A stretch of 64,000 nucleotides of DNA from Bacilli bacterium. GTDB lineage: Bacteria > Bacillota_I > Bacilli_A > RFN20 > CAG-826. A program made the position numbers and the translations under genes. The stretch is from positions 29,417-93,416 of the forward strand of contig JAKSVF010000001.1 of the NCBI GenBank assembly GCA_024408235.1, written 5' to 3'. The notes below the pieces were generated by a model. It saw only the letters and a list, made by a program, of their open reading frames with translations. It was not told where the DNA came from and made no database searches. This document shows positions 1-64,000 of the stretch, piece after piece. How positions within the stretch are numbered: position 1 is the first letter of the stretch; each line of letters starts with the position of its first letter.

Positions 1-2
1 CC

Positions 3-3000
3 ATAGCCGACTCTGGAATGGATGCATTTAAGAACGCTAACAAGGATTACATCTACACAGCCAACAAAGATGAACTGAGATATGAAAATAGACAGCTCAT
101 CAGAATTCTTGAAGCTGCAGTCGATCCTGTCTATGGAGTCATCGCTAATGATGGTGCCGTTAAGGAAATCAAGATCTCAGACGTTGACGCTTACTACTTA
201 GTGAACCCTCTCCTCAAGTCATTGGCAGAATCTCACGTCTTTAACTCCTTGTCCGATAAGCAGATTGCGGAAGGTGTTAGTATGACCGCGTTGGAGAAAG
301 AATTCTCATCGCTTTTAGGTTCGGCTTCCCTCTTTGAAAGCAAGACGAATGCAGACAAAGCGGTTTTAAGCGTGACAAAAGGCGTTACATCGTTTGAACA
401 TCGTGCAAATCTTTGGGACGATGAGATTGATCAGGTCACCAATGTCCTTACATCAATCCAGGATTTAGACATCGATCTCAATAATTTCTCGTTCGACAGC
501 ATCTTCCCAGATGGCAAGGATGAAGCGAAGAGACAAAAGCTCGAGAATATGCTTTTGAGCATCAATAACTCTCAGATTCTCCACTCAGTTCTCCCATACC
601 AAATCAATAAATCTGTTGATACCTTGGCGGATAGCCTTGGTTCATCATTCACACTCACGAATGTTAACGCCTACTACACCGGATATGATTCTGATGGTTT
701 AGCAAATAGATATGATGATGCGGAAATCGTTAATTTCTCATATATCATCCAAGATGGCTTAACAATGGGCGAACTTGATATGTCTTCGATGCATGGCGAC
801 CAGATCGATACTGTCATGTCATTGTTGAAGAGAATCGCTTCGAGCAACGTTTTCAACACAATCAAGGAGCCTGCATCAACCTATGAGATGACCGCTTTCG
901 AAAGCTTGTATTATCAGGCTATCGAACAAGCTAATGTTTTCGATGACATCAATCAGTTAAAAGCGTCTATTTTCCACGTAACAAACGGAGCTAGAACTGA
1001 CTTATCCGTCCTTGGTTCGCGCGCAGCTTCTTGGGAAAATGAAATCGATACCCTTCACCAGGTCTTCCTCGACTTTGATGGCCTCGGATTCCAAATTGAT
1101 AATTTCGATTACAATTCTCTCGATGAGTCCAGGGATTCAGAGCTTGCTACATTACTTGATGATGTGGACAAATCAATCACAATGCATTCAATGCTTCCTT
1201 TGAAGATCGAGGCTGCAATTGATGAAGTCGATGATTCGCTAGGAGAAGGTGTTTCTCTTGGAGTTGCTAACACAAGATACAAAGGCACATCTATTTTATC
1301 TTATGGTGATGGTCTTACTGTTGAGGTTCCAAATGCTTATGACGATTACGATGAATGTGAACACATCGCCCGAATCGTAAATAGAGGCTTGCATATGGGC
1401 TCGGTGGATTTAAGCGCCGGATCAACGGATACCAAATTCATCGACTTACTTATTGAGATGGGTCACTCTAACGTATTCAACACCTTGCCTGATAATAATT
1501 ACGGAATTGACCTCACTTCATTAGAAACTGTTTTCTCAACATCGGTTAAAAAATCGGGTATCTATTCTGAGAAGGAAGCTCAGGCATCCGCTTTGCTCGT
1601 TACCAACAAATCCTCGGACCTCGCTTTGAGAGGTGATTTATGGGAAGAGGAACTCGCCTATGTCCGTGCAACAATCAATGCGTTATCGGAAATCGATTTA
1701 GATATCGAGCACTTTGATTTATCAGCTCTTTTCACAGGCGGTCCAGAAGATGAAACGACTAGACAGAAAATGGTCACCCTCCTTAATTCATTAAGCGATT
1801 CTAAGACACTTCATTCTGTTGCCCCTATTAAACTTAGAACAACAATTGACTCCTACAAGAGTTCTTTGGCCGCTGGTCAGGTTTCTTTTGACAACGCAAA
1901 CTACGATTACAACGGCAAAGTGATATATGAGTTCGATGATACCTCATTAGGAAATGTCACATTACCAAACGCCTACGGATACGACGAAAACGAGGCTTTG
2001 TCATACATCATCATGGAGTCTTCAAATCTTCCAGATCAGAATCTTGCTGATTTAACATCCATCGACAGAACTCCATATATATCCCTATTAAAGAGACTTT
2101 CAGCAAGCCACGTTTTCAATACGCTTGAAGAAGGACTTACGCATTCTCCAAATCTCCTAACAGCATTCGAAAACACATATGTAAGCATTCTTGATGAAGG
2201 CAACGTTTATGAGCATTATGCAGAGCAAGAGCTTGAAGTTGATAGAATTGCCACATTTGAAGCAACTAAGGGCGTCTCCAATTTCGACAATATAAAAGCG
2301 ATTTGGGATGATGAACTCGATTTAGTCGAACAGATCATCACCGATTATCAGACATGCGGATTTACAATGACATCCATCAACATTGCAAACCTCTTCCCGG
2401 CATCTGCAACAGAAGAAGAAGCGGAACTCAGCAGAATGAACTTACAGGAATTGATGGATGACGTAAACTCGTCACTCACCCTCCATTCAACCCTCCATCG
2501 CACGGTCAATGAAGCTATTGATAAAGTCAGTGACAAGATGGGTGGAGATTCGATGGACAACGCAAATGTCTACTTCACCGGTTACTCGGTACCTGATAAA
2601 AAGCTTGGTAACTACTACACCGACGAGGAAGTTGAGAAACTCTCCTATATTGTTAAAGGCTGCATGAGAATGCCTGATGTCGACAAGAGCGACATTGGCT
2701 CAATCGATGCATCTAAAGTTACGGATTTGCTTGCTCATTTAGCAACAAGCCAAGTATTCAACTCACTTAAGGATGGAGAGCCATTTACCGCATTTGATAA
2801 CGCCTATGCCACCCTCATGACAACGGATGGCTTAAACGATGTCTATTACCATGCTCCAAACCCGGTTGATAAAGACGCTATTTATTCAACTTCAGCCGAT
2901 AAGGCTAAGGTTGTTGCAAGGTCAACATGGACACCTCTTACTTTATCCATTGATATCGATACATATGATGTTTCAAATATCAACGGTAACACTGGTTCAT

Positions 3001-5114
3001 TGCAGTACGTCTTAGAGTACTTTGTTGATCCGTCTAACTCAGACGTCATGGATTCACTTAATGGCGAATTCTCGTCTTTAACTGGAGATAAGATCTATGA
3101 TTCACTTACTAGGTTGAACTCGTGCGAATTAACAAAGGACATGGTGCCTAACATCATCGATAAGACAATTAACGATCCATCTTTCTCCCTAGGCTCAATC
3201 AACATCAAGAGAGCAAATCCGTTCTATTGTTACAATGGATTATGGGGTAATAAGTATGATGACGATGAAATCGAATGCATCGCAAACATCATAACCGCTA
3301 ATAACAACATGAAGGATAGTGGTGGACATAGCATCTTCGCTAACCTCGGCTCGGCTACTATTACTCATTCAACGGTTGTCGAGTTAAAGAACTTGATGGA
3401 TGCAATGAACGAAAGCCAGGTATTCCATTTGTCAGGTGCTAGATCAGGCGCTGAATTCTTTGATTCAACAGTCGCTGCTTGGAAAGAGCCATTGACCGCA
3501 TTTGAACAGATCTTAGGAACTATCTATGAAGAGTCCAACCTCGCTTCTCTAGCATATAACTCAACTAGAGATGCATATGCTTCTTGGAGCGAGAAACTCT
3601 CTGCTCGAATGGGACACTTCCGCGATGGAAACCTCGAATCTCTCCACGGCGCAGTCGCCAATAGATATGAAATCGAAGTCGAAGCAATCTGCAACTTGAT
3701 TGATGTTGCTATCGACCTTGACCTATTGTCATCAGGTTTGAGCCTCGGTTCATTTGAACTCGGTTCATTCTCACCTGAACAAGTCAGATTCTTATCTAAC
3801 GCTCTCAACATCGTTGACATGGTTTCAGACGCTCTTCCAAATAAGATAGATTCATTCGTTAAGACAACAGGCGTTGATAAATACAATGCCGTTGATGTAA
3901 TGGGCGAAAAACTCGATATTGCCAATTACTTCCTCTCTCAAGAACAGATGAGGGATGGCGCTATCGATTCTATCTACACCTTCTCAAATTCAATTTACGA
4001 ACCGGCTGAATATGATACTTTAGGCAATAAGACCAAGGATGCTAAGTACACTACATTCACAGGTCCTGATGCAGTGAACATGTCTGAGTGGATTCTTGGC
4101 GAAGGAAAGTTCTCCTCAATATTGAAATTCATTGATGAGCCAAACGGTTTCTATGCGTCATCGCATTACACGGCTACCCCATTAGACGGTTCAAGCCTTG
4201 CCGCCATCAATGCTGCAACAGACACCTATGACTTCACAGCGAGAGATGCATTCTTCTATAACATCTCCTCATTCAGCGTTGCTGGAGAAGTTCTTAACCT
4301 CGGTTCATACCTCGGAGCGGGTGACTCGTTGCTACTTGATCTTAAGGGCTCTAGAGACGCGTTTGACCACGTCGAGAAAACTGACGCATCTTACTTAAGC
4401 GAAGAAATGTCCATCCACTCAACAATGATCGATCTTGGAACAATATACGTTGCCCTTAATGCATCGTCATCACTTGGAACTCTTCCAACTCACTTAGCTG
4501 AGTTTGAAATGTTAGCAAGCGACCTCGCATATTCAAGCGTTGAATCATTGTTCACATACTTCGGCACAAATAGCTCATCTCTATCCGGAAGATATGCTTC
4601 AGGACTTTTAGAAGAACCTGTTCATAAAGCTAACTCCTACATCAACGGCAACTCTTACTTCACCGCTCTGTTCGACGCTACAGGCCTCCCATACCCATCA
4701 AGCTATATGGATGGCGCCTCGGTTAGAACCCGTTCGTCCTACGATGAAGGATCTACATTAAGCACATACTCCATCTACTCAGATAACGGCTCGGATTTAA
4801 GAAGCGAAGATGTAAAGGATGCCTACATGAGCATGCTTAGAATCGTGAAGGAAATCGGCATTGGCGCATTAACGTCAAGCCACACAATTGATACCGTTTC
4901 CCTCAACTCTGCGTTCTCAACAATCGACTCCCTCGTATCAAATCCACGAGTCAGCGCATTAACAAAGTTATTCTATCTCTCATCCACATATGACTATCTC
5001 CTCAACAGAGGCGCATTCCACGGCGAAGTCCTCCCATTCCTGAGTGAGATTGATGTGCCAAATCCGTTCGATTCGGCCTTCACTTATAGTGGATTATCCT
5101 CATTCATCGCTTAA
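3..5114 (+). CDS. Giant acidic repeat protein, 5'-partial (reading frame open to the window edge; at least 1698 aa). About six tandem repeats of roughly 200-220 aa each carry an S[HNQ]VFN[ST]L motif. Function unknown; possibly surface or secreted.
   Basis: Uninterrupted ORF with no in-frame stop back to nt 3. Repeats seen in the translation: SHVFNSL, SNVFNTI, SNVFNTL, SHVFNTL, SQVFNSL, SQVFHL spaced about 200 aa apart, each followed by W(D/E)(D/E)E(I/L)D. Strongly D/E-rich. Confidence 0.6.
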   Translation: MADSGMDAFKNANKDYIYTANKDELRYENRQLIRILEAAVDPVYGVIANDGAVKEIKISDVDAYYLVNPLLKSLAESHVFNSLSDKQIAEGVSMTALEKEFSSLLGSASLFESKTNADKAVLSVTKGVTSFEHRANLWDDEIDQVTNVLTSIQDLDIDLNNFSFDSIFPDGKDEAKRQKLENMLLSINNSQILHSVLPYQINKSVDTLADSLGSSFTLTNVNAYYTGYDSDGLANRYDDAEIVNFSYIIQDGLTMGELDMSSMHGDQIDTVMSLLKRIASSNVFNTIKEPASTYEMTAFESLYYQAIEQANVFDDINQLKASIFHVTNGARTDLSVLGSRAASWENEIDTLHQVFLDFDGLGFQIDNFDYNSLDESRDSELATLLDDVDKSITMHSMLPLKIEAAIDEVDDSLGEGVSLGVANTRYKGTSILSYGDGLTVEVPNAYDDYDECEHIARIVNRGLHMGSVDLSAGSTDTKFIDLLIEMGHSNVFNTLPDNNYGIDLTSLETVFSTSVKKSGIYSEKEAQASALLVTNKSSDLALRGDLWEEELAYVRATINALSEIDLDIEHFDLSALFTGGPEDETTRQKMVTLLNSLSDSKTLHSVAPIKLRTTIDSYKSSLAAGQVSFDNANYDYNGKVIYEFDDTSLGNVTLPNAYGYDENEALSYIIMESSNLPDQNLADLTSIDRTPYISLLKRLSASHVFNTLEEGLTHSPNLLTAFENTYVSILDEGNVYEHYAEQELEVDRIATFEATKGVSNFDNIKAIWDDELDLVEQIITDYQTCGFTMTSINIANLFPASATEEEAELSRMNLQELMDDVNSSLTLHSTLHRTVNEAIDKVSDKMGGDSMDNANVYFTGYSVPDKKLGNYYTDEEVEKLSYIVKGCMRMPDVDKSDIGSIDASKVTDLLAHLATSQVFNSLKDGEPFTAFDNAYATLMTTDGLNDVYYHAPNPVDKDAIYSTSADKAKVVARSTWTPLTLSIDIDTYDVSNINGNTGSLQYVLEYFVDPSNSDVMDSLNGEFSSLTGDKIYDSLTRLNSCELTKDMVPNIIDKTINDPSFSLGSINIKRANPFYCYNGLWGNKYDDDEIECIANIITANNNMKDSGGHSIFANLGSATITHSTVVELKNLMDAMNESQVFHLSGARSGAEFFDSTVAAWKEPLTAFEQILGTIYEESNLASLAYNSTRDAYASWSEKLSARMGHFRDGNLESLHGAVANRYEIEVEAICNLIDVAIDLDLLSSGLSLGSFELGSFSPEQVRFLSNALNIVDMVSDALPNKIDSFVKTTGVDKYNAVDVMGEKLDIANYFLSQEQMRDGAIDSIYTFSNSIYEPAEYDTLGNKTKDAKYTTFTGPDAVNMSEWILGEGKFSSILKFIDEPNGFYASSHYTATPLDGSSLAAINAATDTYDFTARDAFFYNISSFSVAGEVLNLGSYLGAGDSLLLDLKGSRDAFDHVEKTDASYLSEEMSIHSTMIDLGTIYVALNASSSLGTLPTHLAEFEMLASDLAYSSVESLFTYFGTNSSSLSGRYASGLLEEPVHKANSYINGNSYFTALFDATGLPYPSSYMDGASVRTRSSYDEGSTLSTYSIYSDNGSDLRSEDVKDAYMSMLRIVKEIGIGALTSSHTIDTVSLNSAFSTIDSLVSNPRVSALTKLFYLSSTYDYLLNRGAFHGEVLPFLSEIDVPNPFDSAFTYSGLSSFIA

Positions 5115-5115
5115 T

Positions 5116-5727
5116 ATGACCCAATTACTACCATATCAGGAATACATAAGCGAAATTAAAATCCTAGGATCACGCTTTATCGCCGTATTGGAGCCGATTC
5201 TAGAGGAGAGTGAGATAGATGCTCATCTCGAACGTTTAAAGGCCTTATATCCAAAAGCAACGCATTATTGCTACGCTTCAAGATTCGGCCCAAGCGAAAG
5301 AATGAGCGATGATGGTGAACCATCACGAAGTGCCGGCATGCCACTTCTAACGATTCTCAGGCAACATGGCATCACTCAAGCCCTCATCCTCGTCATCAGA
5401 TATTTTGGTGGGACAAAGCTAGGATTGCCACGTCTCACTAGAACATATAGAGATGCGGCGGAGGATGTAATTGCAAACGCGAAGTTCGCAACCATCATCG
5501 AGGGTTCCACGCAAAACCTTACGATGAGCTATGCCAATTACGAGCATGTAAAGAAACTCGTGGCAAAAACTAACCTCGAGATGTACGGAGAAATATATTC
5601 CGAGGATGTGACCATTACCCTAAAAGGTGAGAATGAGTCGCTATTAAAATTCGTTTCTTCCCTTCCTTACGAGATCATCAGGGGAGAAATCCAGTCAGTC
5701 AAATTATTAAAGGAGGCAGAACAATGA
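5116..5727 (+). CDS. yigZ: YigZ / IMPACT family protein (UPF0029)
   Basis: KILGSRFIAVL start and the DDGEPsrSAG motif typical of IMPACT/YigZ. ATG at 5116 lies 2 nt after the upstream stop; the longer ORF from 5044 is an N-terminal extension artefact. Confidence 0.7.
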   Translation: MTQLLPYQEYISEIKILGSRFIAVLEPILEESEIDAHLERLKALYPKATHYCYASRFGPSERMSDDGEPSRSAGMPLLTILRQHGITQALILVIRYFGGTKLGLPRLTRTYRDAAEDVIANAKFATIIEGSTQNLTMSYANYEHVKKLVAKTNLEMYGEIYSEDVTITLKGENESLLKFVSSLPYEIIRGEIQSVKLLKEAEQ

Positions 5728-7013
5728 TCCCTTCAAACGAATACGCAGCTAGAAGACAAAGAATTCTTTCCGTCATGGAAGAAGACAGCATCATGGTCCT
5801 TTTCTCAGGTGTTGAGAAGATGTCTAGCGCAGATGAAACATACCCATTTGAGGTTAACCGCAATTTCTATTACCTAACTGGTATCGACCAGCCAGACTCA
5901 AGTCTTATCTTGGTCAACACGGATGGCGAAATAAGAGAATTCTTATTCGTCTCGCCATTTGATCCTGTTAAGGAGAAATGGTATGGCAGGAGATTAACAC
6001 TCCAGGAAGCCGCAAAAATATCCGGAGTCTCAAATGCTCAGGTGAACACAATTGTCATGGATAAGGTTGCCGGTATTCTTGATCCAACTCTCGCTCAGTA
6101 TGGTGAAGTCAGCCATATTTATTTAGACCTCGAGCCTGAAATCAAGATTGCCGAAGAAACAACGACCAGAGATTATAGAGACACAATCAAACACACCTTC
6201 CCTAACGTTGAAGTGCTTGATGCATATCCATTGATAACCACTCTCAGATTAAGAAAATCCAACAAGGAAATCGAAGAATTGAGAAGCGCTATCCGCACAA
6301 CAAAACTCGGCGTTTATTCCGTCATGAACGCAATGAAGGAAGGCAAGAGAGAATTTGAGATGGCAGACTTGTTCCTCCACACAGTAAATGACGACAACTG
6401 CTATCAGGGCCTCGCTTTCCCAACCATCATGGCTGCAGGCAAAAACGCTACATGCTTACACTATAGAACCCTCCAGGGAGTTATGCATGATGGCGATCTT
6501 CTCCTTATGGATTTAGGAGCTAGAAACGGTTACTACTGTGCTGATGTTTCTCGTACAGTCCCAGTATCTGGCAAATTCACCAAAGAGCAGAAAGAGATTT
6601 ACAACATCGTCTTAGGCGCTAATAAAATGGTCGCTAAGATGCTTAAGCCTGGAGTGACAATCGAAGAGCTTCAACAGGCGACAATCATGTACTTGGCTGA
6701 TGAGTGCTTGGCAAAAGGCTACATCAAGAAGAAAGAGGACATCATGGAATACTATTACCACGGTGTTTCCCATTTGATCGGTCTTGATACGCATGACGCT
6801 TACTTCGCTCCTAATTCAAGGGAATCGAAGAAATTGAAACTAGAGCCTGGAATGATCATCTCCAATGAGCCTGGCTTATATATGGCCGATAGAGGAATTG
6901 GCATCCGCATCGAAGATGACTTACTCGTCACCGAAGAAGGCTGTGAAGTTTTAACTGCTGAAATCATCAAAGAAGCCGATGACATCGAAGCGTATTTAGC
7001 CACAAAAAGATAA
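5724..7013 (+). CDS. Xaa-Pro aminopeptidase (M24B, creatinase/prolidase fold)
   Basis: HGVSHLIGLDTHD and NEPGLY metal-binding motifs. The N-terminal domain resembles the PepP/creatinase N-domain. ATGA overlap with yigZ. Confidence 0.8.
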   Translation: MIPSNEYAARRQRILSVMEEDSIMVLFSGVEKMSSADETYPFEVNRNFYYLTGIDQPDSSLILVNTDGEIREFLFVSPFDPVKEKWYGRRLTLQEAAKISGVSNAQVNTIVMDKVAGILDPTLAQYGEVSHIYLDLEPEIKIAEETTTRDYRDTIKHTFPNVEVLDAYPLITTLRLRKSNKEIEELRSAIRTTKLGVYSVMNAMKEGKREFEMADLFLHTVNDDNCYQGLAFPTIMAAGKNATCLHYRTLQGVMHDGDLLLMDLGARNGYYCADVSRTVPVSGKFTKEQKEIYNIVLGANKMVAKMLKPGVTIEELQQATIMYLADECLAKGYIKKKEDIMEYYYHGVSHLIGLDTHDAYFAPNSRESKKLKLEPGMIISNEPGLYMADRGIGIRIEDDLLVTEEGCEVLTAEIIKEADDIEAYLATKR

Positions 7014-7023
7014 TTAGAGACGA

Positions 7024-7049
7024 AGCTCACAATAATGTGGGCTTTTTCT
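7024..7049 (+). terminator. Rho-independent terminator after the aminopeptidase gene
   Basis: AGCTCACA-ATAA-TGTGGGCT stem (8 bp with one G.U pair) followed by TTTTTCTTTTTC. Confidence 0.55.
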
Positions 7050-7078
7050 TTTTCTCATAGAGTTTATAATAAACTCAT

Positions 7079-8560
7079 ATGAAGAAATATATCTTGGCTG
7101 TAGACCAGGGCACCACATCGACACGTGCCATTTTAATTAACAAAAAGGGCGAGGAAGTATACAAAGCTCAGCGTCCTGTCGATTGCTATTTCCCAAAAGC
7201 GGGATGGGTTGAACAAAGCGCGGACAACATCTGGGTTTCGGTAGTTGATGTCATCAACGAGCTCATGATTGTGAGCAGCGCTAAATGGGAGGAGATTGCC
7301 GGCATTGGTATAACCAATCAGCGTGAGACTACCATCGTGTGGGACAAGTCAACCGGAAGAGCTATCCACAACGCCATCGTTTGGCAATCAAAGCAAACAC
7401 AGAAAATCTGTGACCGTTATGAGAAAAAGAAGACGTTTATAGCTGATAGGACAGGCCTTAGGTTAAACCCATATTTCTCCGCGTCTAAAATCAGATTCAT
7501 TCTTGAAGCCGTACCAGGCGCTGAGGAGAAAGCCAAGAAAGGCGAGCTGATGTTCGGAACAATCGAGACATGGCTTATCTACAAGATGACTAACGGGGCA
7601 GTTCATGCAACTGATGTATCTAATGCCTCGCGTACTGCGATATTTAATATATATGATATGAAATGGGATGAGGAACTTTGCAAGCTCTGGAAGGTCCCAA
7701 CCTCTATGTTGCCTGAAGTAAAAGATTCTTCCTGTGACTTTGGCGAAGCTTCATTCTTCCCTGGCCACGTCCATATCTATGGCGTTGCAGGAGACCAGCA
7801 GTCTGCCTTATTTGGCCAATGCTGTTTTAAAGAAGGCGAATCAAAAAACACATATGGAACCGGTTGCTTCATGCTCATGAATACCGGCGAGAATCCAATC
7901 AAAACCAAATCCGGCTTATTAACTACAGTCGCTTGGCGAATCAACGGCAAGACAACTTACGCCCTAGAAGGTTCAGTCTTCATTGGCGGTGCTGTAGTTC
8001 AGTGGGTCCGTGATCAGACTAGATGGATTGAAGACTCAAGAGATTCTGAGTACTATGCATCAAAAGTGAAAGACACGGCGGGAGTGTACTTTGTACCTGC
8101 TTTCGTTGGATTAGGAACCCCATATTGGGATGATGATGCTAGAGGCGCAATATTCGGTCTTACAAGAGGCGCTGATAGACATCACATCACTAGAGCGGCC
8201 ATCTATTCAATTGCTTATCAATCCAAAGATGTAATTGATACCATGAGGAAAGACGCCAACCTAGATCTCCCTGTTCTGAAAGTTGATGGCGGCGCATCTG
8301 CAAACGCAATGCTTATGCAGTTCCAATCAGATATTCTTCAGTGTGAGGTCCGAATCCCTAAGAACGTTGAAACAACGGCCTTAGGCGCCGGTTACTTAGC
8401 TGGTCTTGCCTGCGGATTCTGGAAAGACTTAGCAGAAATTGAGAAGAACGTGGGTATCCAAAGACGTTTCTTCCCGACAATGGATCCAACTGAGGCTGAT
8501 AAACTTTGTCGCGGATGGGCGAAAGCCGTTATTGCTACGCGTGCATTCAAGACCGAGTAA
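7079..8560 (+). CDS. glpK: Glycerol kinase
   Basis: N-terminus MKKYILAVDQGTTSTRAIL and an FGGY-family sugar-kinase signature throughout. A TATAAT sits about 12 nt upstream. Confidence 0.92.
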   Translation: MKKYILAVDQGTTSTRAILINKKGEEVYKAQRPVDCYFPKAGWVEQSADNIWVSVVDVINELMIVSSAKWEEIAGIGITNQRETTIVWDKSTGRAIHNAIVWQSKQTQKICDRYEKKKTFIADRTGLRLNPYFSASKIRFILEAVPGAEEKAKKGELMFGTIETWLIYKMTNGAVHATDVSNASRTAIFNIYDMKWDEELCKLWKVPTSMLPEVKDSSCDFGEASFFPGHVHIYGVAGDQQSALFGQCCFKEGESKNTYGTGCFMLMNTGENPIKTKSGLLTTVAWRINGKTTYALEGSVFIGGAVVQWVRDQTRWIEDSRDSEYYASKVKDTAGVYFVPAFVGLGTPYWDDDARGAIFGLTRGADRHHITRAAIYSIAYQSKDVIDTMRKDANLDLPVLKVDGGASANAMLMQFQSDILQCEVRIPKNVETTALGAGYLAGLACGFWKDLAEIEKNVGIQRRFFPTMDPTEADKLCRGWAKAVIATRAFKTE

Positions 8561-8588
8561 TATTAGAATCACCCTATAGTGTAGGTGT

Positions 8589-10982
8589 ATGGTAGATAAC
8601 AAATATTTAGAAAAACTAAAAAATGCAGTCGTGATTGCTCCTCGTGAACTTCACGACTCTTTCTTGCGCATCAAGAACGTGCATCCGGATTATGATTTCA
8701 AAGTTATGGACATCGAGGCCTTTGTCTCTATGTTCACATATCAATATGATGATAGGGCAGTTCAAGATCTCTTAGAAAGAGAGTATCCATATAGACGTGC
8801 GCTTGAGATGTTGAAGCTTATGTCATCCAAGACTTGTGGCACTCTTTTGGACGAAGAAGAAAAGCAAATCTGTCATCAGTTGAAGACCGATTACTATTTA
8901 TACCCCGTCGCATACCCTGAAAGAACTTTCTTGAACAAGACAGTTGTGATTGCTGGATATCATTATGACGAATTCATTAAGACATATCTTAAAGATATAA
9001 AAATTGAAGAAGTCATTAGAATCGATGAGGAACCTATCAGCAATCCTAGCCGCGATTATTATTCCTTTTCTGATATCTATGAAGAGGTTCATTATCTTTT
9101 CAATGCGATTGCTGAGGACATAGAAAAAGGCACTGATATAAATAATATTTATATTCTCGGTGCCGATGAGAACTATGACATGCTTTTCGACGAATTCGGA
9201 AGACATTATGGCTTTGAAGTGGAAGGCCCAAATCCTTGTGATCTATCTCACTCCAAAACTTTCTGCCGCTATATAGTCATGAAGACCGAAGGAGTTGGAG
9301 AAGACATTTTTGACAAACTCGTTGAAGAAGGTTATCCGATTGAAGATATCGAAGCTCTCGAAAAAATAGTTCTAAGATATACAGGCGTAATGGGAAGCCC
9401 TGATTACGATTTGAAGACGATTGTCGACATCTGCAAGACAAAATCCTCCCATAAGGTCCATAAGGATAATGTAGTTAGACGATTAACGTCGTTTGTGGCT
9501 CCTGAGGGCGCGCACGTCTATATCGTTAACTTCTCCATGGGTGCATTCCCTAAAGTGTCTGAAGAAGGCTCTTATCTAACAGACGAGAAATGCGAAGTTC
9601 TTGGATTCTTAACAAGCAAAGATAAAAATGAGGAATCGAAGAAAGAACTTTATGATTTACTCGTTTCCAATAAAGTTAAATACATCTCATTCAAGAAGAC
9701 GGCGTTCGGTTCGGAATTCTTTGAGTCATCATTTGTAGGAAACCTCGAGATGAAGGAGATTAAATCCCCTGTCTCTAAATATGAGTATTCAGACGATAGA
9801 GGCGCTTGGTTCCTCTCAATGATGAAGGATCAGTATCGCAATTATTTGATTGTGGATAAGAGATTAAGAGAATGGGAAAAGGCGGTAGAAGTGCCTGATT
9901 ACTGCTCTTATGATTACTCTTTTAAAGGGTTTGACATCGACTCCAAGTATCTAAAGAGAGATTATTCGCCAACTAGCGTAAAGAAATATAATTCTTGCCC
10001 ATTCTCGTATTACGTCAACAAGGTCTTGGGCATCAATAGCTTCCGCAGTAACTTTACCGCTCGAGCGGGTGAGATATATCACACATTCCTCTCTGATTAT
10101 TACAACGATAGATTCTTTGATGAAAACCTCTCTTGGGAGAAGGCGGTTTCTATCACGGAAGGAGATGAGCAGTTCTCTAATAAAGAATTGTTATTCTTAG
10201 ACATTATTCATGAATACGCGATTAAGGCTCTAGAATTCCACAAAACTCATGAAGCTGAGATTAAGAATCCGACAATCTCCACTGAATCATCATTTAGACA
10301 GAGACTTGAAAAGAATAGAGACGTACAAATAAACGGCCGCTATGACAAGATCATGGAATTTGGTGAAGACCAGCAATATTACTGTGTCATTGACATCAAA
10401 ACAGGCGGGGAGAGATTCGACCAATCCAAATTATATTTCGGTTTGTCCATTCAATTGCCATTCTACGCCTACTTTGCAAAGCATGACGACAGGTTGAAAG
10501 ACAAGAAGCTTGCCGGTCTATTCATATCACCGGTATTAAGTGTGGACTATAAGAGCGATGGTAAGAAAACATATCAGGAAATCATCGACTCATCATTCAA
10601 ACTCGATGGCGTATTCCTTTCCGAAAAGGATGCATTGCTATCACTTGATCCATATTATGGTGGCTCAACATATATCAAAGGCTGCAAAACTAACAAAGAC
10701 GGTAATTTCTCTGAAAAATCAAAGGGAGAATTTGGTCGCGTTAAAAATGCTGATCAGTTAAACGCATTAGCGGATAGAGCTGAAGAAGTTGTTCTAGACG
10801 TCGATAAGAACGTTATGGAAGGCAACTTCGACATTTCTCCAATTCAGATTGGAAATGAGGCCTCTGCATGTGAGAATTGCGACCTTAGAGCAATTTGTTT
10901 TAGAAATATTAAAGACATAAGACGTTTGGCAAAACCAAAAGGTCTAGAAGATGAGGAGGAAGAAAATGGCGTGGACAGATAA
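8589..10982 (+). CDS. addB: ATP-dependent helicase/nuclease subunit B (AddB/RexB type, Fe-S PD-(D/E)xK nuclease)
   Basis: Position immediately upstream of addA. C-terminal Cys cluster (CENCDLRAICF) and a RecB-like nuclease region. The length of about 800 aa is typical of compact RexB. Confidence 0.7.
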   Translation: MVDNKYLEKLKNAVVIAPRELHDSFLRIKNVHPDYDFKVMDIEAFVSMFTYQYDDRAVQDLLEREYPYRRALEMLKLMSSKTCGTLLDEEEKQICHQLKTDYYLYPVAYPERTFLNKTVVIAGYHYDEFIKTYLKDIKIEEVIRIDEEPISNPSRDYYSFSDIYEEVHYLFNAIAEDIEKGTDINNIYILGADENYDMLFDEFGRHYGFEVEGPNPCDLSHSKTFCRYIVMKTEGVGEDIFDKLVEEGYPIEDIEALEKIVLRYTGVMGSPDYDLKTIVDICKTKSSHKVHKDNVVRRLTSFVAPEGAHVYIVNFSMGAFPKVSEEGSYLTDEKCEVLGFLTSKDKNEESKKELYDLLVSNKVKYISFKKTAFGSEFFESSFVGNLEMKEIKSPVSKYEYSDDRGAWFLSMMKDQYRNYLIVDKRLREWEKAVEVPDYCSYDYSFKGFDIDSKYLKRDYSPTSVKKYNSCPFSYYVNKVLGINSFRSNFTARAGEIYHTFLSDYYNDRFFDENLSWEKAVSITEGDEQFSNKELLFLDIIHEYAIKALEFHKTHEAEIKNPTISTESSFRQRLEKNRDVQINGRYDKIMEFGEDQQYYCVIDIKTGGERFDQSKLYFGLSIQLPFYAYFAKHDDRLKDKKLAGLFISPVLSVDYKSDGKKTYQEIIDSSFKLDGVFLSEKDALLSLDPYYGGSTYIKGCKTNKDGNFSEKSKGEFGRVKNADQLNALADRAEEVVLDVDKNVMEGNFDISPIQIGNEASACENCDLRAICFRNIKDIRRLAKPKGLEDEEEENGVDR

Positions 10983-13900
10983 TCAAAAACTAGCTATCGA
11001 TTCCCGTGAGGGCAACTTCCTCGTATCAGCTGGAGCGGGTTCCGGTAAGACTGCTGTTTTGACACAGAGAATTACGGATATCATCGCCAATAAACAGGCT
11101 GAGATTTCTGAGTTCTTAGTTTTAACCTTCTCAAACAAAGCCGCTCATGAAATGAAAACAAGAATCCGCAAATCATTGAAGAAAAACGGAATGATTGAGG
11201 CATCTGAACAAGTAGAACTGGCAGATATCACAACTTTTGACGCTTTTGCTCGAAAGGTTGTTATTAAATACGCAGATTTCCTTGGCGTTGATCCTAACTT
11301 CAATGTCATCGATGATACTTATCTAGAATCATTTAAGCGAGACCGCATTGAAGAACTTATTGAAATGTTTATTGCAAGCGATCCTAAGTTCAGAGAAATG
11401 ATGAAACATTTCTGCATAAAGGATGATAGACACGTAATCGAACTGATTTCCAAGATTCAGAAGTTTGCCGATAAGTTCTCCAATAGAGGGAAGGTCTATC
11501 AGATGCTCGCTAGAAATGTGGTAGACAAAGAATTTGTTGATGTGTGCATCGACGTTCTTTATGAGGACATCAATGCTCATGTGCATGAGGCAATTGATCT
11601 TACAGACCATTACCAGGATGAGAATCTCGCTGATATCGATAGAACGTTGATTGAATGCTTTGCCGATCTAGGCTCATATGATGCCTTCTTTGAAAAAGCC
11701 AAGCTTTCGAAGAGCAACAAAGAACTTCAATTCAAGAGGCTTTCCAAGACATTCACCACAGACGAGATGACGAAGAGCGTGCGCAAGAACACAAAGGATT
11801 TGCTCAATGGCTATATTGACCTTGTTCTTTCGTATGGTGACTCAACGAATCAAAGGGCGAGACTTGCAGAGACTCTTGAAGACATTGCTCCATTGATTAG
11901 ATTGTCTATAGAATTGGACACTATTCTTGAAGCGTATAAGATTGCTACATCATCATGGACGTTCTCTGATATTTTCTCTATGGCCTGTAGAGCCGTCGCT
12001 AACGAAAACATAAGACAAGAGATTCGTTCAAAATATAAATTCATCATGCTGGATGAATACCAAGACACAAACCAGCTTCAAGAAGATTTCATCGGTGCAA
12101 TTGCGAATAACAACACGTTTGCGGTGGGAGACATAAAGCAGTCCATCTATCGTTTCAGAAACGCAGAACCATCAATTTTCTCCGGTAAGTTCAATAGATA
12201 CGGAAGAAATGAAGGCGGAACTCTCATCAAACTTCAAGACAATTTCCGTTCTAGAAAAGAGGTTGTAGACGACATCAACAACATATTTGGAGCATGTATG
12301 TCAAACGAACTTGGTTCGGTAGATTATTCTGACGGACACTGTTTCAACTGGGGCAACAAAGCCCTATATAGCGCGACATGTAGTGATGAGCACAATCTCG
12401 ATTGGATTATCTATGAAGACACAAATAAAAATTCACGATTAACCGATCCGGAAAGAGAAGCGATGGTCATCGCTAATGACATCATTTCAAAAATCGAGAG
12501 CCATTACCAAGTGCTTGGTGGTGACGGGAAGATGAGGGATTGCACCCCATCAGATTTCGCGATTCTCATTTCTCGAAAGTCAAATTTCTCAGCATTCAAG
12601 CGAGTGTTTGCCGAAGCCAAGATTCCTTTAGCGGTTTCTGAGGATGCAGACCTTTCAAGCGACAACGTTTCCATGACTTTTGTCTCGCTGCTAAGACTCT
12701 TCAATTCTATCAACGGAACTGATAAGTATGACTCTGATATTGAGAAATTCTCATATGTTTCATTAATGAGAAGTTACCTATTCTCAAAGCCTGACAAGGA
12801 AATCTTCGAATCTATAAAATCCGGTGCATATAAAGTCTCGGAATTATTTGCAAAGGTCCTTGAAAACAGGGATCGTTTATACACGATGTCCGTTAAGGAT
12901 GCGACCATTGAAATTCTTCATATGTTCCCGTTTGTCGATAATCTTAAAAAGATTGGAGACGTTAAGGCGAATTATGAGAAGTTGAAATCAATAGTAAACG
13001 TTGCTGCAAGCATCGATTCGGTTGGAGCATCTTTCCCTGAGTTCGTTAAATACTTCGACGATCTTGAAGAATATGGCCTTCAGATGAAAGTGAAATCTTC
13101 TGGAGAAGCAGGCGGTGGAGTGCAGCTTATGTCCGTCCATGCCTCAAAAGGTCTTGAGTTCCCGATTATCTATTGTCCTGATTTGGCAAGAAAGGCCAAT
13201 AAAGATGACTCTAAGGGCATGTTCGCTTTAAGCGATCACTATGGACTTGCATTGCCAAAGGCCAAGTCTGATGAATACCCAAAGAACATGCTTCATTACC
13301 TCATCTCCGAGGAAGACGGAGCTGAAGCGAACAATGAATTCTTGAGACTTTTCTATGTCGACTTAACTCGTGCAAAAGAGAAGATTATCTTGGTATCCAA
13401 GAAACATAAAGATTTCATTTATGAAAGAATCAATAGCTGGCAGATCTTAAAGGTAACCACGAAAGTTAATGAAAAAGGGGAAACCGTTTATAATTCTTCG
13501 CTCCAAAATTGCGATTCTTTTGAGAAGTATCTAGCTTTAGCAGATCAACCTCTCAGAAAGATTGAAGTAGAAGTTAAACAGCCTCAAGAACTTAAAATTG
13601 GCGAGGTAGAAGTCAGAGATGTACCTGCCCCTGAATTCCGTTCAATAAAGGTTGAAGCGGTCGTTAAAGAACGCAAAAAAGCGTCAAAAACATCTGTTGA
13701 GCCTGTGGATGAAGGCGCACTTGCCTATGGCACCCGCCTTCACCGTCTATTAGAAGTGGTTGATTTCAAGACAAAAGACACATCATTCATCTTTAGCGAG
13801 AAGGAGAGAGCGACAATTGATAGAGTTCTTGCGCTTCCTGTATTTGACGATATTGCTAATGCTAAGGTATATCACGAATATGAGTTCTATGATGAAGATG

Positions 13901-14103
13901 AGAACATCCATGGATCAATTGACTTATTGCTAGTCTTTGATGATTATGCCTATATCATCGATTATAAGACGAAACATATCGATGACCCCGCTTACGAAAA
14001 ACAACTTTCCATATATCAGTCATTTGTAGAGAGAAAGTTCGGCTTACGCACACGCGCTGGATTACTTTCTATTATCGGAGCGGAGTTTAAAAGCGTATTA
14101 TAG
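10966..14103 (+). CDS. addA: ATP-dependent helicase/nuclease subunit A (AddA/RexA; UvrD-like helicase plus C-terminal nuclease)
   Basis: Walker A GAGSGKT, the helicase motif II DEYQDTN, and a C-terminal RecB-nuclease-like domain. AGGAGG is embedded before the ATG at 10966; the gene overlaps the addB end. Confidence 0.88.
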   Translation: MAWTDNQKLAIDSREGNFLVSAGAGSGKTAVLTQRITDIIANKQAEISEFLVLTFSNKAAHEMKTRIRKSLKKNGMIEASEQVELADITTFDAFARKVVIKYADFLGVDPNFNVIDDTYLESFKRDRIEELIEMFIASDPKFREMMKHFCIKDDRHVIELISKIQKFADKFSNRGKVYQMLARNVVDKEFVDVCIDVLYEDINAHVHEAIDLTDHYQDENLADIDRTLIECFADLGSYDAFFEKAKLSKSNKELQFKRLSKTFTTDEMTKSVRKNTKDLLNGYIDLVLSYGDSTNQRARLAETLEDIAPLIRLSIELDTILEAYKIATSSWTFSDIFSMACRAVANENIRQEIRSKYKFIMLDEYQDTNQLQEDFIGAIANNNTFAVGDIKQSIYRFRNAEPSIFSGKFNRYGRNEGGTLIKLQDNFRSRKEVVDDINNIFGACMSNELGSVDYSDGHCFNWGNKALYSATCSDEHNLDWIIYEDTNKNSRLTDPEREAMVIANDIISKIESHYQVLGGDGKMRDCTPSDFAILISRKSNFSAFKRVFAEAKIPLAVSEDADLSSDNVSMTFVSLLRLFNSINGTDKYDSDIEKFSYVSLMRSYLFSKPDKEIFESIKSGAYKVSELFAKVLENRDRLYTMSVKDATIEILHMFPFVDNLKKIGDVKANYEKLKSIVNVAASIDSVGASFPEFVKYFDDLEEYGLQMKVKSSGEAGGGVQLMSVHASKGLEFPIIYCPDLARKANKDDSKGMFALSDHYGLALPKAKSDEYPKNMLHYLISEEDGAEANNEFLRLFYVDLTRAKEKIILVSKKHKDFIYERINSWQILKVTTKVNEKGETVYNSSLQNCDSFEKYLALADQPLRKIEVEVKQPQELKIGEVEVRDVPAPEFRSIKVEAVVKERKKASKTSVEPVDEGALAYGTRLHRLLEVVDFKTKDTSFIFSEKERATIDRVLALPVFDDIANAKVYHEYEFYDEDENIHGSIDLLLVFDDYAYIIDYKTKHIDDPAYEKQLSIYQSFVERKFGLRTRAGLLSIIGAEFKSVL

Positions 14104-14110
14104 ATAAACG

Positions 14111-15274
14111 ATGGAACAGATTAGCGAACAAGAAAGACAATTATTCTTCAAGACTTTGGATTACCTCAAAGTCAACCCTCGTGTTGATAGGGAAATTTTC
14201 CTTTCGCTTTATTTGAATGCAAAAGAAGCTGCTGATTCTTTGAAAGAAGAGAATGAAATATTCTCAAGAATGCAGATCAACCCTATTGAAATCATTCTTT
14301 ATTTGGTAAACGAATACACTTTTTATCTCGCATCCCATAACAAGGTTTCGCAGCAAGATATCGCAAGCAACGAAGATCTTCAGGATTATATCGTCGCTAT
14401 TGCAGTTGATAAGTATTACACGAATGAACACATGGCATTTAAATCAACCGTTCTTTCGAATAAATACTTGCCTGAGATATCTACAGTCACCTTATATTTG
14501 AACTTCGTCCTAGGTATCTTGTCGAGATACAAAATGAACGATCCAACTCAAACGTTGCTCGTAGATATTCTTCATAAGGGATTCTCTCAAGCTAAGTGTG
14601 TCGTTGAACTCGTTAATAACGGATATGAAACAGAAGCATTCTCCGCGTGGAGAACACTTCATGAAATTGAATGCATATTCGCTTTATTGATAAAACACGG
14701 CGAACCAGTAATCAAAGCCTATCTTGACCATATGCAATACGCTAGAGCGTTTAGACATATGATTCCTGATAAGGAAGCGACTGATGCGGTCTTCGTTAGA
14801 ATCAAAGAGGGAATGAGATCTCATGACCTTAAGAGCAAGGATATGAAGCGCTTTATTGAATATGGATGGTTATTCGCCATTCCAGACATCGATAAGGTGG
14901 TGGATTTCAAACTCAATTTCAGAGATGGAGTTGAGCGTTGTGCCGGGTTGCGCGATAAGGCTGAGATATATGAGATGTCATCAGAGATCGCTCATTCTTC
15001 ACCATTGCTAATCTACTCTGATAATAGAAAGTCATACTATTACCTCATCACTATAATGAATCTCTATGAGTCATTCTTCAGATTAGAAAAGTACTTCGCT
15101 TCATTCTATCTATCAAAACTTCCTGAAGAGGAAAAGAAGAAATATTTCGAGATGAGAAACAAATACCTTGGCCAGCTTCAAGTATGCTATGACCTTGAGA
15201 GATTTAGATTTGCTTCAATAACAGGACAGATAAAACAGCCTGAGGGCAATTCGATTGAAGGACAAAAAGAATGA
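14111..15274 (+). CDS. Hypothetical alpha-helical protein (387 aa), probably co-transcribed with addBA
   Basis: ATG lies 8 nt after the addA stop with no intervening terminator. No motif recognisable by eye. Confidence 0.55.
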   Translation: MEQISEQERQLFFKTLDYLKVNPRVDREIFLSLYLNAKEAADSLKEENEIFSRMQINPIEIILYLVNEYTFYLASHNKVSQQDIASNEDLQDYIVAIAVDKYYTNEHMAFKSTVLSNKYLPEISTVTLYLNFVLGILSRYKMNDPTQTLLVDILHKGFSQAKCVVELVNNGYETEAFSAWRTLHEIECIFALLIKHGEPVIKAYLDHMQYARAFRHMIPDKEATDAVFVRIKEGMRSHDLKSKDMKRFIEYGWLFAIPDIDKVVDFKLNFRDGVERCAGLRDKAEIYEMSSEIAHSSPLLIYSDNRKSYYYLITIMNLYESFFRLEKYFASFYLSKLPEEEKKKYFEMRNKYLGQLQVCYDLERFRFASITGQIKQPEGNSIEGQKE

Positions 15275-15275
15275 A

Positions 15276-15300
15276 ACCGACCAGCGAATGGTCGGTTTTT
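15276..15300. terminator. Bidirectional intrinsic terminator between convergent genes
   Basis: ACCGACCA-GCGAA-TGGTCGGT perfect 8-bp stem followed by TTTTT. It sits between the + gene ending at 15274 and the - gene ending at 15302. Confidence 0.7.
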
Positions 15301-15301
15301 C

Positions 15302-16948
15302 TTAGTCAGCGTAGCAGCTTCCACCGATGAATTCTCTCATGAGTGAGTTTGAAGGGACCCATGAATCATCCATGTCTCTAAAGAATTTGAGCATGTGGAG
15401 AAGTCTTTCGGCTATAAGGAAATATGGTGAATCTTTCTCTATTTTTTGTAGTAGAGGTACCGCATATTTTTTCAGTACAGGTAGCTCGTACGCCAAATAT
15501 GAGTTATAAACGTAGTCGCATCCTTCTTGTGTTGGGTAAATCCATTTGAATTCCCCAGCGCGGACATTTGGCCACATCGACATCGTCTCCTCGGCAGGTG
15601 AATTTCTGAATTGAAAATCTCTAACCATGCGTCTTATTAAACGTAAGTCTGTGAGTGAAACTGGGTTGTGGTCATCGAGATTGACTTGGGCTTGTGGAGA
15701 GATAAAGATTTTGAATTTTTGGCTCTTAGGGATGTCTCTAGTCATTCTTTCGTTTAAGGCGTGGATACCTTCAATAACGATTGGCTCATCGTGGCCTACT
15801 CTTAGTTTCCTTCCTTCAACCCTGTGCCCGACCTTAAAATCAAATCTTGGTAATGTGACTTCTTCTCCATTGATAAGGTCGATCATATTTTGGTTGAAAA
15901 GTTCGATATCCAACGCCTCAATCGATTCTAAATCAGGTGTTCCGTCTGGGTTCTTTGGACATTCAGAAGATGGAAGATAATAGTCGTCCAATGAAATGCG
16001 TATAGGTTTTATACCTCTACAAAGTAGTTCCACTCTCAGTCTATTCGAGAAAGTCGTCTTTCCGGATGAAGAAGGGCCGGCTATACAGATGAGTCTAATA
16101 TTATTAATGTCATCCTCGATTAACTGGCCTAGTTCGGAAAGCATTCTGTTATGCCTTGCTTCACATATGTTAATGAATTCAAATGATTCGGTTCTTTCGA
16201 TTTCACTATTTATATTGGATACGGTGTCGACCCCGACAATCTTCGCCCAGTCGTGTGATTCTTTTAGAGTTCTGCCATAGGTTGGCGCGTCGTTGAAGTC
16301 AGGTATCTTTCCTCCACATTCCGGGCGAGGGTACTGGACTAAGAAACCTGGTGAGTAAAGTCTGATTTTGTATTGCTTTATATAACCCGTTGACGGAACC
16401 ATATGAGCATACATGTAATTCATGTATCCGTCACATTCGTAGAAATGAACGGTTTTCTCAGGTCTATATTGGAGGATTTCGAGTTTATCGTCGTATCCTC
16501 TTTCTCTGTATATTCTCGCTGCTTCCTGATTCGAAACGATTACTCTTTTAAGTGGTAAATCCGCTTCAACGATTCTATCGATCTCATGTTTAACTTTTAA
16601 AAGCATAGCCATGTTAGCTTGATATGGGGTGTCCTTAAGGAATATTCCGATTGTTCTAGAAACATTGAATGTGAACTTAACCTTAAGTCCCGGATAACAT
16701 CTAGCGAAGGCCATCGCAATTACGTATCTCAATGATGGCTCATACGCACTTTTAGCCTCATCATCTGCAAGAGTTAAGAATTGGATTTTTGCATCATAGA
16801 AAACCTCATATGTGAGTTCTCTTACACGGTTGTTGACCTTGGCGCAGATGAAGTGCTTGTCTTTGTTCTCTTCGGCGATCAGATCCTGAAGCATTACCTT
16901 TTTATTAAAGGTTTTTGTGATTCCATTGTAGTCTAAAGTAAATTCCAT
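15302..16948 (-). CDS. Uridine/nucleoside kinase family protein with an N-terminal ThrRS-like (TGS) domain
   Basis: P-loop IAGPSSSGKTTF of the uridine kinase/PRK family in the C-terminal half. The N-terminal roughly 250 aa resembles the threonyl-tRNA synthetase N-terminal domains. AAGGAG RBS on the minus strand. Confidence 0.65.
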   Translation of the reverse strand: MEFTLDYNGITKTFNKKVMLQDLIAEENKDKHFICAKVNNRVRELTYEVFYDAKIQFLTLADDEAKSAYEPSLRYVIAMAFARCYPGLKVKFTFNVSRTIGIFLKDTPYQANMAMLLKVKHEIDRIVEADLPLKRVIVSNQEAARIYRERGYDDKLEILQYRPEKTVHFYECDGYMNYMYAHMVPSTGYIKQYKIRLYSPGFLVQYPRPECGGKIPDFNDAPTYGRTLKESHDWAKIVGVDTVSNINSEIERTESFEFINICEARHNRMLSELGQLIEDDINNIRLICIAGPSSSGKTTFSNRLRVELLCRGIKPIRISLDDYYLPSSECPKNPDGTPDLESIEALDIELFNQNMIDLINGEEVTLPRFDFKVGHRVEGRKLRVGHDEPIVIEGIHALNERMTRDIPKSQKFKIFISPQAQVNLDDHNPVSLTDLRLIRRMVRDFQFRNSPAEETMSMWPNVRAGEFKWIYPTQEGCDYVYNSYLAYELPVLKKYAVPLLQKIEKDSPYFLIAERLLHMLKFFRDMDDSWVPSNSLMREFIGGSCYAD

Positions 16949-17077
16949 AATGGTGCTCCTTTCGTGTTTAAAGCGTTATATAATAACAAAACTGCAAAAC
17001 TCTGCAAGCGCTTTCATCATATTCTCCTTTTAATTTATTTATATAGTTGTCTTATACAATCTTTTGAGGTGGTGTTT

Positions 17078-17596
17078 ATGAGAAAGTTATTAGTAGTTGT
17101 AGATTATCAGGTCGATTTCGTTAACGGTTCATTAGGCTTTCCTGGAGCGGAGAATTTGGATGAAAATATATGTTCATTAATCAGAGAATTCGAATCCGAG
17201 AAACAAGATATTGTCTACACCTTAGATACGCATTCGAGTGAGTATTTGGTCACTGAAGAAGGCAAGCATCTGCCAATCGCTCACTGTGTGCCTGGAACCA
17301 GTGGTTATGAGATATATGGACATACTAAAGAACTGCTAAAAGATAAAACTTGCTTTGCAAAACCTACATTCCCATCACTTGAGCTTGGTAACTGGATCAA
17401 TGGCAAAAACTATGATGAAATTACTGTCGTTGGACTGGATCTTTCCATCTGTGTATTATCTAATGCGGTCATTGCTAAAGCTGCATGTCCAAATGCCCAC
17501 ATTATCGTTGACACATCCTGTTCATCGGGAGGCGATAAAGAGGCCAATGAAATCGCTATTAAAGCACTTAAAAGGATACAGGTTGAAATACGATAA
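17078..17596 (+). CDS. pncA: Nicotinamidase/pyrazinamidase (isochorismatase-fold cysteine hydrolase)
   Basis: VVVDYQVDF, HCVPGTSGYEIYG and VVGLDLSICV align with the PncA catalytic Asp, the metal-binding site and the Cys triad. GAGGTGG RBS before the ATG at 17078; the longer ORF from 16964 was rejected. Confidence 0.72.
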   Translation: MRKLLVVVDYQVDFVNGSLGFPGAENLDENICSLIREFESEKQDIVYTLDTHSSEYLVTEEGKHLPIAHCVPGTSGYEIYGHTKELLKDKTCFAKPTFPSLELGNWINGKNYDEITVVGLDLSICVLSNAVIAKAACPNAHIIVDTSCSSGGDKEANEIAIKALKRIQVEIR

Positions 17597-17622
17597 TCTA
17601 CTACCGATAGAGTTCTACTAAA

Positions 17623-17650
17623 TTGACTTATCTCGCGTACGCAGTAATAT
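17623..17650 (+). promoter_or_regulatory. Candidate sigma-70 promoter of the atp operon (TTGACT-16-TAATAT)
   Basis: Hexamers at 17623-17628 and 17645-17650, directly upstream of the atpI-like ORF. Confidence 0.4.
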
Positions 17651-18139
17651 ATGCATTGTACGATTATGATGCAGTGGTATAAGAAACTTACGTCAAATAA
17701 GAAATGCCTACTTCTGTTAGGCGTTTTTGATGCGTTTGTTTTCGTTTGCTTAATCCCATTCGCCTTTTTCTCAATGGATAGCGGATATTGGCTTGGAACC
17801 CTTATGCTCGGATGGCTTTTAGGTTCAGTTGCTCAGATCATCGCTTATGTCACAATCGTTTTTACTAGCAAGATGCTTACAACGCCTAATGGCACGACCA
17901 CAACCGGTACTCTTATGGGTGCTGGTGGTTTCTTCATTAGGTACTTTTTGTATGCGGCAGTTCTTACTTTATCGGCCATCTGTACGTTTAAACCGGAATG
18001 GCTTTTAGGCTTTGATAAATTTAATGTATTTACATGCGGCGCAGCGCTCGTTGTGCTCTCATTCTTTGTCATGATTTTTAAAGTCATTGAAATGAGGGGA
18101 GAAGCTGACCCGGTTAAGAAACAGGAGGAGTCGAACTAA
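17651..18139 (+). CDS. atpI: ATP synthase protein I-like (AtpI/AtpZ) small 4-TM membrane protein; start uncertain (17651 or 17666/17669)
   Basis: Four hydrophobic segments, and its position directly upstream of atpB with the stop overlapping the atpB start. Confidence 0.5.
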   Translation: MHCTIMMQWYKKLTSNKKCLLLLGVFDAFVFVCLIPFAFFSMDSGYWLGTLMLGWLLGSVAQIIAYVTIVFTSKMLTTPNGTTTTGTLMGAGGFFIRYFLYAAVLTLSAICTFKPEWLLGFDKFNVFTCGAALVVLSFFVMIFKVIEMRGEADPVKKQEESN

Positions 18140-18951
18140 TGTTGGCAGAAACAGTTGACTTTAACTATAGACTCGCCCATTTCTGGGATTGGGATTTAGA
18201 CGGATCTTTATTCTCGTCTTTATTCGTAATGCTTATTCTGATTGTTCTTGCGGTCATTATTTTCATCAAAGTGAAGATCGGTATGAAGAAGAAGTCGTAC
18301 TTAGAGAAGCCAAAAGGACTTTTGCACCTTGTTGAAATTTATTTCAATTACATTGATAACTTAACCAAAGACAATATGGGCGAACATAACGAAGGCTGGG
18401 GCGGATATCTCTTTGGCCTATTCGCATATTTGTTCCTTGCGTTTATGTGGGGAGCAACGGGATTCCCATCTGTCATCGATTGGTTAGCTGCTCCTTTATG
18501 TTTATCGGTCGTGATGTTTATCATCATTCAGGTGACTGCGCTCAAATATCAGAAGTTCTCGTACTTCCATAGATATATTGAACCTTTTGCGATCTTCCTT
18601 CCTATAAACCTTGTTACGATGTGGGCTCCAATCATCTCAACCACAATGCGTTTGTTCGGTAACTCAATTTCCGGCTTTGTTTTGATCGGTATCGTTCAAT
18701 GGGCGTTAGGCAATGCCGCAAACATGGTTTATGGCGTTTTATTCAGCCCATCAATAGAGTTAACAAGCTTCGTGCTCGCACCGGTGGTGTCGGGCGTGTT
18801 GCAGTTATATTTCACCTTATTCTCCGGCGCTATTCAGACATTGGTCTTCGGATCGCTGAATGCAGTCTGGATTTCGGCTGAAATACCTGAACCGGTATCT
18901 CCAGCTTTAAATGATCAGATGAGACCTGAGGTCGCAACTGATGTTGAATAA
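18139..18951 (+). CDS. atpB: F0 ATP synthase subunit a
   Basis: RLFGNSISG motif (conserved Arg of subunit a), polytopic membrane protein. Confidence 0.9.
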   Translation: MLAETVDFNYRLAHFWDWDLDGSLFSSLFVMLILIVLAVIIFIKVKIGMKKKSYLEKPKGLLHLVEIYFNYIDNLTKDNMGEHNEGWGGYLFGLFAYLFLAFMWGATGFPSVIDWLAAPLCLSVVMFIIIQVTALKYQKFSYFHRYIEPFAIFLPINLVTMWAPIISTTMRLFGNSISGFVLIGIVQWALGNAANMVYGVLFSPSIELTSFVLAPVVSGVLQLYFTLFSGAIQTLVFGSLNAVWISAEIPEPVSPALNDQMRPEVATDVE

Positions 18952-18978
18952 GAAAAACTAATCCCAGGAGGTAAAAAT

Positions 18979-19233
18979 ATGGCAAGTGTGGAATTAGGTT
19001 TAGTAGCCATCGGCGCAGGTATCGCCGTTGGTATGGGTGCCTTATCATCAATTGGTGAAGGCCTCATCTGTGCTAAGGCACTCGAGGGTATGGCAAGAAA
19101 CCCTGAAATGCAGAAGAAGCTTCAGTCAACAATGATCTTGGCTGTTGCATTAGACGAATCAACAGCTATTTATGCTCTTATCGTCGCTATCCTTCTCATC
19201 TTCGTCTTCCCAGGATTGGCTGCAGGACTTTAA
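18979..19233 (+). CDS. atpE: F0 ATP synthase subunit c
   Basis: 84-aa two-helix hairpin with a conserved Glu in the second helix (DESTAIYAL). GGAGG RBS. Confidence 0.92.
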   Translation: MASVELGLVAIGAGIAVGMGALSSIGEGLICAKALEGMARNPEMQKKLQSTMILAVALDESTAIYALIVAILLIFVFPGLAAGL

Positions 19234-19239
19234 TCGACT

Positions 19240-19794
19240 ATGGAAGCTATCGTTAGATTAACAACAGTTCTAGCGGATGCTCCTTTCAGTTCTGAAGATT
19301 TCATTAAGAAGCTCGTCCCTAATGGCTGGAGCTTACTCATCAATCTTCTTGCGCTGTTGGTTACTTTTACTGTGCTTTATTTCTTGGCTTATAAGCCAAT
19401 AAAGAAGTACTTGAAGGCAAGACAGGACGCAATCAAAGCGAACATTGATGAAGCAGAGGAAGCCAAACGAGTTGCGCAATCAACAATCATCAATCGTGAC
19501 GCTATCATTCAAGAAGCTAATGAACAGGCTGTAGCCATCATTAGCAAAGCTAAAGATGATGGTGAAAAGAGACGTCAGGAGATTGTTAAGGCTGCTGAAG
19601 ATGAGGCAGCAAAGAAACTTGAACAGGCTAGAGAGTCTATCAAGCAGGAAGAGATTGCCTCACGTGAAGCCATCAAGAAGGAGATCGTTGATGTCGCCAT
19701 GGATATTTCCCAGGCTGTTTTGCCACGTGAAATTTCCGATGAGGACAACAAGCGCCTTTTGGATGAGCTTACAAATCAATTAGAAGAGAAATAA
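19240..19794 (+). CDS. atpF: F0 ATP synthase subunit b
   Basis: N-terminal TM segment followed by a long charged coiled coil. Position in the operon. Confidence 0.85.
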   Translation: MEAIVRLTTVLADAPFSSEDFIKKLVPNGWSLLINLLALLVTFTVLYFLAYKPIKKYLKARQDAIKANIDEAEEAKRVAQSTIINRDAIIQEANEQAVAIISKAKDDGEKRRQEIVKAAEDEAAKKLEQARESIKQEEIASREAIKKEIVDVAMDISQAVLPREISDEDNKRLLDELTNQLEEK

Positions 19795-19797
19795 TTT

Positions 19798-20346
19798 ATG
19801 AATAAGGACCGCTACGCAAACTACGCACAAGCATTGTTATCCTTTGCAAAAGAGGAGAATGATGTTCAGGGCTATAAGAATGATGTCCTCTATGTTTCAA
19901 ATGTTCTCGACGAGAACAAGGAACTAGTGGAGTTTTTGTCATCCATGAGCGTATCGGAAACCGGCATAAACTCAGTTATTGATAGCGTCTTCGGAAATCT
20001 GAAGAGTAAGCATCTTTGCTCGTTCTTAAAACTCCTTTCCGCAAAGCATATATCTCGTCATTATGACAAGATATTCTCGGCATTCATCTCGCTAAGCAAT
20101 GCCGAACTAGGCGTTAAGGAAGGAATCATCTATTCAGTGGATGAGATGTCAAGCGATGACATCAAGAAAATTGAAGAATCGCTATCAAAGAGATTGGAAT
20201 CAAAAGTCTATCTCGAAAACCGTATCGATCACGATTTGATCGGCGGATACAAAATCAGCATCGATGGAAAGGTATATGACTCTTCCGTCGTTTCAAAACT
20301 CAACCGTTTAAAAGCGGTACTCTATAAAACAGAAGGAGGCAAATAA
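19798..20346 (+). CDS. atpH: F1 ATP synthase subunit delta (OSCP)
   Basis: About 180 aa, and its position between atpF and atpA. Confidence 0.8.
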
Positions 20347-21875
20347 TGAGCAACAGAACCTCTGATATCTCAGCTCTCATCAAGGAGCAAATCAAAAAGT
20401 ATTCAGGCGAAGTAGTCGAGGAAAATGCGGTTGGTACCGTTATTTCCGTAGGTGACGGAATCGCAACTGTTTACGGTTTAAAGGGCGCTATGCTCTCTGA
20501 ATTACTCGAATTCCCTAATGACATTTATGGTATGGTCATGAATCTTAACGTCGATAACGTTGGCGTTGTTCTTCTTGGCTCAGACCGTTTAATTAAGGAA
20601 GGCGACTTGGTCAAAGAAACCGGTAAGGTTGTCGAAGTTCCTGTCGGTGATGGAATGCTCGGAAGAGTTATTTCACCTTTAGGCCAGCCTTTAGATAATT
20701 TAGGCCCAATCGAATACTCAAAAACTAGACCAATTGAAAGAATCGCTCCAGGTGTTATGACCCGTAAATCGGTCAATACTCCTATGGAAACAGGAATCAA
20801 GGCAATTGACTCCATGATCCCTATTGGACGTGGACAGCGTGAGCTCATCATCGGTGACCGTCAGACTGGAAAAACCTCCATTGCAATCGACACGATCATC
20901 AACCAGAAGGGCAAAAATGTTAAATGCGTCTATGTCGCAATCGGACAGAAGAATTCTTCAGTTGCTTCCTTGACTAATAAATTAAAAGAAAAAGGCTGTT
21001 TAGATTACTGCGTTATCGTTAACGCTTCGGCATCTGAACCAGCACCTCAGCAGTATATCGCTCCATTCGCAGGCATGGCTATTGCGGAAGAATGGATGGA
21101 GCAGGGACAGGATGTCTTAATCGTATTTGACGATTTATCAAAACACGCTGTCGCTTATCGTACTTTGTCGCTTCTTTTAAGAAGAGCGCCAGGACGTGAG
21201 GCTTATCCAGGTGACATCTTCTATCTCCATTCAAGACTCTTGGAGAGAGCTTGCAAACTTAATGCTAAATATGGTGGTGGTTCAATCACCGCTCTCCCTA
21301 TCATCGAGACTCAGGCGGGCGACATCTCTGCCTATATTCCAACTAACGTCATTTCCATCACTGATGGCCAAATATTCTTAGTTACAGACTTCTTTGCATC
21401 AGGTCAAAGACCAGCGGTCGATTCTGGTTTCTCCGTTTCGCGTGTTGGCTCTGCAGCCCAGTACAAATGCATGAAACAAGTATCCTCTTCCTTAAAGATT
21501 GAGCTTGCAAACTATAGAGAAAATCTCTCATTCAGCCAGTTTGGCAGCGATCTTGATGCGGAGACAAAGAGAATTCTTAATCACGGTGCTATTGTCACCG
21601 AATCACTCAAGCAGAAGAACAATTCTCCTCTTGCTTTCTATGAAGAGGTCATTGATTTATTTGCAGTTAAAAACAGATATTTAGACGACCTTGATCTTAA
21701 GGCAGTCAACCCATTCCTCACCGCTTTAAGAGAAGAAATCATGACTTCTCATAACGACATCGTTGAGGAATTAAAAGAGAAGAAGATTTTCTCTAAAGAA
21801 TTAGAAGCTAAACTCTCAAACGCCATTGCATCATTCAAGAATGATAAGTGGCCTTCGATCTCAACTACAAAATAA
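20346..21875 (+). CDS. atpA: F1 ATP synthase subunit alpha
   Basis: GDRQTGKT Walker A and a full-length alpha-subunit signature. Confidence 0.95.
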
Positions 21876-21887
21876 TAAGGATTTCTA

Positions 21888-24165
<2,278 letters not shown>

Positions 24166-24166
<1 letters not shown>

Positions 24167-24471
24167 TGAGTGAGAAGATAGTTCTTACAATATTATCTGC
24201 CAAGGGCCTCGTTTTCGAAGGCGAAGTGGATGAGTGTTATGTTCCTACTAACACTGGTCCCGTCGGCATATTAAGGGGTCACACTCCGTATATTGCATCG
24301 CTTAAAAACGTTGGCATTTTGAAATTCACATCTCGCAGTGTGAAATCTTTCTACGTTATCAAACAAGGCGCTGTCGAGATGAAAGGTGAAAGGCTTTTAA
24401 TAATCACCACCGAAGCAATTTGCGCTAAATCTTTAGCAGATGCTGAAAAAATTATTGAAGATTTTAAATAA
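24166..24471 (+). CDS. atpC: F1 ATP synthase subunit epsilon (short form, 101 aa)
   Basis: Position after atpD with an ATGA overlap; N-terminal beta-sandwich-like sequence. Confidence 0.75.
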
Positions 24472-24488
24472 TATAGGATTATTACGGC

Positions 24489-25712
24489 ATGAATTTCATT
24501 TATATCTCGCCTAATTTTCCAGAAAGATACTTCCAATTCGTGAAAGAACTCCGTGCTAGGGGCATGAATGTTCTTTGCATTGGTGACACACCATACACAG
24601 CTTTATTGCCTGAATTGAAGGAGTCAGCAACCGAATATTACTGGCTTCCTACCCTCAGTGACTATGAAGCTGTTTTAAATGCATGCCGTTTCTTCGAAAA
24701 GAAGTATGGCAAAATCGACTACCTCGAGTCCAATAACGAGTGGTGGCTAACGCAGGATGCTCGTTTGAGAAAAGATTTAGGAATCACAACCGGTCTTTTG
24801 CCAGAGGACATGAACGCCATTAAAGCTAAATCAGCCATGAAACAGGCATTCTCTCGCGCAGGCGTTAAAACAATGCGTTACGTGTTGGTGGATGGGCCAA
24901 AAGACCTTGAAAAGGCTAAAAAGTTCGTTGAAGAAGTGGGTTATCCTGTCTTCGTTAAGCCTGATGTCGGTGTTGGCGCTTCTGATTCATATTCCATAAA
25001 AACAGAAGAGAGGCTTCTTGAATTCCTTTCAAAGGAACTCCCTGAGACATATATCATGGAAGAATATATCGATGGTTCGATCGTGTCGTTTGATGGATGT
25101 TGCGATTCTAATTCTAATGTCGTTTTCTGCTGCACCGATCATTTCCCTGTCGCAGTCGCAATAACGGTTAATGAGAATCTTGATAACTTCTATTGGAACA
25201 CGCCATTTGAACTCCCGATGCAGGATGTTGATCCTGTCGCATTCGAAAAGGCTGGAAGAGCAGTTGTTAAATCATTTGGAATTAAGAAACGTTTGTTCCA
25301 CATCGAGTTCTTCGTTCTTAAATCTGATAGGCCTGGACTTGCGAAGAAAGGCGAGTTTATTGCTTTAGAATGCAATATGCGCTGCCCGGGAGGTAACACA
25401 CCTGACCTCATGAATTACGCTAATTCAGTTTCGTTGCACGCTATATATGCAGATGTTATTGCGTATGATGAAAATAGACAGGCGATGAACCTTGAGAAGT
25501 ACTACGCTTTTGCGGTCAGCAGAAAAGATTGCATGAAATACGCGCATTCGCATGAAGATATTTGCAACCTCTTCAAATCTCAATTGATGGTTTCTGGCAG
25601 ATATCCACACGGCATCTCTGAGGTCATGGGCGACCAATACTACTATGGCAAATTTAAAACGTACGAGGAAGGTTTGAAATTCCAGTCGTACGTTCAAGAA
25701 TATTTATCCTAA
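24489..25712 (+). CDS. ATP-grasp domain protein of unknown specificity, appended to the atp operon
   Basis: Central region VKPDVGVGASDSYSI and the EEYIDGSIVSFDG segment, typical of ATP-grasp nucleotide-binding and catalytic loops. Only 17 nt separate it from atpC, with no terminator. Confidence 0.55.
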   Translation: MNFIYISPNFPERYFQFVKELRARGMNVLCIGDTPYTALLPELKESATEYYWLPTLSDYEAVLNACRFFEKKYGKIDYLESNNEWWLTQDARLRKDLGITTGLLPEDMNAIKAKSAMKQAFSRAGVKTMRYVLVDGPKDLEKAKKFVEEVGYPVFVKPDVGVGASDSYSIKTEERLLEFLSKELPETYIMEEYIDGSIVSFDGCCDSNSNVVFCCTDHFPVAVAITVNENLDNFYWNTPFELPMQDVDPVAFEKAGRAVVKSFGIKKRLFHIEFFVLKSDRPGLAKKGEFIALECNMRCPGGNTPDLMNYANSVSLHAIYADVIAYDENRQAMNLEKYYAFAVSRKDCMKYAHSHEDICNLFKSQLMVSGRYPHGISEVMGDQYYYGKFKTYEEGLKFQSYVQEYLS

Positions 25713-26537
25713 TTACTTGTAGCCCTTAATAAGCGATCTAGCAGCGTCTAGGTCGTTTTTTACATTAACAGTGCCGTCTTCACATATCAGTAGAGGTTCG
25801 TATTCATTTAAAGAATATGCATCGAGAACTGATTGTTTGTTCGAATCGTCTAGCAAATCGAAATCAATGATGTCGACCCTCTTTTTTGATTTTTTGATTT
25901 CTGGGTATAACTCATTTTTATAGAAGTCAACTGAATCGTTATTGGTCGAATCTAATAAGTACTTAAGTGTTTTCTCATCTGTTATTGAGAAGGTTCTTGT
26001 GTGATATATCTCTGTAAGGGTAACGAATCTTTTGACTTCAACAGAGAGCCTAGAATATGAAACCGCTCCACCGACTATTTCAAAGGCTTTTTCAGAGTTT
26101 AGTCCAAGAACAGAAGGAGTTGCTGCGGAGATTAGCTCTTCATCTCCCTCAGCATATCCATAATACTCGTTCAAAGCGTCAACTTGTTTATGATATTCCT
26201 GGTACGTCTCATATGTTTTACCAGTATTCTCTATTACTCCGTACGCGATTGAGTTGGCTTTGCAGAAACCAACAAAAGTGTCTTTGAATCTAATGCAATG
26301 ACCACATGTCGTTTGCGTTAAGACAACTAGCATCCCAATACCCAAATCAAGTTGAGGTTTAATCTCGTCCCAGTTTTTGTAGTAGGCGTGATTGGAATAC
26401 GCAAGAGTGTCGTCTTCAAACGAAAGATTTACTTCCTCGGTCCTATCGACAAAAAAAGTTTTGCTGCCAACCCCATCTCCGCACGAGGTAAGGAGCAATG
26501 GCAAAATAGAAATCTCTAAGACAACTCTTTTTTTCAT
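25713..26537 (-). CDS. Lipoprotein with a thioredoxin-like CxxC motif (putative extracytoplasmic thiol:disulfide oxidoreductase)
   Basis: Signal peptide with lipobox LLTSC. TCGHC redox motif about 60 aa after the lipid-modified Cys. Its stop codon abuts the ATP-grasp gene stop (convergent, zero spacer). Confidence 0.6.
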   Translation of the reverse strand: MKKRVVLEISILPLLLTSCGDGVGSKTFFVDRTEEVNLSFEDDTLAYSNHAYYKNWDEIKPQLDLGIGMLVVLTQTTCGHCIRFKDTFVGFCKANSIAYGVIENTGKTYETYQEYHKQVDALNEYYGYAEGDEELISAATPSVLGLNSEKAFEIVGGAVSYSRLSVEVKRFVTLTEIYHTRTFSITDEKTLKYLLDSTNNDSVDFYKNELYPEIKKSKKRVDIIDFDLLDDSNKQSVLDAYSLNEYEPLLICEDGTVNVKNDLDAARSLIKGYK

Positions 26538-26613
26538 ACTATTAATATATCAGCATTTAACATTTCTAACTACATTCGTTAAAAAATGATAAAGTAATGG
26601 GGAGGTATTACAT

Positions 26614-27168
26614 ATGGCAAATATGCACGTTATATGGCACTCAGTGTCAAAAGACAGGATTAAACCTGAAAGATTTTTAGCATGTATTGAAATCAGTGCT
26701 GGATCAAAGAATAAATATGAACTTGATAAAGAGTCGGGTATGTTGATTCTCGACAGAATCCTTTACACATCGACCCATTATCCGCAGAACTACGGATTCA
26801 TTCCTCGCACCTTATCTGAAGACGGTGACCCATTAGACGTATTGGTTCTATGTTCTGAGCCTATCCTTCCAATGGCCACAACCATATGTTATCCAATTGG
26901 GCTTCTTGAAATGATAGATGGTGGAAAACTCGATGAGAAAGTTATCGCCGTATGCGCTCACGATCCACTGTATAGAGGATATAAAGATATAACAGAGCTT
27001 CCTATTCATATCACAGAAGAAATCCAACATTTCTTTAGAGTCTATAAGGACCTTGAACATGGTAAGTTCACCGATGTTGGAGAAATGAAGGGAAGACAGG
27101 CCGCCATCGATGCGATTATAAAAGATTGCAAAGCTTATGATGAGGCGTTTCCAAATAACACAAAATAA
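26614..27168 (+). CDS. ppa: Inorganic pyrophosphatase, family I
   Basis: Conserved acidic metal-binding residues in the [13 protein letters not shown] and [10 protein letters not shown] segments. GGGGAGG RBS. Confidence 0.88.
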
Positions 27169-27233
27169 TAAATAGGCTGAAACAGTGAACTAAATGGGGT
27201 TCAGTTCATAGATCAGCCATTTTTATTTTAAAA

Positions 27234-28649
27234 CTATTTTCCTATATCCATTCTGACAGCGGACTTTAGTAAATCTTTAGTATGTTTTGATATATTATCA
27301 ATCCTAATTGATTCAAATTGTTTTACTATAGCTTGTCCAGAAACATTTCCTTTGCGAACGTTGCGGCGGAAAGTGTACATGACTTCACCATCTTCTCGAT
27401 GTGAATTCAATAGCGCAATCTCGGCAGCTACACGTATCTCCTCTTCACTTGCATCATCCTTTTTAATGACGACATGCGAGCCAGAATCTCCCATGATGTG
27501 AAGCCACATATGATTCTTGCTTGTGCCAAATAAGAATGTTAGGCAGTCATTCTGCTTGGATGTTTTTCCAAATAGAATTCTTGTCCCCTTGTAATCGACT
27601 TGATATGGGAGTGTAGCTAACGAAAGCGAATCAAAAGTGTCTTTTCTCTTTTTATTTGTTTTCTTTCCAAGGCCTAAATCCTTTTCAAGAATTTCAAGTC
27701 CTTCTTCATCGGCGGCCAAAACTTGTTTGAGAGCAGAAGCGACGTTTTCTAACTCCTCCTCGGTCTTAAGAATGTTTTCTTCACCGTATGCGATTGTCTG
27801 TTTTGCCTTCTTCGCGTTTTTATAATACTTTTCTGCATTCTTAGGGAGAGATTTCAAAGGATCTAATTTAATGAGTTCACCTTCGTATACAAATGATTTG
27901 GCGCCATCCTTTATGTCGCTGTAGCAGATGTATATGGCGTCTCCAAATCGAGCGTCATCTAAATGCGTCTTAGCTTCCTCGATTTCTTTCTGAAGAACGA
28001 CGATCTTTTTGGCTAAAGATTTTTCTTTTGCCTTAAGAGTTGTAATAATGTGGCCAAAGCGATCTTTTTTTCTTCTTGCAGAAATCTCTATTTCCTTATC
28101 AAGACAGTGTTTCAAATATTCGTTTGGGTCAAATCCATTTTCCTCATGCTGGAAATTACCTTTTGGAGGGTAGGAGTATGTCATACCTCTGTATAAAGGT
28201 CTTGCATCGGTAAAGTCTCCTGGTCTATATGAAACGATGATTTTGTCATTTGCGTCCGTGACAATAAGGTTCGCATGATGAGGAATCATCTCGAAATACA
28301 TATTCCTGGATTCTTCTTTATAGACTGAGTTGATTATTGTGAGAGTGAACTTAACTATTTTATTTTTCTCGGCGCACTCCATATCGATGATATATGCATT
28401 TCCGACTTCTTTTTGAAATTGGTCAAGGAACCTAGAATCTTGCCCTCTTCCGTCTATTGAATGGGTTGCCGTGTAGAATCTTGGGTCCGCATCATCTAGA
28501 GAAATTACAAATCGATGATCGTCTTTTCCGGACAAGTGGAAGAATATGGAATTTGATGCATAGAAAAATGGATGAGAGATATGCTTATTGATAAGCTTTT
28601 CTTTCATAAATGTTACAAAGTTTTCCAAATTTTCAGCAGTAAATCTCAT
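27234..28649 (-). CDS. rqcH: RqcH / FbpA (NFACT family, Rqc2 homologue), short form of 471 aa
   Basis: NFACT-N region and the C-terminal NFACT-R motif MWLHIMGDSGSHVVIK. Central coiled coil. Confidence 0.7.
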   Translation of the reverse strand: MRFTAENLENFVTFMKEKLINKHISHPFFYASNSIFFHLSGKDDHRFVISLDDADPRFYTATHSIDGRGQDSRFLDQFQKEVGNAYIIDMECAEKNKIVKFTLTIINSVYKEESRNMYFEMIPHHANLIVTDANDKIIVSYRPGDFTDARPLYRGMTYSYPPKGNFQHEENGFDPNEYLKHCLDKEIEISARRKKDRFGHIITTLKAKEKSLAKKIVVLQKEIEEAKTHLDDARFGDAIYICYSDIKDGAKSFVYEGELIKLDPLKSLPKNAEKYYKNAKKAKQTIAYGEENILKTEEELENVASALKQVLAADEEGLEILEKDLGLGKKTNKKRKDTFDSLSLATLPYQVDYKGTRILFGKTSKQNDCLTFLFGTSKNHMWLHIMGDSGSHVVIKKDDASEEEIRVAAEIALLNSHREDGEVMYTFRRNVRKGNVSGQAIVKQFESIRIDNISKHTKDLLKSAVRMDIGK

Positions 28650-28740
28650 AACATGAACAATAATACCATTAAATGCGTTAATTAACTATTTTAGTTACTA
28701 GTCATTGTAACAAAATGAAAATATAACTATACTTTTTACA

Positions 28741-29328
28741 ATGAAACGTGGATTGTTGATTATTATGTCAGGACCTAGCGGTGTCGGGAAAGGCACAGTT
28801 AGACAGAAAGTTATGGAGGATGAGACACTCAACCTCGCATATTCCATTTCCATGACTACACGCGGTCCACGCGCTGGTGAAGAAAACGGAAGAGAGTATT
28901 TTTTCGTCACTAAAGAAGAATTTGAGAAGAACATCAAAGAGGGCAACCTCCTTGAATATAACTTCTTTGTATCCAATTATTACGGTACACCAAAGAGTTA
29001 TGTCGATCAGTTAAGGAATGAAGGAAAGAACGTTCTTTTGGAAATCGATGTCAACGGCGCTAAAACTGTCATGGCTAAGTGCAAAGAGATTGGCGACGAC
29101 GTCGTTTCATTCTTCATCCTTCCTCCATCAATGCAGGCTTTAGAAAATCGTATCAGGGGCAGAAGAAGTGAGCCTGAAGACGTCATTCAAGAAAGACTTT
29201 CCAAGGCAGCAGCCGAAATTGACCAATCATCTAATTACAAATATCCGGTTGTTAATGACAACCTTGAAGAAACGGCTAAACTTATCCGCGATATCATTGT
29301 AAAAGAAAGTAACAAAAATTCTGATTAG
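28741..29328 (+). CDS. gmk: Guanylate kinase
   Basis: SGPSGVGKGT P-loop and a GMP-binding region (YSISMTTR). Confidence 0.92.
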   Translation: MKRGLLIIMSGPSGVGKGTVRQKVMEDETLNLAYSISMTTRGPRAGEENGREYFFVTKEEFEKNIKEGNLLEYNFFVSNYYGTPKSYVDQLRNEGKNVLLEIDVNGAKTVMAKCKEIGDDVVSFFILPPSMQALENRIRGRRSEPEDVIQERLSKAAAEIDQSSNYKYPVVNDNLEETAKLIRDIIVKESNKNSD

Positions 29329-29361
29329 TTAATATGCTCAACATAGTTGTATAATTGAATT

Positions 29362-31563
29362 ATGCAATTAGTGAGCGTCTTAACACAGTATGGAGCTCGT
29401 GCATTAGCGCGAACTTTTTCTTATGTGTACTTTGGCAAGAAAAAAGTTGCTGAGCGTTTTAGAGTAAGAATCAACTTTAACGGTAAAGAAATCATGGGCT
29501 TTGTAACAGAAGTTCAGGTTGTCGATAAAACCCAAAATGAGCTTGAACAGGAGTGCGGATACGCAATAAAAGAGATTTACGAGTCAGACATCATTGATGA
29601 GGAACCTCTTATTAATGATGAATTGATGGAACTCGCCAATCAGGTTGCCGATTATTACATGGCGCCTCTTATCTCTGTTCTTCAGGCAATGCTCCCAAAG
29701 ACATTATCGCCAAAGATGTCATCATTGAAGGGTCCTAAAATCGCATATGAGAAGTGGGCCAAGGTTATAGATCAAAATGAAGACGGCCTTACACCAAAAC
29801 AAATAGAAATGTTGAGGCTCATCGCATCGAATGGTGATGTTCTCAAGAAAGAGTGCGGATCACCTGCGATTCTTAAAGCGTTAGAAGATAAGAAGAAAGT
29901 GCTTATTTTTAATAAGGAGAAGATGAGATTCGTTCTTCCTCCTGAAGAAAGAGAAAATCCGCATGAGATGTCTCTTGAGCAAAGAAGCGCATATGACACA
30001 ATTCTTTCTGCGCAGAAAGATGTTGTACTACTTCAGGGTGTTACTGGTTCTGGTAAAACCGAGGTATATCTTAGAGTATCGGAGAAATATCTCGAGGATG
30101 GAAAGACTGTTTTAATGCTTGTTCCCGAGATTAATCTCACCCCTCAGATGGTCGAGTATTTTTCACGCAGATTCGGGCCAAAAGTCGCGATTCTTCATAG
30201 CGAGTTGACCCCAGGGGAAAGATATGACGAATATCGTAGAATCGCGCAAGGCAAGGCTCAGATTGTTGTGGGGGCTAGAAGTGCGGTTTTCGCTCCGTTA
30301 AACAACATCGGATTAATCATCTTAGACGAAGAACACGTCGAGTCATATAAACAGGATAATTCTCCATATTACCACGCGAGAGAAGTCGCCATTATGAGAG
30401 GCAAGATCTCTAATGCAAAGGTGTTGCTTGGTTCTGCTACGCCTACTCTTGAGACAAAAGCTCGCGCTATGAGAGGCGTCTATGGTTACGCTGAGATGAA
30501 AAATAGAGTCAATAAGCGTCCTCTTCCTAAGACTCAGATCATAGATTTATGCAATAGATTTAACTACGATAAAAAATCCGAAAAGATCACAAAGCCTGTT
30601 TTACAGGCTATCCAAGAAAGAATCGGAAGAAAAGAACAGTCATTACTTCTCATCAACAGACGTGGATACTGGACCGCCATAAATTGTCCTCAATGCGGAT
30701 ACATTTTCGCTTGCCCTCAATGCGGAGGCAATCTTACATACCATGTTCACGACCACATGCTCAAATGCCATCACTGCGGTGAAGTCCAGATTCATCCTGA
30801 CAAATGTCCTGGCTGTGGTTATACCAAATTAAGAAGAGTTGGATATGGGACGGAACGAATTGTTGAGGAACTTAAAGAGATTATTCCAGGTTGTAGAGTG
30901 GCAAGAATGGATTCTGATGTCAGCCAAGTTTCCAAAAAAATGGAAGAGACTTTGAAGGCATTTAGAAACGGTGAATACGATATCCTTGTCGGAACTCAAA
31001 TGATTGCAAAAGGACATGACTTCCCTAACGTCACGCTATCAAGTGTTGTTATGGCAGATATCGGATTATCTCTGCCTACATATCGCGCGGCGGAGAGAAC
31101 CTTCCAGCTGATCGCGCAGGCTGTTGGAAGAAGTGGTCGCTCATCAAAAGAAGGTGTCGCTTTCATACAGACTTATAACCCTAAACATTATGCCATAACT
31201 CTCGGTGCTACCCAGGATTTTGAAAGATTTTTCATTCGCGAAATGAATGAGAGAAAGCTTACCCAATACCCTCCATATGTCTATTTAATCCTACTTGAAT
31301 TCGCTTCTGCTAATGAAGAAAAATGCGTAAATGCAGCTTATGACATTAAGACAGCTCTAGAGGATAAAAACCTCGACACATTGACGGTTGTTGGACCGAT
31401 TACCCCGTTCTATTCGATGATAGCAGGAAAACATAAGAGAGTCGTTCTTCTAAAAATGAAGAAACGCGAACCTGTTGTCGAGGCCTTAAAAGACCTTTTA
31501 TCATCGCCTATTTCTTCAGGCTCCGTCGACATTTCAATCAACGTTGACCCATTAGATTATTAA
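29362..31563 (+). CDS. priA: Primosomal protein N' (replication restart helicase PriA)
   Basis: GVTGSGKTEVYL Walker A, DEEH box, and a Cys-rich zinc region CPQCGYIFACPQCG...CHHCG...CPGCG. Confidence 0.93.
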   Translation: MQLVSVLTQYGARALARTFSYVYFGKKKVAERFRVRINFNGKEIMGFVTEVQVVDKTQNELEQECGYAIKEIYESDIIDEEPLINDELMELANQVADYYMAPLISVLQAMLPKTLSPKMSSLKGPKIAYEKWAKVIDQNEDGLTPKQIEMLRLIASNGDVLKKECGSPAILKALEDKKKVLIFNKEKMRFVLPPEERENPHEMSLEQRSAYDTILSAQKDVVLLQGVTGSGKTEVYLRVSEKYLEDGKTVLMLVPEINLTPQMVEYFSRRFGPKVAILHSELTPGERYDEYRRIAQGKAQIVVGARSAVFAPLNNIGLIILDEEHVESYKQDNSPYYHAREVAIMRGKISNAKVLLGSATPTLETKARAMRGVYGYAEMKNRVNKRPLPKTQIIDLCNRFNYDKKSEKITKPVLQAIQERIGRKEQSLLLINRRGYWTAINCPQCGYIFACPQCGGNLTYHVHDHMLKCHHCGEVQIHPDKCPGCGYTKLRRVGYGTERIVEELKEIIPGCRVARMDSDVSQVSKKMEETLKAFRNGEYDILVGTQMIAKGHDFPNVTLSSVVMADIGLSLPTYRAAERTFQLIAQAVGRSGRSSKEGVAFIQTYNPKHYAITLGATQDFERFFIREMNERKLTQYPPYVYLILLEFASANEEKCVNAAYDIKTALEDKNLDTLTVVGPITPFYSMIAGKHKRVVLLKMKKREPVVEALKDLLSSPISSGSVDISINVDPLDY

Positions 31564-31621
31564 TACCCATTTTTGATAATTTTATCAAATTTTACTATTC
31601 CTCTATTCGTGGCATTTTTTC

Positions 31622-31639
31622 ATGTGATATAATCACATA
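31622..31639 (+). promoter_or_regulatory. Extended -10 promoter (TGaTATAAT at 31625-31633) embedded in an inverted repeat ATGTGAT-ata-ATCACAT
   Basis: TG plus a TATAAT hexamer lies between 7-bp inverted arms; GAGGA RBS and the ATG at 31657 lie downstream. Confidence 0.4.
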
Positions 31640-31656
31640 TGAATCGAGGATTCAAT

Positions 31657-32166
31657 ATGATCACCATTTCTTTATTAGGCTTAGACCAATACGTGGCTGG
31701 CCACTACAGCAAGACGCACACAGAAAATCTCGCTCAGCTTTTCGAAGTTGATGAAGACGCAGTATCTTTCTATGCGCCAAATTCCATCATTATTCACAAT
31801 GGAGTAGAACAGACTTCATGGAACACCGAAGTCAGAGTTCACCTTCCTACAAAGTTCGCACCACTTGAAGAGAAGGTTGCCGATTACCTTATCCAGACCC
31901 TTAAGGAAATCACAATTAACATGAACATAACATTCGAGTATTACGAAGAGGCTAGCCACTACGAATACCAGAATGATGAATACCCTAAGTTCATCAGAGC
32001 CGACAACATCGTCGACATGGATGACCCATACGCAGAAGAAAACGAAGAGGAATACGATGGACCAACTCCAGAGCCTTACCTCGGAAATATATTCGCCGGC
32101 AAAGAGGAAGAGTTAGACGCTAAATATAGCGCTGATGAAGAATACCTCACTGAAGAAGATAAATAA
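31657..32166 (+). CDS. Hypothetical protein with an acidic C-terminus (occupies the usual def/fmt position of this conserved locus)
   Basis: ORF with GAGGA RBS 7 nt upstream. D/E-rich C-terminal 60 aa; no recognisable catalytic motif. Confidence 0.55.
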   Translation: MITISLLGLDQYVAGHYSKTHTENLAQLFEVDEDAVSFYAPNSIIIHNGVEQTSWNTEVRVHLPTKFAPLEEKVADYLIQTLKEITINMNITFEYYEEASHYEYQNDEYPKFIRADNIVDMDDPYAEENEEEYDGPTPEPYLGNIFAGKEEELDAKYSADEEYLTEEDK

Positions 32167-32179
32167 TGGGGAGAATAGT

Positions 32180-33499
32180 ATGCAGACATTAGATATTTGT
32201 GAAGCAGTATTAACAGACGTTCTTGCCAATGACGTCTCATTCGCTGACGCTCTCAAAAAGGTCTTTAAATCAAGCGTTGACCTCCGCCCTCAGAGAAATA
32301 CAGTCGCATCTTTGGTTGGATGTGAACTTCGTCACCATCTTCTCTTCTCTTATCTCTTGAAGCCAATTGAAGTTTTGACTGATGAAGAAAAGAGACTTGT
32401 CTCTTTATGTCTTGCTGAGTATTACTTCTATCAGAGACTCAACAAAGATGAAGTCGATAGCCACCTCCTTGCAAAACTTGGAGAAGAAAAAATTGAACTC
32501 CTCAAACCGTTATTCGATAAATCGGGTAAGCCTGAGGAATACATCCCAGCTGAGATATCAAAATCAAGCAACAAGTACTTATCATTAAGATACAACACCC
32601 CAGAATGGGTTCTTAAGATCATTGAGCATTATGGTTTCGGAACAACGTACAAAGTATTAAGAAAAAATGCTCAGCAGAGAATCTCGACCGTCCGTGTTAG
32701 AGAAGGCTTTGATAAGAATACAATAGATCCTAACGCTTTCAAAGGCTCACCTGTGCCAGGTATTTATTACTATCAGGGCAAGGAATCCCTAAGAAAACTA
32801 GAAGCCGCCAAAGAAGGCAAGATCTTCAATGAAAGACTAGCGACTAAATTTATCTTAGATAAATACAGAGTCAGCGATCCTTCAGAACTTTTCATCTTTG
32901 ATGGAAATGGCGATGGTTCAATCTTCAAAGAAGCAATCGAAACCTACGGCACAAAGATCGGAATGAACTTTGGAGTCTATTCCGAAGACAAGTATGCAGA
33001 TGTCGCTAGAATGATTAGAACCGAAGGCTTAAAGAACATTAACTACTTTGCAGCTGATCCAACATTCCTTGATGCAGCTATCTCTCGCCCACAGGATTTG
33101 GTAATCGTATCGCCTAAATCCACAAACTTTGATTTGATTAGAGAACAGCCAGATTATCTTCTTCACTTCAAGAAGAGCGAAATGGATGAACTCTTTAGAA
33201 AAGAGAAAGAAGCGCTTGAAGGCGTTTCTAAGGTTGTCGCAGATGATGGACTCCTCATCTACATGGTTTACACAATCAGCAAGAAAGAAGGCCACCAGAC
33301 GATCTCCGAATTCTTGCTCAACCACACAGAATTCAAGTTCGTTAAAGAAGAACAGCTCTTCCCTCAGGATGAACTCGACACAGCAATGTACTACGCTGTT
33401 CTCAAAAAAGAAGAGAATGCTATCATTCTTGATAACCCAGCATCATTGGCTAACCCATTAGAGGGAACGGCCTTCGCTATGTCAGCAAAGGAAAGATAG
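32180..33499 (+). CDS. Sun/RsmB-family protein (NusB-like N-domain plus Rossmann-fold MTase domain), predicted to be catalytically inactive
   Basis: Domain order and conserved context (priA...sun-rlmN-stp-stk). Aligns to the RsmB C-terminus, but the SAM motif DxCAAPGGKT reads FDGNGDGSIF, the PC motif reads SPKS, and the TC catalytic Cys reads VYTISK. Confidence 0.6.
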   Translation: MQTLDICEAVLTDVLANDVSFADALKKVFKSSVDLRPQRNTVASLVGCELRHHLLFSYLLKPIEVLTDEEKRLVSLCLAEYYFYQRLNKDEVDSHLLAKLGEEKIELLKPLFDKSGKPEEYIPAEISKSSNKYLSLRYNTPEWVLKIIEHYGFGTTYKVLRKNAQQRISTVRVREGFDKNTIDPNAFKGSPVPGIYYYQGKESLRKLEAAKEGKIFNERLATKFILDKYRVSDPSELFIFDGNGDGSIFKEAIETYGTKIGMNFGVYSEDKYADVARMIRTEGLKNINYFAADPTFLDAAISRPQDLVIVSPKSTNFDLIREQPDYLLHFKKSEMDELFRKEKEALEGVSKVVADDGLLIYMVYTISKKEGHQTISEFLLNHTEFKFVKEEQLFPQDELDTAMYYAVLKKEENAIILDNPASLANPLEGTAFAMSAKER

Positions 33500-33503
33500 A
33501 ATC

Positions 33504-34553
33504 ATGAAGAAGAATCTCTTTGGTTTTTCGCTTCCTGCTTTAGAAGAAGAAATGACAAGCCGTGGAGAAACTCGTTATAGAGCAAGACAGCTTTATGAGT
33601 GGATTTACGTTAAAAAAGTCTATGACTTCTCGTTAATGACAGATATATCCAAGAATTTCAGAAAAGTTCTTGAGGAAGAATATTGCTTGGACTTGCCAAC
33701 AATTTTCACACGCCAAAATGCCGCTGACGGAACCGTCAAGTTATTACTTGAGATGGAAGATCATTCAAAGGTTGAGACGGTCCTTATGAGATATGATTAC
33801 GGCAATGTCATCTGCGTATCGTCTCAAGTCGGATGCTCAATGGCTTGTGCTTTTTGCGCCTCCGGAATTCTAGCCAAGACAAGAAACCTTACTGCATCGG
33901 AAATGGTAGGGGAAGTCATTCTTATGAACCAGTTACTTGCTGAAGAGGGTGAGAATATCTCCCATATCGTTGTAATGGGAACCGGTGAGCCATTTGACAA
34001 TTACGATAACGTAATGTCATTTGTGAGAGTCATGAATGAGCAAAGGGGCCTTGCGATTGGTGCAAGACACATAACCGTCTCCACATGCGGCCTTGTCGAT
34101 GGCATCAGGAAATACGCTAACGAGGGAATTCAAATCAATCTTGCGATTTCTCTCCATGCCCCAAATGATGAAATCAGAAATCAGATAATGCCAATTTCAA
34201 GAAAATACAACATGGATGAGCTTCTCGATGCAGTTAAATACTATGTTGAAACAGCAGGGCGCAGAGTCACTTTTGAATATATCATGATCAAAGGTCTTAA
34301 CGACTCAATTGAGAATGCTGATGAACTTGCTAGAAGACTCAGGGGAATTTTCTGTTACGTTAACCTCATTCCGCTGAATCCAGTTAAAGAAAAACCGTTT
34401 GAAAGAAGCGAAAATGTCCACGCTTTCAATAGGCGTTTAAACGATAAAGGTGTCAACTGTACTGTAAGAAAAGAGTTCGGTACAGATATTGATGCCGCTT
34501 GTGGACAACTCAGAGTTAAATATGAGAGGAAGGGGAAGAACTATGGCAACTAA
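33504..34553 (+). CDS. rlmN: 23S rRNA m2A2503 / tRNA m2A37 methyltransferase, radical SAM
   Basis: Radical-SAM Cys cluster CSMACAFC, the MGTGEP motif, and a C-terminal CGQL. Confidence 0.92.
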   Translation: MKKNLFGFSLPALEEEMTSRGETRYRARQLYEWIYVKKVYDFSLMTDISKNFRKVLEEEYCLDLPTIFTRQNAADGTVKLLLEMEDHSKVETVLMRYDYGNVICVSSQVGCSMACAFCASGILAKTRNLTASEMVGEVILMNQLLAEEGENISHIVVMGTGEPFDNYDNVMSFVRVMNEQRGLAIGARHITVSTCGLVDGIRKYANEGIQINLAISLHAPNDEIRNQIMPISRKYNMDELLDAVKYYVETAGRRVTFEYIMIKGLNDSIENADELARRLRGIFCYVNLIPLNPVKEKPFERSENVHAFNRRLNDKGVNCTVRKEFGTDIDAACGQLRVKYERKGKNYGN

Positions 34554-35295
34554 ATACCGTGGAAGCTATGGATATAAAGTCCATCCAGGCAAAGTTCGCA
34601 CAAACAACGAAGACCAGGCGTCCGTTTTGATGAATCCAGATGGTGAAATCCTTCTTGTCGTTTGCGATGGAATGGGCGGATCACAGAAAGGTGATGTTGC
34701 CTCAAGAATGGCGATCGACATCATAACCAAATCATTCCCCTCAAAGAAAAAACATGTTTTTGCGAGCGCTGATAAGGCTTGGCTTACAAAAATTGCTAAG
34801 AAGGCAAATTCCGCTATCTACGAAACAGCCGATAAGAATCCTAGGTATAAAGGTATGGGAACTACGCTTGTTGCGGCCCTTATCTCTAATAAGAGGATGA
34901 TTGTTGTCTCCATTGGCGATAGCCGTTGCTATTGTTTAAAAGACGGTGAAATTAAACAACTGACAGAGGATCAGACCTATGTTCAGATGTTAATCAACAC
35001 CGGAAAGATCACTCCAGAAGAAGCCCTTACTCATCCAAAGAGACACGTTCTTTTGAACGCGATGGGCATCTATCCGTCATTATCAATCGACATCAAACAA
35101 TATAAATACCGTGGGGAAACAATTTTATTATGCACTGATGGTTTATATAACCAGGTTCCAGCGGATGAGATAAAGGCAATTCTCTCAAGCGATGAGAGAG
35201 TTGACCAGAAACCAATATCACTAATCATCGCCGCTAACGCACACGGCGGAAGCGACAACATTGGAGTTGCTGTTTGGGAGACTGAAGCACAATGA
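34543..35295 (+). CDS. stp: PP2C-family Ser/Thr protein phosphatase
   Basis: VVCDGMGG and GGSDNI motifs. AGGGGAAG RBS. Overlaps rlmN at its start and stk at its end. Confidence 0.88.
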   Translation: MATKYRGSYGYKVHPGKVRTNNEDQASVLMNPDGEILLVVCDGMGGSQKGDVASRMAIDIITKSFPSKKKHVFASADKAWLTKIAKKANSAIYETADKNPRYKGMGTTLVAALISNKRMIVVSIGDSRCYCLKDGEIKQLTEDQTYVQMLINTGKITPEEALTHPKRHVLLNAMGIYPSLSIDIKQYKYRGETILLCTDGLYNQVPADEIKAILSSDERVDQKPISLIIAANAHGGSDNIGVAVWETEAQ

Positions 35296-36173
35296 TAGAG
35301 ATCGGAAGTAAAATAGACGGTCGCTATCGTGTAACCGGTCGTATCGCTCACGGCGGTATGGCAGATGTCTACGAGGGCTTTGATTCACTATCCCATCGCT
35401 ATGTCGCAATCAAGGTCATGCGAGTCGATTGCATGGCTGACCCAGAAAATATCAAGCGTTTTAGAAAAGAGTGCGAGGCATGCGCTTGTTTTAATTCGCC
35501 TCATATCGTCCGCATCTATGGTCAGGGCACTGTTGATGGTGGACGCCCTTACATGATTAACGAGTATGTTGAGGGCAGAACTTTAAGAGATAAATTGAAC
35601 ATGGTTGAAAACCATTGTTTAAGCGCTAGAGAAGCATGTGAATTCATGGTGCAGCTTTGCCTTGGAATGCAATACGTCCATGATCATGGAGTTGTTCATC
35701 GTGACATCAAGCCGGATAACATGTTCTACGCCGCAGACGGCTCTGTCAAAATCACCGACTTCGGAATTTCCAGTCATGTCGGCGAAAAAGCAAATAGAGA
35801 AGCCATTCCTGGAACGCTATTCTATACGGCTCCAGAAATCATCACAGGAGGAGACCCTCTCATCCAATCTGACATTTTTTCGATGGGTGTAGTTTTCTAT
35901 GAGATGCTAACGGGCAAACTCCCTTTCAGCGGGGAAGATAAGAAAGCTGTCGTAAGCGCAATCGTTAAAAAGAGCGCTCCAATTCCATCAGATGAGTATT
36001 CTTCGATTCCTAAAGCGGTTGATAGAATCGTCATTAAATGCCTTCGCAAGAGACATCAAGAGAGATATCAGAACTGCAATCAACTTAGAAGAGCGATCGA
36101 ATCTGTCCTTAAGGACAAGAATGCTTTTAAGGAAAAGAAATCACTCTTATCAAAGATATTTGGATTCAAATAA
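35292..36173 (+). CDS. stk: Ser/Thr protein kinase, kinase domain only (no TM segment or PASTA repeats)
   Basis: Hanks motifs VAIK, HRDIKPDN, DFGIS, APE. The 293-aa length ends right after the kinase domain. Confidence 0.85.
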   Translation: MIEIGSKIDGRYRVTGRIAHGGMADVYEGFDSLSHRYVAIKVMRVDCMADPENIKRFRKECEACACFNSPHIVRIYGQGTVDGGRPYMINEYVEGRTLRDKLNMVENHCLSAREACEFMVQLCLGMQYVHDHGVVHRDIKPDNMFYAADGSVKITDFGISSHVGEKANREAIPGTLFYTAPEIITGGDPLIQSDIFSMGVVFYEMLTGKLPFSGEDKKAVVSAIVKKSAPIPSDEYSSIPKAVDRIVIKCLRKRHQERYQNCNQLRRAIESVLKDKNAFKEKKSLLSKIFGFK

Positions 36174-36176
36174 ACA

Positions 36177-36842
36177 ATGGGAAATTATAAGAACAAAACA
36201 ACATATATAGCCCCATCTATTCTCGCTGCAGATCCGAATAGAATCGAAGACGAAATAGCGTTGATAAAGACTTCGAAGGCTGCATTCGTCCATATAGACA
36301 TAATGGATGGAAAATTCGTTAGAGCGACGACTTTTAATGATGATTTCGTAAAAAGGGTAATCGACGTTTCTGATCGTCTAGTCAAGGATGTCCATATAAT
36401 GGTGGAAGAGCCGTGGATTATCGGTCCTAAGTTTGCAAAGATGGGTGCATCTATTGTCACGTTCCACTATGAGGCGTGCGGAGATGACCAGGTCGTTTTT
36501 AAGACTATCAAAGCCATAAGAGACGCCGGCTCTAAAGTCGGAATATCAATCAAGCCTAATACGCCAGTAGAAGTATTGAATCCTTTTCTTGACCAAATCG
36601 ACCTTGTTCTTATTATGACGGTAGAACCTGGCGCTGGTGGCCAATCGTTCATGGCAGATATGATGGTGAAAGTTAAGAAACTCTCATCAATTGATGGCCG
36701 TAAGTTTTTGATTGAGTGCGATGGTGGAATAAAAGACACCACCGTCTCAATCGTTAAAGAAGCTGGAGCCGACGTTTTGGTCGCTGGTTCATATTTATTC
36801 GGTCATAAAGATTTTAAAGAAAGAGTGGAGACCCTTTTATAA
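36177..36842 (+). CDS. rpe: Ribulose-phosphate 3-epimerase
   Basis: IAPSILAAD N-terminus, HIDIMDG, and a TIM-barrel epimerase signature. Confidence 0.9.
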   Translation: MGNYKNKTTYIAPSILAADPNRIEDEIALIKTSKAAFVHIDIMDGKFVRATTFNDDFVKRVIDVSDRLVKDVHIMVEEPWIIGPKFAKMGASIVTFHYEACGDDQVVFKTIKAIRDAGSKVGISIKPNTPVEVLNPFLDQIDLVLIMTVEPGAGGQSFMADMMVKVKKLSSIDGRKFLIECDGGIKDTTVSIVKEAGADVLVAGSYLFGHKDFKERVETLL

Positions 36843-37516
36843 TGCCTATTTCATATTTCATCTTATTTACTGCCGTGCCTGCTATCATGTTAGCGGCCTT
36901 CCTAATCACCGTTTTCTTCGGTTACAAAAAAGAAGGAGAGGAATACTCCCTCAAAGCTTATTTGACTTATGAGGCCTTCGAGAGAATGAATCCGGCTACA
37001 AGGGTTATAGCGCGCATACTATATTTTATATATTTAGCCTCGCTACTTCCTTTCTATGCCTATGTCATTAAATATAGTGGTGGATATAACGATCAACTCG
37101 TATTATTCTCCGTCTTCAACTTATTGGCAGGAGTTGTAGCAGTTGGTATAAGCGTTGCCCTTACGTATGTAAAAGCAACATTGCCTCAGCCTCATCTATT
37201 CCTTGCGATAGGTCATGGGCTGGTGGTTGTCGTAAATGCGTTCACAATGTCTAGCGTATTGAATCTCATCAGAACGGCTAACATGGTAAGTTCAAGATAT
37301 GACATATTCATATTGATCGTCATCGTTCTCCTTATACTCATAGCGACATTTGTCATCCTCTTATTCGTGAAGAGGGATGTCTATTCTTGGGAATATGTAG
37401 AGAAAGAAGGTAAGAGAAGTTTCTTTGCCTTAGCGTTCACGGAATGGTTAGTAGTATTCTTCAATCTTGCCGTCTACTTAATAAGCGTCATCTCATTATT
37501 TGTTATCAATTGCTAA
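36842..37516 (+). CDS. Hypothetical polytopic membrane protein (6 predicted TM segments)
   Basis: Hydrophobicity pattern; ATGA overlap with rpe. Confidence 0.5.
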   Translation: MPISYFILFTAVPAIMLAAFLITVFFGYKKEGEEYSLKAYLTYEAFERMNPATRVIARILYFIYLASLLPFYAYVIKYSGGYNDQLVLFSVFNLLAGVVAVGISVALTYVKATLPQPHLFLAIGHGLVVVVNAFTMSSVLNLIRTANMVSSRYDIFILIVIVLLILIATFVILLFVKRDVYSWEYVEKEGKRSFFALAFTEWLVVFFNLAVYLISVISLFVINC

Positions 37517-37529
37517 AAGCGATAAAAAA

Positions 37530-37556
37530 GAAGCGGGGTTCCCGCTTCTATTTTTC
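37530..37556. terminator. Bidirectional intrinsic terminator
   Basis: GAAGCGGG-GTT-CCCGCTTC 8-bp stem flanked by an A-run upstream and a T-run downstream. Serves the + membrane-protein gene and the convergent rpmB. Confidence 0.7.
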
Positions 37557-37574
37557 TTTGGTAAGAAGAACTAA

Positions 37575-37772
37575 TTACTCAGCTTCTTTAGCGCTCTTGT
37601 TGAGTGAGCGATAAGCACGAGCACTCATCTTAACAGTAACAACTTTACCGTTGACGTTGAGTTTGTACTTGTGAAGGTTGACGTTCCAAACACGTCTTGT
37701 TGCTCTAACAGAGTGGGAACGATTGTTTCCGCTCATTGGTCCTTTACCTGTGATCTGGCATACTCTTGACAT
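37575..37772 (-). CDS. rpmB: 50S ribosomal protein L28
   Basis: MSRVCQITGKGPMSGNNRSHS matches the L28 N-terminus. AAGGAG RBS upstream of the ATG at 37772; the longer ORF to 37814 was rejected. Confidence 0.88.
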   Translation of the reverse strand: MSRVCQITGKGPMSGNNRSHSVRATRRVWNVNLHKYKLNVNGKVVTVKMSARAYRSLNKSAKEAE

Positions 37773-37917
37773 AATTAATTCACTCCTTTTCGGGTTACGA
37801 CTCGAAAATCGCATTTAGGAATATACCACTATGGAAGCAATTGGGCAACCAAATATTAAAATATTTTAGATAAAACACCGAATATGAAGAAAATATAGCA
37901 GGATACGCAAAGGAAAA

Positions 37918-37946
37918 GGTTCATTTCATAGATATTGTGATACAAT
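37918..37946 (+). promoter_or_regulatory. Candidate glgC promoter with an extended -10 (TGaTACAAT)
   Basis: TG at 37938-37939 and a TACAAT hexamer at 37941-37946. Weak -35 GGTTCA 17 bp upstream. Confidence 0.35.
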
Positions 37947-37973
37947 ATAGGCACAATTTTTGGAGGGAAAATT

Positions 37974-39104
37974 ATGAGCACCAAATTGGCAGCTATGATT
38001 CTCGCAGGCGGAAAGGGCACAAGATTGTTGGCTTTAACGAAGAAAGTCGCGAAGCCAGCTGTTTCTTATGGAGGAAAGTATCGCATTATCGACTTCCCAC
38101 TTTCAAACTGCGCAAACACAGGAATCACCTGTGTATCTGTTTTGACCCAATATGAGTCAAGCGAACTTAACACCTATGTCGGAAACGGTGAGAAGTGGGG
38201 ATTGAATGGAGTTAGATCAATCACCTCTGTTTTAACACCTAAACAGACAGACGAAGGCAGCAACTGGTATAGAGGCACCGCAGACGCTATCTATCAGAAC
38301 ATCGACTGGCTTGATGGAGTCAACCCTGAGTATGTTTTAATCCTTTCGGGTGACCACATCTATTCATGCACATATAACGGCATGCTTAAGAAACACATTG
38401 AGAATAAGGCGGACTGCACGATTGCAGTTTATGAGGTTCCATGGGCAGAAGCTCCACGTTTCGGAATCCTTGTAACAGACGACAAAGATAATATCGTCGA
38501 CTTCCAAGAGAAGCCAAAAAACCCAGTAAGCAACCTTGCTTCTATGGGTATCTATATCTTCACATACAAGACATTAAGAGCAGCTCTTTTAGCTGATGCA
38601 GCAGACCCAAATTCAGAACACGACTTCGGCAAGAACATCATCCCAACAATGATGGCACAGAAGAAAAAGATGGTTGCTTACACTTATTCAGGATACTGGA
38701 AAGATGTCGGTACAGTCTCTTCGTTGCATGAGGCAAATATGGACTTACTTTTATCCGGAGACCCAAACATCAACCTTTATAAGGTCCAGGGTGATAACAA
38801 GATTTATTCCGAAGACAATCACTCGCTTCCACAGTACATTGGACCTGATGCGATCGTTAAGGATTCGCTCGTTAACCAAGGCGCATCAATCTTAGGCAAC
38901 ATCGATCACTGTGTTGTTTCAAGCGATGCAACAGTTGAAGCGGGTGCGAGCTGCAAGAACTGCGTCATTATGAATGGCGCCGTCATTAAATCAGGCGTCA
39001 ACGCAGCGAATGCGATCATCGGCCAGAACACCCTTGTCGATGAAGATGTAAACGGCGAGCCAGGAAACATCGAACTTGTCGTTAATGGAAAGGCAGGTAA
39101 ATAA
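37974..39104 (+). CDS. glgC: Glucose-1-phosphate adenylyltransferase
   Basis: N-terminus AMILAGGKGTRL...PAVSYGGKYRIIDFPLSN. C-terminal left-handed beta-helix. Confidence 0.92.
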   Translation: MSTKLAAMILAGGKGTRLLALTKKVAKPAVSYGGKYRIIDFPLSNCANTGITCVSVLTQYESSELNTYVGNGEKWGLNGVRSITSVLTPKQTDEGSNWYRGTADAIYQNIDWLDGVNPEYVLILSGDHIYSCTYNGMLKKHIENKADCTIAVYEVPWAEAPRFGILVTDDKDNIVDFQEKPKNPVSNLASMGIYIFTYKTLRAALLADAADPNSEHDFGKNIIPTMMAQKKKMVAYTYSGYWKDVGTVSSLHEANMDLLLSGDPNINLYKVQGDNKIYSEDNHSLPQYIGPDAIVKDSLVNQGASILGNIDHCVVSSDATVEAGASCKNCVIMNGAVIKSGVNAANAIIGQNTLVDEDVNGEPGNIELVVNGKAGK

Positions 39105-39105
39105 C

Positions 39106-40224
39106 ATGAAAGGCGTATTAGGTATTCTCGATTGCCATAACTCATGCTCACTTGGCGAATTGACTATGGATCGTCCATTGGCATCCGTAAGCTTCCTCGG
39201 AAGATACGCGATTTGCGATTTTCCTCTTTCCAATTTCTGCAATTCAGGAATTGATAACGTCGGAATCTTAGTTAAAGAGCACCAGAGATCCATCTTGAAA
39301 CACCTTGGCAACTCCATGTCATGGGTCAATAACACAAAGATGGGCCACATCAACGTTTTCTACAATGAAAAAGGACAGGTTAACCCTTCATACAACACTG
39401 ACTTAGCTAACTTGAAGGAAAACGATTGGGTCATTATTACTTCAGGCTGTAAATACATCGTTATTCAGTCCGCAGACGTAATCACAAACACCGACCTCAC
39501 ACCATTCATCGAAGAACATATTGAAAGAGGTGAGAAGATCACCACTCTCTATCATGAAATCGATGATGCAGACAAACAGTGGTTTGGCGGTAACACATAC
39601 GAGATTGATAGCGATGGTTGCCTTATCTCAACAAAGCCAAACGATGGCTCTGAGAAAAAGGCAAAAGTCGCGCTCGGCACTTGGATCATTAATAGAGATG
39701 CGTTACAGACAATCTTTGATGAATCCGCAAAAGTATCAGCTTCATGGGGATTAAAGGAAATGATGGGATACCTTGCTGAGAATGGCATCTTCAACATCCA
39801 CTGCGTTAAGCACGAAGGATATGTTAGAAGAATGGATTCCCTCCAGCATTATGTCGACTACTCATTCGAACTTCTAAATAGAGATGTCGCAAAACAGCTC
39901 TTCGTTCCTGAAAGACCAATTTACACAACTACACACGATACGGCTCCAGCCCTCTATGGAGTTGATTCTAAAGTTGCTAACTCATTCGTTGCAAACGGAT
40001 GCGTTGTTGAAGGAGAAGTTGAGAATTCAATCATCTGCCGTGATGTTAAAGTCGGCAAAGGAGCAAAGGTCAGCAACTCCATCCTCTTATCCAACGTTTG
40101 GGTCTTAGACGGCGCTAACGTTGATAATGTCATCATCGATAAATATTCAACAGTCCTTGAGAAACACACCATCGCAGGAGACAAGGCTAACCTTATCTAC
40201 ATCAGACAAGGAGCCAAGATCTAA
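39106..40224 (+). CDS. glgD: Glucose-1-phosphate adenylyltransferase regulatory (non-catalytic) subunit
   Basis: Paralogous to GlgC (FLGRYAICDFPLSN) but with a degenerate nucleotide-binding loop. Position between glgC and glgA as in Firmicutes. Confidence 0.8.
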   Translation: MKGVLGILDCHNSCSLGELTMDRPLASVSFLGRYAICDFPLSNFCNSGIDNVGILVKEHQRSILKHLGNSMSWVNNTKMGHINVFYNEKGQVNPSYNTDLANLKENDWVIITSGCKYIVIQSADVITNTDLTPFIEEHIERGEKITTLYHEIDDADKQWFGGNTYEIDSDGCLISTKPNDGSEKKAKVALGTWIINRDALQTIFDESAKVSASWGLKEMMGYLAENGIFNIHCVKHEGYVRRMDSLQHYVDYSFELLNRDVAKQLFVPERPIYTTTHDTAPALYGVDSKVANSFVANGCVVEGEVENSIICRDVKVGKGAKVSNSILLSNVWVLDGANVDNVIIDKYSTVLEKHTIAGDKANLIYIRQGAKI

Positions 40225-41663
40225 TGAAGATAGCTATGTTCTCATCCGAGGCCAACCCGCTCGCAAAGTCAGGTGGTCTCGCAGACGTTGCTTACTCTCT
40301 TTCAAAAGAACTTGTGAAAATGGGTCACGACGTAATCCTCGTGATGCCACTTTACAAGGCGATGTGGAAGAAAGAAAAGCAGTACAAGTACAAGAAAGTA
40401 GATGAATTTGAAGTTTCTCTCTCATGGAGAAAAAACACCGCAACAATCTACACAACAACAATTGACGGCATCAAATATTACCTCGTATCGAATGGTCCAT
40501 ATTTCGAGAGAGATAACCTTTATAGCTATCCAGATGACACTGAAAGATTTGCTTTCTATCAAATCGCTTCAGTCATGCTTTTGAATAGGCTTAAATACCA
40601 GGCAGACATCATTCATGTCCACGATCACCAGGCAAGCTTCATTCCTGTCCTCATCAAGGAAAAGGAAGGAGATAACCCGTTGTTCTCAAAGACAAAATTT
40701 GTCTTAACCATTCATAACCCAGCCTTCAGAGGTGAGTTTGACAAGTTCTATCTCGGCGACTTCTATGGTCTCCCAGATTCAATCTATGACAGCGGCGCTG
40801 TTAGATTCAACAACATGGTCTCAACCCTCAAGGCCGCTATGATTTATTGCGACAAGATCACAACCGTTTCTCCAACTCATAGAAACGAGCTTCTCGATCC
40901 AAATTCAGAATTCCATCTTAACGGTGTTCTTGACTGGAGATACGATGATTTTGTCGGAATCGTCAATGGCATCGATATTAAGGAATGGGATTCTAGAAAA
41001 GATCCTAAGATTGAATTCAATTACGGAATCACAAACCTTGAAGAAGGCAAACACGCAAACCAGGCTGCGCTTCTCAAATCCATGAATCTAAAATTCTACG
41101 GCGGACCAGTCTATGGACTTGTTTCGCGTTTATCATGGCAGAAGGGCATCGGCCTCGTCGTTGAGTCAATGAGAAAGGCTCTTAGACAAGGCGCTAACCT
41201 CGTTGTTCTAGGCTCTGGCGAATACGAGCTTGAACAGCAAATGGAGGAATTGAGGAGAGAATTCCCTGACACATGTGGCATTTACATCGGCTATTCAGAC
41301 GATCTTGCTCACAAGATTTATGCTGGCTGCGATTTCTTCCTCATGCCATCTCTCTTTGAACCTTGTGGAATCTCTCAGATGGTATCTCAGAGATATGGTA
41401 CATTACCTATCGTAAGATACACCGGAGGACTTGCCGACACCGTTGAAGGATATGTTGGGGACAACATAAATTCATCTAATGGAATCGGTTTCAATAACTA
41501 TGATGCAATGGGAATGGATTATGCTATTGGCATGAGTAGAGCACTTTATGCTGACCAGAAATCATTCTACAAGGTCGCAAGAAACGCTATGAGACTTGAC
41601 CGTTCATGGGCACAGTCTGCAAAGAACTACGAAGACTTATACATCGCAGCTCTTACAAAATAA
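40224..41663 (+). CDS. glgA: Glycogen synthase (ADP-glucose type, GT5)
   Basis: N-terminus [22 protein letters not shown] containing the KxGGL motif. Confidence 0.92.
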
Positions 41664-41694
41664 CCAACTCATCATTTATAAAAAGGAGTCTAAC

Positions 41695-44100
41695 ATGGCT
41701 TACGATCATCAGAAAATCGAGGCTAAGTGGAGAAAGTATTGGGAAGAAAACAATACCTTCTTCTGCGATACCCACGATTTTAGCAAACCAAAATATTATT
41801 CACTCGACATGTTCCCTTATCCATCAGGACAGGGATTGCATGTCGGACACCCTGAAGGCTATACCGCAAGCGATATTGTTTGCCGTATGAAGAGAATGCA
41901 GGGCTTCAACGTTCTTCACCCAATGGGATGGGACGCTTTCGGCTTACCTGCTGAACAGTTCGCTGTTGCAAACAACGAGCACCCAGAAGGGTTCACAAGA
42001 AAAAACATCGCACACTTCAAGGATCAGATTCAGTCACTCGGTATGTCAATCGACTGGACAAAGGAATTTGCCACGATCGATCAGGATTATTACAAGTGGA
42101 CCCAGTGGATCTTCGTTAAGTTATTCGAGCACGACTTAGCCTATGTTGCTAACGTACCGGTCAACTACTGTCCAGAACTCGGCACAGTCCTTGCTAACGA
42201 AGAAGTCATCGATGGCAAGTCAGAACGTGGTGGCTATCCAGTCATCCGTATGCCAATGAGACAGTGGATTCTTAAGATTACAGCATATGCTGATAAGCTT
42301 GAGAAAGACCTTGACTTACTTAACTGGCCAAAATCCACACTCGAGATGCAGAAGAACTGGATCGGAAGATCAACCGGTGTCGAAATCAAATTCGGCGTAG
42401 CTGGAACTGATAAGAGTTTCAGAGTATTCACAACACGTGTCGACACGCTCTTTGGATGCACGTACTGCGTCCTTGCCCCAGAACACCCACTCGTTAAGGA
42501 AATAGTCTCAGATGCTCAGAAAGAAGCAGTTGAGAACTATGTTGCTGAGGCTGCAAAGAAGTCAGATCTTGCTAGAACATCATTAGAGAAAGATAAGTCT
42601 GGTGTCTATTTAGGCGCAGACGCCGTTAACCCAATCAACGGTAAACGTATCCCTATCTATATCTCTGACTATGTTCTTGGCTCATATGGTACAGGCGCAG
42701 TCATGGCTGTTCCTACCCACGATGAACGCGACTTCGCATTCGCATCAAAATATGGACTCGAACTAATCCCTGTATTAGAAGGCTATACCGGAACCGAGGC
42801 ATTCGTTGAAGACGGACCTCACATCAATTCAGCATATGCCGATGGGTTAAACATCAAGGAAGCCAAGAAGGTTATCACAGAACACCTCGAGGCAATGGGC
42901 GCTGGAAAAGAAGTTGTTAACTATAAGTTAAGAGACTGGATTTTCTCACGTCAGAGATATTGGGGCGAGCCAATTCCTGTCGTCACAATGGAAGACGGCA
43001 AGGAAGTTGCCTTAAAAGAAAATGAATTACCTCTCGTTTTACCTGAACTCGATGAGTACAAGCCATCTAGAGATGGCAAGCCACCATTAACCAACGCTTC
43101 ACCAGATTGGTTGAACGTCACAATCGATGGCAAAAAGGGTACTAGAGAGACCAATACAATGCCACAGTGGGCAGGCTCTTGCTGGTATTACATGAGACAC
43201 CTCGATCCACATAACACTGAGGCTATCGCAGATCCAGCCCTCATCAAACACTGGTTGCCAGTCGACTTATATATCGGCGGTCAGGAACATGCTGTCTTAC
43301 ACTTGCTCTATGCAAGATTCTGGCACAAGTTCTTGTATGACATCGGCGTTGTTGATTGCAAGGAACCATTCACAAGACTATATCACCAGGGCATGATTCT
43401 TGGCGCAAACCACGAGAAGATGTCCAAGTCACGTGGAAATGTTGTTAACCCAGACGACATCGTTAGAGAGGTTGGCGCAGACTCATTGCGTATGTTCGAA
43501 ATGTTTGCCGGCCCATTATGTGATGCAAAACCATGGAACACCGATTCATTACAGGGTTCTAGACGTTTCATCGAAAGATGCTTCCGTTTGGTTAGCGAAG
43601 ATGAATTCAAGGCTAGAATCGTTGATACAAATTCAGGCGAACTCGACTACTCATATAACTTCTTGGTTAAGAAAGTTACAGGAGACTTTGAAGATTTATC
43701 GTTCAACACCGCAATCTCTCAGATGATGGTGTTCATCAACGATTGCTATAAGGCAAAAACACTCTATCGCCCTTACATTGAAGGCTTCGTCAAGATGTTC
43801 TCTTGCGTTGCCCCATTCGCAGGTGAGGAGATGTGGGAGAACTTAGGACACGAAAAGACCCTCGCTTATGAGCCATGGCCAACATTCGATGAATCTAAGC
43901 TCACACTCAACACGGTTAATGTTGCAGTATCCGTCAACGGAAAGGTCAGAGATGTCTTGTCCCTCTCTCCAGATGCAACTCAGGAAGAAGCAGAGAAAGC
44001 TGCATTCGCTTCAGAGAAACTAAAAGTCTGGTTAGATGGCAAAACAATCAAGAAAGTCATCTACGTTAAAGGAAGAATATTCAACATTGTCGTTGCTTAA
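41695..44100 (+). CDS. leuS: Leucyl-tRNA synthetase
   Basis: HVGHPEGY (HIGH) and KMSKS motifs, and an editing-domain insertion. AAAGGAG RBS before the ATG at 41695. Confidence 0.95.
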
Positions 44101-44108
44101 AAAACATG

Positions 44109-44134
44109 AAGGCGCTTACATGAGCGCCTTTTTC
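44109..44134 (+). terminator. Rho-independent terminator after leuS
   Basis: AAGGCGCT-TACATG-AGCGCCTT perfect 8-bp stem followed by TTTTCTTTC. Confidence 0.7.
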
Positions 44135-44173
44135 TTTCATTCAAAAAAAAGAAGTAAATTTTGCTAAAAAATA

Positions 44174-44202
44174 GTGTCATTTAAAATCCTTATATATATA
44201 AT
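44174..44202 (+). promoter_or_regulatory. Candidate gdhA promoter (GTGTCA-17-TATAAT inside a (TA)n run)
   Basis: Hexamers at 44174-44179 and 44197-44202. AAGGAG RBS follows. Confidence 0.35.
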
Positions 44203-44231
44203 GCGACGTGTTAAAAAAGGAGAAATTTTCT

Positions 44232-45587
44232 ATGAACAATGCTTACGTCAACAAAGTGTTTGAAGAATTCAAATCCAAGAACCCTGGAGAAAAGGAATAC
44301 ACACAGGCCTGCCAGGAAATTCTTGAGTCTCTCGAACTTATGGTCGAGAAGAATCCTGCCATTGAGAAAAACCAGTTATTAGAAAGATTCCTTGAACCTG
44401 AACGCTTAGTTCAGTTCAGAGTTGCTTGGCTCGATGACAACAATGTGGTCCGTGTTAACAGAGGTTGGAGAATCCAGTATAACTCCGCTCTCGGCCCTTA
44501 TAAAGGCGGCATCAGACTTCACCCATCAGTCAACGTTTCAATCCTTAAATTCTTAGCTCTTGAACAGTGCTTGAAGAACTCGCTCACCACACTCCCAATG
44601 GGCGGTGCTAAAGGTGGCTCTGACTTCGATCCAAAAGGCAAGTCAGATATGGAAATCATGAGATTCTGCCAGGCATTCATGACAGAGCTTTATAGACACA
44701 TCGGACCAGACACCGACGTCCCAGCGGGCGATATCGGAACAGGTGGTAGAGAAATCGGCTACATGTTTGGCCAGTACAAGAGACTTCAGAACGAATTCAC
44801 AGGCGTATTAACAGGTAAGGGCCTCACATTCGGTGGATCTCTTGCAAGAACTGAAGCTACAGGTTACGGCTTATGCTATTTCACAGCTAAGGCTATGGAA
44901 ACAGTCTTCGGTGACTCTTTCAAGGGAAAGACAGTTGCAGTTTCAGGCTCAGGTAACGTTGCAATCTATGCTACAGAGAAGGCTCAGGCACTCGGTGCTA
45001 AAGTCGTCACATTATCAGACTCAAACGGCTGGATCTATGCACCAGACGGAATTGATGTCGCTGTCCTCAAGCAGATTAAGGAAGTCGAAAGAGGAAGAAT
45101 CAAGGATTACGCTGCACGCGTTCCAGGCGTCACATATGTCGAGAAGGTCGCAGGCGCTCCAACTCTTTGGACAACAAAGGTTGACATCGCTCTTCCATGC
45201 GCAACTCAGAATGAACTTAACATCGATGATGCTAAGGCATTAGTCGCAAACGGCTGTAAGGTTGTCTGCGAAGGCGCTAACATGCCATGTACATTAGAGG
45301 CTGCTCACTTCTTAATCGATAATGGCGTTCTCTATGGACCAGGCAAGGCTGCAAATGCAGGCGGTGTCGCTACCTCAGGCTTAGAGATGTCACAGAACTC
45401 AATGAGACTCAGCTGGACATTCGAAGAAGTCGATGCAAGACTCAAAGGCATCATGGAAGCTATCTACGAAAACATCAATGCCACACAGAAGAAATATGGC
45501 ATTGCTGCTAACGACTGCTTAACAGGTGCAAACATCGCTGGATTCGATAAGATTGCAACAGCAATGATCGCTCAGGGTGTCTTATAA
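44232..45587 (+). CDS. gdhA: Glutamate dehydrogenase (NADP-type hexameric GDH)
   Basis: Catalytic-Lys region GPYKGGIRLHPSVN...PMGGAKGGSDFDP and a Rossmann GSGNVA. Confidence 0.93.
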   Translation: MNNAYVNKVFEEFKSKNPGEKEYTQACQEILESLELMVEKNPAIEKNQLLERFLEPERLVQFRVAWLDDNNVVRVNRGWRIQYNSALGPYKGGIRLHPSVNVSILKFLALEQCLKNSLTTLPMGGAKGGSDFDPKGKSDMEIMRFCQAFMTELYRHIGPDTDVPAGDIGTGGREIGYMFGQYKRLQNEFTGVLTGKGLTFGGSLARTEATGYGLCYFTAKAMETVFGDSFKGKTVAVSGSGNVAIYATEKAQALGAKVVTLSDSNGWIYAPDGIDVAVLKQIKEVERGRIKDYAARVPGVTYVEKVAGAPTLWTTKVDIALPCATQNELNIDDAKALVANGCKVVCEGANMPCTLEAAHFLIDNGVLYGPGKAANAGGVATSGLEMSQNSMRLSWTFEEVDARLKGIMEAIYENINATQKKYGIAANDCLTGANIAGFDKIATAMIAQGVL

Positions 45588-45605
45588 TCCTCAATTTAAG
45601 ATTTA

Positions 45606-45630
45606 AAGGTGTCGAAAGACGCCTTTTTCT
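45606..45630 (+). terminator. Rho-independent terminator after gdhA
   Basis: AAGGTGTC-GAAA-GACGCCTT stem (one G.U pair) followed by TTTTCTTTT. Confidence 0.65.
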
Positions 45631-45631
45631 T

Positions 45632-45659
45632 TTGTCATCATAATCAAAATGATTATACT
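45632..45659 (+). promoter_or_regulatory. Candidate coaX promoter (TTGTCA-16-TATACT)
   Basis: Hexamers at 45632-45637 and 45654-45659. GGAGG RBS and the ATG at 45711 lie downstream. Confidence 0.4.
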
Positions 45660-45710
45660 TTACTTGCCCGATACTCAACAAAGGTTGAGATTGGAGCGGA
45701 GGTAGACCAT

Positions 45711-46472
45711 ATGCTATTAGCCATTGATATTGGCAACACCATGACAAATTTTGGTGTGTTTGAGGGCGAAACGTTGATCGCTACTCATAAGTTTGAGACA
45801 TCATCTGTAACCTCTGCAGACGATGCTTCAGTAAAAGGAGCGGGCTTCAAGCTTCTCCATAAAGAGGTAGGGAACATTGATGGAGTCATAATCTCCTCGG
45901 TCGTTCCAAGCAAGACTGCATTTTATATGCAGATGAGCAAAGACCTATGGGGTGTTAGGGCACTAACCGTCGGACCTGGCCTTAAAACCGGGCTAAAACT
46001 CAAGTGTGATTACCCAAACGAAGTCGGTGCTGATTTGATTGCCGACTGTGTAGGTGCATCTTCGAAATATGGGAACTCATGTCTCATCGTAGATTTGGGA
46101 ACCGCTAATAAATATATCTTCCTTGATAAAGACGGATCCTTTGCCGGTGTTTCAATCGCGCCTGGTGTCCGTATCTCGATTAATGCTCTGGTGAGTGGGG
46201 CAGCTGCTCTTCCTGAGATCAATCTCAAAGCTCCAAAGCGTGTCATAGGAACTAATACATTAGATTCAATGAATTCAGGCATTATCTATGGTACATGCTA
46301 TGAGATTGAGGGTTTTGCCAAGGCTTTTGAAAAAGAGGCTGGCTACCCGTTAAAGAGAATAATCACAGGTGGAAATTCAAGATACTTAACAGGATTGCTT
46401 GAAGGCTTCATTTTCGATGAAAATCTCACTCTCGAGGGTCTTGCTTCAATGTATTACAGAAGAGGCAAATAA
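45711..46472 (+). CDS. coaX: Type III pantothenate kinase
   Basis: MLLAIDIGNT N-terminus (Bvg accessory factor / CoaX family) and an ASKHA fold. The longer ORF from 45609 was rejected. Confidence 0.85.
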   Translation: MLLAIDIGNTMTNFGVFEGETLIATHKFETSSVTSADDASVKGAGFKLLHKEVGNIDGVIISSVVPSKTAFYMQMSKDLWGVRALTVGPGLKTGLKLKCDYPNEVGADLIADCVGASSKYGNSCLIVDLGTANKYIFLDKDGSFAGVSIAPGVRISINALVSGAAALPEINLKAPKRVIGTNTLDSMNSGIIYGTCYEIEGFAKAFEKEAGYPLKRIITGGNSRYLTGLLEGFIFDENLTLEGLASMYYRRGK

Positions 46473-46555
46473 AAGAACAACACATCATTTAGAAAAGCAT
46501 ATCAACGTACTACTTCATTTTTTAAACATTGAGCATTAGCTCATTTGGAGAAAAC

Positions 46556-47131
46556 ATGAAAACTAAAATAACTACAAGACAGATTGCTGGAGTCGCTATC
46601 ATGACCGCTCTAGTAGCTGCATTATGGGCAATAAGCACATTCGTGCCTTTAAAGCCTTTCTCAATTAACCTCGCATTGCTTCCTATCGTAATTGGAGCGT
46701 GCTTATACGGACCTTGGTGGGGTTTATTCCTCGGCGCAGTTGATGGATTCCTAATCATTCTAGATCCAGCAACAGGCGGATTCTTAGGCGCAAATGCGGT
46801 TGCAACTGTGTTCCTTTGCTTATTAAAGACCGGATTAGGCGGACTCGCATCAGGATTCTTATTCCAACTCATCCACAAGAAGAATGACCTCGTTGCCGCA
46901 ATCGTTGCTTCTTTAATTCTTCCAATTGTTAACACAGGATTGTTCATGCTTGGCTCATTCATTTTCTTCCAGGATTTCCTTACTAGCCTTGGATTAACTG
47001 TTGTTGGAATCTCATTAACAGTCAACTTTGCAGTTGAATTCGCTGTCGCCGCCGTTATGTCACCGGTTGTTTATAAGCTAATTAAATTTGCAGTTAAAAA
47101 CCGTGATATAGGCTCTGTGTACCACGAATAA
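46556..47131 (+). CDS. ECF transporter substrate-specific (S) component, possibly pantothenate-specific
   Basis: About 190 aa with 5-6 TM segments, Gly-rich and otherwise nondescript, consistent with an ECF S-component. Immediately downstream of coaX. Confidence 0.5.
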   Translation: MKTKITTRQIAGVAIMTALVAALWAISTFVPLKPFSINLALLPIVIGACLYGPWWGLFLGAVDGFLIILDPATGGFLGANAVATVFLCLLKTGLGGLASGFLFQLIHKKNDLVAAIVASLILPIVNTGLFMLGSFIFFQDFLTSLGLTVVGISLTVNFAVEFAVAAVMSPVVYKLIKFAVKNRDIGSVYHE

Positions 47132-47139
47132 TGATTCAA

Positions 47140-47170
47140 AACCGGCATATTGAGTTATGCTGGTTTTTTC
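47140..47170 (+). terminator. Rho-independent terminator after the ECF S-component gene
   Basis: AACCGGCATA-TTGAGT-TATGCTGGTT 10-bp stem (one G.U pair) followed by TTTTTCTTT. Confidence 0.65.
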
Positions 47171-47225
47171 TTTGTACTTTAATCTTCTTAAAGAGAATAT
47201 TAAACTATCACTTAGTGTCGTGACT

Positions 47226-47243
47226 TTATGTCAATTGACATAA
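47226..47243. promoter_or_regulatory. Perfect 18-bp palindrome TTATGTCAATTGACATAA (candidate operator) about 105 bp upstream of pepV
   Basis: Exact reverse-complement symmetry. It contains TTGACA. Confidence 0.35.
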
Positions 47244-47347
47244 CCGATAATCATCTTCAAAAGCGGTATTAATAAACGGTTATGGAAGACACTAAAGCTT
47301 CATCGGTAGGTGTTATTTGGAAGATGAAATGAAGCGTAGGAGACTAT

Positions 47348-48721
47348 ATGGCAAATTTTAAGAAACTCGCGAAAGGCTATGAGAATAAAGCCGTCGCAAC
47401 ACTCAAACAGTTCATCAAAATCAATTCAGTTTATGATGCAACAACTTCAAAAGAAGGACAGCCTTACGGATGGGGAGTCAAGAAGGCTCTTGATTTCGTT
47501 GGCAAAATCGGAAAAGACTTCGGCTGGAAAGTCAACACGGTCAATGGCTATTGCACTGAGTTAACAATCGGAGAAGAAGGACCGCTCATCGGAATCTATG
47601 GCCACTCTGATGTTGTTCCAGCAACAGGTTCATGGACAACAGGCCCATTCAACCCTGATGAAAGAGATGGCGTCATCTATGGTAGAGGCGCCGCAGATGA
47701 TAAAGGCCCACTCGTTGCCGCAATCTATGCTACAAAATTACTTCAGGATGCTGGATTACTCAAAGGCTTTAGAGTCAAAATCGTTTCAGGTGGAGATGAG
47801 GAAAGAGGATCGTCCTGCCTCGATTATTATTTCAAGAAATTCAAAGGCGAGCATGCTAAATACGCATTCACACCAGATGCAGATTACCCATTAATCTACG
47901 CTGAAAAAGGAATGAGATCATATGTACTCACAAAGACATTAGATCTCGGTCCTATCACCGCTATGGACGGCGGAGTTGTTACCAATGCAGTCTGCGACTC
48001 CCTCTTAGTCACTTTGAAGACAAACAAGAAATTCGAAGAATACTTAAAGACTAATAACGTCCCATGCGACATCTCATCCAACGAGTTTATCACAGTTGTT
48101 AGATTCAAAGGAAAGTCAGCTCACGGCTCAACTCCAGAGAAAGGCATCAACGCTGCCGGCATCGCATTTAAGGCGATCGGCGAATTCTTCAAGATCAAAG
48201 ATTTACTCGACCTCGTTCCAGTCATCAATTCCGGAGACGGATCCTACTGGGGCGGAAACGTCACGTCAAAAGAACTTGGAGCGTGCTCATATAACTACGG
48301 CATCTTCAAGTACGAGAAGAGAACAAAACTCCTATCAATGACTCTTGACTTCAGATTTGGCGAAGACGCTAAGAGAGATGACCTTGTTGCTGCGTTAGTC
48401 GCAAAGACAGGACTCAAAGCAACTCCTTTAGGAGAAGGCCACGCTCACCTCTTATTCGATAAGAAATCACCGTTGGTCTCTACGCTTATGAAGGCTTATA
48501 AGAAAGAGACATTTGACTTATTTGCTAAGCCACTCGCAATCGGCGGTGGAACATATGCTAAGGAAGCTCCAAATTGCGTTGCATTCGGCGCTGTCTTCCC
48601 AGCAAATAGAGAAGCTCAAGGCAACATGCATGGCGTTGACGAATTCATCAGCCGCAAGGATTTCATGAAGGACATCGCAATCTACGCTCGTGCTATTTAC
48701 ATGTTAGGTAATTTAAAGTAA
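47348..48721 (+). CDS. pepV: M20-family dipeptidase (PepV/Sapep-like)
   Basis: HSDVVPA, GRGAADDKG and the catalytic Glu region; length of about 457 aa. AGGAG RBS. Confidence 0.85.
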   Translation: MANFKKLAKGYENKAVATLKQFIKINSVYDATTSKEGQPYGWGVKKALDFVGKIGKDFGWKVNTVNGYCTELTIGEEGPLIGIYGHSDVVPATGSWTTGPFNPDERDGVIYGRGAADDKGPLVAAIYATKLLQDAGLLKGFRVKIVSGGDEERGSSCLDYYFKKFKGEHAKYAFTPDADYPLIYAEKGMRSYVLTKTLDLGPITAMDGGVVTNAVCDSLLVTLKTNKKFEEYLKTNNVPCDISSNEFITVVRFKGKSAHGSTPEKGINAAGIAFKAIGEFFKIKDLLDLVPVINSGDGSYWGGNVTSKELGACSYNYGIFKYEKRTKLLSMTLDFRFGEDAKRDDLVAALVAKTGLKATPLGEGHAHLLFDKKSPLVSTLMKAYKKETFDLFAKPLAIGGGTYAKEAPNCVAFGAVFPANREAQGNMHGVDEFISRKDFMKDIAIYARAIYMLGNLK

Positions 48722-49338
48722 TGAGAGGCCGCTTCAAGAAATGGGCGGCTCCATACTTAGATGAGCATGATGGAGTCGTTCTTAAAGAAATAAAAACCGA
48801 AGATCCATATTTCCAGGCTGAAAAGATCTATTTAGAGGTCGGATCAGGCAAAGGCGATTTCGTATTGGGGCTTTCGACTAAAAGAGAAGGGAACTTTCTC
48901 GCTTTAGAAAGAGATGTCTCAATCTCTGGAATACTCGCTAAGAAGGTAGTGGAATCCGAAATCAAGAACATCAGAGTCATGAACGAAGACTTTGACAATG
49001 TCTACGAGGCGATTAATGGAAAACTCAAGTTTGACATCATCTTCTTAAACTTTTCTGACCCATGGCCAAAGAAGAAACACTGGAAGAGAAGATTAACAAC
49101 TAGAGTTCGCCTCCAGAATATGATGAATATCCTCAAAGACGGCGGAGAGATAAGAATCAAAACCGACAATGACGATTTATACGCTTTCACTAAAGAAGAG
49201 GCTGAGACCCTTCCTTTGGTAAAAATATTCGATACCGATAATTACGAATTCGATGACAGTGATGATGCGATGAGCGAATACGAGAGAAACTTCCGTTCAA
49301 TCGGCAAAAACATCAATCGCCTCATCTATAGAAAGTAG
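48721..49338 (+). CDS. trmB: tRNA (guanine46-N7)-methyltransferase
   Basis: LEVGSGKGDF SAM-binding motif, about 205 aa. ATGA overlap with pepV. Confidence 0.88.
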   Translation: MRGRFKKWAAPYLDEHDGVVLKEIKTEDPYFQAEKIYLEVGSGKGDFVLGLSTKREGNFLALERDVSISGILAKKVVESEIKNIRVMNEDFDNVYEAINGKLKFDIIFLNFSDPWPKKKHWKRRLTTRVRLQNMMNILKDGGEIRIKTDNDDLYAFTKEEAETLPLVKIFDTDNYEFDDSDDAMSEYERNFRSIGKNINRLIYRK

Positions 49339-49346
49339 GACTAGTT

Positions 49347-49925
49347 ATGTACCGCATGTTCTACAATCATGAAGTAACAGGGGATACCTTGTTCATCATA
49401 ATGAATTCATCCAAAATCTTTGACCATGGAGTAACAATCGATGACGTCTATGCGATGTATAGCGGCGATGAGCTCATCGGGGTCAACATCAACAATCTTT
49501 CTAGAATCTTGAAGATCAAGGCTCACGGAATGATCGTTACACCTGGAGAAGAATTGGTAAACGTCGTTAACTCAATCCTCAAAAGAGCAAAGATTGCTCC
49601 GCTTCCATATTGCACATATTCCGGTTATAGAGTAGGGCAGATCGAAGCGATTGAAGGAAACAAAATAGCAGTAGAGATGGCAGGTGAACACCTAAAAGCA
49701 ATCTCTAATTACTCAAACCTTAAAATTGGAGACTATGTCGTCTTGGCATTAGATGGCACAATCCAATATAACGGTGCCACATTCAGAAACTACATTGAAG
49801 ATGGCACAACAATCAATTGCCTTATCTGCAACGCAAAAGAACTCCGTCTAAATATTGAAGGCGAAGGGGCGTTCGTTGTTGAAGGATATAAAACAGGAGA
49901 AGACTTCTATTTGGCAGGAGAGTAA
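49347..49925 (+). CDS. YtpR-like putative tRNA-binding protein (DUF4479 plus Myf/EMAP-type tRNA-binding domain)
   Basis: Sits next to trmB as ytpR does in Bacillus. The central segment RVGQIEAIE...IGDYVVLALDG resembles an OB-fold tRNA-binding domain. Confidence 0.45.
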   Translation: MYRMFYNHEVTGDTLFIIMNSSKIFDHGVTIDDVYAMYSGDELIGVNINNLSRILKIKAHGMIVTPGEELVNVVNSILKRAKIAPLPYCTYSGYRVGQIEAIEGNKIAVEMAGEHLKAISNYSNLKIGDYVVLALDGTIQYNGATFRNYIEDGTTINCLICNAKELRLNIEGEGAFVVEGYKTGEDFYLAGE

Positions 49926-49927
49926 AA

Positions 49928-51031
49928 ATGGAAGAACTAGAAATTAAACTTAAAGAACAAGGAAAGATTGCACGTCTTACAAACAAGACGTTCAAATTCG
50001 ACGAGAGAATCAAGGATGGCTATTATTCAGCAAACTATTTCTTAAAGTCTCGTAAAATCGTTTCAGAGCGTTGCCCTGGACACATCGTTGAAATGCAATT
50101 CTTCCAAAGAAGAGATAACGTGATGGTATGCGGAGTTGATGAAGCTATCGCAATCCTTCACACATTCGCAATCGAGCCTGAGACATTAGACATTCGCGCT
50201 CTTAACGACGGAGATATGGTTATGTCAGGTGAGCCAGTCCTCAAGATCACAGGTAAGTATGAGAACTTTGGTTTCCTTGAATCAATCATTGATGGAATCT
50301 TAACGAGAAGAACCGCAGTCGCCACAAACGTTAAAGAGGTGGTGGATGCATTAAAAGGTGCAGACACTTTCTCTATGGCGGATAGACAGGATGACCCATA
50401 CACTCAGACTGGCGACGGCTATGCAACTTATGTTGCTGGCATTAAGAAATTCTCAACAGACGCTCAAGGAGCGTGGGTTGGAGTAAAAGGCATGGGCACA
50501 ATGCCTCATGCGCTTATCCAGATCTGTGATGGTGATATCGTTAAAGCCTGTAACATCTATCATGAGACATTCCCAAACGAACTCGTCACCGCCTTAATCG
50601 ACTACAACAACAACGTTGTCGAGGACACAGTCAAAGTGGCTAAAGCTCTTGGCCGTTCGTTAAGAGGCGTTAGAGTTGATACGTCAAAAGCGCTCATCGA
50701 TCACTATTTCGATGATAAGGACACATCTGGATTTGATCCTCATGGCGTTTGCAAAGAGCTTATCTACGGCTTAAAAGAGAGACTCGTCAAAGAAGGACTC
50801 GAATGGGTCAAGATTACCGTCTCAAGCGGCTTTACTGCCAAGAAAATCAAAGAATGGACCGATGAAGGCGTGCCAGTTGATATGTACGGAGTTGGTACCT
50901 CCCTTATCAAAAACGACACCGTTGGTTATACCGGCGACTTAGTCATGCTTGATGGAAAACATCAGGCAAAAGAAGGTAGAGGCGACATCCCTTCAGCGAG
51001 ATTAAGCAAAGTACCATACCCAATCTATTAA
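49928..51031 (+). CDS. pncB: Nicotinate phosphoribosyltransferase (short archaeal/Firmicutes type)
   Basis: QAPRTase/NAPRTase fold cues: FFQRRDNVMVCGVDEAIAIL, GMGTMPHALIQ, VRVDTS. Complements pncA at 17078. Confidence 0.6.
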   Translation: MEELEIKLKEQGKIARLTNKTFKFDERIKDGYYSANYFLKSRKIVSERCPGHIVEMQFFQRRDNVMVCGVDEAIAILHTFAIEPETLDIRALNDGDMVMSGEPVLKITGKYENFGFLESIIDGILTRRTAVATNVKEVVDALKGADTFSMADRQDDPYTQTGDGYATYVAGIKKFSTDAQGAWVGVKGMGTMPHALIQICDGDIVKACNIYHETFPNELVTALIDYNNNVVEDTVKVAKALGRSLRGVRVDTSKALIDHYFDDKDTSGFDPHGVCKELIYGLKERLVKEGLEWVKITVSSGFTAKKIKEWTDEGVPVDMYGVGTSLIKNDTVGYTGDLVMLDGKHQAKEGRGDIPSARLSKVPYPIY

Positions 51032-51032
51032 T

Positions 51033-51764
51033 ATGTTGAATTTTGCTTCCCCAATTGACGCTATTATTTTTGCAGTCGAGGTCTTCGGATGTGTTTCTTT
51101 CGCAGTATCTGGAGCAATCACTGCTCTTAGAAAGAAGGCCGATTTACTCGGTGTTTGGGTTTTAACATTCATAGCAGTCTTCGGAGGAGGACTTCTTAGA
51201 GACTTAATCCTCCAACATGGCGCTCCTCATATTTTCTGGGACCCAGAATATCTTTGGTTAGCTGCCATCTCGTTAGCAATCTCTACCGTTTGTTTCGTTC
51301 TTGCGTGCATTCCTAAAACGGCAAAGACGCTTGAACTTCATAGACATGACTTCTGGCTTTACCTTTTTGATGCAATCGGCATTGCCGTCTTCTGCATCGG
51401 TGGAGTTAGAGTGTCTTACAATGCACTTCCTGACAGCATTGGCCCTGTAGCTACTTACATATTCTGCATAATCTTAGGAGTTGTCAGCGGTGTCGGCGGC
51501 GGTATGTTCCGCGATGTGTTCGTCGGGGAAATTCCGATGATGTTCAGAAAGAAGTTCTATACGATGCCATGTATCATTGGCACAACCGTATACACAATCT
51601 TCCACATCAATAGCATCGGCGACCCGTATGGCATCCTTGCTATTGTCCTATCGGTTTCTGTTATTGTTGGTCTTAGAATTCTAGCCACCATATTCAAATG
51701 GAATATGCCTACCGCGAAGGCCTTCAGTGCAGTGCTTGATGAAGAAACGAAAAACAAAAATTGA
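51033..51764 (+). CDS. UPF0126 / TRIC-like trimeric intracellular cation channel family membrane protein
   Basis: Two internal repeats each ending in a Gly-rich motif: FGGGLLRDLIL and VGGGMFRDVFVGEIP. Confidence 0.65.
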   Translation: MLNFASPIDAIIFAVEVFGCVSFAVSGAITALRKKADLLGVWVLTFIAVFGGGLLRDLILQHGAPHIFWDPEYLWLAAISLAISTVCFVLACIPKTAKTLELHRHDFWLYLFDAIGIAVFCIGGVRVSYNALPDSIGPVATYIFCIILGVVSGVGGGMFRDVFVGEIPMMFRKKFYTMPCIIGTTVYTIFHINSIGDPYGILAIVLSVSVIVGLRILATIFKWNMPTAKAFSAVLDEETKNKN

Positions 51765-51815
51765 GAGATTTGATTAATTGATTTATCTTATTAAATAAGG
51801 AAAAGAGGAAACGGC

Positions 51816-52337
51816 ATGAAAAATTTAGTAAATTTCACCGTTGGAAACGAAGGCGATAAGCTCGTTACCGACTACACTTTTGAGAGAACTGATACAAGAC
51901 TCGTTATTACTGAGGCGGAAGTCGCCCCTAAGAGAGGCGATTCAAAGACGACAACCATCACAAAGATCGTCGATTGGGACAAGACCTCAATTGAAGTCAG
52001 CGTTGGAAAGCTTAGAAAAGCGGCTAAGGTTGTCTTAGCAATTCTAGTTATTCTTGTCGGTGCCGCCATCATCGGCGCTTCATTCCTTAAAGACATGGTG
52101 TGTGTCGGAGTTCTCGCCGCTGTAGCAGAAGCATATCCATGGGTTTGTTATTTCGTAGGTGGCTTCGTTGTAATCGCTGGCATCTGCTGGCTGATCACCG
52201 GTATCTTAAGAAGAAAGAAAGCCGCTTTCACAGAGATACTCGTAAAGAGCAATGGCGAGGTTGTTGAATCGTTGAAATTCAATGACACCCCAGAAGGTGA
52301 GATCGCCTCAAACCTCATTGAATTCTTCAGAGGATAA
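51816..52337 (+). CDS. Hypothetical small membrane protein (2 TM segments)
   Basis: ORF with GAGGA RBS; two hydrophobic helices in the C-terminal half. Confidence 0.45.
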   Translation: MKNLVNFTVGNEGDKLVTDYTFERTDTRLVITEAEVAPKRGDSKTTTITKIVDWDKTSIEVSVGKLRKAAKVVLAILVILVGAAIIGASFLKDMVCVGVLAAVAEAYPWVCYFVGGFVVIAGICWLITGILRRKKAAFTEILVKSNGEVVESLKFNDTPEGEIASNLIEFFRG

Positions 52338-52344
52338 ACAATTA

Positions 52345-52368
52345 AGGGGTTCGCCCCTTTTTCTTTTG
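52345..52368 (+). terminator. Rho-independent terminator
   Basis: AAGGGG-TTCG-CCCCTT stem with a UUCG tetraloop, followed by TTTCTTTTG. Confidence 0.7.
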
Positions 52369-52413
52369 CATTTTATGTCAAATTAATGACCATTTATGAA
52401 AAATGTGTAAAAG

Positions 52414-52430
52414 AATGAAAATTTTTCATT
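52414..52430. promoter_or_regulatory. 17-bp palindrome AATGAAAATTTTTCATT overlapping a candidate -35 region (TTGCAC-17-TAAGAT); it is one of three ATGAAAAT direct repeats upstream of the LacI-family gene
   Basis: Exact symmetry around a central T. ATGAAAA(T) copies at about 52397, 52416 and 52437. Confidence 0.35.
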
Positions 52431-52482
52431 GCACTCATGAAAATAACAAGTAAGATTGAACTGCTGAAAGGGTTTACATTAT

Positions 52483-53484
52483 ATGGAGAATTTAAAAGAA
52501 CGTGTAACGATTTACCAGGTTGCTCAAGCTGCAGGAGTATCTTTAGCAACAGTATCTCGCGTTATTAACAAGCAGGGCAACGTAACTGAAGCTACGAGAA
52601 CGAAGGTTGAGGAGACAATCAAGCGTTTAGGATATAAGCCTTCAGGCTTAGCTCAGGCTCTTGCTACAAACAGAACAACAAACATCGGTATCGTCATTCC
52701 TAGCGCTAACTATGTTTATATCTCAAGCATGTTGAGCGGTGTCTCTGAGGTCGCTAAGGAAAAAGGGTTTGTTCTTACATTATTTACAACAGGTCATTCA
52801 AGAGAAGATGCAATTGCGATGATTGAAAAGGTCATCGTCTCACACGTAGACGGAGCAATTATCTTTGATGATGAACTTGATGAGGCAGATATCGAGAAGA
52901 TTAACTCCTATTCCGTCCCAACAATCGTTATCAATAAGAAAGTTGTTGGCGAAAGAACAGGATGCGTTAACTTCTCATATACGAACGCGCTCGCGAAGCT
53001 TGTTCAGTCATACTACGAAAACGGTGGCGACACTGAGATGACTTTCATCCATCTTCATAACTGTGGTAGATTGTTGAGCCACTGCGAAAGAAGATTCATT
53101 GCAGCTCACCAGGAAATCGGAAAGCCATATCACATCATGAATGTCGATGACTCTTACACAAGAACGTACCGTGATTTCACCAATTATTTCCAGAATCATA
53201 AAAAAGGCTATTACATCGCTTACCGCGACTCAATTGCAGCAGCCGTTGCAAATGCAGCAACCGATAGTGGACTAAGAATTCCAGAAGACATTCAGGTCGT
53301 TTCACTTGTCGGAACAAAATATGCGCATATCTTGAGACCTACATTAACATCAATCGATTTGGATTGGCAGGAAGTTGGCAAGAGATCGATGTACATGTTA
53401 ATTGATTTGATCAACAGAAACCTTGAAGAAAAGTCTTACAAGTTTGATGCAAATCTCGTCATCAGAAACTCAACAAAACACTAA
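52483..53484 (+). CDS. LacI/GalR-family transcriptional regulator (CcpA-like N-terminus)
   Basis: HTH VTIYQVAQAAGVSLATVSRVIN and a periplasmic-binding-protein-like effector domain, 333 aa. Confidence 0.85.
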   Translation: MENLKERVTIYQVAQAAGVSLATVSRVINKQGNVTEATRTKVEETIKRLGYKPSGLAQALATNRTTNIGIVIPSANYVYISSMLSGVSEVAKEKGFVLTLFTTGHSREDAIAMIEKVIVSHVDGAIIFDDELDEADIEKINSYSVPTIVINKKVVGERTGCVNFSYTNALAKLVQSYYENGGDTEMTFIHLHNCGRLLSHCERRFIAAHQEIGKPYHIMNVDDSYTRTYRDFTNYFQNHKKGYYIAYRDSIAAAVANAATDSGLRIPEDIQVVSLVGTKYAHILRPTLTSIDLDWQEVGKRSMYMLIDLINRNLEEKSYKFDANLVIRNSTKH

Positions 53485-53492
53485 CACGAATT

Positions 53493-53518
53493 GACGCGCC
53501 TAACCGACGCGTTTTTCT
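53493..53518 (+). terminator. Weak intrinsic terminator after the LacI gene
   Basis: ACGCG-(9-nt loop)-CGCGT stem followed by TTTTTCTTTT. Confidence 0.4.
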
Positions 53519-53612
53519 TTTATTTATAAACCTTTGATATTTATATCGCGTAAGTCTAGAATAATAATTAATTAAGCAACTTAACCAATAAATCTAATTA
53601 GGAGGATTTTTT

Positions 53613-55133
53613 ATGGCTGAGCAAACAAAAACAGCGAAGACATCCGGAATCGGGATGAAAGACAAGCTTGGATACGCTTTCGGAGATGTTGGCTCCTTGA
53701 TGGTATTCGGACTTGTTAACACCTTCCTTCAAGTCTTCTACACCGAAACACTCGGTATAACACCAATCTTGGTCATGATTATCATGATCATCGCTCGTGT
53801 ATGGGACGCGATCAACGACCCTCTATGGGGAAGAATCGTCGACAAGGCGCCATGCAAGAGACCTGGAACAAGATATAAGAGATGGCTTGTTTATTTAGCC
53901 CTCCCTCTTGCTTTATCTTCCATCATCATGTTCTTGAATGTGAGAGGCATCTTTGGAGATAACCCTGCACTCACAGTAACATACGCAACCATTTCTTACA
54001 TTCTCTTCGGCATGCTATATACCGGAACAAATATTCCTTATGGCTCAATGGCTTCAGTCATTACAACAGATGATAAGGAAAGAAACGCATTATCAGTCTT
54101 CCGTTCGGTCGGTTCAACTCTCGGCGGATTTGGCCCTATGGCTTTAAGCTTTGTCTCATATGATAAGGTCCAGAAAGTCGTCGAAGGAGTGGCACAGTTC
54201 GATACTGATGGAAATCCAGTCATGGTATCTCAGTTAAATCCAACAAAACTCATCATTGGCGTTGCAATCTTAGCAGTGCTCTGCGTCGTATTCTCAATTC
54301 TCTGCGCAAAGTTCTCAACGGAGCGTGTTGTTACAGAACCATCTAGAGGAGAAACCAAGAAGAAAGGTGAAACCGCTAGAGTTCTCAAGAATCTTCTCAA
54401 GACCCGCTCATTTGTTGTCATCTCAATTGTCGGCATGCTTTTCTTAGCCGCTCAGATGTTCCAGACAACATACAACTCATACGTATTCATGAAATTCTTC
54501 GGCAGTGGTGGTCTTGCTGCTGTTACTCAGGTATGCCAGTACCTTCCAGTAGCAGTCGTCATGTTCCTTGCCGGGAAACTCGTCAAGAAATTTGGCCGTA
54601 AAGAAATCTGCGCTATCGGACTCTTATTTGTCGCTATCTCATTTGGTGTCTTAGCGATCATCCCAACTACAGTCGTTTCAAGAACAATCTTGATGTATCT
54701 CTTCTTCGTGTTCTCACTCTTAGGAGGTATTGGTAACTCCTTTATCTTCTTAATGATATGGGCTCTTGCTAATGACGCGATTGATGATTATTTCATCAAG
54801 TACAGAAGCCATGATGAAGGTACAGCATATTCAATCTTCTCTTTCATGAGAAAACTTGGCCAGACAATCGCAGCTATCATTGTCAACATCTCTCTTATCG
54901 CAATCGGATACGGAGCTGATGGAACAACCAACTTTGCTCCATCTGAAGCTCAGGCTACATCGATGTACTATCAGTCAATCATCATCCCTGCGGTTTTATC
55001 CCTTGCAATGTTCCTCTTACTCATGTTCCTATACCCTCTTGGAAAACAGGCTGTCTTAGACATGCAGGAGAAGAAGAACGCTATTTATGCGGAAGAAGCT
55101 TCAAATGTCGAAAATGAAGCCGTTAGCGAATAA
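53613..55133 (+). CDS. GPH-family (glycoside-pentoside-hexuronide:cation) symporter, MelB/YihO-like
   Basis: 12-TM MFS fold and an N-terminal GPH signature (LGYAFGDVGS...RVWDAINDPLWGRIVDK). GGAGG RBS. Confidence 0.8.
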   Translation: MAEQTKTAKTSGIGMKDKLGYAFGDVGSLMVFGLVNTFLQVFYTETLGITPILVMIIMIIARVWDAINDPLWGRIVDKAPCKRPGTRYKRWLVYLALPLALSSIIMFLNVRGIFGDNPALTVTYATISYILFGMLYTGTNIPYGSMASVITTDDKERNALSVFRSVGSTLGGFGPMALSFVSYDKVQKVVEGVAQFDTDGNPVMVSQLNPTKLIIGVAILAVLCVVFSILCAKFSTERVVTEPSRGETKKKGETARVLKNLLKTRSFVVISIVGMLFLAAQMFQTTYNSYVFMKFFGSGGLAAVTQVCQYLPVAVVMFLAGKLVKKFGRKEICAIGLLFVAISFGVLAIIPTTVVSRTILMYLFFVFSLLGGIGNSFIFLMIWALANDAIDDYFIKYRSHDEGTAYSIFSFMRKLGQTIAAIIVNISLIAIGYGADGTTNFAPSEAQATSMYYQSIIIPAVLSLAMFLLLMFLYPLGKQAVLDMQEKKNAIYAEEASNVENEAVSE

Positions 55134-55135
55134 AA

Positions 55136-57097
55136 ATGAATAAGCAGCAGCTTGACTCACTTTTCATTTCCTCAATCGAAGATGGGGGAATGCGCATTTC
55201 TCTAGCCCAGGGTAAAGCTAAATACAAAATGAGTCGTGGTTCATTCACGACAAAAGACCATATATTTGATAAGCACAACCTCAAGTTCGTTAATAAAGAG
55301 GGGGACAACTTCCTCTTTAGCGACGGCAAGGTTAACTGTGTCATGTCCTTAGAAAAAGGAGAGAACATTAAACTCCGTTTTAAGGCTGACCCAAAATACA
55401 ATCGCTTCATTTTGAAGATCCCTGCATTTGAGAATGAACACATATATGGATGCGGTGAGCAGTATACACACCTTGATCTCAAGGGGAATAAAGTTAAAAT
55501 CTGGGTTTCAGAACACCAACAAGTAATGAAGATCGCCAAGAAGTTCTTAAGAGAGAAACTCTTTGGTGTAAATCCTGATTACAAAGCCCCATACAAGGCT
55601 CACCAAACCTATTATTCTTCACCAGGCTTTATGTCCAGTGAAAACTATTTTGTCTACTGCCATGAAGACGCTTATGGACAAATCGATTTTGAAAAGAACG
55701 AGACTCTAATTAAATTCCGTCAAGTTCCTCAATCGATATCCATACTTACAGGGGATAATCCAATCGATCTTGTTAAGAAAATTACAAAGCTCGTTAATAT
55801 CCAGCCTAAGCTTCCTGACTTTGTGGGTGAAGGCGCAATAATTGCCACCCAAGGCGGAAGCGATGTTATGCTTGAGAAATACGAGGCCTTAAAAGCTAAA
55901 GGCGGAAAAGTATCTGCAATCTGGTGTCAGGACTGGTCTGGACAGATAGTTACAGAATTTGGCTCTCAGGTCTATTGGAACTGGGAAGTTGATAACAATC
56001 TCTATCATGATTTGAAGGAGATCATTGTCCGCTTAAATAATGAGGGAGTTAAATTCCTTGGGTACATCAATACATTCCTAAAAGAAGACACCCCTTTATA
56101 TAAATATGCGGTAGAGCACGATTATATCGTCAAGAAAAAAGACGGTACACCTTACCTCATTCAGTCTACAACATTTAACGCTGGAATAGTTGATCTCACT
56201 TTCCCTGAAGCATATGAATGGTATAAGGGAATCATCAAAACAAACATGATAGGACTTGGCTTATCTGGATGGATGGCTGACTTTGGTGAGTATCTTCCAA
56301 CAGACTCAGTTGTCCATGGGGGCGATCCTGAAAAGCTTCATAACAAATGGCCAACGCTTTGGGCTAAATGCAACTATGACGCCATTAAAGAGTGCGACAT
56401 GGAGGGCAAGATATTTATCTTCTCTCGCGCTGCATATGGTCATACAGTTCAGTATACGAACTCAATGTGGAATGGTGATCAGCACGTTGATTACTCCGAT
56501 GAATATGGGCTTGGTTCAGTCATCCCTGCGACATTATCAATGGCATGCAGCGGAGTTGGCGTGAACCACAGTGATATCGGCGGATACACGACGGTACTTC
56601 ACATGAAGAGAGACGCAGAATTATTTAGAAGATGGTCTGAGATGAATATCTTTACGCCAGTCTTCCGTTGTCACGAAGGAAATAGGCCAAAGGTCAACGT
56701 TCAGTTCGACAGCGAAGAAGTGGTTGATGAATTTATAAAGAACAGCGATATATTTGCCGCCTTAAAACCATATAGAGATGACGTTCTTAAGGAATATTAT
56801 GAGGATGGCATCCCTTGCAATAGACCTCTCTTCTTCCATTTTGATGAAGATGAGTGTTATACGAATCAAAGAGAATTCATGTTTGGAAGCGAACTGGTCG
56901 TCGCTCCTGTCATGCGTAAAAACGTCACCAAGTTGAAAGTCTATTTGCCTAAAGGCGAGTGGATTGGTCTATTTGATGGCAAGACCTACGAAAGTGGTCA
57001 CATTGAAGTCGAGGCTCCTTTAGGAACGATTCCTGCCTTCTATTTAAAGGGAAGTGTTCACGAGAATCTCTTTAGAGATCTTATAAAGGAAAAATAA
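55136..57097 (+). CDS. GH31 glycoside hydrolase of the YihQ (sulfoquinovosidase) subfamily; substrate uncertain
   Basis: Recalled YihQ-like segments: IYGCGEQY, AIWCQDWSG, GWMADFGEYLPTD (nucleophile Asp), WPTLWAKCNYDA, WNGDQ (acid/base), HSDIGGYTT, RCHEGNRP. The position recalled as the sulfonate-binding Arg reads Gln (FGSQVYWNW, Q at 55967-55969). Confidence 0.6.
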   Translation: MNKQQLDSLFISSIEDGGMRISLAQGKAKYKMSRGSFTTKDHIFDKHNLKFVNKEGDNFLFSDGKVNCVMSLEKGENIKLRFKADPKYNRFILKIPAFENEHIYGCGEQYTHLDLKGNKVKIWVSEHQQVMKIAKKFLREKLFGVNPDYKAPYKAHQTYYSSPGFMSSENYFVYCHEDAYGQIDFEKNETLIKFRQVPQSISILTGDNPIDLVKKITKLVNIQPKLPDFVGEGAIIATQGGSDVMLEKYEALKAKGGKVSAIWCQDWSGQIVTEFGSQVYWNWEVDNNLYHDLKEIIVRLNNEGVKFLGYINTFLKEDTPLYKYAVEHDYIVKKKDGTPYLIQSTTFNAGIVDLTFPEAYEWYKGIIKTNMIGLGLSGWMADFGEYLPTDSVVHGGDPEKLHNKWPTLWAKCNYDAIKECDMEGKIFIFSRAAYGHTVQYTNSMWNGDQHVDYSDEYGLGSVIPATLSMACSGVGVNHSDIGGYTTVLHMKRDAELFRRWSEMNIFTPVFRCHEGNRPKVNVQFDSEEVVDEFIKNSDIFAALKPYRDDVLKEYYEDGIPCNRPLFFHFDEDECYTNQREFMFGSELVVAPVMRKNVTKLKVYLPKGEWIGLFDGKTYESGHIEVEAPLGTIPAFYLKGSVHENLFRDLIKEK

Positions 57098-57098
57098 A

Positions 57099-57779
57099 AT
57101 GAAATACTATTTAGATTCAGCAAAGATCGATGAGATCGATTATGCATACAAATATTTGAAGATTGATGGAGTTACCACCAACCCTAAACACATCCAGAAC
57201 AGCGGAAAGCCATTTTTAACCGCGATTAAAGACATTGCGAATTGGCTTGAAGAGAACCATCTCCAAGGCAAGGATGTCTTCCCTGTCTCGGTCGAGATTA
57301 ATCCTCATTTGGACAACCATCTTGAGATGATTGAAGAAGCAAAAAAGATAGCGGCTATATCGGAGAACTTTGTCATAAAGATTCCATGCAACGTTGAAGG
57401 TTGTAAAGCTGCAAAGCTTTTGGAAGACCAAGGCATCAGAACAAACGTAACATTGGTCTTCTCTCCATCTCAAGCTATTCAGGCTGGAAGAATCGGTGCT
57501 ATGTTCGTTTCTCCATTCATCGGATGGAAAGAGTCTTCTGGTGACGATGGACTTAACTACTTACATCAGATTTCAAACATCTATAAGGAGAAGAACTATA
57601 AGACAGAAATCATCTGTGCTGCAGTTCGTTCCGGCAAGCAGATTGCTGAATGTACGGAGATGGGCGCTGATATCATCACAGCAGGACTCTCTGTTTATGA
57701 AGATTCGATCACAGATCCATGGACCGATTTAGGCCTTAAGAGATTCTGTGACGCTTGGGATAACACCGAAGGTAACTAA
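57099..57779 (+). CDS. FSA/TalC-type class I aldolase or transaldolase (about 220 aa); candidate 6-deoxy-6-sulfofructose transaldolase
   Basis: GVTTNP motif and a Schiff-base Lys in VIKIP, 226 aa. AAGGA RBS. Confidence 0.6.
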   Translation: MKYYLDSAKIDEIDYAYKYLKIDGVTTNPKHIQNSGKPFLTAIKDIANWLEENHLQGKDVFPVSVEINPHLDNHLEMIEEAKKIAAISENFVIKIPCNVEGCKAAKLLEDQGIRTNVTLVFSPSQAIQAGRIGAMFVSPFIGWKESSGDDGLNYLHQISNIYKEKNYKTEIICAAVRSGKQIAECTEMGADIITAGLSVYEDSITDPWTDLGLKRFCDAWDNTEGN

Positions 57780-57780
57780 G

Positions 57781-58617
57781 ATGAAAGTTGGTTTTATTGG
57801 ACTTGGCATAATGGGAATGCCAATGGCCACTAATGTTTCTAGAAAATACGATTTAATTGGATATGATGTCATAGCAAAGGAAGCGCCTTTTGCTATTGCT
57901 AGTTCCATAAAGGAAGTTGTAGAGAATTGCGATGTAATCATCTCAATGGTCCCAAAAAATGAACATGTGCAGTCCGTGTATAGCGAGGCGATGCCATTTA
58001 TCAGAAAAGGACAGACTTTCATAGAAATGTCTACGATTTCGCCATCAGTATCTTCCAAGATTGCTCAAGAAGTTGAGAGCAAAGGAGCGGATATGCTCGA
58101 TTGCCCAGTCGTAAAGAGTCAACCAGCCGCAATTAGCGGTACACTTGGCATTTATGTTGGTGGAAAGAAGGATGTCTTTGAATCTGTAAAAGATGTGTTG
58201 TCCTGTATGGGATGCAACATCATATACATGGGCGGACACGGTGCCGGATTAACAATGAAGATTCTTCATAATGCGTTGGTCGGCCAGATTCAAAATGGTG
58301 TCAACGAGGTGATGTCTATCGCTTCAAAATTAGGAATCGATTTGAATGATTTTGTAAAAGCCATTTCCTATGGCGGGGGACAAAACTTCTACATGGATGG
58401 CAAGGCTAAGAACATCATCTCTCAGGACTACCCAACAGCGTTCTCTATCGCGAACATGCATAAGGATGCTCATTTAGCAAAAGACTTACTAAAAGAAAAC
58501 GATCTCTCATATCCGGGAATCGAAAACACCGCTCGAATCTATGACGAAGCGATGGAAATGGGTTTAGGACGTGAAGATTTCTCGGCAACGTACAAGGTTG
58601 TCAACGGAGGTAAATAA
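57781..58617 (+). CDS. 3-hydroxyisobutyrate dehydrogenase-family NAD(P)-dependent reductase (YihU-like; candidate sulfolactaldehyde reductase)
   Basis: N-terminal Rossmann VGFIGLGIMGMPMATN plus a 6PGDH-like C-terminal helical domain. The ATG at 57781 follows the TAA of the upstream gene. Confidence 0.7.
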   Translation: MKVGFIGLGIMGMPMATNVSRKYDLIGYDVIAKEAPFAIASSIKEVVENCDVIISMVPKNEHVQSVYSEAMPFIRKGQTFIEMSTISPSVSSKIAQEVESKGADMLDCPVVKSQPAAISGTLGIYVGGKKDVFESVKDVLSCMGCNIIYMGGHGAGLTMKILHNALVGQIQNGVNEVMSIASKLGIDLNDFVKAISYGGGQNFYMDGKAKNIISQDYPTAFSIANMHKDAHLAKDLLKENDLSYPGIENTARIYDEAMEMGLGREDFSATYKVVNGGK

Positions 58618-58619
58618 AT

Positions 58620-59936
58620 ATGAGAAAAGCTAGAATCGGAGTTTGCTGTTTAACAAGAAAAACATATGACTATCAAACGGCATACGCACTATATCAGGAA
58701 AGAACCGCTGAATTAGTAAAGGACACATCTGTTGACTATTGTGTTTATGGCGAAAACGTTATTGAACCGGAAGATGCTGAAAAGGTTATCCACTATTTTG
58801 AACAGCAGGAAATAGACGCTGTCGTCATCGTCTCGGCCACATTCCATCTTGGACATCTCGCTCTCATGATCAACGACGCCTTGAAGAAACCTATCCTCCT
58901 TTGGGGCTTTGATGAACTCCCATATAACGGTGGAAAGATCAGATTGAATGCAGTGTGCGGCGTTAACTTAAATGCTTCTAACCTTTATAAGGCAGGGGTT
59001 GATAATTACTGTGTCACAATCGGCGATACAATCGATGAGAACTGGGTAAAAGCAATCAAAGCTATGGTCGCTATCCACACAACAAAAATTGGAATTGTCG
59101 GTTATCGCGCACAGGGATTCTTCAATGTCGGAGTTGACGAACTTAACCTCTATAAGAACACAGGTTTGCTCGTCAATCATTATGAGATTAGTGACTTATT
59201 CAAAAAACAGGCTGACGATGAAACCGTTGCTCGTGAAATTGAATGCGTAAAGAGAGAGTGGAATGTAGAAGGCATTAATGATAAGCAAGTTGAATTAGTG
59301 GCTAGACTTGTCGCTTCAACTGAGCTTTTCTTAAAAGAAAAAGGAGTCGATGCTCTTGCAATTCGCTGCTGGCCTGAATTCGCTGCAACCTACGGAATCT
59401 CTCCTTGCGCAATGATGTCTATTCTTCAATCCAGAGGAATTCTTTTGGCATGCGAAGGAGATGTTGAAGCCCTTGTTTCGATGATTGCCGTTAAGGCTTT
59501 AGGCGAACCAACACCATTTATGGCGGATTTATCTCAAGTTAACTTTAAAGATAATTACGCTCTTCTCTGGCATTGTGGCGTTGCGCCATGCAATCTTTGG
59601 GACAAGAAGTGCGTAAGATCTCTTGATACATACTTTGCAGGCGGAAAAGGGGTTACCGCAGGATTCGTCCTCAAAGATGGCGACTTCTCAATTTTCCGTA
59701 TCGACACAGCTAGAGGCAAAACAAGAATATTCTATGAAGAAGGCACAGCTGTTCCGATGGAAAAACTCCTCACAGGTACTTTCGCAAAAGTCCATTTCAA
59801 ACACGATGTCAAAGATGTTCTTGATGTTGTAGTTAATACGGGCGTTGCTCATCACGTCGTTATGGGCTATGTCCAATACGAACCGGTCATTAAGATTCTT
59901 GCTAAGTTGACTGGTTGGGAAATCATCAAGTGCTAA
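58620..59936 (+). CDS. L-fucose/L-arabinose isomerase-fold aldose-ketose isomerase (candidate sulfoquinovose isomerase)
   Basis: 438 aa, FucI/AraA-like central and C-terminal regions. GGAGG RBS. Confidence 0.45.
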   Translation: MRKARIGVCCLTRKTYDYQTAYALYQERTAELVKDTSVDYCVYGENVIEPEDAEKVIHYFEQQEIDAVVIVSATFHLGHLALMINDALKKPILLWGFDELPYNGGKIRLNAVCGVNLNASNLYKAGVDNYCVTIGDTIDENWVKAIKAMVAIHTTKIGIVGYRAQGFFNVGVDELNLYKNTGLLVNHYEISDLFKKQADDETVAREIECVKREWNVEGINDKQVELVARLVASTELFLKEKGVDALAIRCWPEFAATYGISPCAMMSILQSRGILLACEGDVEALVSMIAVKALGEPTPFMADLSQVNFKDNYALLWHCGVAPCNLWDKKCVRSLDTYFAGGKGVTAGFVLKDGDFSIFRIDTARGKTRIFYEEGTAVPMEKLLTGTFAKVHFKHDVKDVLDVVVNTGVAHHVVMGYVQYEPVIKILAKLTGWEIIKC

Positions 59937-59954
59937 TTTCATAGGAGAGAGAAC

Positions 59955-60671
59955 GTGCCGGTGTGGTTGAGTAAGGCCCTATTTGTTGTAGTCGTCTTTT
60001 TAACAAACATTATCCAAGCGATAACTGGCTTTGCTGGCACTGTTCTTGCCATGCCTTTTTCCATTCAACTTGTTGGTAAGCCATATGCAAAACCGGTGTT
60101 GAATGCCATAGCATTGCTGGTCTGCATTATTGTTGTAGTACGCAACTTTAAGAAGATTGACTGGAAATGCTTATTAGAGATTATCGTTTTCATGGGTATC
60201 GGTATGGTTGCCGGTTTCTTCCTTGAAAAGTATCTCTACTCGAAATGGTTCCTAAAAATATATGGAATCATTATCGTGTTCATCGCTATTTATTACTTCT
60301 TTGTGGATAATCCAATTAAACTTCCTAAACCCATTGGATGGGTGATCATGTTCCTTGCGGGAATTATCCACATGATATTTGTCTCAGGCGGCCCGCTTCT
60401 AATCATTGCTGCCAAGAATAAAATCAAGGATAAAGAAACCTTCAGAGCGACTTTGTCAATGGTATGGGTGATACTCAACTCATCAATACTCGTCACTGAT
60501 GCGGTAGGCGGGAACTTCTCATTGGATCAACTTTGGATTCTCCTCATTATGATTCCAACAGTCGTTATTTCGATTCTTATCGGGAAGTTTGCCCTTAAGA
60601 AAATGTCTAACAACCTTTTCATGAAATTAACTTGTGTTCTCTTATTTATTTCTGGATTCCTAGTCATATGA
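59955..60671 (+). CDS. TSUP / TauE-SafE family membrane transporter (candidate sulfonate product exporter); GTG start
   Basis: About 238 aa with 7-8 TM segments. The two half-repeats each have a Gly-rich motif: ITGFAGTVLAMPF and FVSGGPLLIIA. GTG at 59955. Confidence 0.6.
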   Translation: MPVWLSKALFVVVVFLTNIIQAITGFAGTVLAMPFSIQLVGKPYAKPVLNAIALLVCIIVVVRNFKKIDWKCLLEIIVFMGIGMVAGFFLEKYLYSKWFLKIYGIIIVFIAIYYFFVDNPIKLPKPIGWVIMFLAGIIHMIFVSGGPLLIIAAKNKIKDKETFRATLSMVWVILNSSILVTDAVGGNFSLDQLWILLIMIPTVVISILIGKFALKKMSNNLFMKLTCVLLFISGFLVI

Positions 60672-61654
60672 TCATAATGAATAACCTCCAAAAATCTATA
60701 ATCAGAATCCTTCAGCAAAAGAAGGAATGCTCAAGAAAAGAGCTCTCTTCTTTGCTGTCGGTTACGCCAGCTGCAATCACCCTTGCAACAGGACCTCTTT
60801 TAGATGGCGGATTCATCGAACAATTGCATGAAGTATCTAGAGAAAAAGCAGGCCGAAAAGAGGTTATGTTATCGGTCAATGCAGATTCATTTTTCGCCAT
60901 TGGAATCGACGTAAATGATGATGGCATTTCACTTGTTAAACTTAATGGTCGTCTTGAAGTTACTCAATTAATTGAGTTATCTACTATTAAAGAACTAATC
61001 GTTGCTTTAGATAGGTTCGATTTATCTCTATGCATCGGCATCTCTATTTCACTTAAATCGTTCTATAGCGTTGAGCATATAAATAACGATGTTCAGACTC
61101 TCCTTAACCATTTAAAAACCATCAACGAAAATGTTACGCTGATCAACAATATTGCTGCCCTTGCTTACGCTTACAAAATGCGTAATCCTCAGGATGAGAG
61201 TTTCGTCGTTATTAAATATGGACCAGGCGTTGGCTCTGCATGTTTTATCAAGAACCATTTGCTCCAGTCTCCTTCAAACCCAACATATGAACTCGGAAAG
61301 GTTTTCCTTAATGATCGCCTGGTTACTATTGAAGAGGCTATCGGATATAAGTCGATCAGCGATTCTAAGCCTGAGGCTCTTGCTCTTTTGAGAACGGATG
61401 AAAACGTTAGAGCGCGAGTGCTGAAAGTTCTCGGCTTTACCATCCATAACGTGAACACTCTTTTGCAATTGGATAAGGTCCTTGTTTCTGGAGACATCTT
61501 CAAAGACGATAGAATCTTCAATGAGCTGTTGGAGAAAATACCAATGACTGATGAGGAGAAGGCAAAAGTAACAAGAATGAGTGACTATGCTGAATTGAAT
61601 AAAGCCAAATCCGCACTGACCGCTCAGTACTTATTCTTTAACGGTGATAAGTAA
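60668..61654 (+). CDS. ROK-family protein with an N-terminal winged-helix region (NagC/XylR-type regulator)
   Basis: N-terminal wHTH-like segment IIRILQQKKECSRKELSSLL and an ASKHA/ROK-like core. It lacks an obvious Zn Cys motif. The start is either the ATGA overlap at 60668 or 60677. Confidence 0.55.
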   Translation: MIIMNNLQKSIIRILQQKKECSRKELSSLLSVTPAAITLATGPLLDGGFIEQLHEVSREKAGRKEVMLSVNADSFFAIGIDVNDDGISLVKLNGRLEVTQLIELSTIKELIVALDRFDLSLCIGISISLKSFYSVEHINNDVQTLLNHLKTINENVTLINNIAALAYAYKMRNPQDESFVVIKYGPGVGSACFIKNHLLQSPSNPTYELGKVFLNDRLVTIEEAIGYKSISDSKPEALALLRTDENVRARVLKVLGFTIHNVNTLLQLDKVLVSGDIFKDDRIFNELLEKIPMTDEEKAKVTRMSDYAELNKAKSALTAQYLFFNGDK

Positions 61655-61684
61655 TCATAAATGATTGAGGTATAATATAGAAAA

Positions 61685-63349
61685 ATGGAACACACTAATT
61701 GGTACAAGGATGCTGTTATCTACCAGATTTATCCACGTTCATTTTGCGACAGGAATGGAGATGGAGTAGGTGATATACCTGGCATTATTTCAAAACTAGA
61801 TTACTTAAAGGACCTCGGAGTGAACTGCGTATGGCTTTCTCCTGTTTACGATTCGCCACAAGAGGACAACGGTTACGATATCGCTAATTACCGTGATATC
61901 TATAAGCCTTTCGGAACTCTTAAGGACTTTACTATGATGCTCGATGAAATGCATAAAAGGGGCATCCGTTTAGTCATGGATTTGGTCGTTAATCACACAT
62001 CCAGCGAACATGAGTGGTTCAAGAGCGCTATTTCGGACAAGAATTCGCCATACCGTGACTATTACATAATCAGAAAAGGTAAAGGCAAAAATGGAAAGAA
62101 GCCACCTAATAACTGGTCCGGATTCTTTGCTGAATCAACTTGGGAAAGGATTGGCGAGAGTGATGAATGGTATTTACATCTCTTCGCAAAAGGCCAGCCT
62201 GACCTCAACTGGGAAAACCCAAAGGTAAGAGAGGAAGTCAAAGATATCTTGAGATATTGGTTAGATATGGGTGTTGATGGCTTTAGATGCGATGTCATAA
62301 CCCTCATTTCCAAGAAACAGGATTTCAAGTCTAGATTCCCGACCCTCGCTTTATGCGGTAAAGACGCTTTTGTAATGGGTCCAAGACTTCATGAATACCT
62401 ACATGACTTATATAAAGACGTCTATGCGAACTATGATTGCATGACAGTCGGAGAAACGGTTCTTTCAAGTCTCGACGATGCCATTAGTCTTGTATCGCCG
62501 GAAAGAGAAGAACTTGATATGGTGTTCAACTTTGACCATACGGATGTCGATAACCATATGGGCGTTAAGTGGCTTTATAGAAAATTCAAACTCACGAACC
62601 TCAAAAAGGCGGTCCGCAAATGGCAAATCGGTTTAAAAGGCAAGGGCTGGAACTCTCTATTCATCGAAAATCATGACCAAAGAAGGTCAGTAGGGCGTTT
62701 CGGAACTGACGACAAGGAATTCCGCGTCATCTCAAGCAAAATGCTCTCAGCGACCTATTTCTTGCTTCAGGGAACGCCATTCATTTACCAGGGTCAAGAA
62801 CTTGGAATGACAAATGGAGATTTCGAATCAATCGATGATGTTGTAGATGTGGAGGCCCATAACGTTTACAAGCTAGGGCAGTCACTCCCAATACTTAAAC
62901 CGTTCCTTAAAAAGACATTAATGTCTTGCAACAGAGATAATGCAAGAACGCCTGTTCAGTGGGATGACTCACGCTATGCAGGATTCTCAGAAGCCAAGCC
63001 TTGGCTAAAGGTGAATAAGAATAAGAGTTTCATCAATGCAGAGGCAGCGATAAAAGATCCTGACTCAACTTACAATTTCTTCAAGAAGATAATTGAATTC
63101 AGAAAAGGAAATGATGTTATTAAAAACGGTGATTACATCGACCTGCTCCCTAGAAACAATTCCGTCTATGCCTATGTTAGAAAACTGGCTGATAAAGAAG
63201 TGGTTGTTATATCTAATTTCACGAATAAGAGACTCTCTTGCAAAATCCTTAAGGATTATAAGAAATACAATATTGTTTTGACAAATTATGTCGAAAAAGA
63301 AGATGATTATCTCAAACCATATGAGACAAGAGTCTTAATTAATTATTAA
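61685..63349 (+). CDS. GH13 alpha-glucosidase (oligo-1,6-glucosidase / trehalose-6-P hydrolase subfamily)
   Basis: YQIYPRSF, VMDLVVNHTS, GVDGFRCDVI, IENHDQRR catalytic-region motifs; 554 aa. Confidence 0.85.
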   Translation: MEHTNWYKDAVIYQIYPRSFCDRNGDGVGDIPGIISKLDYLKDLGVNCVWLSPVYDSPQEDNGYDIANYRDIYKPFGTLKDFTMMLDEMHKRGIRLVMDLVVNHTSSEHEWFKSAISDKNSPYRDYYIIRKGKGKNGKKPPNNWSGFFAESTWERIGESDEWYLHLFAKGQPDLNWENPKVREEVKDILRYWLDMGVDGFRCDVITLISKKQDFKSRFPTLALCGKDAFVMGPRLHEYLHDLYKDVYANYDCMTVGETVLSSLDDAISLVSPEREELDMVFNFDHTDVDNHMGVKWLYRKFKLTNLKKAVRKWQIGLKGKGWNSLFIENHDQRRSVGRFGTDDKEFRVISSKMLSATYFLLQGTPFIYQGQELGMTNGDFESIDDVVDVEAHNVYKLGQSLPILKPFLKKTLMSCNRDNARTPVQWDDSRYAGFSEAKPWLKVNKNKSFINAEAAIKDPDSTYNFFKKIIEFRKGNDVIKNGDYIDLLPRNNSVYAYVRKLADKEVVVISNFTNKRLSCKILKDYKKYNIVLTNYVEKEDDYLKPYETRVLINY

Positions 63350-63372
63350 TGTAGCCAATAGGAGGTACTTTT

Positions 63373-64000
63373 ATGGCATTACATGATACATATGATGGAA
63401 GCTTGGTTCCTAAAAGAACAAAAGGCTTCTACTGCGGTATTGCTCCGTTTAGAGACGCATGCTACACGCTGGTCTCGATGTTCCTTATCGCATTCATCCA
63501 GTACTCTGGCGTTCTTACTAGAGGACTTGGCGCGGGGGCAACTCAGGCCGAGAAGACAGCGATGTTCGTCGCTGCGTATGGCGTTATTTCCGCATTAGTA
63601 ATCGGATATCGAATCTTCGACGCTTTAAATGATCCATTCATGGGCGTCATCATCGAGAAGATTCACTTCAAATCCGGCAAATATAAACCATGGATTCTCC
63701 TTGGCGGCTTAACTAACACAATCGTTGTTCTCGCTCTATTCTGCGGACCAACAATCTTCCCATGGCTTTCAGGCTGGGCATATGTAGCCTGGTTCGCTGT
63801 TTTCTATCTCCTTTGGGGACTGACATTCACAATGAACGACATCGCTTATTGGGGTATGCTTCCATCCCTAACTTCAGAAGAAAAGCAGAGAACACAGATC
63901 ACAACTCTCATGTCCATCTGCTGTTCGCTTGGACAATTCCTTGTAGCAGGACTTGCTCCAATCCTTGCTTCAAGCATGGGCTATGGAATCTATGTTCCGA
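63373..64000 (+). CDS. Second GPH-family symporter, 3'-partial (runs off the window)
   Basis: GGAGG RBS at 63361 and an ATG at 63373. Translation YRIFDALNDPFMGVIIEK... shows the GPH signature. The ORF-track entry 63383..63598 is in another frame and was rejected. Confidence 0.7.
   Translation, partial: MALHDTYDGSLVPKRTKGFYCGIAPFRDACYTLVSMFLIAFIQYSGVLTRGLGAGATQAEKTAMFVAAYGVISALVIGYRIFDALNDPFMGVIIEKIHFKSGKYKPWILLGGLTNTIVVLALFCGPTIFPWLSGWAYVAWFAVFYLLWGLTFTMNDIAYWGMLPSLTSEEKQRTQITTLMSICCSLGQFLVAGLAPILASSMGYGIYVP

Follow-up and report, generated by a model that had tools for sequence, protein, structure and literature searches.

A giant acidic repeat protein with a four-helix N-terminal membrane domain, probably an envelope protein of RFN20-type gut Bacilli

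The stretch of DNA analyzed here (the window, 64,000 nucleotides in length) opens inside a giant gene. The frame at positions 3-5114 of the plus strand has no stop codon until the TAA at 5112-5114 and translates into 1,703 amino acids; the ATG at nucleotide 18, from which an ORF tool lists the gene (18-5114), is the first in-frame ATG and encodes an internal methionine. A search of 5.8 billion protein clusters returned nine relatives. The full-length relative P0001 has 2,783 residues and is 98% identical to the window protein, and a member of its 90%-identity cluster, MCQ2796859.1, likewise of 2,783 residues, is described at NCBI only as "hypothetical protein MJ241_00160 [Bacilli bacterium]". 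Alignment with P0001 and with its locus, L001, places 1,080 N-terminal residues of the giant protein upstream of the window, so that window residues 1-44 correspond to P0001 residues 1081-1124 and the window holds the C-terminal 61% of the gene. The view of the earlier note on this DNA, that the frame is open to nucleotide 3 and the gene longer than what is visible, was therefore correct. The note's description of the protein as acidic also holds, with a pI of 4.3 and a net charge of -147 over the visible part, and the protein is poor in cysteine. For scale, in a 1.2-Mbp genome this one gene would account for about 0.7% of the sequence.

The earlier note had left room for a pseudogene, and the comparison with L001, which comes from an independent assembly, settles this question. 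Over its last 5,112 nucleotides the L001 gene aligns gap-free with the window, free of any indel, and the two sequences differ by 99 synonymous and 29 non-synonymous changes, a dN/dS ratio of 0.078. With a full-length copy (2,783 residues) in the relative, the absence of indels and the low ratio mean that this is an intact, working gene under strong purifying selection.

The stop codon of the giant gene is followed after one base by the start codon of the next gene (TAA-T-ATG), an arrangement that suggests tight translational coupling of the two. The downstream gene (5116-5727, plus strand) encodes a protein of 203 amino acids of the Impact_N/YigZ family (Pfam UPF0029, E 3e-30). An ORF tool starts it at a GTG at 5044 (5044-5727, plus strand), which would overlap the giant gene by 70 nucleotides; the gene call in the 98%-identical contig begins at the ATG at 5116, and the GTG start is probably an over-extension. 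The same neighbor was found at L001, L002, L051, L052, L054 and L055, and synteny is conserved in every context that was recovered, down to a protein identity of 23%. Divergent genes for Rce1-like, TraX and thioredoxin proteins lie upstream, and downstream come Impact_N, an Xaa-Pro aminopeptidase, glycerol kinase, AddB and AddA; at L051 a ParA-like gene is placed between the giant gene and Impact_N. Two further features of these surroundings can be recorded. Directly after AddA, the window encodes a DUF5677 protein (14111-15274, plus strand), as does L002, making it a conserved neighbor of AddAB in the clade. Just past the thioredoxin/TraX/Rce1-like block, two loci (L002 5353-7727 and L053 109-2591) carry genes for a LuxE-like acyl-protein synthetase and a LuxC-like acyl-CoA reductase.

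Most of the visible protein consists of tandem repeats. The earlier note had counted about six units of roughly 200-220 residues, and six were found in the window, marked by the motif S[HNQ]VF[NH] at residues 77, 281, 489, 702, 916 and 1138, that is, with a period of 204-222 residues. A self-BLAST of the whole protein gave the diagonal only, and the units were therefore cut at the motif anchors before they were compared. Treated in this way, units 1-4 of the window matched each other pairwise at 28-31% identity (E 1e-12 to 1e-31), and units 5 and 6 were weak in pairwise BLAST. A unit profile was then iterated over homologs, with 137 full units collected, and all six window units matched it at E 1e-40 to 1e-51. 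The full protein P0001 contains seven such units of about 215 residues each (residues 928-2430). The first is represented in the window by its C-terminal end alone (positions 3-134, plus strand, residues 1-44; the whole unit, P0001 residues 928-1130, matches at E 1.7e-25).

The six units that follow, all on the plus strand, are W1, the second of the seven (135-779, residues 45-259, profile E 9.6e-51); W2 (750-1397, residues 250-465, E 1.5e-45), which is 30% identical to W1 (E 3e-23); W3 (1374-2042, residues 458-680, E 9.8e-41); W4 (2019-2687, residues 673-895, E 4.7e-47), 31% identical to W1 (E 4e-31); the diverged W5 (2658-3338, residues 886-1112, E 8.1e-52); and W6, the last and most diverged (3327-4052, residues 1109-1350, E 9.2e-45). 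Of the motifs that the note had assigned to every unit, S[HNQ]VF[NH] is indeed present in all six, whereas W(D/E)xE and LHS are confined to units 1-4; W5, for example, keeps SQVFNS and has lost the W..EI and LHS motifs. W6 is 60% identical to unit 7 of the relative P0002 and at most 17% identical to the other units of its own protein, and it is orthologous to the last unit of the relatives. At the DNA level, Tandem Repeats Finder (TRF) detected no array with a period near 640 nucleotides, but only short, weak repeats at the motif positions, which argues that the units are old and are not an assembly artifact, as the note had proposed.

The unit is predicted to be all-helical. The AlphaFold model of W1 (residues 41-263) contains eight helices, with a pLDDT of 87.5 and a pTM of 0.82, and Foldseek found no match for it in the PDB or in BFVD. 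Sequence searches were equally empty: the unit matched no PDB sequence, no Pfam family scored above its cut-off in the window fragment or in P0001, P0006 and P0009, and NCBIfam gave nothing at E values up to 1. The earlier note had not recognized the repeat signature and had asked whether a unit might match a characterized domain family; none of these resources supplied one, and the literature searched held no description of the giant-protein family. The 215-residue, eight-helix module thus appears to be previously undescribed. The best Pfam match was to Spectrin_Anc-1_2 (E 0.005, 17.5 bits against a cut-off of 28), covering 49 residues of one unit. Spectrin-type repeats are likewise tandem helical modules, but they are three-helix bundles of about 106 residues, and membership was rejected on the grounds that this lone match falls below threshold, that the model has eight helices and that Foldseek returned nothing spectrin-like.

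Behind the last unit lies a non-repetitive tail of 353 residues (4053-5114 including the TAA, plus strand, residues 1351-1703). It is acidic and serine-rich, and contains no cysteine, membrane helix, LPxTG motif or Pfam match. The note was right that this region is non-repetitive, but its length of roughly 500 residues was an overestimate, and the enrichment in serine, threonine and glycine that it reported is only moderate (31%, compared with 23% in the repeats). A tail profile converged on only 42 of the 156 family proteins retrieved, although most of the 156 have a tail of similar length (median 349 residues), arguing that the tail is the fastest-evolving part of the protein. The divergence is gradual and follows the phylogeny, and a motif at the tail end, YL..YDY.LNR..FHG, is retained at an overall identity of 26%.

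The N-terminus, upstream of the window, was analyzed in P0001, and it bears four membrane helices and not the signal peptide that the note had thought might be found there. Hydrophobic helices occupy residues 11-29, 43-61, about 127-161 and 186-204, with none after residue 205. Lysine and arginine are concentrated in the loops after helix 1 (4 residues) and helix 3 (10 residues), and the same pattern holds for 39 diverse members of the family, in which these loops carry on average 3.1 and 7.5 basic residues; by contrast, loop 2 is net acidic, as is the 50-residue stretch that follows helix 4. Under the positive-inside rule, basic loops mark the cytoplasmic side. This charge pattern accordingly predicts an outside location for the N-terminus, for loop 2 and for the whole protein beyond helix 4, so that some 2,580 residues would be extracellular. 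An AlphaFold model of residues 1-455 built with 39 sequences (pLDDT 82.5, pTM 0.77) joins residues 118-164 into a single unbroken helix and thereby confirms four membrane passes, not five. In the same model, loop 2 (about 65 residues) forms a beta hairpin and a helix, and a helical domain occupies residues 229-454. The domain has a G-x-x-R/K-G motif directly after helix 1 and near-invariant residues at G31, G35, R170, P199 and N205; Foldseek found nothing for the N-terminal region in the PDB. Residues 205-1075 are conserved and of high occupancy among 94 representatives, and between helix 4 and the repeats lies a conserved stretch of about 700 residues that is mostly helical.

Other modes of anchoring find no counterpart in the sequence. 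The first 40 residues of P0001 include no lipobox, there is no cleavable signal peptide and no LPxTG-like motif occurs anywhere in the protein; sortase and lipoprotein anchoring were both rejected, a C-terminal hydrophobic segment being absent as well. The earlier note had pointed to the C-terminus as the place where an anchoring domain might be sought; none is present there, and the predicted anchor is the set of four helices at the opposite end. The surface location that the note had suggested is supported by way of the predicted membrane topology, as judged from the loop charges and the AlphaFold model.

HMMER, run with the unit profile over all 1.84 billion representative proteins, recovered only 230 at an E value of 1e-3 or better, 183 of them at 1e-10 or better. 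With few exceptions these proteins are 1,500-3,000 residues long, contain several units and share one architecture. Among 156 proteins that were retrieved, the N-terminal four-helix domain is present in 135, the pI lies between 4.05 and 4.8 in every case, and a protein carries between 0 and 8 units, most often 4. The family can be described by five features: the N-terminal four-helix domain, a conserved "AY-D/N-N-S" region, at least one 215-residue unit, a pI below 5 and a position upstream of Impact_N/PepP. P0001 has all of these, and the window protein, being 98% identical to it, belongs to the family.

A survey of one genome per species, covering 185,579 species, placed 48 loci in 48 assemblies, one in each. 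All 48 are metagenome-assembled genomes (MAGs) or metagenome-derived species assemblies, most of them labeled Bacilli or Bacillales. RFN20-type Bacilli are common in human and animal guts and are not known to have been cultured. At least three of the 48 genomes belong to the order RFN20, family CAG-826; one of the 48 is Coprobacillus sp. CAG:826 (L036), and another is the MAG ChiGjej1B1-22543 (L020), of 1.2 Mbp, which its authors place in that order and family (PMC8035907). The protein is confined to one clade of RFN20-type Bacilli, uncultured gut and rumen bacteria with small genomes, in agreement with the note, which had spoken of reduced-genome Firmicutes and Mollicutes. RFN20/CAG-826 is related to Mycoplasmatales. 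For the order RFN20, PMC10868615 predicts an absence of sortases and, in the families CAG-826 and CAG-288, of peptidoglycan as well. Seven loci (L004, L014, L019, L026, L047, L049 and L050) come from assemblies titled Roseburia hominis, Lachnospiraceae bacterium, Faecalibacillus sp. or Staphylococcaceae, although the locus is syntenic and of the Bacilli type; mislabeling or mixed bins are the probable explanation.

The units have a history of their own. Within the clade of the window they are positional orthologs, 53-75% identical between species compared with 17-35% within a protein. Elsewhere, P0009 (L051, 3628-6321) has units 2 and 4 that are 64% identical and units 3 and 5 that are 75% identical, with at most 27% identity to the units of other proteins, a pattern that indicates recent duplication of a two-unit block; in P0005, units 3 and 4 are 51% identical. 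Across clades, the first unit is orthologous to the first and the last to the last. These comparisons argue that internal units have been gained and lost, and independently duplicated in some lineages, while the end units have stayed fixed. Three distant giants, P0122 (4,489 residues), P0088 (2,323 residues) and P0136 (1,396 residues), repeat just the middle of the unit (profile positions of about 100-170) 7 to 11 times with a period of about 100 residues; P0122 and P0088 have an N-terminal membrane domain of the same kind, and P0122 also has an "AYNNS"-type motif. It is possible that the 215-residue unit arose by growth of a shorter helical element and that there is a wider superfamily.

The rest of the window offers some further observations on the host. 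A PrpC-like PP2C phosphatase and a Ser/Thr kinase of 293 residues are encoded at 34489-36173 (plus strand), and a ribulose-phosphate epimerase gene (36177-36842) starts 4 nucleotides later, so that the PrkC-like kinase lacks the space for PASTA repeats or for a membrane helix. In walled Bacillota, kinases of the PrkC type normally have PASTA domains, and a kinase without them may be taken as a hint that fits a wall-less or wall-reduced host. No mur or pbp genes occur in the 64-kb window, a sample too small to bear on wall status. Pfam, at the thresholds used, gave nothing for eight ORFs of 162-454 residues (17651-18139, 25713-26537 on the minus strand, 31639-32166, 32135-33499, 36842-37516, 49347-49925, 58620-59936 and 60632-61654). 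They are scattered among housekeeping genes for F1Fo ATP synthase, PriA, RlmN, GlgC/GlgD/GlgA, LeuRS, glutamate dehydrogenase, CoaX, a GH31 enzyme and an alpha-amylase.

Several known systems resemble parts of this protein. Ebh of Staphylococcus, built from FIVAR-GA modules, probably forms a long rod with a part in envelope integrity. Like the protein described here, it is a giant envelope protein of Bacillota with many tandem, all-helical modules in variable number, and is held by a membrane segment and not by a sortase link. Its module, however, has 126 residues compared with about 215 residues and eight helices here, its anchor is a single C-terminal helix compared with the four N-terminal helices, and a YSIRK-type signal peptide is absent from the giant protein; furthermore, Pfam scans of the giant proteins found no FIVAR, GA or DUF1542 domain at E values up to 1. 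Gli349 of Mycoplasma is also a giant rooted in the membrane by its N-terminus, with a long repetitive part outside. The two share a length of about 3,000 residues, a setting in wall-less or reduced relatives of Bacilli, the N-terminal root and the long outside repeats, whereas the repeats of Gli349 are about 100 residues long, compared with helical units of about 215 here, and no gliding-machinery genes occur among the neighbors of the giant gene. The search with the unit profile gave no sign of homology to Gli349, almost all of its 230 proteins being of one architecture.

The N-terminal domain may be compared with the CvpA/Colicin_V family (PF02674), with which it shares the four helices, the G-x-x-R/K-G motif after helix 1, the basic cytoplasmic loops and a large domain after helix 4; the long loop 2 of the giant protein, with its beta hairpin and helix, sets it apart. 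PF02674 was also the most frequent weak match, found in 7 of 39 members with a best E value of 0.0027 and always below the cut-off. A four-helix domain of the CvpA type also anchors fused outside domains, as in the mycobacterial protease MarP. A profile of the membrane domain run against a large database returned one fragment only, the word index being swamped by hydrophobic words. Taken together, giant membrane-anchored repeat proteins of the cell surface are known in kind, but the repeat module is undescribed and the four-helix anchor is unusual.

The reading that we favor, with moderate confidence, is that the giant protein is a lineage-specific, membrane-anchored envelope protein, serving as a surface stalk or coat or as an adhesin. 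The four N-terminal helices with their basic cytoplasmic loops would root it in the cytoplasmic membrane, and the conserved, mostly helical region of about 700 residues would sit next to the membrane. The seven eight-helix modules would follow outward, presumably as an extended array, and the fast-evolving tail of about 350 residues would form the far end. Such a stalk or coat might space and protect the naked membrane; alternatively, the variable far end might act as an adhesin that meets the surface of a host or partner. The number of internal modules, 1 to 8 across the family, would set the reach of the protein. The intactness of the gene, its repeat build, the predicted fold, the spread of the family, the synteny and the purifying selection are shown by the analyses above, whereas we infer the outside location, the extended shape and the function. 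In an order predicted to lack sortases and, at least in part, peptidoglycan, a membrane-rooted stalk or coat seems the most likely role.

A bolder version of the proposal, which we regard as unlikely, would make the protein the main surface organizer of wall-less, RFN20-type gut Bacilli. A forest of membrane-rooted, acidic, helical stalks would then replace both peptidoglycan and sortase-anchored proteins, the variable tip would attach the cells to the host or partner on which they depend, and the unit would be a new fold that serves as a length-adjustable spacer.

The main rival to an outward-facing envelope protein reverses the topology, making the protein a membrane-tethered scaffold with its repeats inside the cell. 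Mycoplasma and other wall-less relatives possess large helical proteins of this internal, cytoskeletal kind, and the all-helical AlphaFold models, the lack of a cleavable signal peptide and of a lipobox, and the location of the gene among housekeeping genes would suit a scaffold. It would, however, place the basic loops (4 and 10 lysines and arginines) outside and the acidic loop inside, contradicting the positive-inside rule in 39 members, and the model has four passes, not five. A fast-evolving tail and a variable number of units are also more typical of exposed proteins, and an internal scaffold strikes us as rather improbable.

A third proposal keeps the protein outside but makes it the subunit of a regular, S-layer-like lattice covering the cell. 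We give this little credence: Pfam scans found neither an SLH domain nor any other S-layer or cell-wall-binding domain, and an integral four-helix anchor followed by tandem modules of variable number better fits a tethered filament. What speaks for a lattice is that the protein is large, acidic and poor in cysteine, that it would probably be abundant if it formed a coat, and that the host lineage partly lacks a wall.

It could also be argued that the four-helix domain is itself the working part, with a CvpA-like function or as a channel, and that the giant region only regulates or localizes it. The domain is the most widely conserved part of the protein (135 of 156), it has the near-invariant residues listed above, and it gives the weak Colicin_V/CvpA matches. 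All of these matches are below the Pfam cut-off, though, and the Foldseek search of the PDB was empty; moreover, this proposal leaves about 93% of the length unexplained despite strong purifying selection. Like the lattice, it is a doubtful alternative to an envelope stalk, coat or adhesin.

Two remaining explanations were rejected. A polymorphic toxin or another secreted effector, in which a repeat stalk would carry a variable toxin domain at its C-terminal end, could account for a tail that is the least conserved part and recognizable in only 42 of 156 proteins, but we consider it very improbable: the tail diverges gradually with a constant end motif, Pfam scans found no toxin domain, the gene is single-copy and syntenic, and what follows it in every case is Impact_N/YigZ, directly or after ParA, and never a variable immunity-like gene. 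An assembly artifact or decaying pseudogene, for which nothing speaks except the truncation at the window edge, is excluded for practical purposes by the same 5,112 nucleotides in an independent assembly, free of indels and with the low dN/dS ratio, by intact homologs in 48 genomes and by the divergence of the units at the DNA level.

Both the repeat and the N-terminal region are missing from the searchable resources of domains and solved structures, and defining them as families would give a name to a few hundred hypothetical proteins. As a membrane-anchored envelope protein, the giant protein would be a possible surface marker with which to visualize or enrich these organisms, and a handle on their attachment to a host or partner. 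For the question of how an abundant, uncultured, RFN20-type gut lineage may build its surface without sortases and, in part, without a wall, it offers a concrete candidate that lends itself to study.

Follow-up and report, generated by a model that had tools for sequence, protein, structure and literature searches.

The open reading frame at 32180..33499 of the window (the whole 64,000-nucleotide stretch of DNA analysed here) is, judged from sequence and gene position, the positional orthologue of rsmB (yloM of B. subtilis), and its product retains the RsmB fold over its full length. On the same grounds that product is unable to make m5C967 by the known mechanism, because the SAM loop, the ribose-binding Asp and the four active-site residues have been lost. 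Comparison of homologues identifies its family as a large, orthologous one in uncultured small-genome gut Bacilli, under purifying selection comparable to that on neighbouring housekeeping genes.

The gene and the fold of its product

The gene, its ribosome-binding site and the domains of the encoded protein are these:

32180..33499, + strand: RsmB-like pseudo-methyltransferase open reading frame, intact, 439 aa and a stop codon
32168..32175, + strand: ribosome-binding site GGGGAGAA, visible in the sequence itself, with its end 4 nt ahead of the 32180 ATG
32180..32524, + strand: NusB-like all-helical N-terminal domain, residues 1-115 (from the secondary structure of the model, superposition on 1sqf/1sqg, and conservation)
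32525..32869, + strand: linker and pre-methyltransferase alpha/beta domain, residues 116-230, basic (pI 9.7)
32870..33412, + strand: Rossmann-type methyltransferase-fold domain, residues 231-411, devoid of catalytic residues and of cysteines
33413..33496, + strand: C-terminal tail, residues 412-439, disordered and poorly conserved (from conservation, the model and the tails of homologues)

The ATG at 32180 is taken as the start in preference to the upstream ATG at 32135 on the basis of the lengths of homologues (440-446 aa) and of their N-termini. The RsmB architecture that the preliminary description had attributed to this reading frame is borne out by sequence and structure alike: homology to RsmB is far above chance (NCBIfam PRK14902 RsmB, E 1.6e-18); the protein finds 2yxl in a PDB sequence search (E 7.6e-6); and its AlphaFold model (pLDDT 90.4) is matched by Foldseek to E. 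coli Fmu (1sqf) with a TM score of 0.76-0.78 over 437 columns. The full-length fold is present, with a NusB-like N-domain, an N1 domain and a Rossmann methyltransferase domain that superpose on 1sqf and 1sqg. The curated RsmB cutoffs are nevertheless missed: the PF01189 profile, proposed earlier as a check, scores 23.3 bits against a cutoff of 27, PRK14902 scores 66.7 against 319, and TIGR00563 27.7 against 269. The existing annotations of these proteins conflict, the JGI name being 16S rRNA C5-methylases and the NCBI name mostly hypothetical.

The NusB-like domain carries a conserved ELRHH element (residues 48-53) and is acidic, with a pI of 5.3 compared with 10.1 for that of E. coli RsmB; the pI of the whole protein is about 5.6. 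The linker that follows contains the conserved motif LRYNTPEW(x2)K (32585-32617). At the other end of the protein, model confidence falls below pLDDT 50 over residues 414-439, and in some homologues this tail has expanded into 50-200 low-complexity residues rich in Ala, Glu, Lys and Pro. Fusion with the gene that lies upstream was considered for homologues of greater length (up to 645 aa) and rejected on finding that their surplus is precisely this Ala/Glu/Lys/Pro-rich C-terminal tail.

Loss of the active site

The segments that correspond to the catalytic motifs of RsmB are present and degenerate:

32885..32920, + strand: degenerate motif I ELFIFDGNGDGS, residues 236-247, which replaces the SAM loop D-L-C-A-A-P-G-G-K-T in the alignment to E. 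coli RsmB
32954..32977, + strand: degenerate motif II KIGMNFGV, in which E. coli D277, the SAM ribose-binding Asp, has become N263
33110..33154, + strand: degenerate motif IV SPKSTNFDLIREQPD, in which DAPCS has become SPKST at 33110-33124
33248..33292, + strand: degenerate motif VI GLLIYMVYTISKKEG, in which TCS has become VYT at 33266-33274

Strict conservation in RNA m5C methyltransferases is reported for a Lys, an Asp and two Cys (PMC5499824), and all four (the motif I Lys, the motif IV Asp and Cys, and the motif VI Cys) are replaced here. The Lys, E. coli K260, has become G244 or, by another alignment, D245, at a position that is variable in the family; in motif IV, E. coli D322 has become S311, the Pro has become Lys313 and C325 has become S314; and the motif VI nucleophile, C375, has become Y364. 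At the motif II position Asn is found in 119 of 121 close homologues and is unconserved in the wider family. Mutants of the Asp equivalent to that of motif IV are unable to bind SAM, and the same work describes the role of the motif I Lys and the recognition of the flipped cytosine by the Lys and Asp equivalents in NSUN6 (PMC5499824). The counterparts of these two NSUN6 residues are also gone from the RsmB-like protein, so that its target recognition, if retained, must differ.

The protein has only three cysteines (residues 7, 48 and 77), all of them in the N-terminal domain, and none in residues 78-439. Since the methyltransferase domain holds no Cys, a catalytic Cys cannot be assigned to it under any alignment. 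The preliminary description had allowed for intact Cys and SAM motifs elsewhere in the protein, or for a sequencing frameshift hiding the real motifs; the distribution of cysteines disposes of the first, and a frameshift is excluded by the colinearity of the reading frame, intact as had been claimed, with about 250 homologues of full length. Its account of the losses was correct in substance and inaccurate in detail. The stretch FDGNGDGSIF, named as the replacement of DxCAAPGGKT, lies at 32897-32926 and not at about 32891-32926; the motif IV Cys, said to have become Lys, aligns with Ser314 even in the alignment from which that was read, Lys313 occupying the Pro position; and the motif VI Cys, said to have become Ile, aligns with Tyr364. 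The candidacy of DGNGDG as a surviving GxGxG SAM loop was also considered and rejected: the stretch is limited to the closest relatives of the query, and the family consensus is L-Y-N-G-N-A-D-S-S.

Conservation across the family

Conservation was assessed in 120 close homologues (45-93% identity) and in ~130 full-length 50%-cluster representatives (23-51% identity), the representative search yielding 241 clusters at E < 1e-10. Not one member of either set has the motif VI Cys or the Gly-rich SAM loop. A Cys stands at the motif IV position in nine distant representatives, the Asp in none, and the site once occupied by the nucleophile is free to be Pro, Asn, Asp, Phe, Tyr, Ser or Glu. Of the folded regions, the SAM half (residues 231-300) shows the weakest conservation among the representatives, 1.28 bits, compared with 2.18 bits for the motif IV-VI half, 2.11 bits for the C-terminal sheet and 1.94 bits for the PxW linker. 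The residues held in common with canonical RsmB outside the cofactor site are P141, W143 and K146 of the linker (E. coli P146, W148 and K151 by alignment, and conserved family-wide), R321, P324 and D325 of an R-x-x-P-D element downstream of motif IV, G357, L359, Y361, T365 and E370 in the motif VI region, and Q392 and P395. Members of the close subfamily also share invariant polar residues of their own in what was the SAM half (E236, N243, D245, S247, E251, N263, N286 and N288), and their one-time catalytic loops have taken on a new conserved form, P-x-S-[ST]-N-F-D and Y-T-I-S-K-K-E-G.

The gene had been described as being under selection, and this is supported across relatives by dN/dS values of about 0.03-0.06, like those of neighbouring genes. 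The individual values, 0.026 against one relative (L001) and 0.056 against another (L004), lie inside the range of the neighbours and are approximate, with dS near or beyond saturation.

The operon

The RsmB-like gene lies within an operon, the relevant parts of which are:

28741..37549, + strand: operon of gmk, priA, DUF1904-like, RsmB-like, rlmN, PP2C phosphatase, Ser/Thr kinase, rpe and membrane protein genes
31657..32166, + strand: conserved partner gene, 169 aa from an MITI start, in the def-fmt position immediately upstream of the RsmB-like gene
33504..34553, + strand: rlmN (radical-SAM 23S rRNA/tRNA methyltransferase; Pfam RlmN_N and Radical_SAM)

A hairpin terminator at 37529-37549 closes the operon. 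The RsmB-like gene is separated by 13 nt from the gene upstream, and its stop codon by 4 nt from rlmN, whose ribosome-binding site is contained in the 3'-terminal part of the RsmB-like reading frame; the translational coupling claimed earlier is roughly right on these spacings, although the genes do not overlap. The gene order is shared by 13 genome or assembly loci and 64 metagenome loci. The arrangement gmk-priA-[small ORF]-RsmB-like-rlmN-PP2C-kinase-(rsgA)-rpe holds even at 25-28% identity, and the RsmB-like gene is directly followed by rlmN in 48 of 48 further loci. Placement of an RsmB homologue in its conserved locus, as first proposed, is thus upheld by its position directly upstream of rlmN-PP2C-kinase-rpe across related loci. 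The corresponding order in B. subtilis is def-fmt-rsmB(yloM)-rlmN(yloN)-prpC-prkC-cpgA-rpe (PMC8359813).

The L28 gene adjoins the operon, and rsgA lies inside it where present. The rsgA product is a 30S assembly GTPase. The use of SAM has not generally been lost, the Cys cluster of RlmN being intact and a TrmB-type methyltransferase being encoded in the same 64-kb window. Neither 16S rRNA nor any other Rfam family was found within the window.

The upstream partner

The product of the gene immediately upstream consists of a DUF1904/tautomerase-superfamily fold (residues 1-115), an acidic disordered linker and a C-terminal helix, and alignment of its orthologues reveals a conserved C-terminal motif, [FY]-[LT]-G-[DN]-x-F. 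It adjoins the RsmB-like gene on the upstream side in all 58 of 58 further metagenome loci, a linkage that the preliminary description does not mention. None of its 95 homologues bears a functional name. A weak match to DUF1904 (PF08921) is found in 44 of 49 family members, the protein of the window scoring 15.7 bits, below the cutoff of 24.1. Its model (pLDDT 83) finds the DUF1904 structure 4m1a as the best Foldseek match (TMt 0.82), with MIF and cis-CaaD structures next, whereas PDB sequence searches with the protein and with its profile gave spurious matches only. The catalytic residue of tautomerases is an N-terminal Pro; the partner begins M-I-T-I and is therefore without it. It accordingly shares its fold with DUF1904 (4m1a and 1u9d; tautomerase/MIF superfamily) and differs from it in falling below the Pfam cutoff, in this missing Pro, and in an additional acidic disordered tail with the C-terminal motif. 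The possibility that the gene is a remnant of def or fmt was rejected in view of the tautomerase-like fold; tblastn with E. coli Def and Fmt, moreover, found neither gene in the window or in related loci.

Alternative explanations

The emptied pocket might have been put to another use, in which case the protein would be no pseudoenzyme but a neo-functionalised enzyme or ligand sensor, binding some other small molecule or nucleotide or carrying out a Cys-independent reaction on RNA. The invariant polar residues of the close-subfamily SAM half, the catalytic loops conserved in their new form and the G-x-G-x-G-like DGNGDG stretch of the query all speak for such a use, which is nonetheless quite improbable: those polar residues are unconserved in the wider family, where no folded part varies more than this region (the 1.28 bits given above) and the loop is shorter, the nucleophile position is free to vary, and the GxGxG-like stretch does not extend beyond the nearest relatives. 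That the gene is a decaying relic, or an artefact of sequencing or assembly, can be given practically no weight. The very low scores with RsmB models, PF01189 among them, would fit decay; it was rejected on the evidence of an intact reading frame, matched in about 250 independent homologues of full length across many assemblies, the low dN/dS, a fold predicted with high confidence, and new family-specific motifs that are themselves conserved.

The remaining alternatives accept the loss of catalysis and place the protein elsewhere. A non-ribosomal adaptor working with the DUF1904-like protein, whether as a NusB-like accessory of transcription or antitermination or as a substrate or scaffold of the PP2C phosphatase and Ser/Thr kinase, would account for the strict linkage to an acidic tautomerase-fold partner, for the acidic charge of the protein overall and of its N-domain, and for the presence of PP2C and kinase in the same operon. 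Such an adaptor is unlikely, given that conservation shared with RsmB persists in the PxW linker and on the motif IV-VI face, both of them flanking the RNA site in this family (an RNA-binding role for the near-core motif is reported in PMC5499824), that the operon is otherwise rich in translation and ribosome genes (rlmN, rsgA and the adjoining L28), and that the literature searched offers no RsmB fold used outside RNA binding. It is likewise improbable that the gene is a redundant or sub-functionalised copy, with a second, intact rsmB making m5C967 and the RsmB-like protein surviving in an auxiliary capacity, such as that of a regulatory subunit. The model for such a subunit is Trm6 beside Trm61. 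The gene occupies the ancestral rsmB slot and is in that respect an orthologue, not a spare; the 64-kb window and ~1.1 Mb of related loci, all from the same neighbourhood, contain no canonical RsmB-like sequence; these are small genomes, represented by single contigs of 1.4-1.6 Mb; and loss of RsmB is itself recorded in many reduced Mollicutes (PMC4014445).

A proposed function in 30S biogenesis

The substrate of canonical RsmB is naked 16S rRNA, at an early stage of 30S assembly. The RsmB-like protein may, with moderate confidence, be regarded as a non-catalytic rRNA/30S-biogenesis factor, one that may work with the DUF1904-like partner, and the RNA-binding or assembly-chaperone role suggested for it in the preliminary description is plausible. 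It would have been kept for a binding role already present in canonical RsmB, and its job would be that of a non-enzymatic 16S rRNA or pre-30S biogenesis factor, acting as chaperone, placeholder or checkpoint. An association with rRNA or with ribosome assembly intermediates is suggested indirectly by the conserved surfaces outside the cofactor site that it has in common with RsmB, and by rlmN and rsgA as operon neighbours. More weakly, it would be paired with the acidic DUF1904-fold protein that replaced def-fmt in the operon, the acidic tail and conserved C-terminal motif of the latter docking on the RsmB-like protein or regulating it. The acidic N-domain and the lost cytosine-recognition residues count against a 16S/30S role, and the invariant polar E251, N263, N286 and N288 of the former cofactor pocket in the close subfamily would also suit a new ligand. 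A more specific proposal, and a rather doubtful one, is that an ancient small-genome Bacilli lineage turned its m5C967 methyltransferase into a non-enzymatic protein that forms a dedicated complex with the partner, acting on the P-site region of the 30S subunit (h31) or in initiation. If true, this would constitute natural evidence of an essential-like, methylation-independent RsmB function tied to the formylation status of initiator tRNA; the loss of def-fmt and the loss of m5C967 chemistry are possibly connected.

Most single rRNA modifications are dispensable, which makes the retention of rRNA methyltransferases by bacteria a puzzle. A dead RsmB orthologue maintained by purifying selection in hundreds of genomes approximates an evolutionary knockout of the chemistry alone, and suggests that the RsmB-like protein itself has a selectable, methylation-independent role. 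The RsmB-like gene and its DUF1904-like partner make up a testable two-gene module.

Comparison with known systems

The canonical counterpart, RsmB/Fmu/Sun (E. coli; B. subtilis YloM; 1sqf and 1sqg), shares with the RsmB-like protein the operon slot directly upstream of rlmN-prpC-prkC, the PxW linker, R-x-x-P-D, the G-x-L-x-Y strand and the Glu of E-E-N. The RsmB-like protein differs in being without the SAM loop, the motif II Asp, the motif IV Asp and Cys and the motif VI Cys, in its acidic N-domain, in lying far under every curated cutoff, and in the replacement of def-fmt upstream by a DUF1904-like gene. The closest functional analogy is provided by trypanosomes, in which the deactivated rRNA-modifying homologues MRM (SpoU family) and RPUSD4, with naturally disrupted cofactor or active sites, have been kept as mitoribosome assembly factors (PMC7957421). 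Those proteins are organellar, have SPOUT and pseudouridine synthase folds, and are proven by cryo-EM to bind assembly intermediates, whereas the RsmB-like protein belongs to a free-living or gut bacterium and is a putative ribosome binder. NOP2/NSUN1, a member of the same NOL1/NOP2/Sun family and among the structural matches, has a non-catalytic function in ribosome biogenesis, in that its catalytically inactive form rescues rRNA processing (PMC9561284); NOP2 is still an active enzyme, however, and the inactive form was engineered, while the RsmB-like protein is naturally and irreversibly inactive and would act, if at all, on the small subunit. The literature searches turned up no description of a bacterial RsmB pseudoenzyme or of a bacterial NSUN-family protein with such a methylation-independent role. 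The RsmB-like protein shows what defines a pseudoenzyme, in that the residues for cofactor binding and catalysis have been lost naturally from a fold that persists, and it combines this with purifying selection and long retention.

Fold and family resemblance

The genes and signals at issue are as follows:

31657-32166, + strand: DUF1904-like protein of 169 aa (the partner), in place of the def-fmt of other Firmicutes
32168-32175, + strand: ribosome-binding site GGGGAGAA of the RsmB-like gene
32180-33499, + strand: RsmB-like gene, an uninterrupted ORF of 439 aa

The lengths and N-termini of homologues favour the start at 32180 over an upstream ATG at 32135. In sequence the protein resembles RsmB weakly, but the resemblance is real. 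Pfam PF01189 gives 23.3 bits (under its cutoff of 27) and covers profile positions 47-165 only, and therefore misses the motif I region; the NCBIfam RsmB model PRK14902 matches with an E-value of 1.6e-18, with 66.7 bits where the cutoff is 319; the PDB sequence match is 2yxl, the Pyrococcus horikoshii Fmu homologue (E 7.6e-6). The AlphaFold model, made with 71 family sequences as input, is confident (pLDDT 90.4, pTM 0.85), with disorder restricted to the last 26 residues. Its top structural matches in Foldseek are full-length RsmB proteins (1sqf, TM 0.76-0.78), followed by RsmF/YebU, Nop2, NSUN6 and NSUN4; since the best matches are to entire RsmB proteins, the RsmB architecture originally assigned to this gene is correct. 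Some orthologues (P0030, P0031, P0045, P0046, P0049, P0058) carry low-complexity, Ala/Glu/Lys/Pro-rich C-terminal extensions of 50-200 residues; the disordered tail of the window protein has only 28.

Loss of the catalytic motifs

Alignment to E. coli RsmB (sequence from NC_000913) locates the changes. In motif I (nt 32885-32920) DLCAAPGGKT has become ELFIFDGNGDGS, with loss of the conserved Lys, and the SAM loop is gone, as had been claimed. Asp277 of motif II is Asn263. The D-A-P-C-S of motif IV (nt 33110-33124) is S311-P312-K313-S314-T315, and the T-C-S of motif VI (nt 33266-33274) is V363-Y364-T365. The preliminary description was right that both Cys residues have been replaced, but was off by one in naming the replacements: Ser314, not Lys, lies at the motif IV Cys (Lys313 is at the Pro), and Tyr364, not Ile, aligns with the motif VI nucleophile. 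The only cysteines of the protein are residues 7, 48 and 77, every one in the N-terminal domain, so that no other alignment can recover a catalytic Cys; the methyltransferase domain is Cys-free, which disposes of the possibility that intact catalytic cysteines had been overlooked elsewhere.

According to the NSUN6-tRNA structure paper, strict conservation in RNA m5C methyltransferases extends to the Lys of motif I, the Asp of motif IV and the two Cys, and mutants of the Asp no longer bind SAM (PMC5499824). All four residues are substituted here. Judged from the alignment, the protein can neither bind SAM nor carry out Cys-dependent m5C chemistry by the known mechanism, and its status as a pseudoenzyme is solid.

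These losses are a trait of the family and not an accident. A word-indexed search returns 224 relatives (120 listed, at 45%-93% identity), and HMMER, run exhaustively against 1.84 billion cluster representatives, yields 109 clusters below E 1e-30, 241 below 1e-10 and 966 below 1e-3; the best 150 are covered over their full length, at identities as low as 23%. Neither the motif VI Cys nor the Gly-rich loop is present in any of the 120 close homologues or of the ~130 full-length representatives; nine distant representatives retain Cys at the motif IV position, and none retains the Asp. The former nucleophile position is free to vary (Pro, Asn, Asp, Phe, Tyr, Ser, Glu).

Regional conservation across cluster representatives
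SAM-binding half (residues 231-300): 1.28 bits, the minimum among the folded regions
Motif IV-VI half: 2.18 bits
C-terminal sheet: 2.11 bits
PxW linker: 1.94 bits

The surviving residues (P141/W143/K146, R321, P324-D325, G357/L359/Y361, T365, E370, F378-L379, Q392, P395) are mostly those common to canonical RsmB and outside the cofactor site. The close subfamily has invariant polar residues of its own in the old pocket, so there is room for a new ligand. The closest canonical match to the profile of distant members, protein P0311, retains DLCAAPGSKS, DAPCSG and STCT intact, and shares the Firmicute-type YLSIRF linker.

Selection and the conserved locus

The RsmB fold is kept under purifying selection: the gene has dN/dS values of 0.026 and 0.056 against the related loci L001 (93% identical) and L004 (74% identical), which are approximate because dS is near or beyond saturation, and which fall inside the range of gmk, priA, rlmN, kinase and glgC. 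Selection on the ORF and conservation of its locus, both asserted beforehand, are borne out. The order NFACT(-), gmk, priA, small ORF, RsmB-like gene, rlmN, PP2C, Ser/Thr kinase, (rsgA), rpe, membrane protein, L28(-) is kept in seven genome loci, on a 1.63-Mb MAG contig and even in the most distant members tested (25-28% identity), making the gene the positional orthologue of rsmB. The hosts are uncultured organisms represented by metagenomes of guts and digesters, in which single contigs are 1.4-1.6 Mb long; the record names are 'Bacilli bacterium', 'Bacillales bacterium UBA1744' and 'Tenericutes bacterium ADurb.BinA155'.

Local tblastn on another 64 metagenome loci (885 kb in total) places the partner directly upstream in 58 of the 58 with enough upstream sequence, and rlmN directly downstream in 48 of 48: the RsmB-like gene is genetically locked to both. 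The partner is present in every related locus (36-68% identity) and is better conserved than the RsmB-like protein at equal evolutionary distance. The few of its 95 homologues with a source name are labelled 'hypothetical protein', from 'Bacilli bacterium'; a weak Pfam DUF1904 match is seen in 44 of 49 members (best E-value 4e-5). Its model (pLDDT 83) most resembles the DUF1904 structure 4m1a (TMt 0.82), then the tautomerase-superfamily proteins MIF and cis-CaaD. Tautomerases use an N-terminal Pro, which the partner does not have. It has a disordered, acidic tail, and its C-terminus shows conservation of the motif [FY]-[LT]-G-[DN]-x-F with a helix after it; in one relative (locus L007, about 9396-9990) the acidic tail contains a Cys/His/Asp-rich insertion, CSCGHHHDDCDCDSDHCDCDSKDCDCDSED, metal-binding-like in appearance.

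A proposed non-catalytic role

Function and a complex with the partner are offered as hypotheses. The protein would owe its retention to a non-catalytic role that came down from RsmB: most plausibly it would bind 16S rRNA or pre-30S particles and serve as chaperone, placeholder or checkpoint, with the acidic partner as its subunit or regulator. There are precedents: catalytically dead NOP2/NSUN1 rescues rRNA processing (PMC9561284), naturally deactivated MRM and RPUSD4 are retained in trypanosome mitoribosome assembly (PMC7957421), and RsmB, def and fmt have each been lost in various Mollicutes (PMC4014445). The proposal is tempered by the acidity of the N-domain (pI 5.3 versus 10.1 in E. coli) and of the whole protein (pI 5.55), and by the loss of the cytosine-recognising Lys and Asp.

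No def, fmt or canonical RsmB is found in the 64 metagenome loci, the window or the earlier related loci, nor are def and fmt found between priA and the RsmB-like gene (window 29362-33499; L001-L007, L010-L080); tblastn with E. coli Def and Fmt gives no match over the related sequence, about 1.2 Mb. Initiator-tRNA formylation may be missing from the lineage. SAM-dependent RNA methylation is not lost in general: the neighbouring RlmN has its Cys cluster intact, and 48721-49338 encodes a methyltransferase of the TrmB type.

By its fold and its locus the protein belongs with RsmB, yet it lacks every chemical mark of membership and scores below all curated cutoffs. It is best classed as a bacterial protein of the NSUN family that has been inactivated naturally and has a dedicated partner; the searchable literature gave no description of such a family. 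Automated annotation is divided between 'hypothetical protein' and 'RsmB/RsmF family methylase', and the enzymatic names are probably wrong. JGI records (P0007-P0041, P0270) read '16S rRNA C967 or C1407 C5-methylase (RsmB/RsmF family)' or '16S rRNA (cytosine967-C5)-methyltransferase'; NCBI names are mostly 'hypothetical protein', with one '16S rRNA methyltransferase B' (P0040).

Other features of the neighbourhood

The product of rsgA (cpgA) is a 30S-assembly GTPase. The gene is found in only 7 of 34 metagenome loci; distant relatives (L013, 4776-5618; L015, 10390-11256) carry it between the kinase gene and rpe, and it is missing at this junction in the window (36173-36177) and its close relatives. 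The PrkC-like Ser/Thr kinase (35292-36173, + strand) is a bare kinase domain of 293 aa, with only ~30 residues beyond it and hence no space for the transmembrane segment and PASTA repeats of B. subtilis PrkC. The PP2C ORF as mechanically called (34489-35295, + strand) has a TTG start and a 65-nt overlap with rlmN; its homologues are about 250 aa long, which makes an ATG near 34543 (MATKY...) the probable true start. A very large ORF of 1698 aa (18-5114, + strand) matches no Pfam family at E <= 1e-5. At L013, in one distant relative, the locus is followed a few kb further downstream by JetA, JetB and JetC-like genes of a Wadjet-type defence system (7912-12101).

Follow-up and report, generated by a model that had tools for sequence, protein, structure and literature searches.

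A probable reductive sulfofructose-transaldolase gene cluster in a Bacilli-class genome, with glutamine in place of the sulfonate-binding arginine of its YihQ-family glycosidase

Fermentation of sulfoquinovose (SQ) through a sulfofructose transaldolase is known from gut Clostridia. Clostridium (Otoolea) symbiosum and Eubacterium rectale (Agathobacter rectalis) carry SftR-containing clusters and excrete 2,3-dihydroxypropanesulfonate (DHPS) (Frommeyer et al. 2020, PMC7491151). SQ induces the sft cluster of E. rectale, which makes DHPS (PMC7491151; PMC8397734), and in Enterocloster clostridioformis the reductive end step has been seen in pure culture (PMC12330013). The published balance of this reductive route is SQ + ADP + Pi -> pyruvate + DHPS + ATP. 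[quoted passage not shown] 2023, as cited in PMC12890257).

The cluster described here lies in the window, the whole 64-kb stretch of DNA that was analysed, which comes from a Bacilli-class metagenome-assembled genome (MAG). It very likely encodes a reductive sulfofructose-transaldolase (sulfo-TAL/SFT) pathway of SQ fermentation, each step being assigned by sequence comparison with validated enzymes and by conserved gene context. An ORF scan places all seven genes named in the initial annotation consecutively on the + strand, tightly packed, and Pfam and NCBIfam agree on the label of each. The coordinates given there for the cluster hold, but its seven-gene content does not, since the end at 61654 takes in an eighth gene, a degenerate ROK-type regulator (60668-61654). 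The features are:

52344..52359, + strand: terminator-like hairpin plus T-run (AAGGGGTTCGCCCCTT + TTTCTTTT) that ends the upstream gene and forms the 5' cluster boundary
52483..53484, + strand: LacI-family transcription regulator, 333 aa (Pfam LacI 64.5 bits, Peripla_BP_1/3)
53534..53562, + strand: candidate sigma-70-like promoter, TTGATA-17-TAGAAT, a consensus match in the 128-nt gap 5' of the symporter gene
53613..55133, + strand: GPH/MFS_2 cation symporter, 506 aa (TIGR00792 gph 235 bits, cut-off 231; Pfam MFS_2 229.8 bits)
55136..57097, + strand: YihQ-family GH31 glycosidase, 653 aa (NCBIfam PRK10426 698 bits, cut-off 553)
55967..55969, + strand: Gln278 codon of the GH31 gene, aligned with Arg301 of E. 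coli YihQ
57099..57779, + strand: predicted sulfofructose transaldolase, SftT/SqvA type, TAL_FSA, 226 aa (Schiff-base K94; signature SPFIGWKESSGDD)
57781..58617, + strand: predicted SftR-type NAD(P)H-dependent sulfolactaldehyde reductase, HIBADH family, 278 aa (Pfam NAD_binding_2, NAD_binding_11)
58620..59936, + strand: predicted SftI-family SQ isomerase, divergent "type 2", 438 aa (NCBIfam SftI NF048012)
59955..60671, + strand: TauE/TSUP exporter, 238 aa (Pfam TauE 83.3 bits; GTG start behind AGGAGAG)
60668..61654, + strand: winged-helix and degenerate ROK protein, 328 aa (Pfam ROK 23.7 bits; MarR/HTH_24 N-terminus)

From the symporter onward the genes overlap or are separated by gaps of 1-18 nt, and the run that begins at 53613 and ends near 61654, together with the LacI gene ahead of it, is in all probability an operon. 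Sigma-70-like consensus matches in the region are no more numerous than in shuffles, and the candidate promoter is a consensus match only. The rest of the window contains ordinary chromosomal housekeeping genes.

The whole nine-gene order is repeated in a second MAG (L003), with protein identities of 62-92%, and a GH31-transaldolase-reductase-isomerase-(DUF4867)-TauE-ROK order is found in about a dozen more genomes at ~60% identity. Loci were also counted in the 80 species-representative genomes with the GH31 closest to that of the window, within a distance of 10 kb. A sulfofructose transaldolase (SF-TAL)-type gene is present in 57 of these loci, both transaldolase and reductase in 55, and transaldolase, reductase and isomerase together in 50. 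Because the order recurs in L003 and, from GH31 onward, in the dozen further genomes, and because transaldolase and reductase both accompany GH31 in 55/80 loci, the arrangement is not due to chance. In three Acholeplasmatales loci the same GH31 class lies beside a split transketolase, RpiB, a CoA-acylating aldehyde dehydrogenase and an ADP-forming CoA ligase, a set that matches the published sulfo-transketolase (sulfo-TK) variant (PMC12890257). In Oscillospiraceae loci the type-2 isomerase is also found with DUF4867, Fe-ADH and TauE. What the sulfo-TAL, sulfo-TK and Oscillospiraceae contexts have in common is SQ.

For comparison, the E. rectale sft cluster was taken from gut metagenome contigs matching PDB 6PNR at 100%. 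The window transaldolase scores 284 bits against BmSF-TAL, the Bacillus sulfofructose transaldolase of solved structure (PDB 8BC3), versus 158 against the best ordinary transaldolase and ~72 against E. coli FSA, which bears out its initial assignment as the FSA/TalC-type transaldolase of the sulfo-TAL route. Its identity is 60.1% with BmSF-TAL and 58.7% with E. rectale SftT; between those two it is 63%. The motif SPF[IV]GW is common to the window protein and the SF-TALs, whereas the transaldolases of T. maritima and T. acidophilum read SPFVGR at this site; in this SF-TAL signature a Trp replaces the phosphate-binding Arg. An EINPHLDN insertion is also common to the window protein and the sulfofructose transaldolases. 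The assignment of the transaldolase step is strongly supported by this orthology and signature.

The mechanical call starts the reductase at a GTG (57748), but translation probably begins at the ATG at 57781, which is preceded by GAAGGT as ribosome-binding site. The protein is 50.2% identical to SftR of the E. rectale cluster, with the motif MKI[LC]HNALV common to both. With E. coli YihU it shares only 29% identity, and it is no nearer to YihU than to ordinary HIBADH or tartronate-semialdehyde reductases. Asn174 and Ser178 of the YihU pocket are absent (His and Val instead), as they are from E. rectale SftR. The next enzyme had been annotated as a FucI-like isomerase. Its predicted role as an isomerase stands, but the assignment to FucI does not: the FucI and AraA models of Pfam and NCBIfam give no above-threshold match (Fucose_iso_C is sub-threshold at E=1.6e-4), and the sole NCBIfam match, over the full length, is SftI NF048012 (E=6e-59). 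The score of 200 bits lies far below the cut-off of 700; a homologue from Butyrivibrio that belongs to the E. rectale subtype reaches ~418. Identity to E. rectale SftI is 25%; hhalign nevertheless aligns the protein with the E. rectale/Butyrivibrio/Virgibacillus type over 432 columns (probability 100%, E=1e-45), and the motifs DGGxxRLN, RCWP[ED]F, CE[GA]D and WHCG are common to both.

The symporter is a putative importer of sulfoquinovosyl glycerol or SQ, in the role of SftA. Transporters 35-49% identical to it occur in 28 of the 80 related loci; it has no tblastn match in the E. rectale cluster, and the two importer families differ. TauE, 44% identical to SftE of E. rectale, would fill the SftE role of DHPS exporter. 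The ATG of the ROK-like gene overlaps the TauE stop, so that the two genes are translationally coupled. The usual ATP-binding motif of ROK proteins is DxGxT. The window protein lacks the GGT of this motif, reading GIDVNDDG in translation, and is probably a regulator, not a sugar kinase. A ROK-family gene lies downstream of the cluster in 25/80 related loci, and also in E. rectale-type loci. The LacI protein has CcpA and RbsR as its nearest NCBIfam models, far under their cut-offs; a LacI homologue adjoins the cluster in just 1 of the 80 loci and is restricted to the lineage of the window and L003. Both proteins are candidate regulators.

A tblastn search of the 64-kb window (E<=1e-3) revealed no YihV, PFK-type SF kinase, YihT or class II aldolase, in agreement with the earlier statement that sugar kinase and class II aldolase are missing. 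Under the same conditions YihS, YihR, DUF4867 and a split transketolase were not found in the window either; DUF4867 (SftX) accompanies most sulfo-TAL clusters.

The GH31 protein scores 698 bits on the YihQ model versus 193 on that of the YicI alpha-xylosidase (NCBIfam), and its PDB matches are 8R56 (515 bits), E. coli YihQ (501) and E. rectale SftG (489), with the next GH31 at 133. For E. coli YihQ or E. rectale SftG, kcat/KM is about 1e5 M-1 s-1. The window enzyme retains the nucleophile D382 and the acid/base D448, together with Q239, Q265, W281, Y484 and H513. However, its active site is non-canonical, as had been claimed: where E. coli YihQ has Arg301, which binds the sulfonate, the window enzyme has Gln278, and in place of Arg294 it has Ile271. 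By residue mapping, all solved, characterised sulfoquinovosidases (SQases) have Arg at position 301, and R301/W304/Y508 are regarded as the signature of sulfonate recognition (PMC12780224; PMC8006165). Thus, judged by alignment, the arginine with which every tested enzyme of this type holds the sulfonate is missing from an otherwise ordinary cluster. A remodelled 367-371 segment and 150-180 loop further distinguish it from all characterised SQases. Gln is found at the Arg301 position in 120/120 closest database homologues and 80/80 closest species genomes; this invariance, together with the intact catalytic residues, indicates purifying selection, not decay. Since the Gln-type GH31 is also present in sulfo-transketolase clusters, sulfoquinovosides are its likeliest substrate. 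More distant Gln-type GH31s (700-930 aa) lie outside sulfoglycolysis contexts; consequently, conservation of W304 and Y508 alone is no proof of sulfonate binding.

In the proposed pathway, the GPH symporter would import sulfoquinovosyl glycerol and/or free SQ, and GH31 would cleave the alpha-sulfoquinovoside by a retaining mechanism (D382 and D448), the sulfonate being held without the usual Arg, probably via Gln278, Trp281, Tyr484 and the co-varying Thr345/Thr346. The isomerase, judged by homology, would convert SQ to 6-deoxy-6-sulfofructose. Through a Schiff base at K94, the transaldolase would then move the C1-C3 unit onto glyceraldehyde-3-phosphate, giving fructose-6-phosphate and 3-sulfolactaldehyde. 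Reduction of the sulfolactaldehyde to DHPS by the SftR-type enzyme would regenerate NAD+, and DHPS would leave through TauE. The sugar would be handled in this way without expense of ATP. Direct comparison with validated enzymes supports the kinase-free sequence of isomerisation, transfer, reduction and TauE export that the initial annotation had outlined.

It is possible, though unlikely, that the sulfo-TAL pathway is genuine but fed by free SQ, with the Gln-type GH31 being no sulfoquinovosidase and acting instead on another alpha-glycoside or on a sulfosugar conjugate other than SQGro/SQDG, or being a weak, relaxed enzyme. Loss of both R301 and R294 speaks for this, as do the remodelled segment and loop, which would suit an altered -1/+1 subsite, and the distant relatives outside sulfoglycolysis clusters; moreover, some SQ degraders have no SQase and use free SQ (PMC13219744). 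Yet Gln301 is invariant and the catalytic residues are intact, the gene is placed as SftG is in E. rectale-type clusters, the importer is a glycoside-type GPH symporter, and this GH31 is the sole glycosidase accompanying both sulfo-TAL and sulfo-TK clusters.

A sulfoquinovosidase feeding the sulfo-TAL pathway is the preferred reading, and larger departures from it fare worse. The suggestion that the whole cluster serves another 6-substituted or 6-deoxy hexose by the same isomerase/transaldolase/reductase logic (for example, alpha-glucuronides via fructuronate and tartronate semialdehyde to glycerate, or quinovose via lactaldehyde to propanediol) is quite improbable. The reductase does score equally on models of tartronate-semialdehyde reductase, HIBADH and sulfolactaldehyde reductase, the isomerase is divergent, and the sulfonate site of GH31 has no arginine. 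However, two sulfofructose transaldolases of validated function have 59-60% identity and the Arg-to-Trp signature in common with the window transaldolase, and the reductase and exporter have orthologues in the E. rectale cluster, which makes DHPS. The three enzymes acting on the sulfonated C3/C6 ketose products are close E. rectale/Bacillus orthologues, neither glycerate nor propanediol would call for a sulfonate/sulfite-type TauE exporter, and the same GH31 class lies beside sulfoacetate-forming sulfo-TK genes in Acholeplasmatales. Least credible of all, to the point of being nearly untenable, is an ordinary sugar cluster in which FucI and Fsa accompany a generic alpha-glucosidase. This is how the public annotation reads (the NCBI names are "alpha-glucosidase", "transaldolase" and "fucose isomerase"), and the Pfam matches are generic; it is contradicted by the bit scores of the transaldolase and GH31 given above and by an isomerase without an above-threshold FucI or AraA match.

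Among the known systems, E. coli sulfo-EMP (yihO-W) resembles the window in having a GH31 SQase family member, a DHPS step of the HIBADH family and a GPH-type transporter. However, its YihS isomerase (of another fold), YihV kinase and YihT aldolase have no homologues in the window, and the identity between YihU and the window reductase is only 29%. The Acholeplasma/Tenericutes sulfo-TK clusters have a GH31 of the same Gln301, Arg294-less class (44-49% identical), with a GPH symporter immediately upstream as in the window; there, a transketolase cleaves the C-C bond to yield sulfoacetate, and transaldolase and reductase are lacking. The oxidative sulfo-TAL cluster of Bacillus aryabhattai SOS1 and B. 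megaterium DSM 1804 (SftT/SqvA, SftI/SqvD, SftD/SlaB) resembles the window in its transaldolase: BmSF-TAL and the window enzyme share 60% identity, the Schiff-base lysine and the signature. Both systems also have an SftI-family isomerase, GH31 and TauE. Bacillus, however, has a GntR regulator and DUF4867, and an aldehyde dehydrogenase there oxidises sulfolactaldehyde, giving sulfolactate, where the window has a reductase.

The reductive sulfo-SFT system of E. rectale (SftA, G, X, T, R, E, I), with which C. symbiosum and E. clostridioformis are grouped, has the same enzyme logic and the same end product, DHPS. Identities to the window are 59% for the transaldolase, 50% for the reductase and 44% for TauE, and the reductase motif, SF-TAL signature, nearby ROK-family gene and YihQ-family GH31 are alike. 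In contrast, E. rectale is a member of the Lachnospiraceae, its cluster contains DUF4867/SftX, its isomerase is of another subtype (25% identity), its importer is of a family other than the GPH importer that the window has together with a LacI regulator, and its SftG, 38% identical to the window GH31, has Arg where the window has Gln278. The reductive end step had been taken for a novelty and the cluster for a possible new variant, but the DHPS-forming version is already published for gut Clostridia, and dozens of genomes from gut and rumen have the same gene order. The pathway itself is already known; what sets this locus apart is a cluster without SftX, a second isomerase subtype and the Gln in its GH31.

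The eight genes listed below are predicted, from their products and gene context, to form an intact, conserved, chromosomal operon for the reductive, dihydroxypropanesulfonate (DHPS)-forming sulfo-TAL (SFT) pathway of an uncultured Bacilli-class bacterium of gut or rumen; for this host, every functional statement is based on sequence and gene context. An ORF scan of the window finds eight co-oriented + strand ORFs within 52483-61654. The initial annotation had counted seven genes here; all seven that it named are present, and an eighth, encoding a ROK-like protein (60668-61654), lies within the same interval.

Genes of the cluster (the labels are supported by Pfam/NCBIfam)
52483-53484, + strand, LacI-family regulator
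53613-55133, + strand, GPH/MFS_2 symporter
55136-57097, + strand, GH31 glycosidase
57099-57779, + strand, transaldolase, 226 aa
From 57781, + strand, HIBADH-family reductase; the probable start is the ATG at 57781, behind GAAGGT, and not the GTG at 57748
58620-59936, + strand, isomerase, 438 aa
59955-60671, + strand, TauE exporter, with a GTG start behind AGGAGAG
60668-61654, + strand, winged-helix/ROK-like protein, 328 aa, whose own ATG overlaps the TauE stop

A hairpin followed by a T-run (52344-52359) closes the gene upstream of the cluster. The largest intergenic space, 128 nt, is located 5' of the symporter gene and contains a promoter-like site. From the symporter gene on, the genes are separated by 1-18 nt or overlap; thus, they appear to form a single transcription unit, which may also take in the GH13 and second GPH genes that follow. 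At 0.41-0.43, the GC content of the cluster is the same as that of the window, and outside the cluster the window is ordinary chromosome (AddAB, ATP synthase, PriA, glycogen synthase, LeuRS, GDH). Rfam and tRNA scans detect no RNA elements in the window. Two other ORFs, of 1698 aa (18-5114) and 454 aa (32135-33499), match no Pfam family at E<=1e-6.

Within the 64-kb window, tblastn finds no sulfofructose kinase of either type (YihV or PFK-type), no YihT/class II SFP aldolase, and no YihS, YihR, or transketolase. Given these absences, the earlier description of the cluster as kinase-free and without a class II aldolase holds across the window. The ROK-like protein was considered as the missing kinase and is ruled out: its N terminus is a winged helix, its ROK domain is barely detectable, and its ATP motif is broken and degenerate. 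Many clusters of this kind have ROK-family genes at their 3' end. DUF4867/SftX, a usual companion of sulfo-TAL clusters that lies between the isomerase and TauE genes in the sister locus L005, is absent from the whole window (tblastn with three DUF4867 queries) and is probably dispensable.

When compared with all PDB sequences, the transaldolase scores 284 bits against the sulfofructose transaldolase of B. megaterium (BmSF-TAL; 8BC3), 158 bits against the best ordinary transaldolase, and ~72 bits against E. coli FSA. In alignments its active-site signature reads SPFIGWKESSGDD, that of BmSF-TAL SPFVGWKENSGDD, and those of the T. maritima and T. acidophilum transaldolases SPFVGR(M/L)DD. The window protein, then, has SPFIGW where ordinary enzymes carry SPFVGR. 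In classical transaldolases the Arg of SPFVGR is the phosphate binder, and the change from this Arg to Trp was used to assign sulfofructose transaldolases by signature. Lys94 aligns with K89 of BmSF-TAL, the Schiff-base lysine as cited in PMC12890257. Identity is 60.1% to BmSF-TAL and 58.7% to E. rectale SftT, which are themselves 62.7% identical; the E. rectale sft cluster was taken from human-gut metagenome contigs whose GH31 is a 100% match to PDB 6PNR (E. rectale SftG). These comparisons identify the protein as a predicted sulfofructose transaldolase of the SftT/SqvA type.

The isomerase matches no solved structure by sequence, and its matches to Pfam FucI are sub-threshold. Its sole NCBIfam match is the SftI equivalog, aligned over the full length at 200 bits (cut-off 700). 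The isomerases of related clusters fall into two subtypes by their score on this model. Type 1, with which the E. rectale isomerase aligns, scores 371-418 bits (Butyrivibrio and Acholeplasmatales loci scored); type 2, with scores of 178-205 bits, includes the window protein and those of Oscillospiraceae-type loci and related Bacilli MAGs. Aligned by profile (hhalign) with type 1, the E. rectale/Virgibacillus type, it gives a probability of 100% with E=1e-45 over 432 columns, and both types contain the motifs DGGxxRLN, RCWP[ED]F, CE[GA]D, and WHCG. Homology to the SftI family is secure, with the window protein in a divergent subtype, and we infer that it would isomerize sulfoquinovose (SQ). Type 2 isomerases are present in transaldolase clusters and also in GH31-isomerase-DUF4867-Fe-ADH-TauE clusters, a distribution that fits one shared first step, SQ to sulfofructose. 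ENA metagenome assemblies contain a very large number of isomerases about 80% identical to that of the window (P0123 plus about 70 further clusters, one with 106 members); a close, cluster-bearing relative of the host is therefore apparently common in a habitat that has been sampled.

The reductase contains both Pfam domains, PF03446 and PF14833. It is 29% identical to E. coli YihU, against which it scores 103 bits vs 149 for Bacillus HIBADH. In YihU, the sulfonate pocket is formed by Asn174, Ser178, and the backbone of Arg123 (PMC8006165). This pocket is not conserved in the window reductase, which has His/Val for Asn174/Ser178 and Lys at 123; the same residues are found in E. rectale SftR, making this the normal state for SftR. 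The reductase of the E. rectale cluster is 50.2% identical, and the motifs MKI[LC]HNALV and PVVKS.PAA are common to both, the His/Val motif being MKILHNALV in the window and MKICHNALV in E. rectale. This motif and the level of identity argue that the window reductase is SftR-type. Of 80 related loci, 55 have the reductase gene next to that of the transaldolase. The exporter scores 83 bits on Pfam TauE and is 44% identical to E. rectale SftE. Expression of these genes and excretion of DHPS on SQ are documented for E. rectale and C. symbiosum (PMC7491151; PMC8397734), and for E. clostridioformis in pure culture (PMC12330013). Consequently, the reductive end step, proposed in the initial annotation as a novelty, is the published anaerobe form of the pathway.

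The GH31 enzyme (NCBI MCQ2796906.1) scores 698 bits on NCBIfam PRK10426 (cut-off 553), 445-515 bits against the five solved sulfoquinovosidases, and no more than 133 bits against other GH31s. Such gaps in score to the sulfo-specific relatives, for the transaldolase as for the GH31, rule out an ordinary cluster of FucI, Fsa, and alpha-glucosidase. Comparison with characterized enzymes places the transaldolase and the glycosidase nearest to sulfo-specific proteins; the reductase is SftR-type rather than YihU-type.

The catalytic residues of the GH31 are kept (nucleophile D382, acid/base D448), as are Q239, Q265, W281, Y484, and H513. Sulfoquinovosidases recognize the sulfonate through the triad Arg301-Trp304-Tyr508 (E. 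coli YihQ numbering), together with Gln288 or the pair Glu270/Lys245. However, of the triad only Trp281 and Tyr484 are present. Gln278 replaces the sulfonate-binding Arg301, which the enzymes of E. coli, A. tumefaciens, and E. rectale and 8R56 all have, and Ile271 replaces Arg294. The suspicion of a non-canonical glycosidase active site was therefore well founded. Gln is found at position 301 in each of the 120 nearest homologues, the most distant of them 49% identical, and in the GH31s of the closest species-representative genomes (80/80), making it a clade feature and no accident. Among these "Gln-type" enzymes, one group keeps Arg294 (Lachnospiraceae, Oscillospiraceae, and Faecalibacterium-labelled MAGs) and another is without it (the window, ruminant 'Bacilli' MAGs, and Acholeplasmatales). 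In a rough neighbour-joining tree the sulfoglycolysis-linked Gln-type enzymes form a clade beside the Arg-type sulfoquinovosidases. Among 209 family members, position 301 covaries most with 368 (Thr345 in the window), as Arg-Gly or Gln-Thr (mutual information 0.62), and each state recurs repeatedly in a distant branch of 700-930-aa proteins, which points to an old two-residue switch that has recurred. Beside the Gln-type enzyme, a second GH31 paralogue is encoded in some Lachnospiraceae/Butyrivibrio loci (L025, 5773-7782 and 9959-11983; L026, 7135-9876), and species with two yihQ copies were noted in a rumen study (PMC13219744).

An alignment search for a cation that might compensate for the lost Arg301 yields candidates only. 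One is a Lys of the 150-180 loop, itself remodelled in the Gln clade, at about E. coli position 161/162; another is Lys316 (E. coli A339), specific to the window's subclade. A third candidate for compensation is the 301-368 covariation itself.

Among 80 related loci, a gene of the sulfofructose transaldolase type is present within 10 kb in 57, together with the reductase in 55 and with the isomerase as well in 50. Three Acholeplasmatales/Tenericutes loci with the window's class of GH31 carry a split transketolase, RpiB, an aldehyde dehydrogenase, and an ADP-forming CoA ligase, along with GntR regulators and a GPH symporter; these are the genes of the sulfo-TK variant published as forming sulfoacetate (PMC12890257). 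In Virgibacillus an Arg-type GH31 lies inside a sulfo-EMP2 cluster. The glycosidase is thus the element common to three downstream chemistries, each starting from SQ. Sulfonate binding without an arginine side chain has a precedent in YihU, which uses Asn, Ser, and a backbone amide (PMC8006165). Given these locus contexts and this neutral-pocket precedent, sulfoquinovosides are the likeliest substrate of the GH31. The literature searched contains no assayed Gln-type enzyme, and the distant Gln-type GH31s of 700-930 aa are found outside sulfoglycolysis contexts, so conservation of Trp304 and Tyr508 is by itself no proof of sulfonate binding.

The Gln278/Thr345 GH31 and the type 2 isomerase could represent a distinct specificity class rather than drifted copies of SftG and SftI. 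In one form of this idea, the enzyme could be a sulfoquinovosidase that holds the sulfonate in a neutral, arginine-free pocket. A more radical form, which we consider improbable, is that it acts on a natural sulfosugar conjugate other than sulfoquinovosyl glycerol or SQDG, with the product still entering sulfofructose. In the rumen, 47-64% of yihQ amplicon variants form a long branch with Acholeplasmatales (Mariniplasma) YihQ (PMC13219744), and this branch may be the Gln clade. If the clade does make up much of rumen 'yihQ' diversity, either form would alter how SQ-degrading potential is counted. In five Erysipelotrichaceae/Solobacterium MAGs (L037, L059, L079, L081, and L078), the genes after a Gln-type GH31 encode a transporter, an SftR-like reductase, and a type 1 isomerase, with no transaldolase within reach; these loci may use another cleavage module, perhaps one that is sulfo-EMP2-like.

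The LacI gene neighbours the cluster only in the window and in L003, another MAG with the full gene order. A perfect 13-nt palindrome, TGAAAATTTTTCA, is present at 52417-52429, ~55 nt ahead of the LacI start. It is similar to half-sites of the LacI/CcpA type and could serve the LacI gene as an autoregulatory operator. The symporter promoter region contains no convincing LacI operator and nothing like TGAAAATTTTTCA. Three genes follow the ROK-like gene directly with no intervening terminator (61685-64000, continuing in locus L001, 16144-21380). The first encodes a TreC/oligo-1,6-glucosidase-like GH13 of 554 aa (643 bits on TIGR02403, cut-off 799) and is syntenic in L003; the second, another GPH symporter, MelB-like, of 533 aa; the third, a 648-aa protein with a weak match to a beta-L-arabinopyranosidase model and to nothing else. 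These genes may constitute a second glycoside-utilization module, which the ROK-like regulator may actually target.

Public records list the cluster proteins as 'alpha-glucosidase', 'transaldolase', and 'fucose isomerase', names with which annotation pipelines miss the pathway. The 'cleanbin' MAG labels (L003-L012) appear unreliable, as near-identical Bacilli-type clusters occur under Bacteroidales, Alistipes onderdonkii, Roseburia hominis, and Faecalibacillus. The closest MAG is labelled 'Faecalibacillus sp.', and its locus has a GC content of 41% vs 29.8% in F. intestinalis. Because this label is doubtful and others from the same binning project are implausible, an Erysipelotrichia assignment is not adopted.

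The cluster adds an uncultured Bacilli-class lineage to the known range of the reductive transaldolase route, and DHPS from SQ fermentation feeds hydrogen-sulfide-producing gut bacteria. The ~200 close relatives of the GH31, mostly from gut and rumen genomes, all lack the arginine used as a sulfoquinovosidase diagnostic; motif-based screens would consequently under-count SQ degraders. If instead the Gln-type enzymes are not sulfoquinovosidases, it is yihQ-based surveys that over-count them. Compared with known sulfo-TAL clusters, the window's variant is distinguished by its lack of SftX, its type 2 isomerase, its GPH importer, its LacI regulator, and its Gln-type GH31. Most of these features are common to many unannotated MAG loci, and the arginine-free glycosidase is the one feature of the cluster that deserves experiment.
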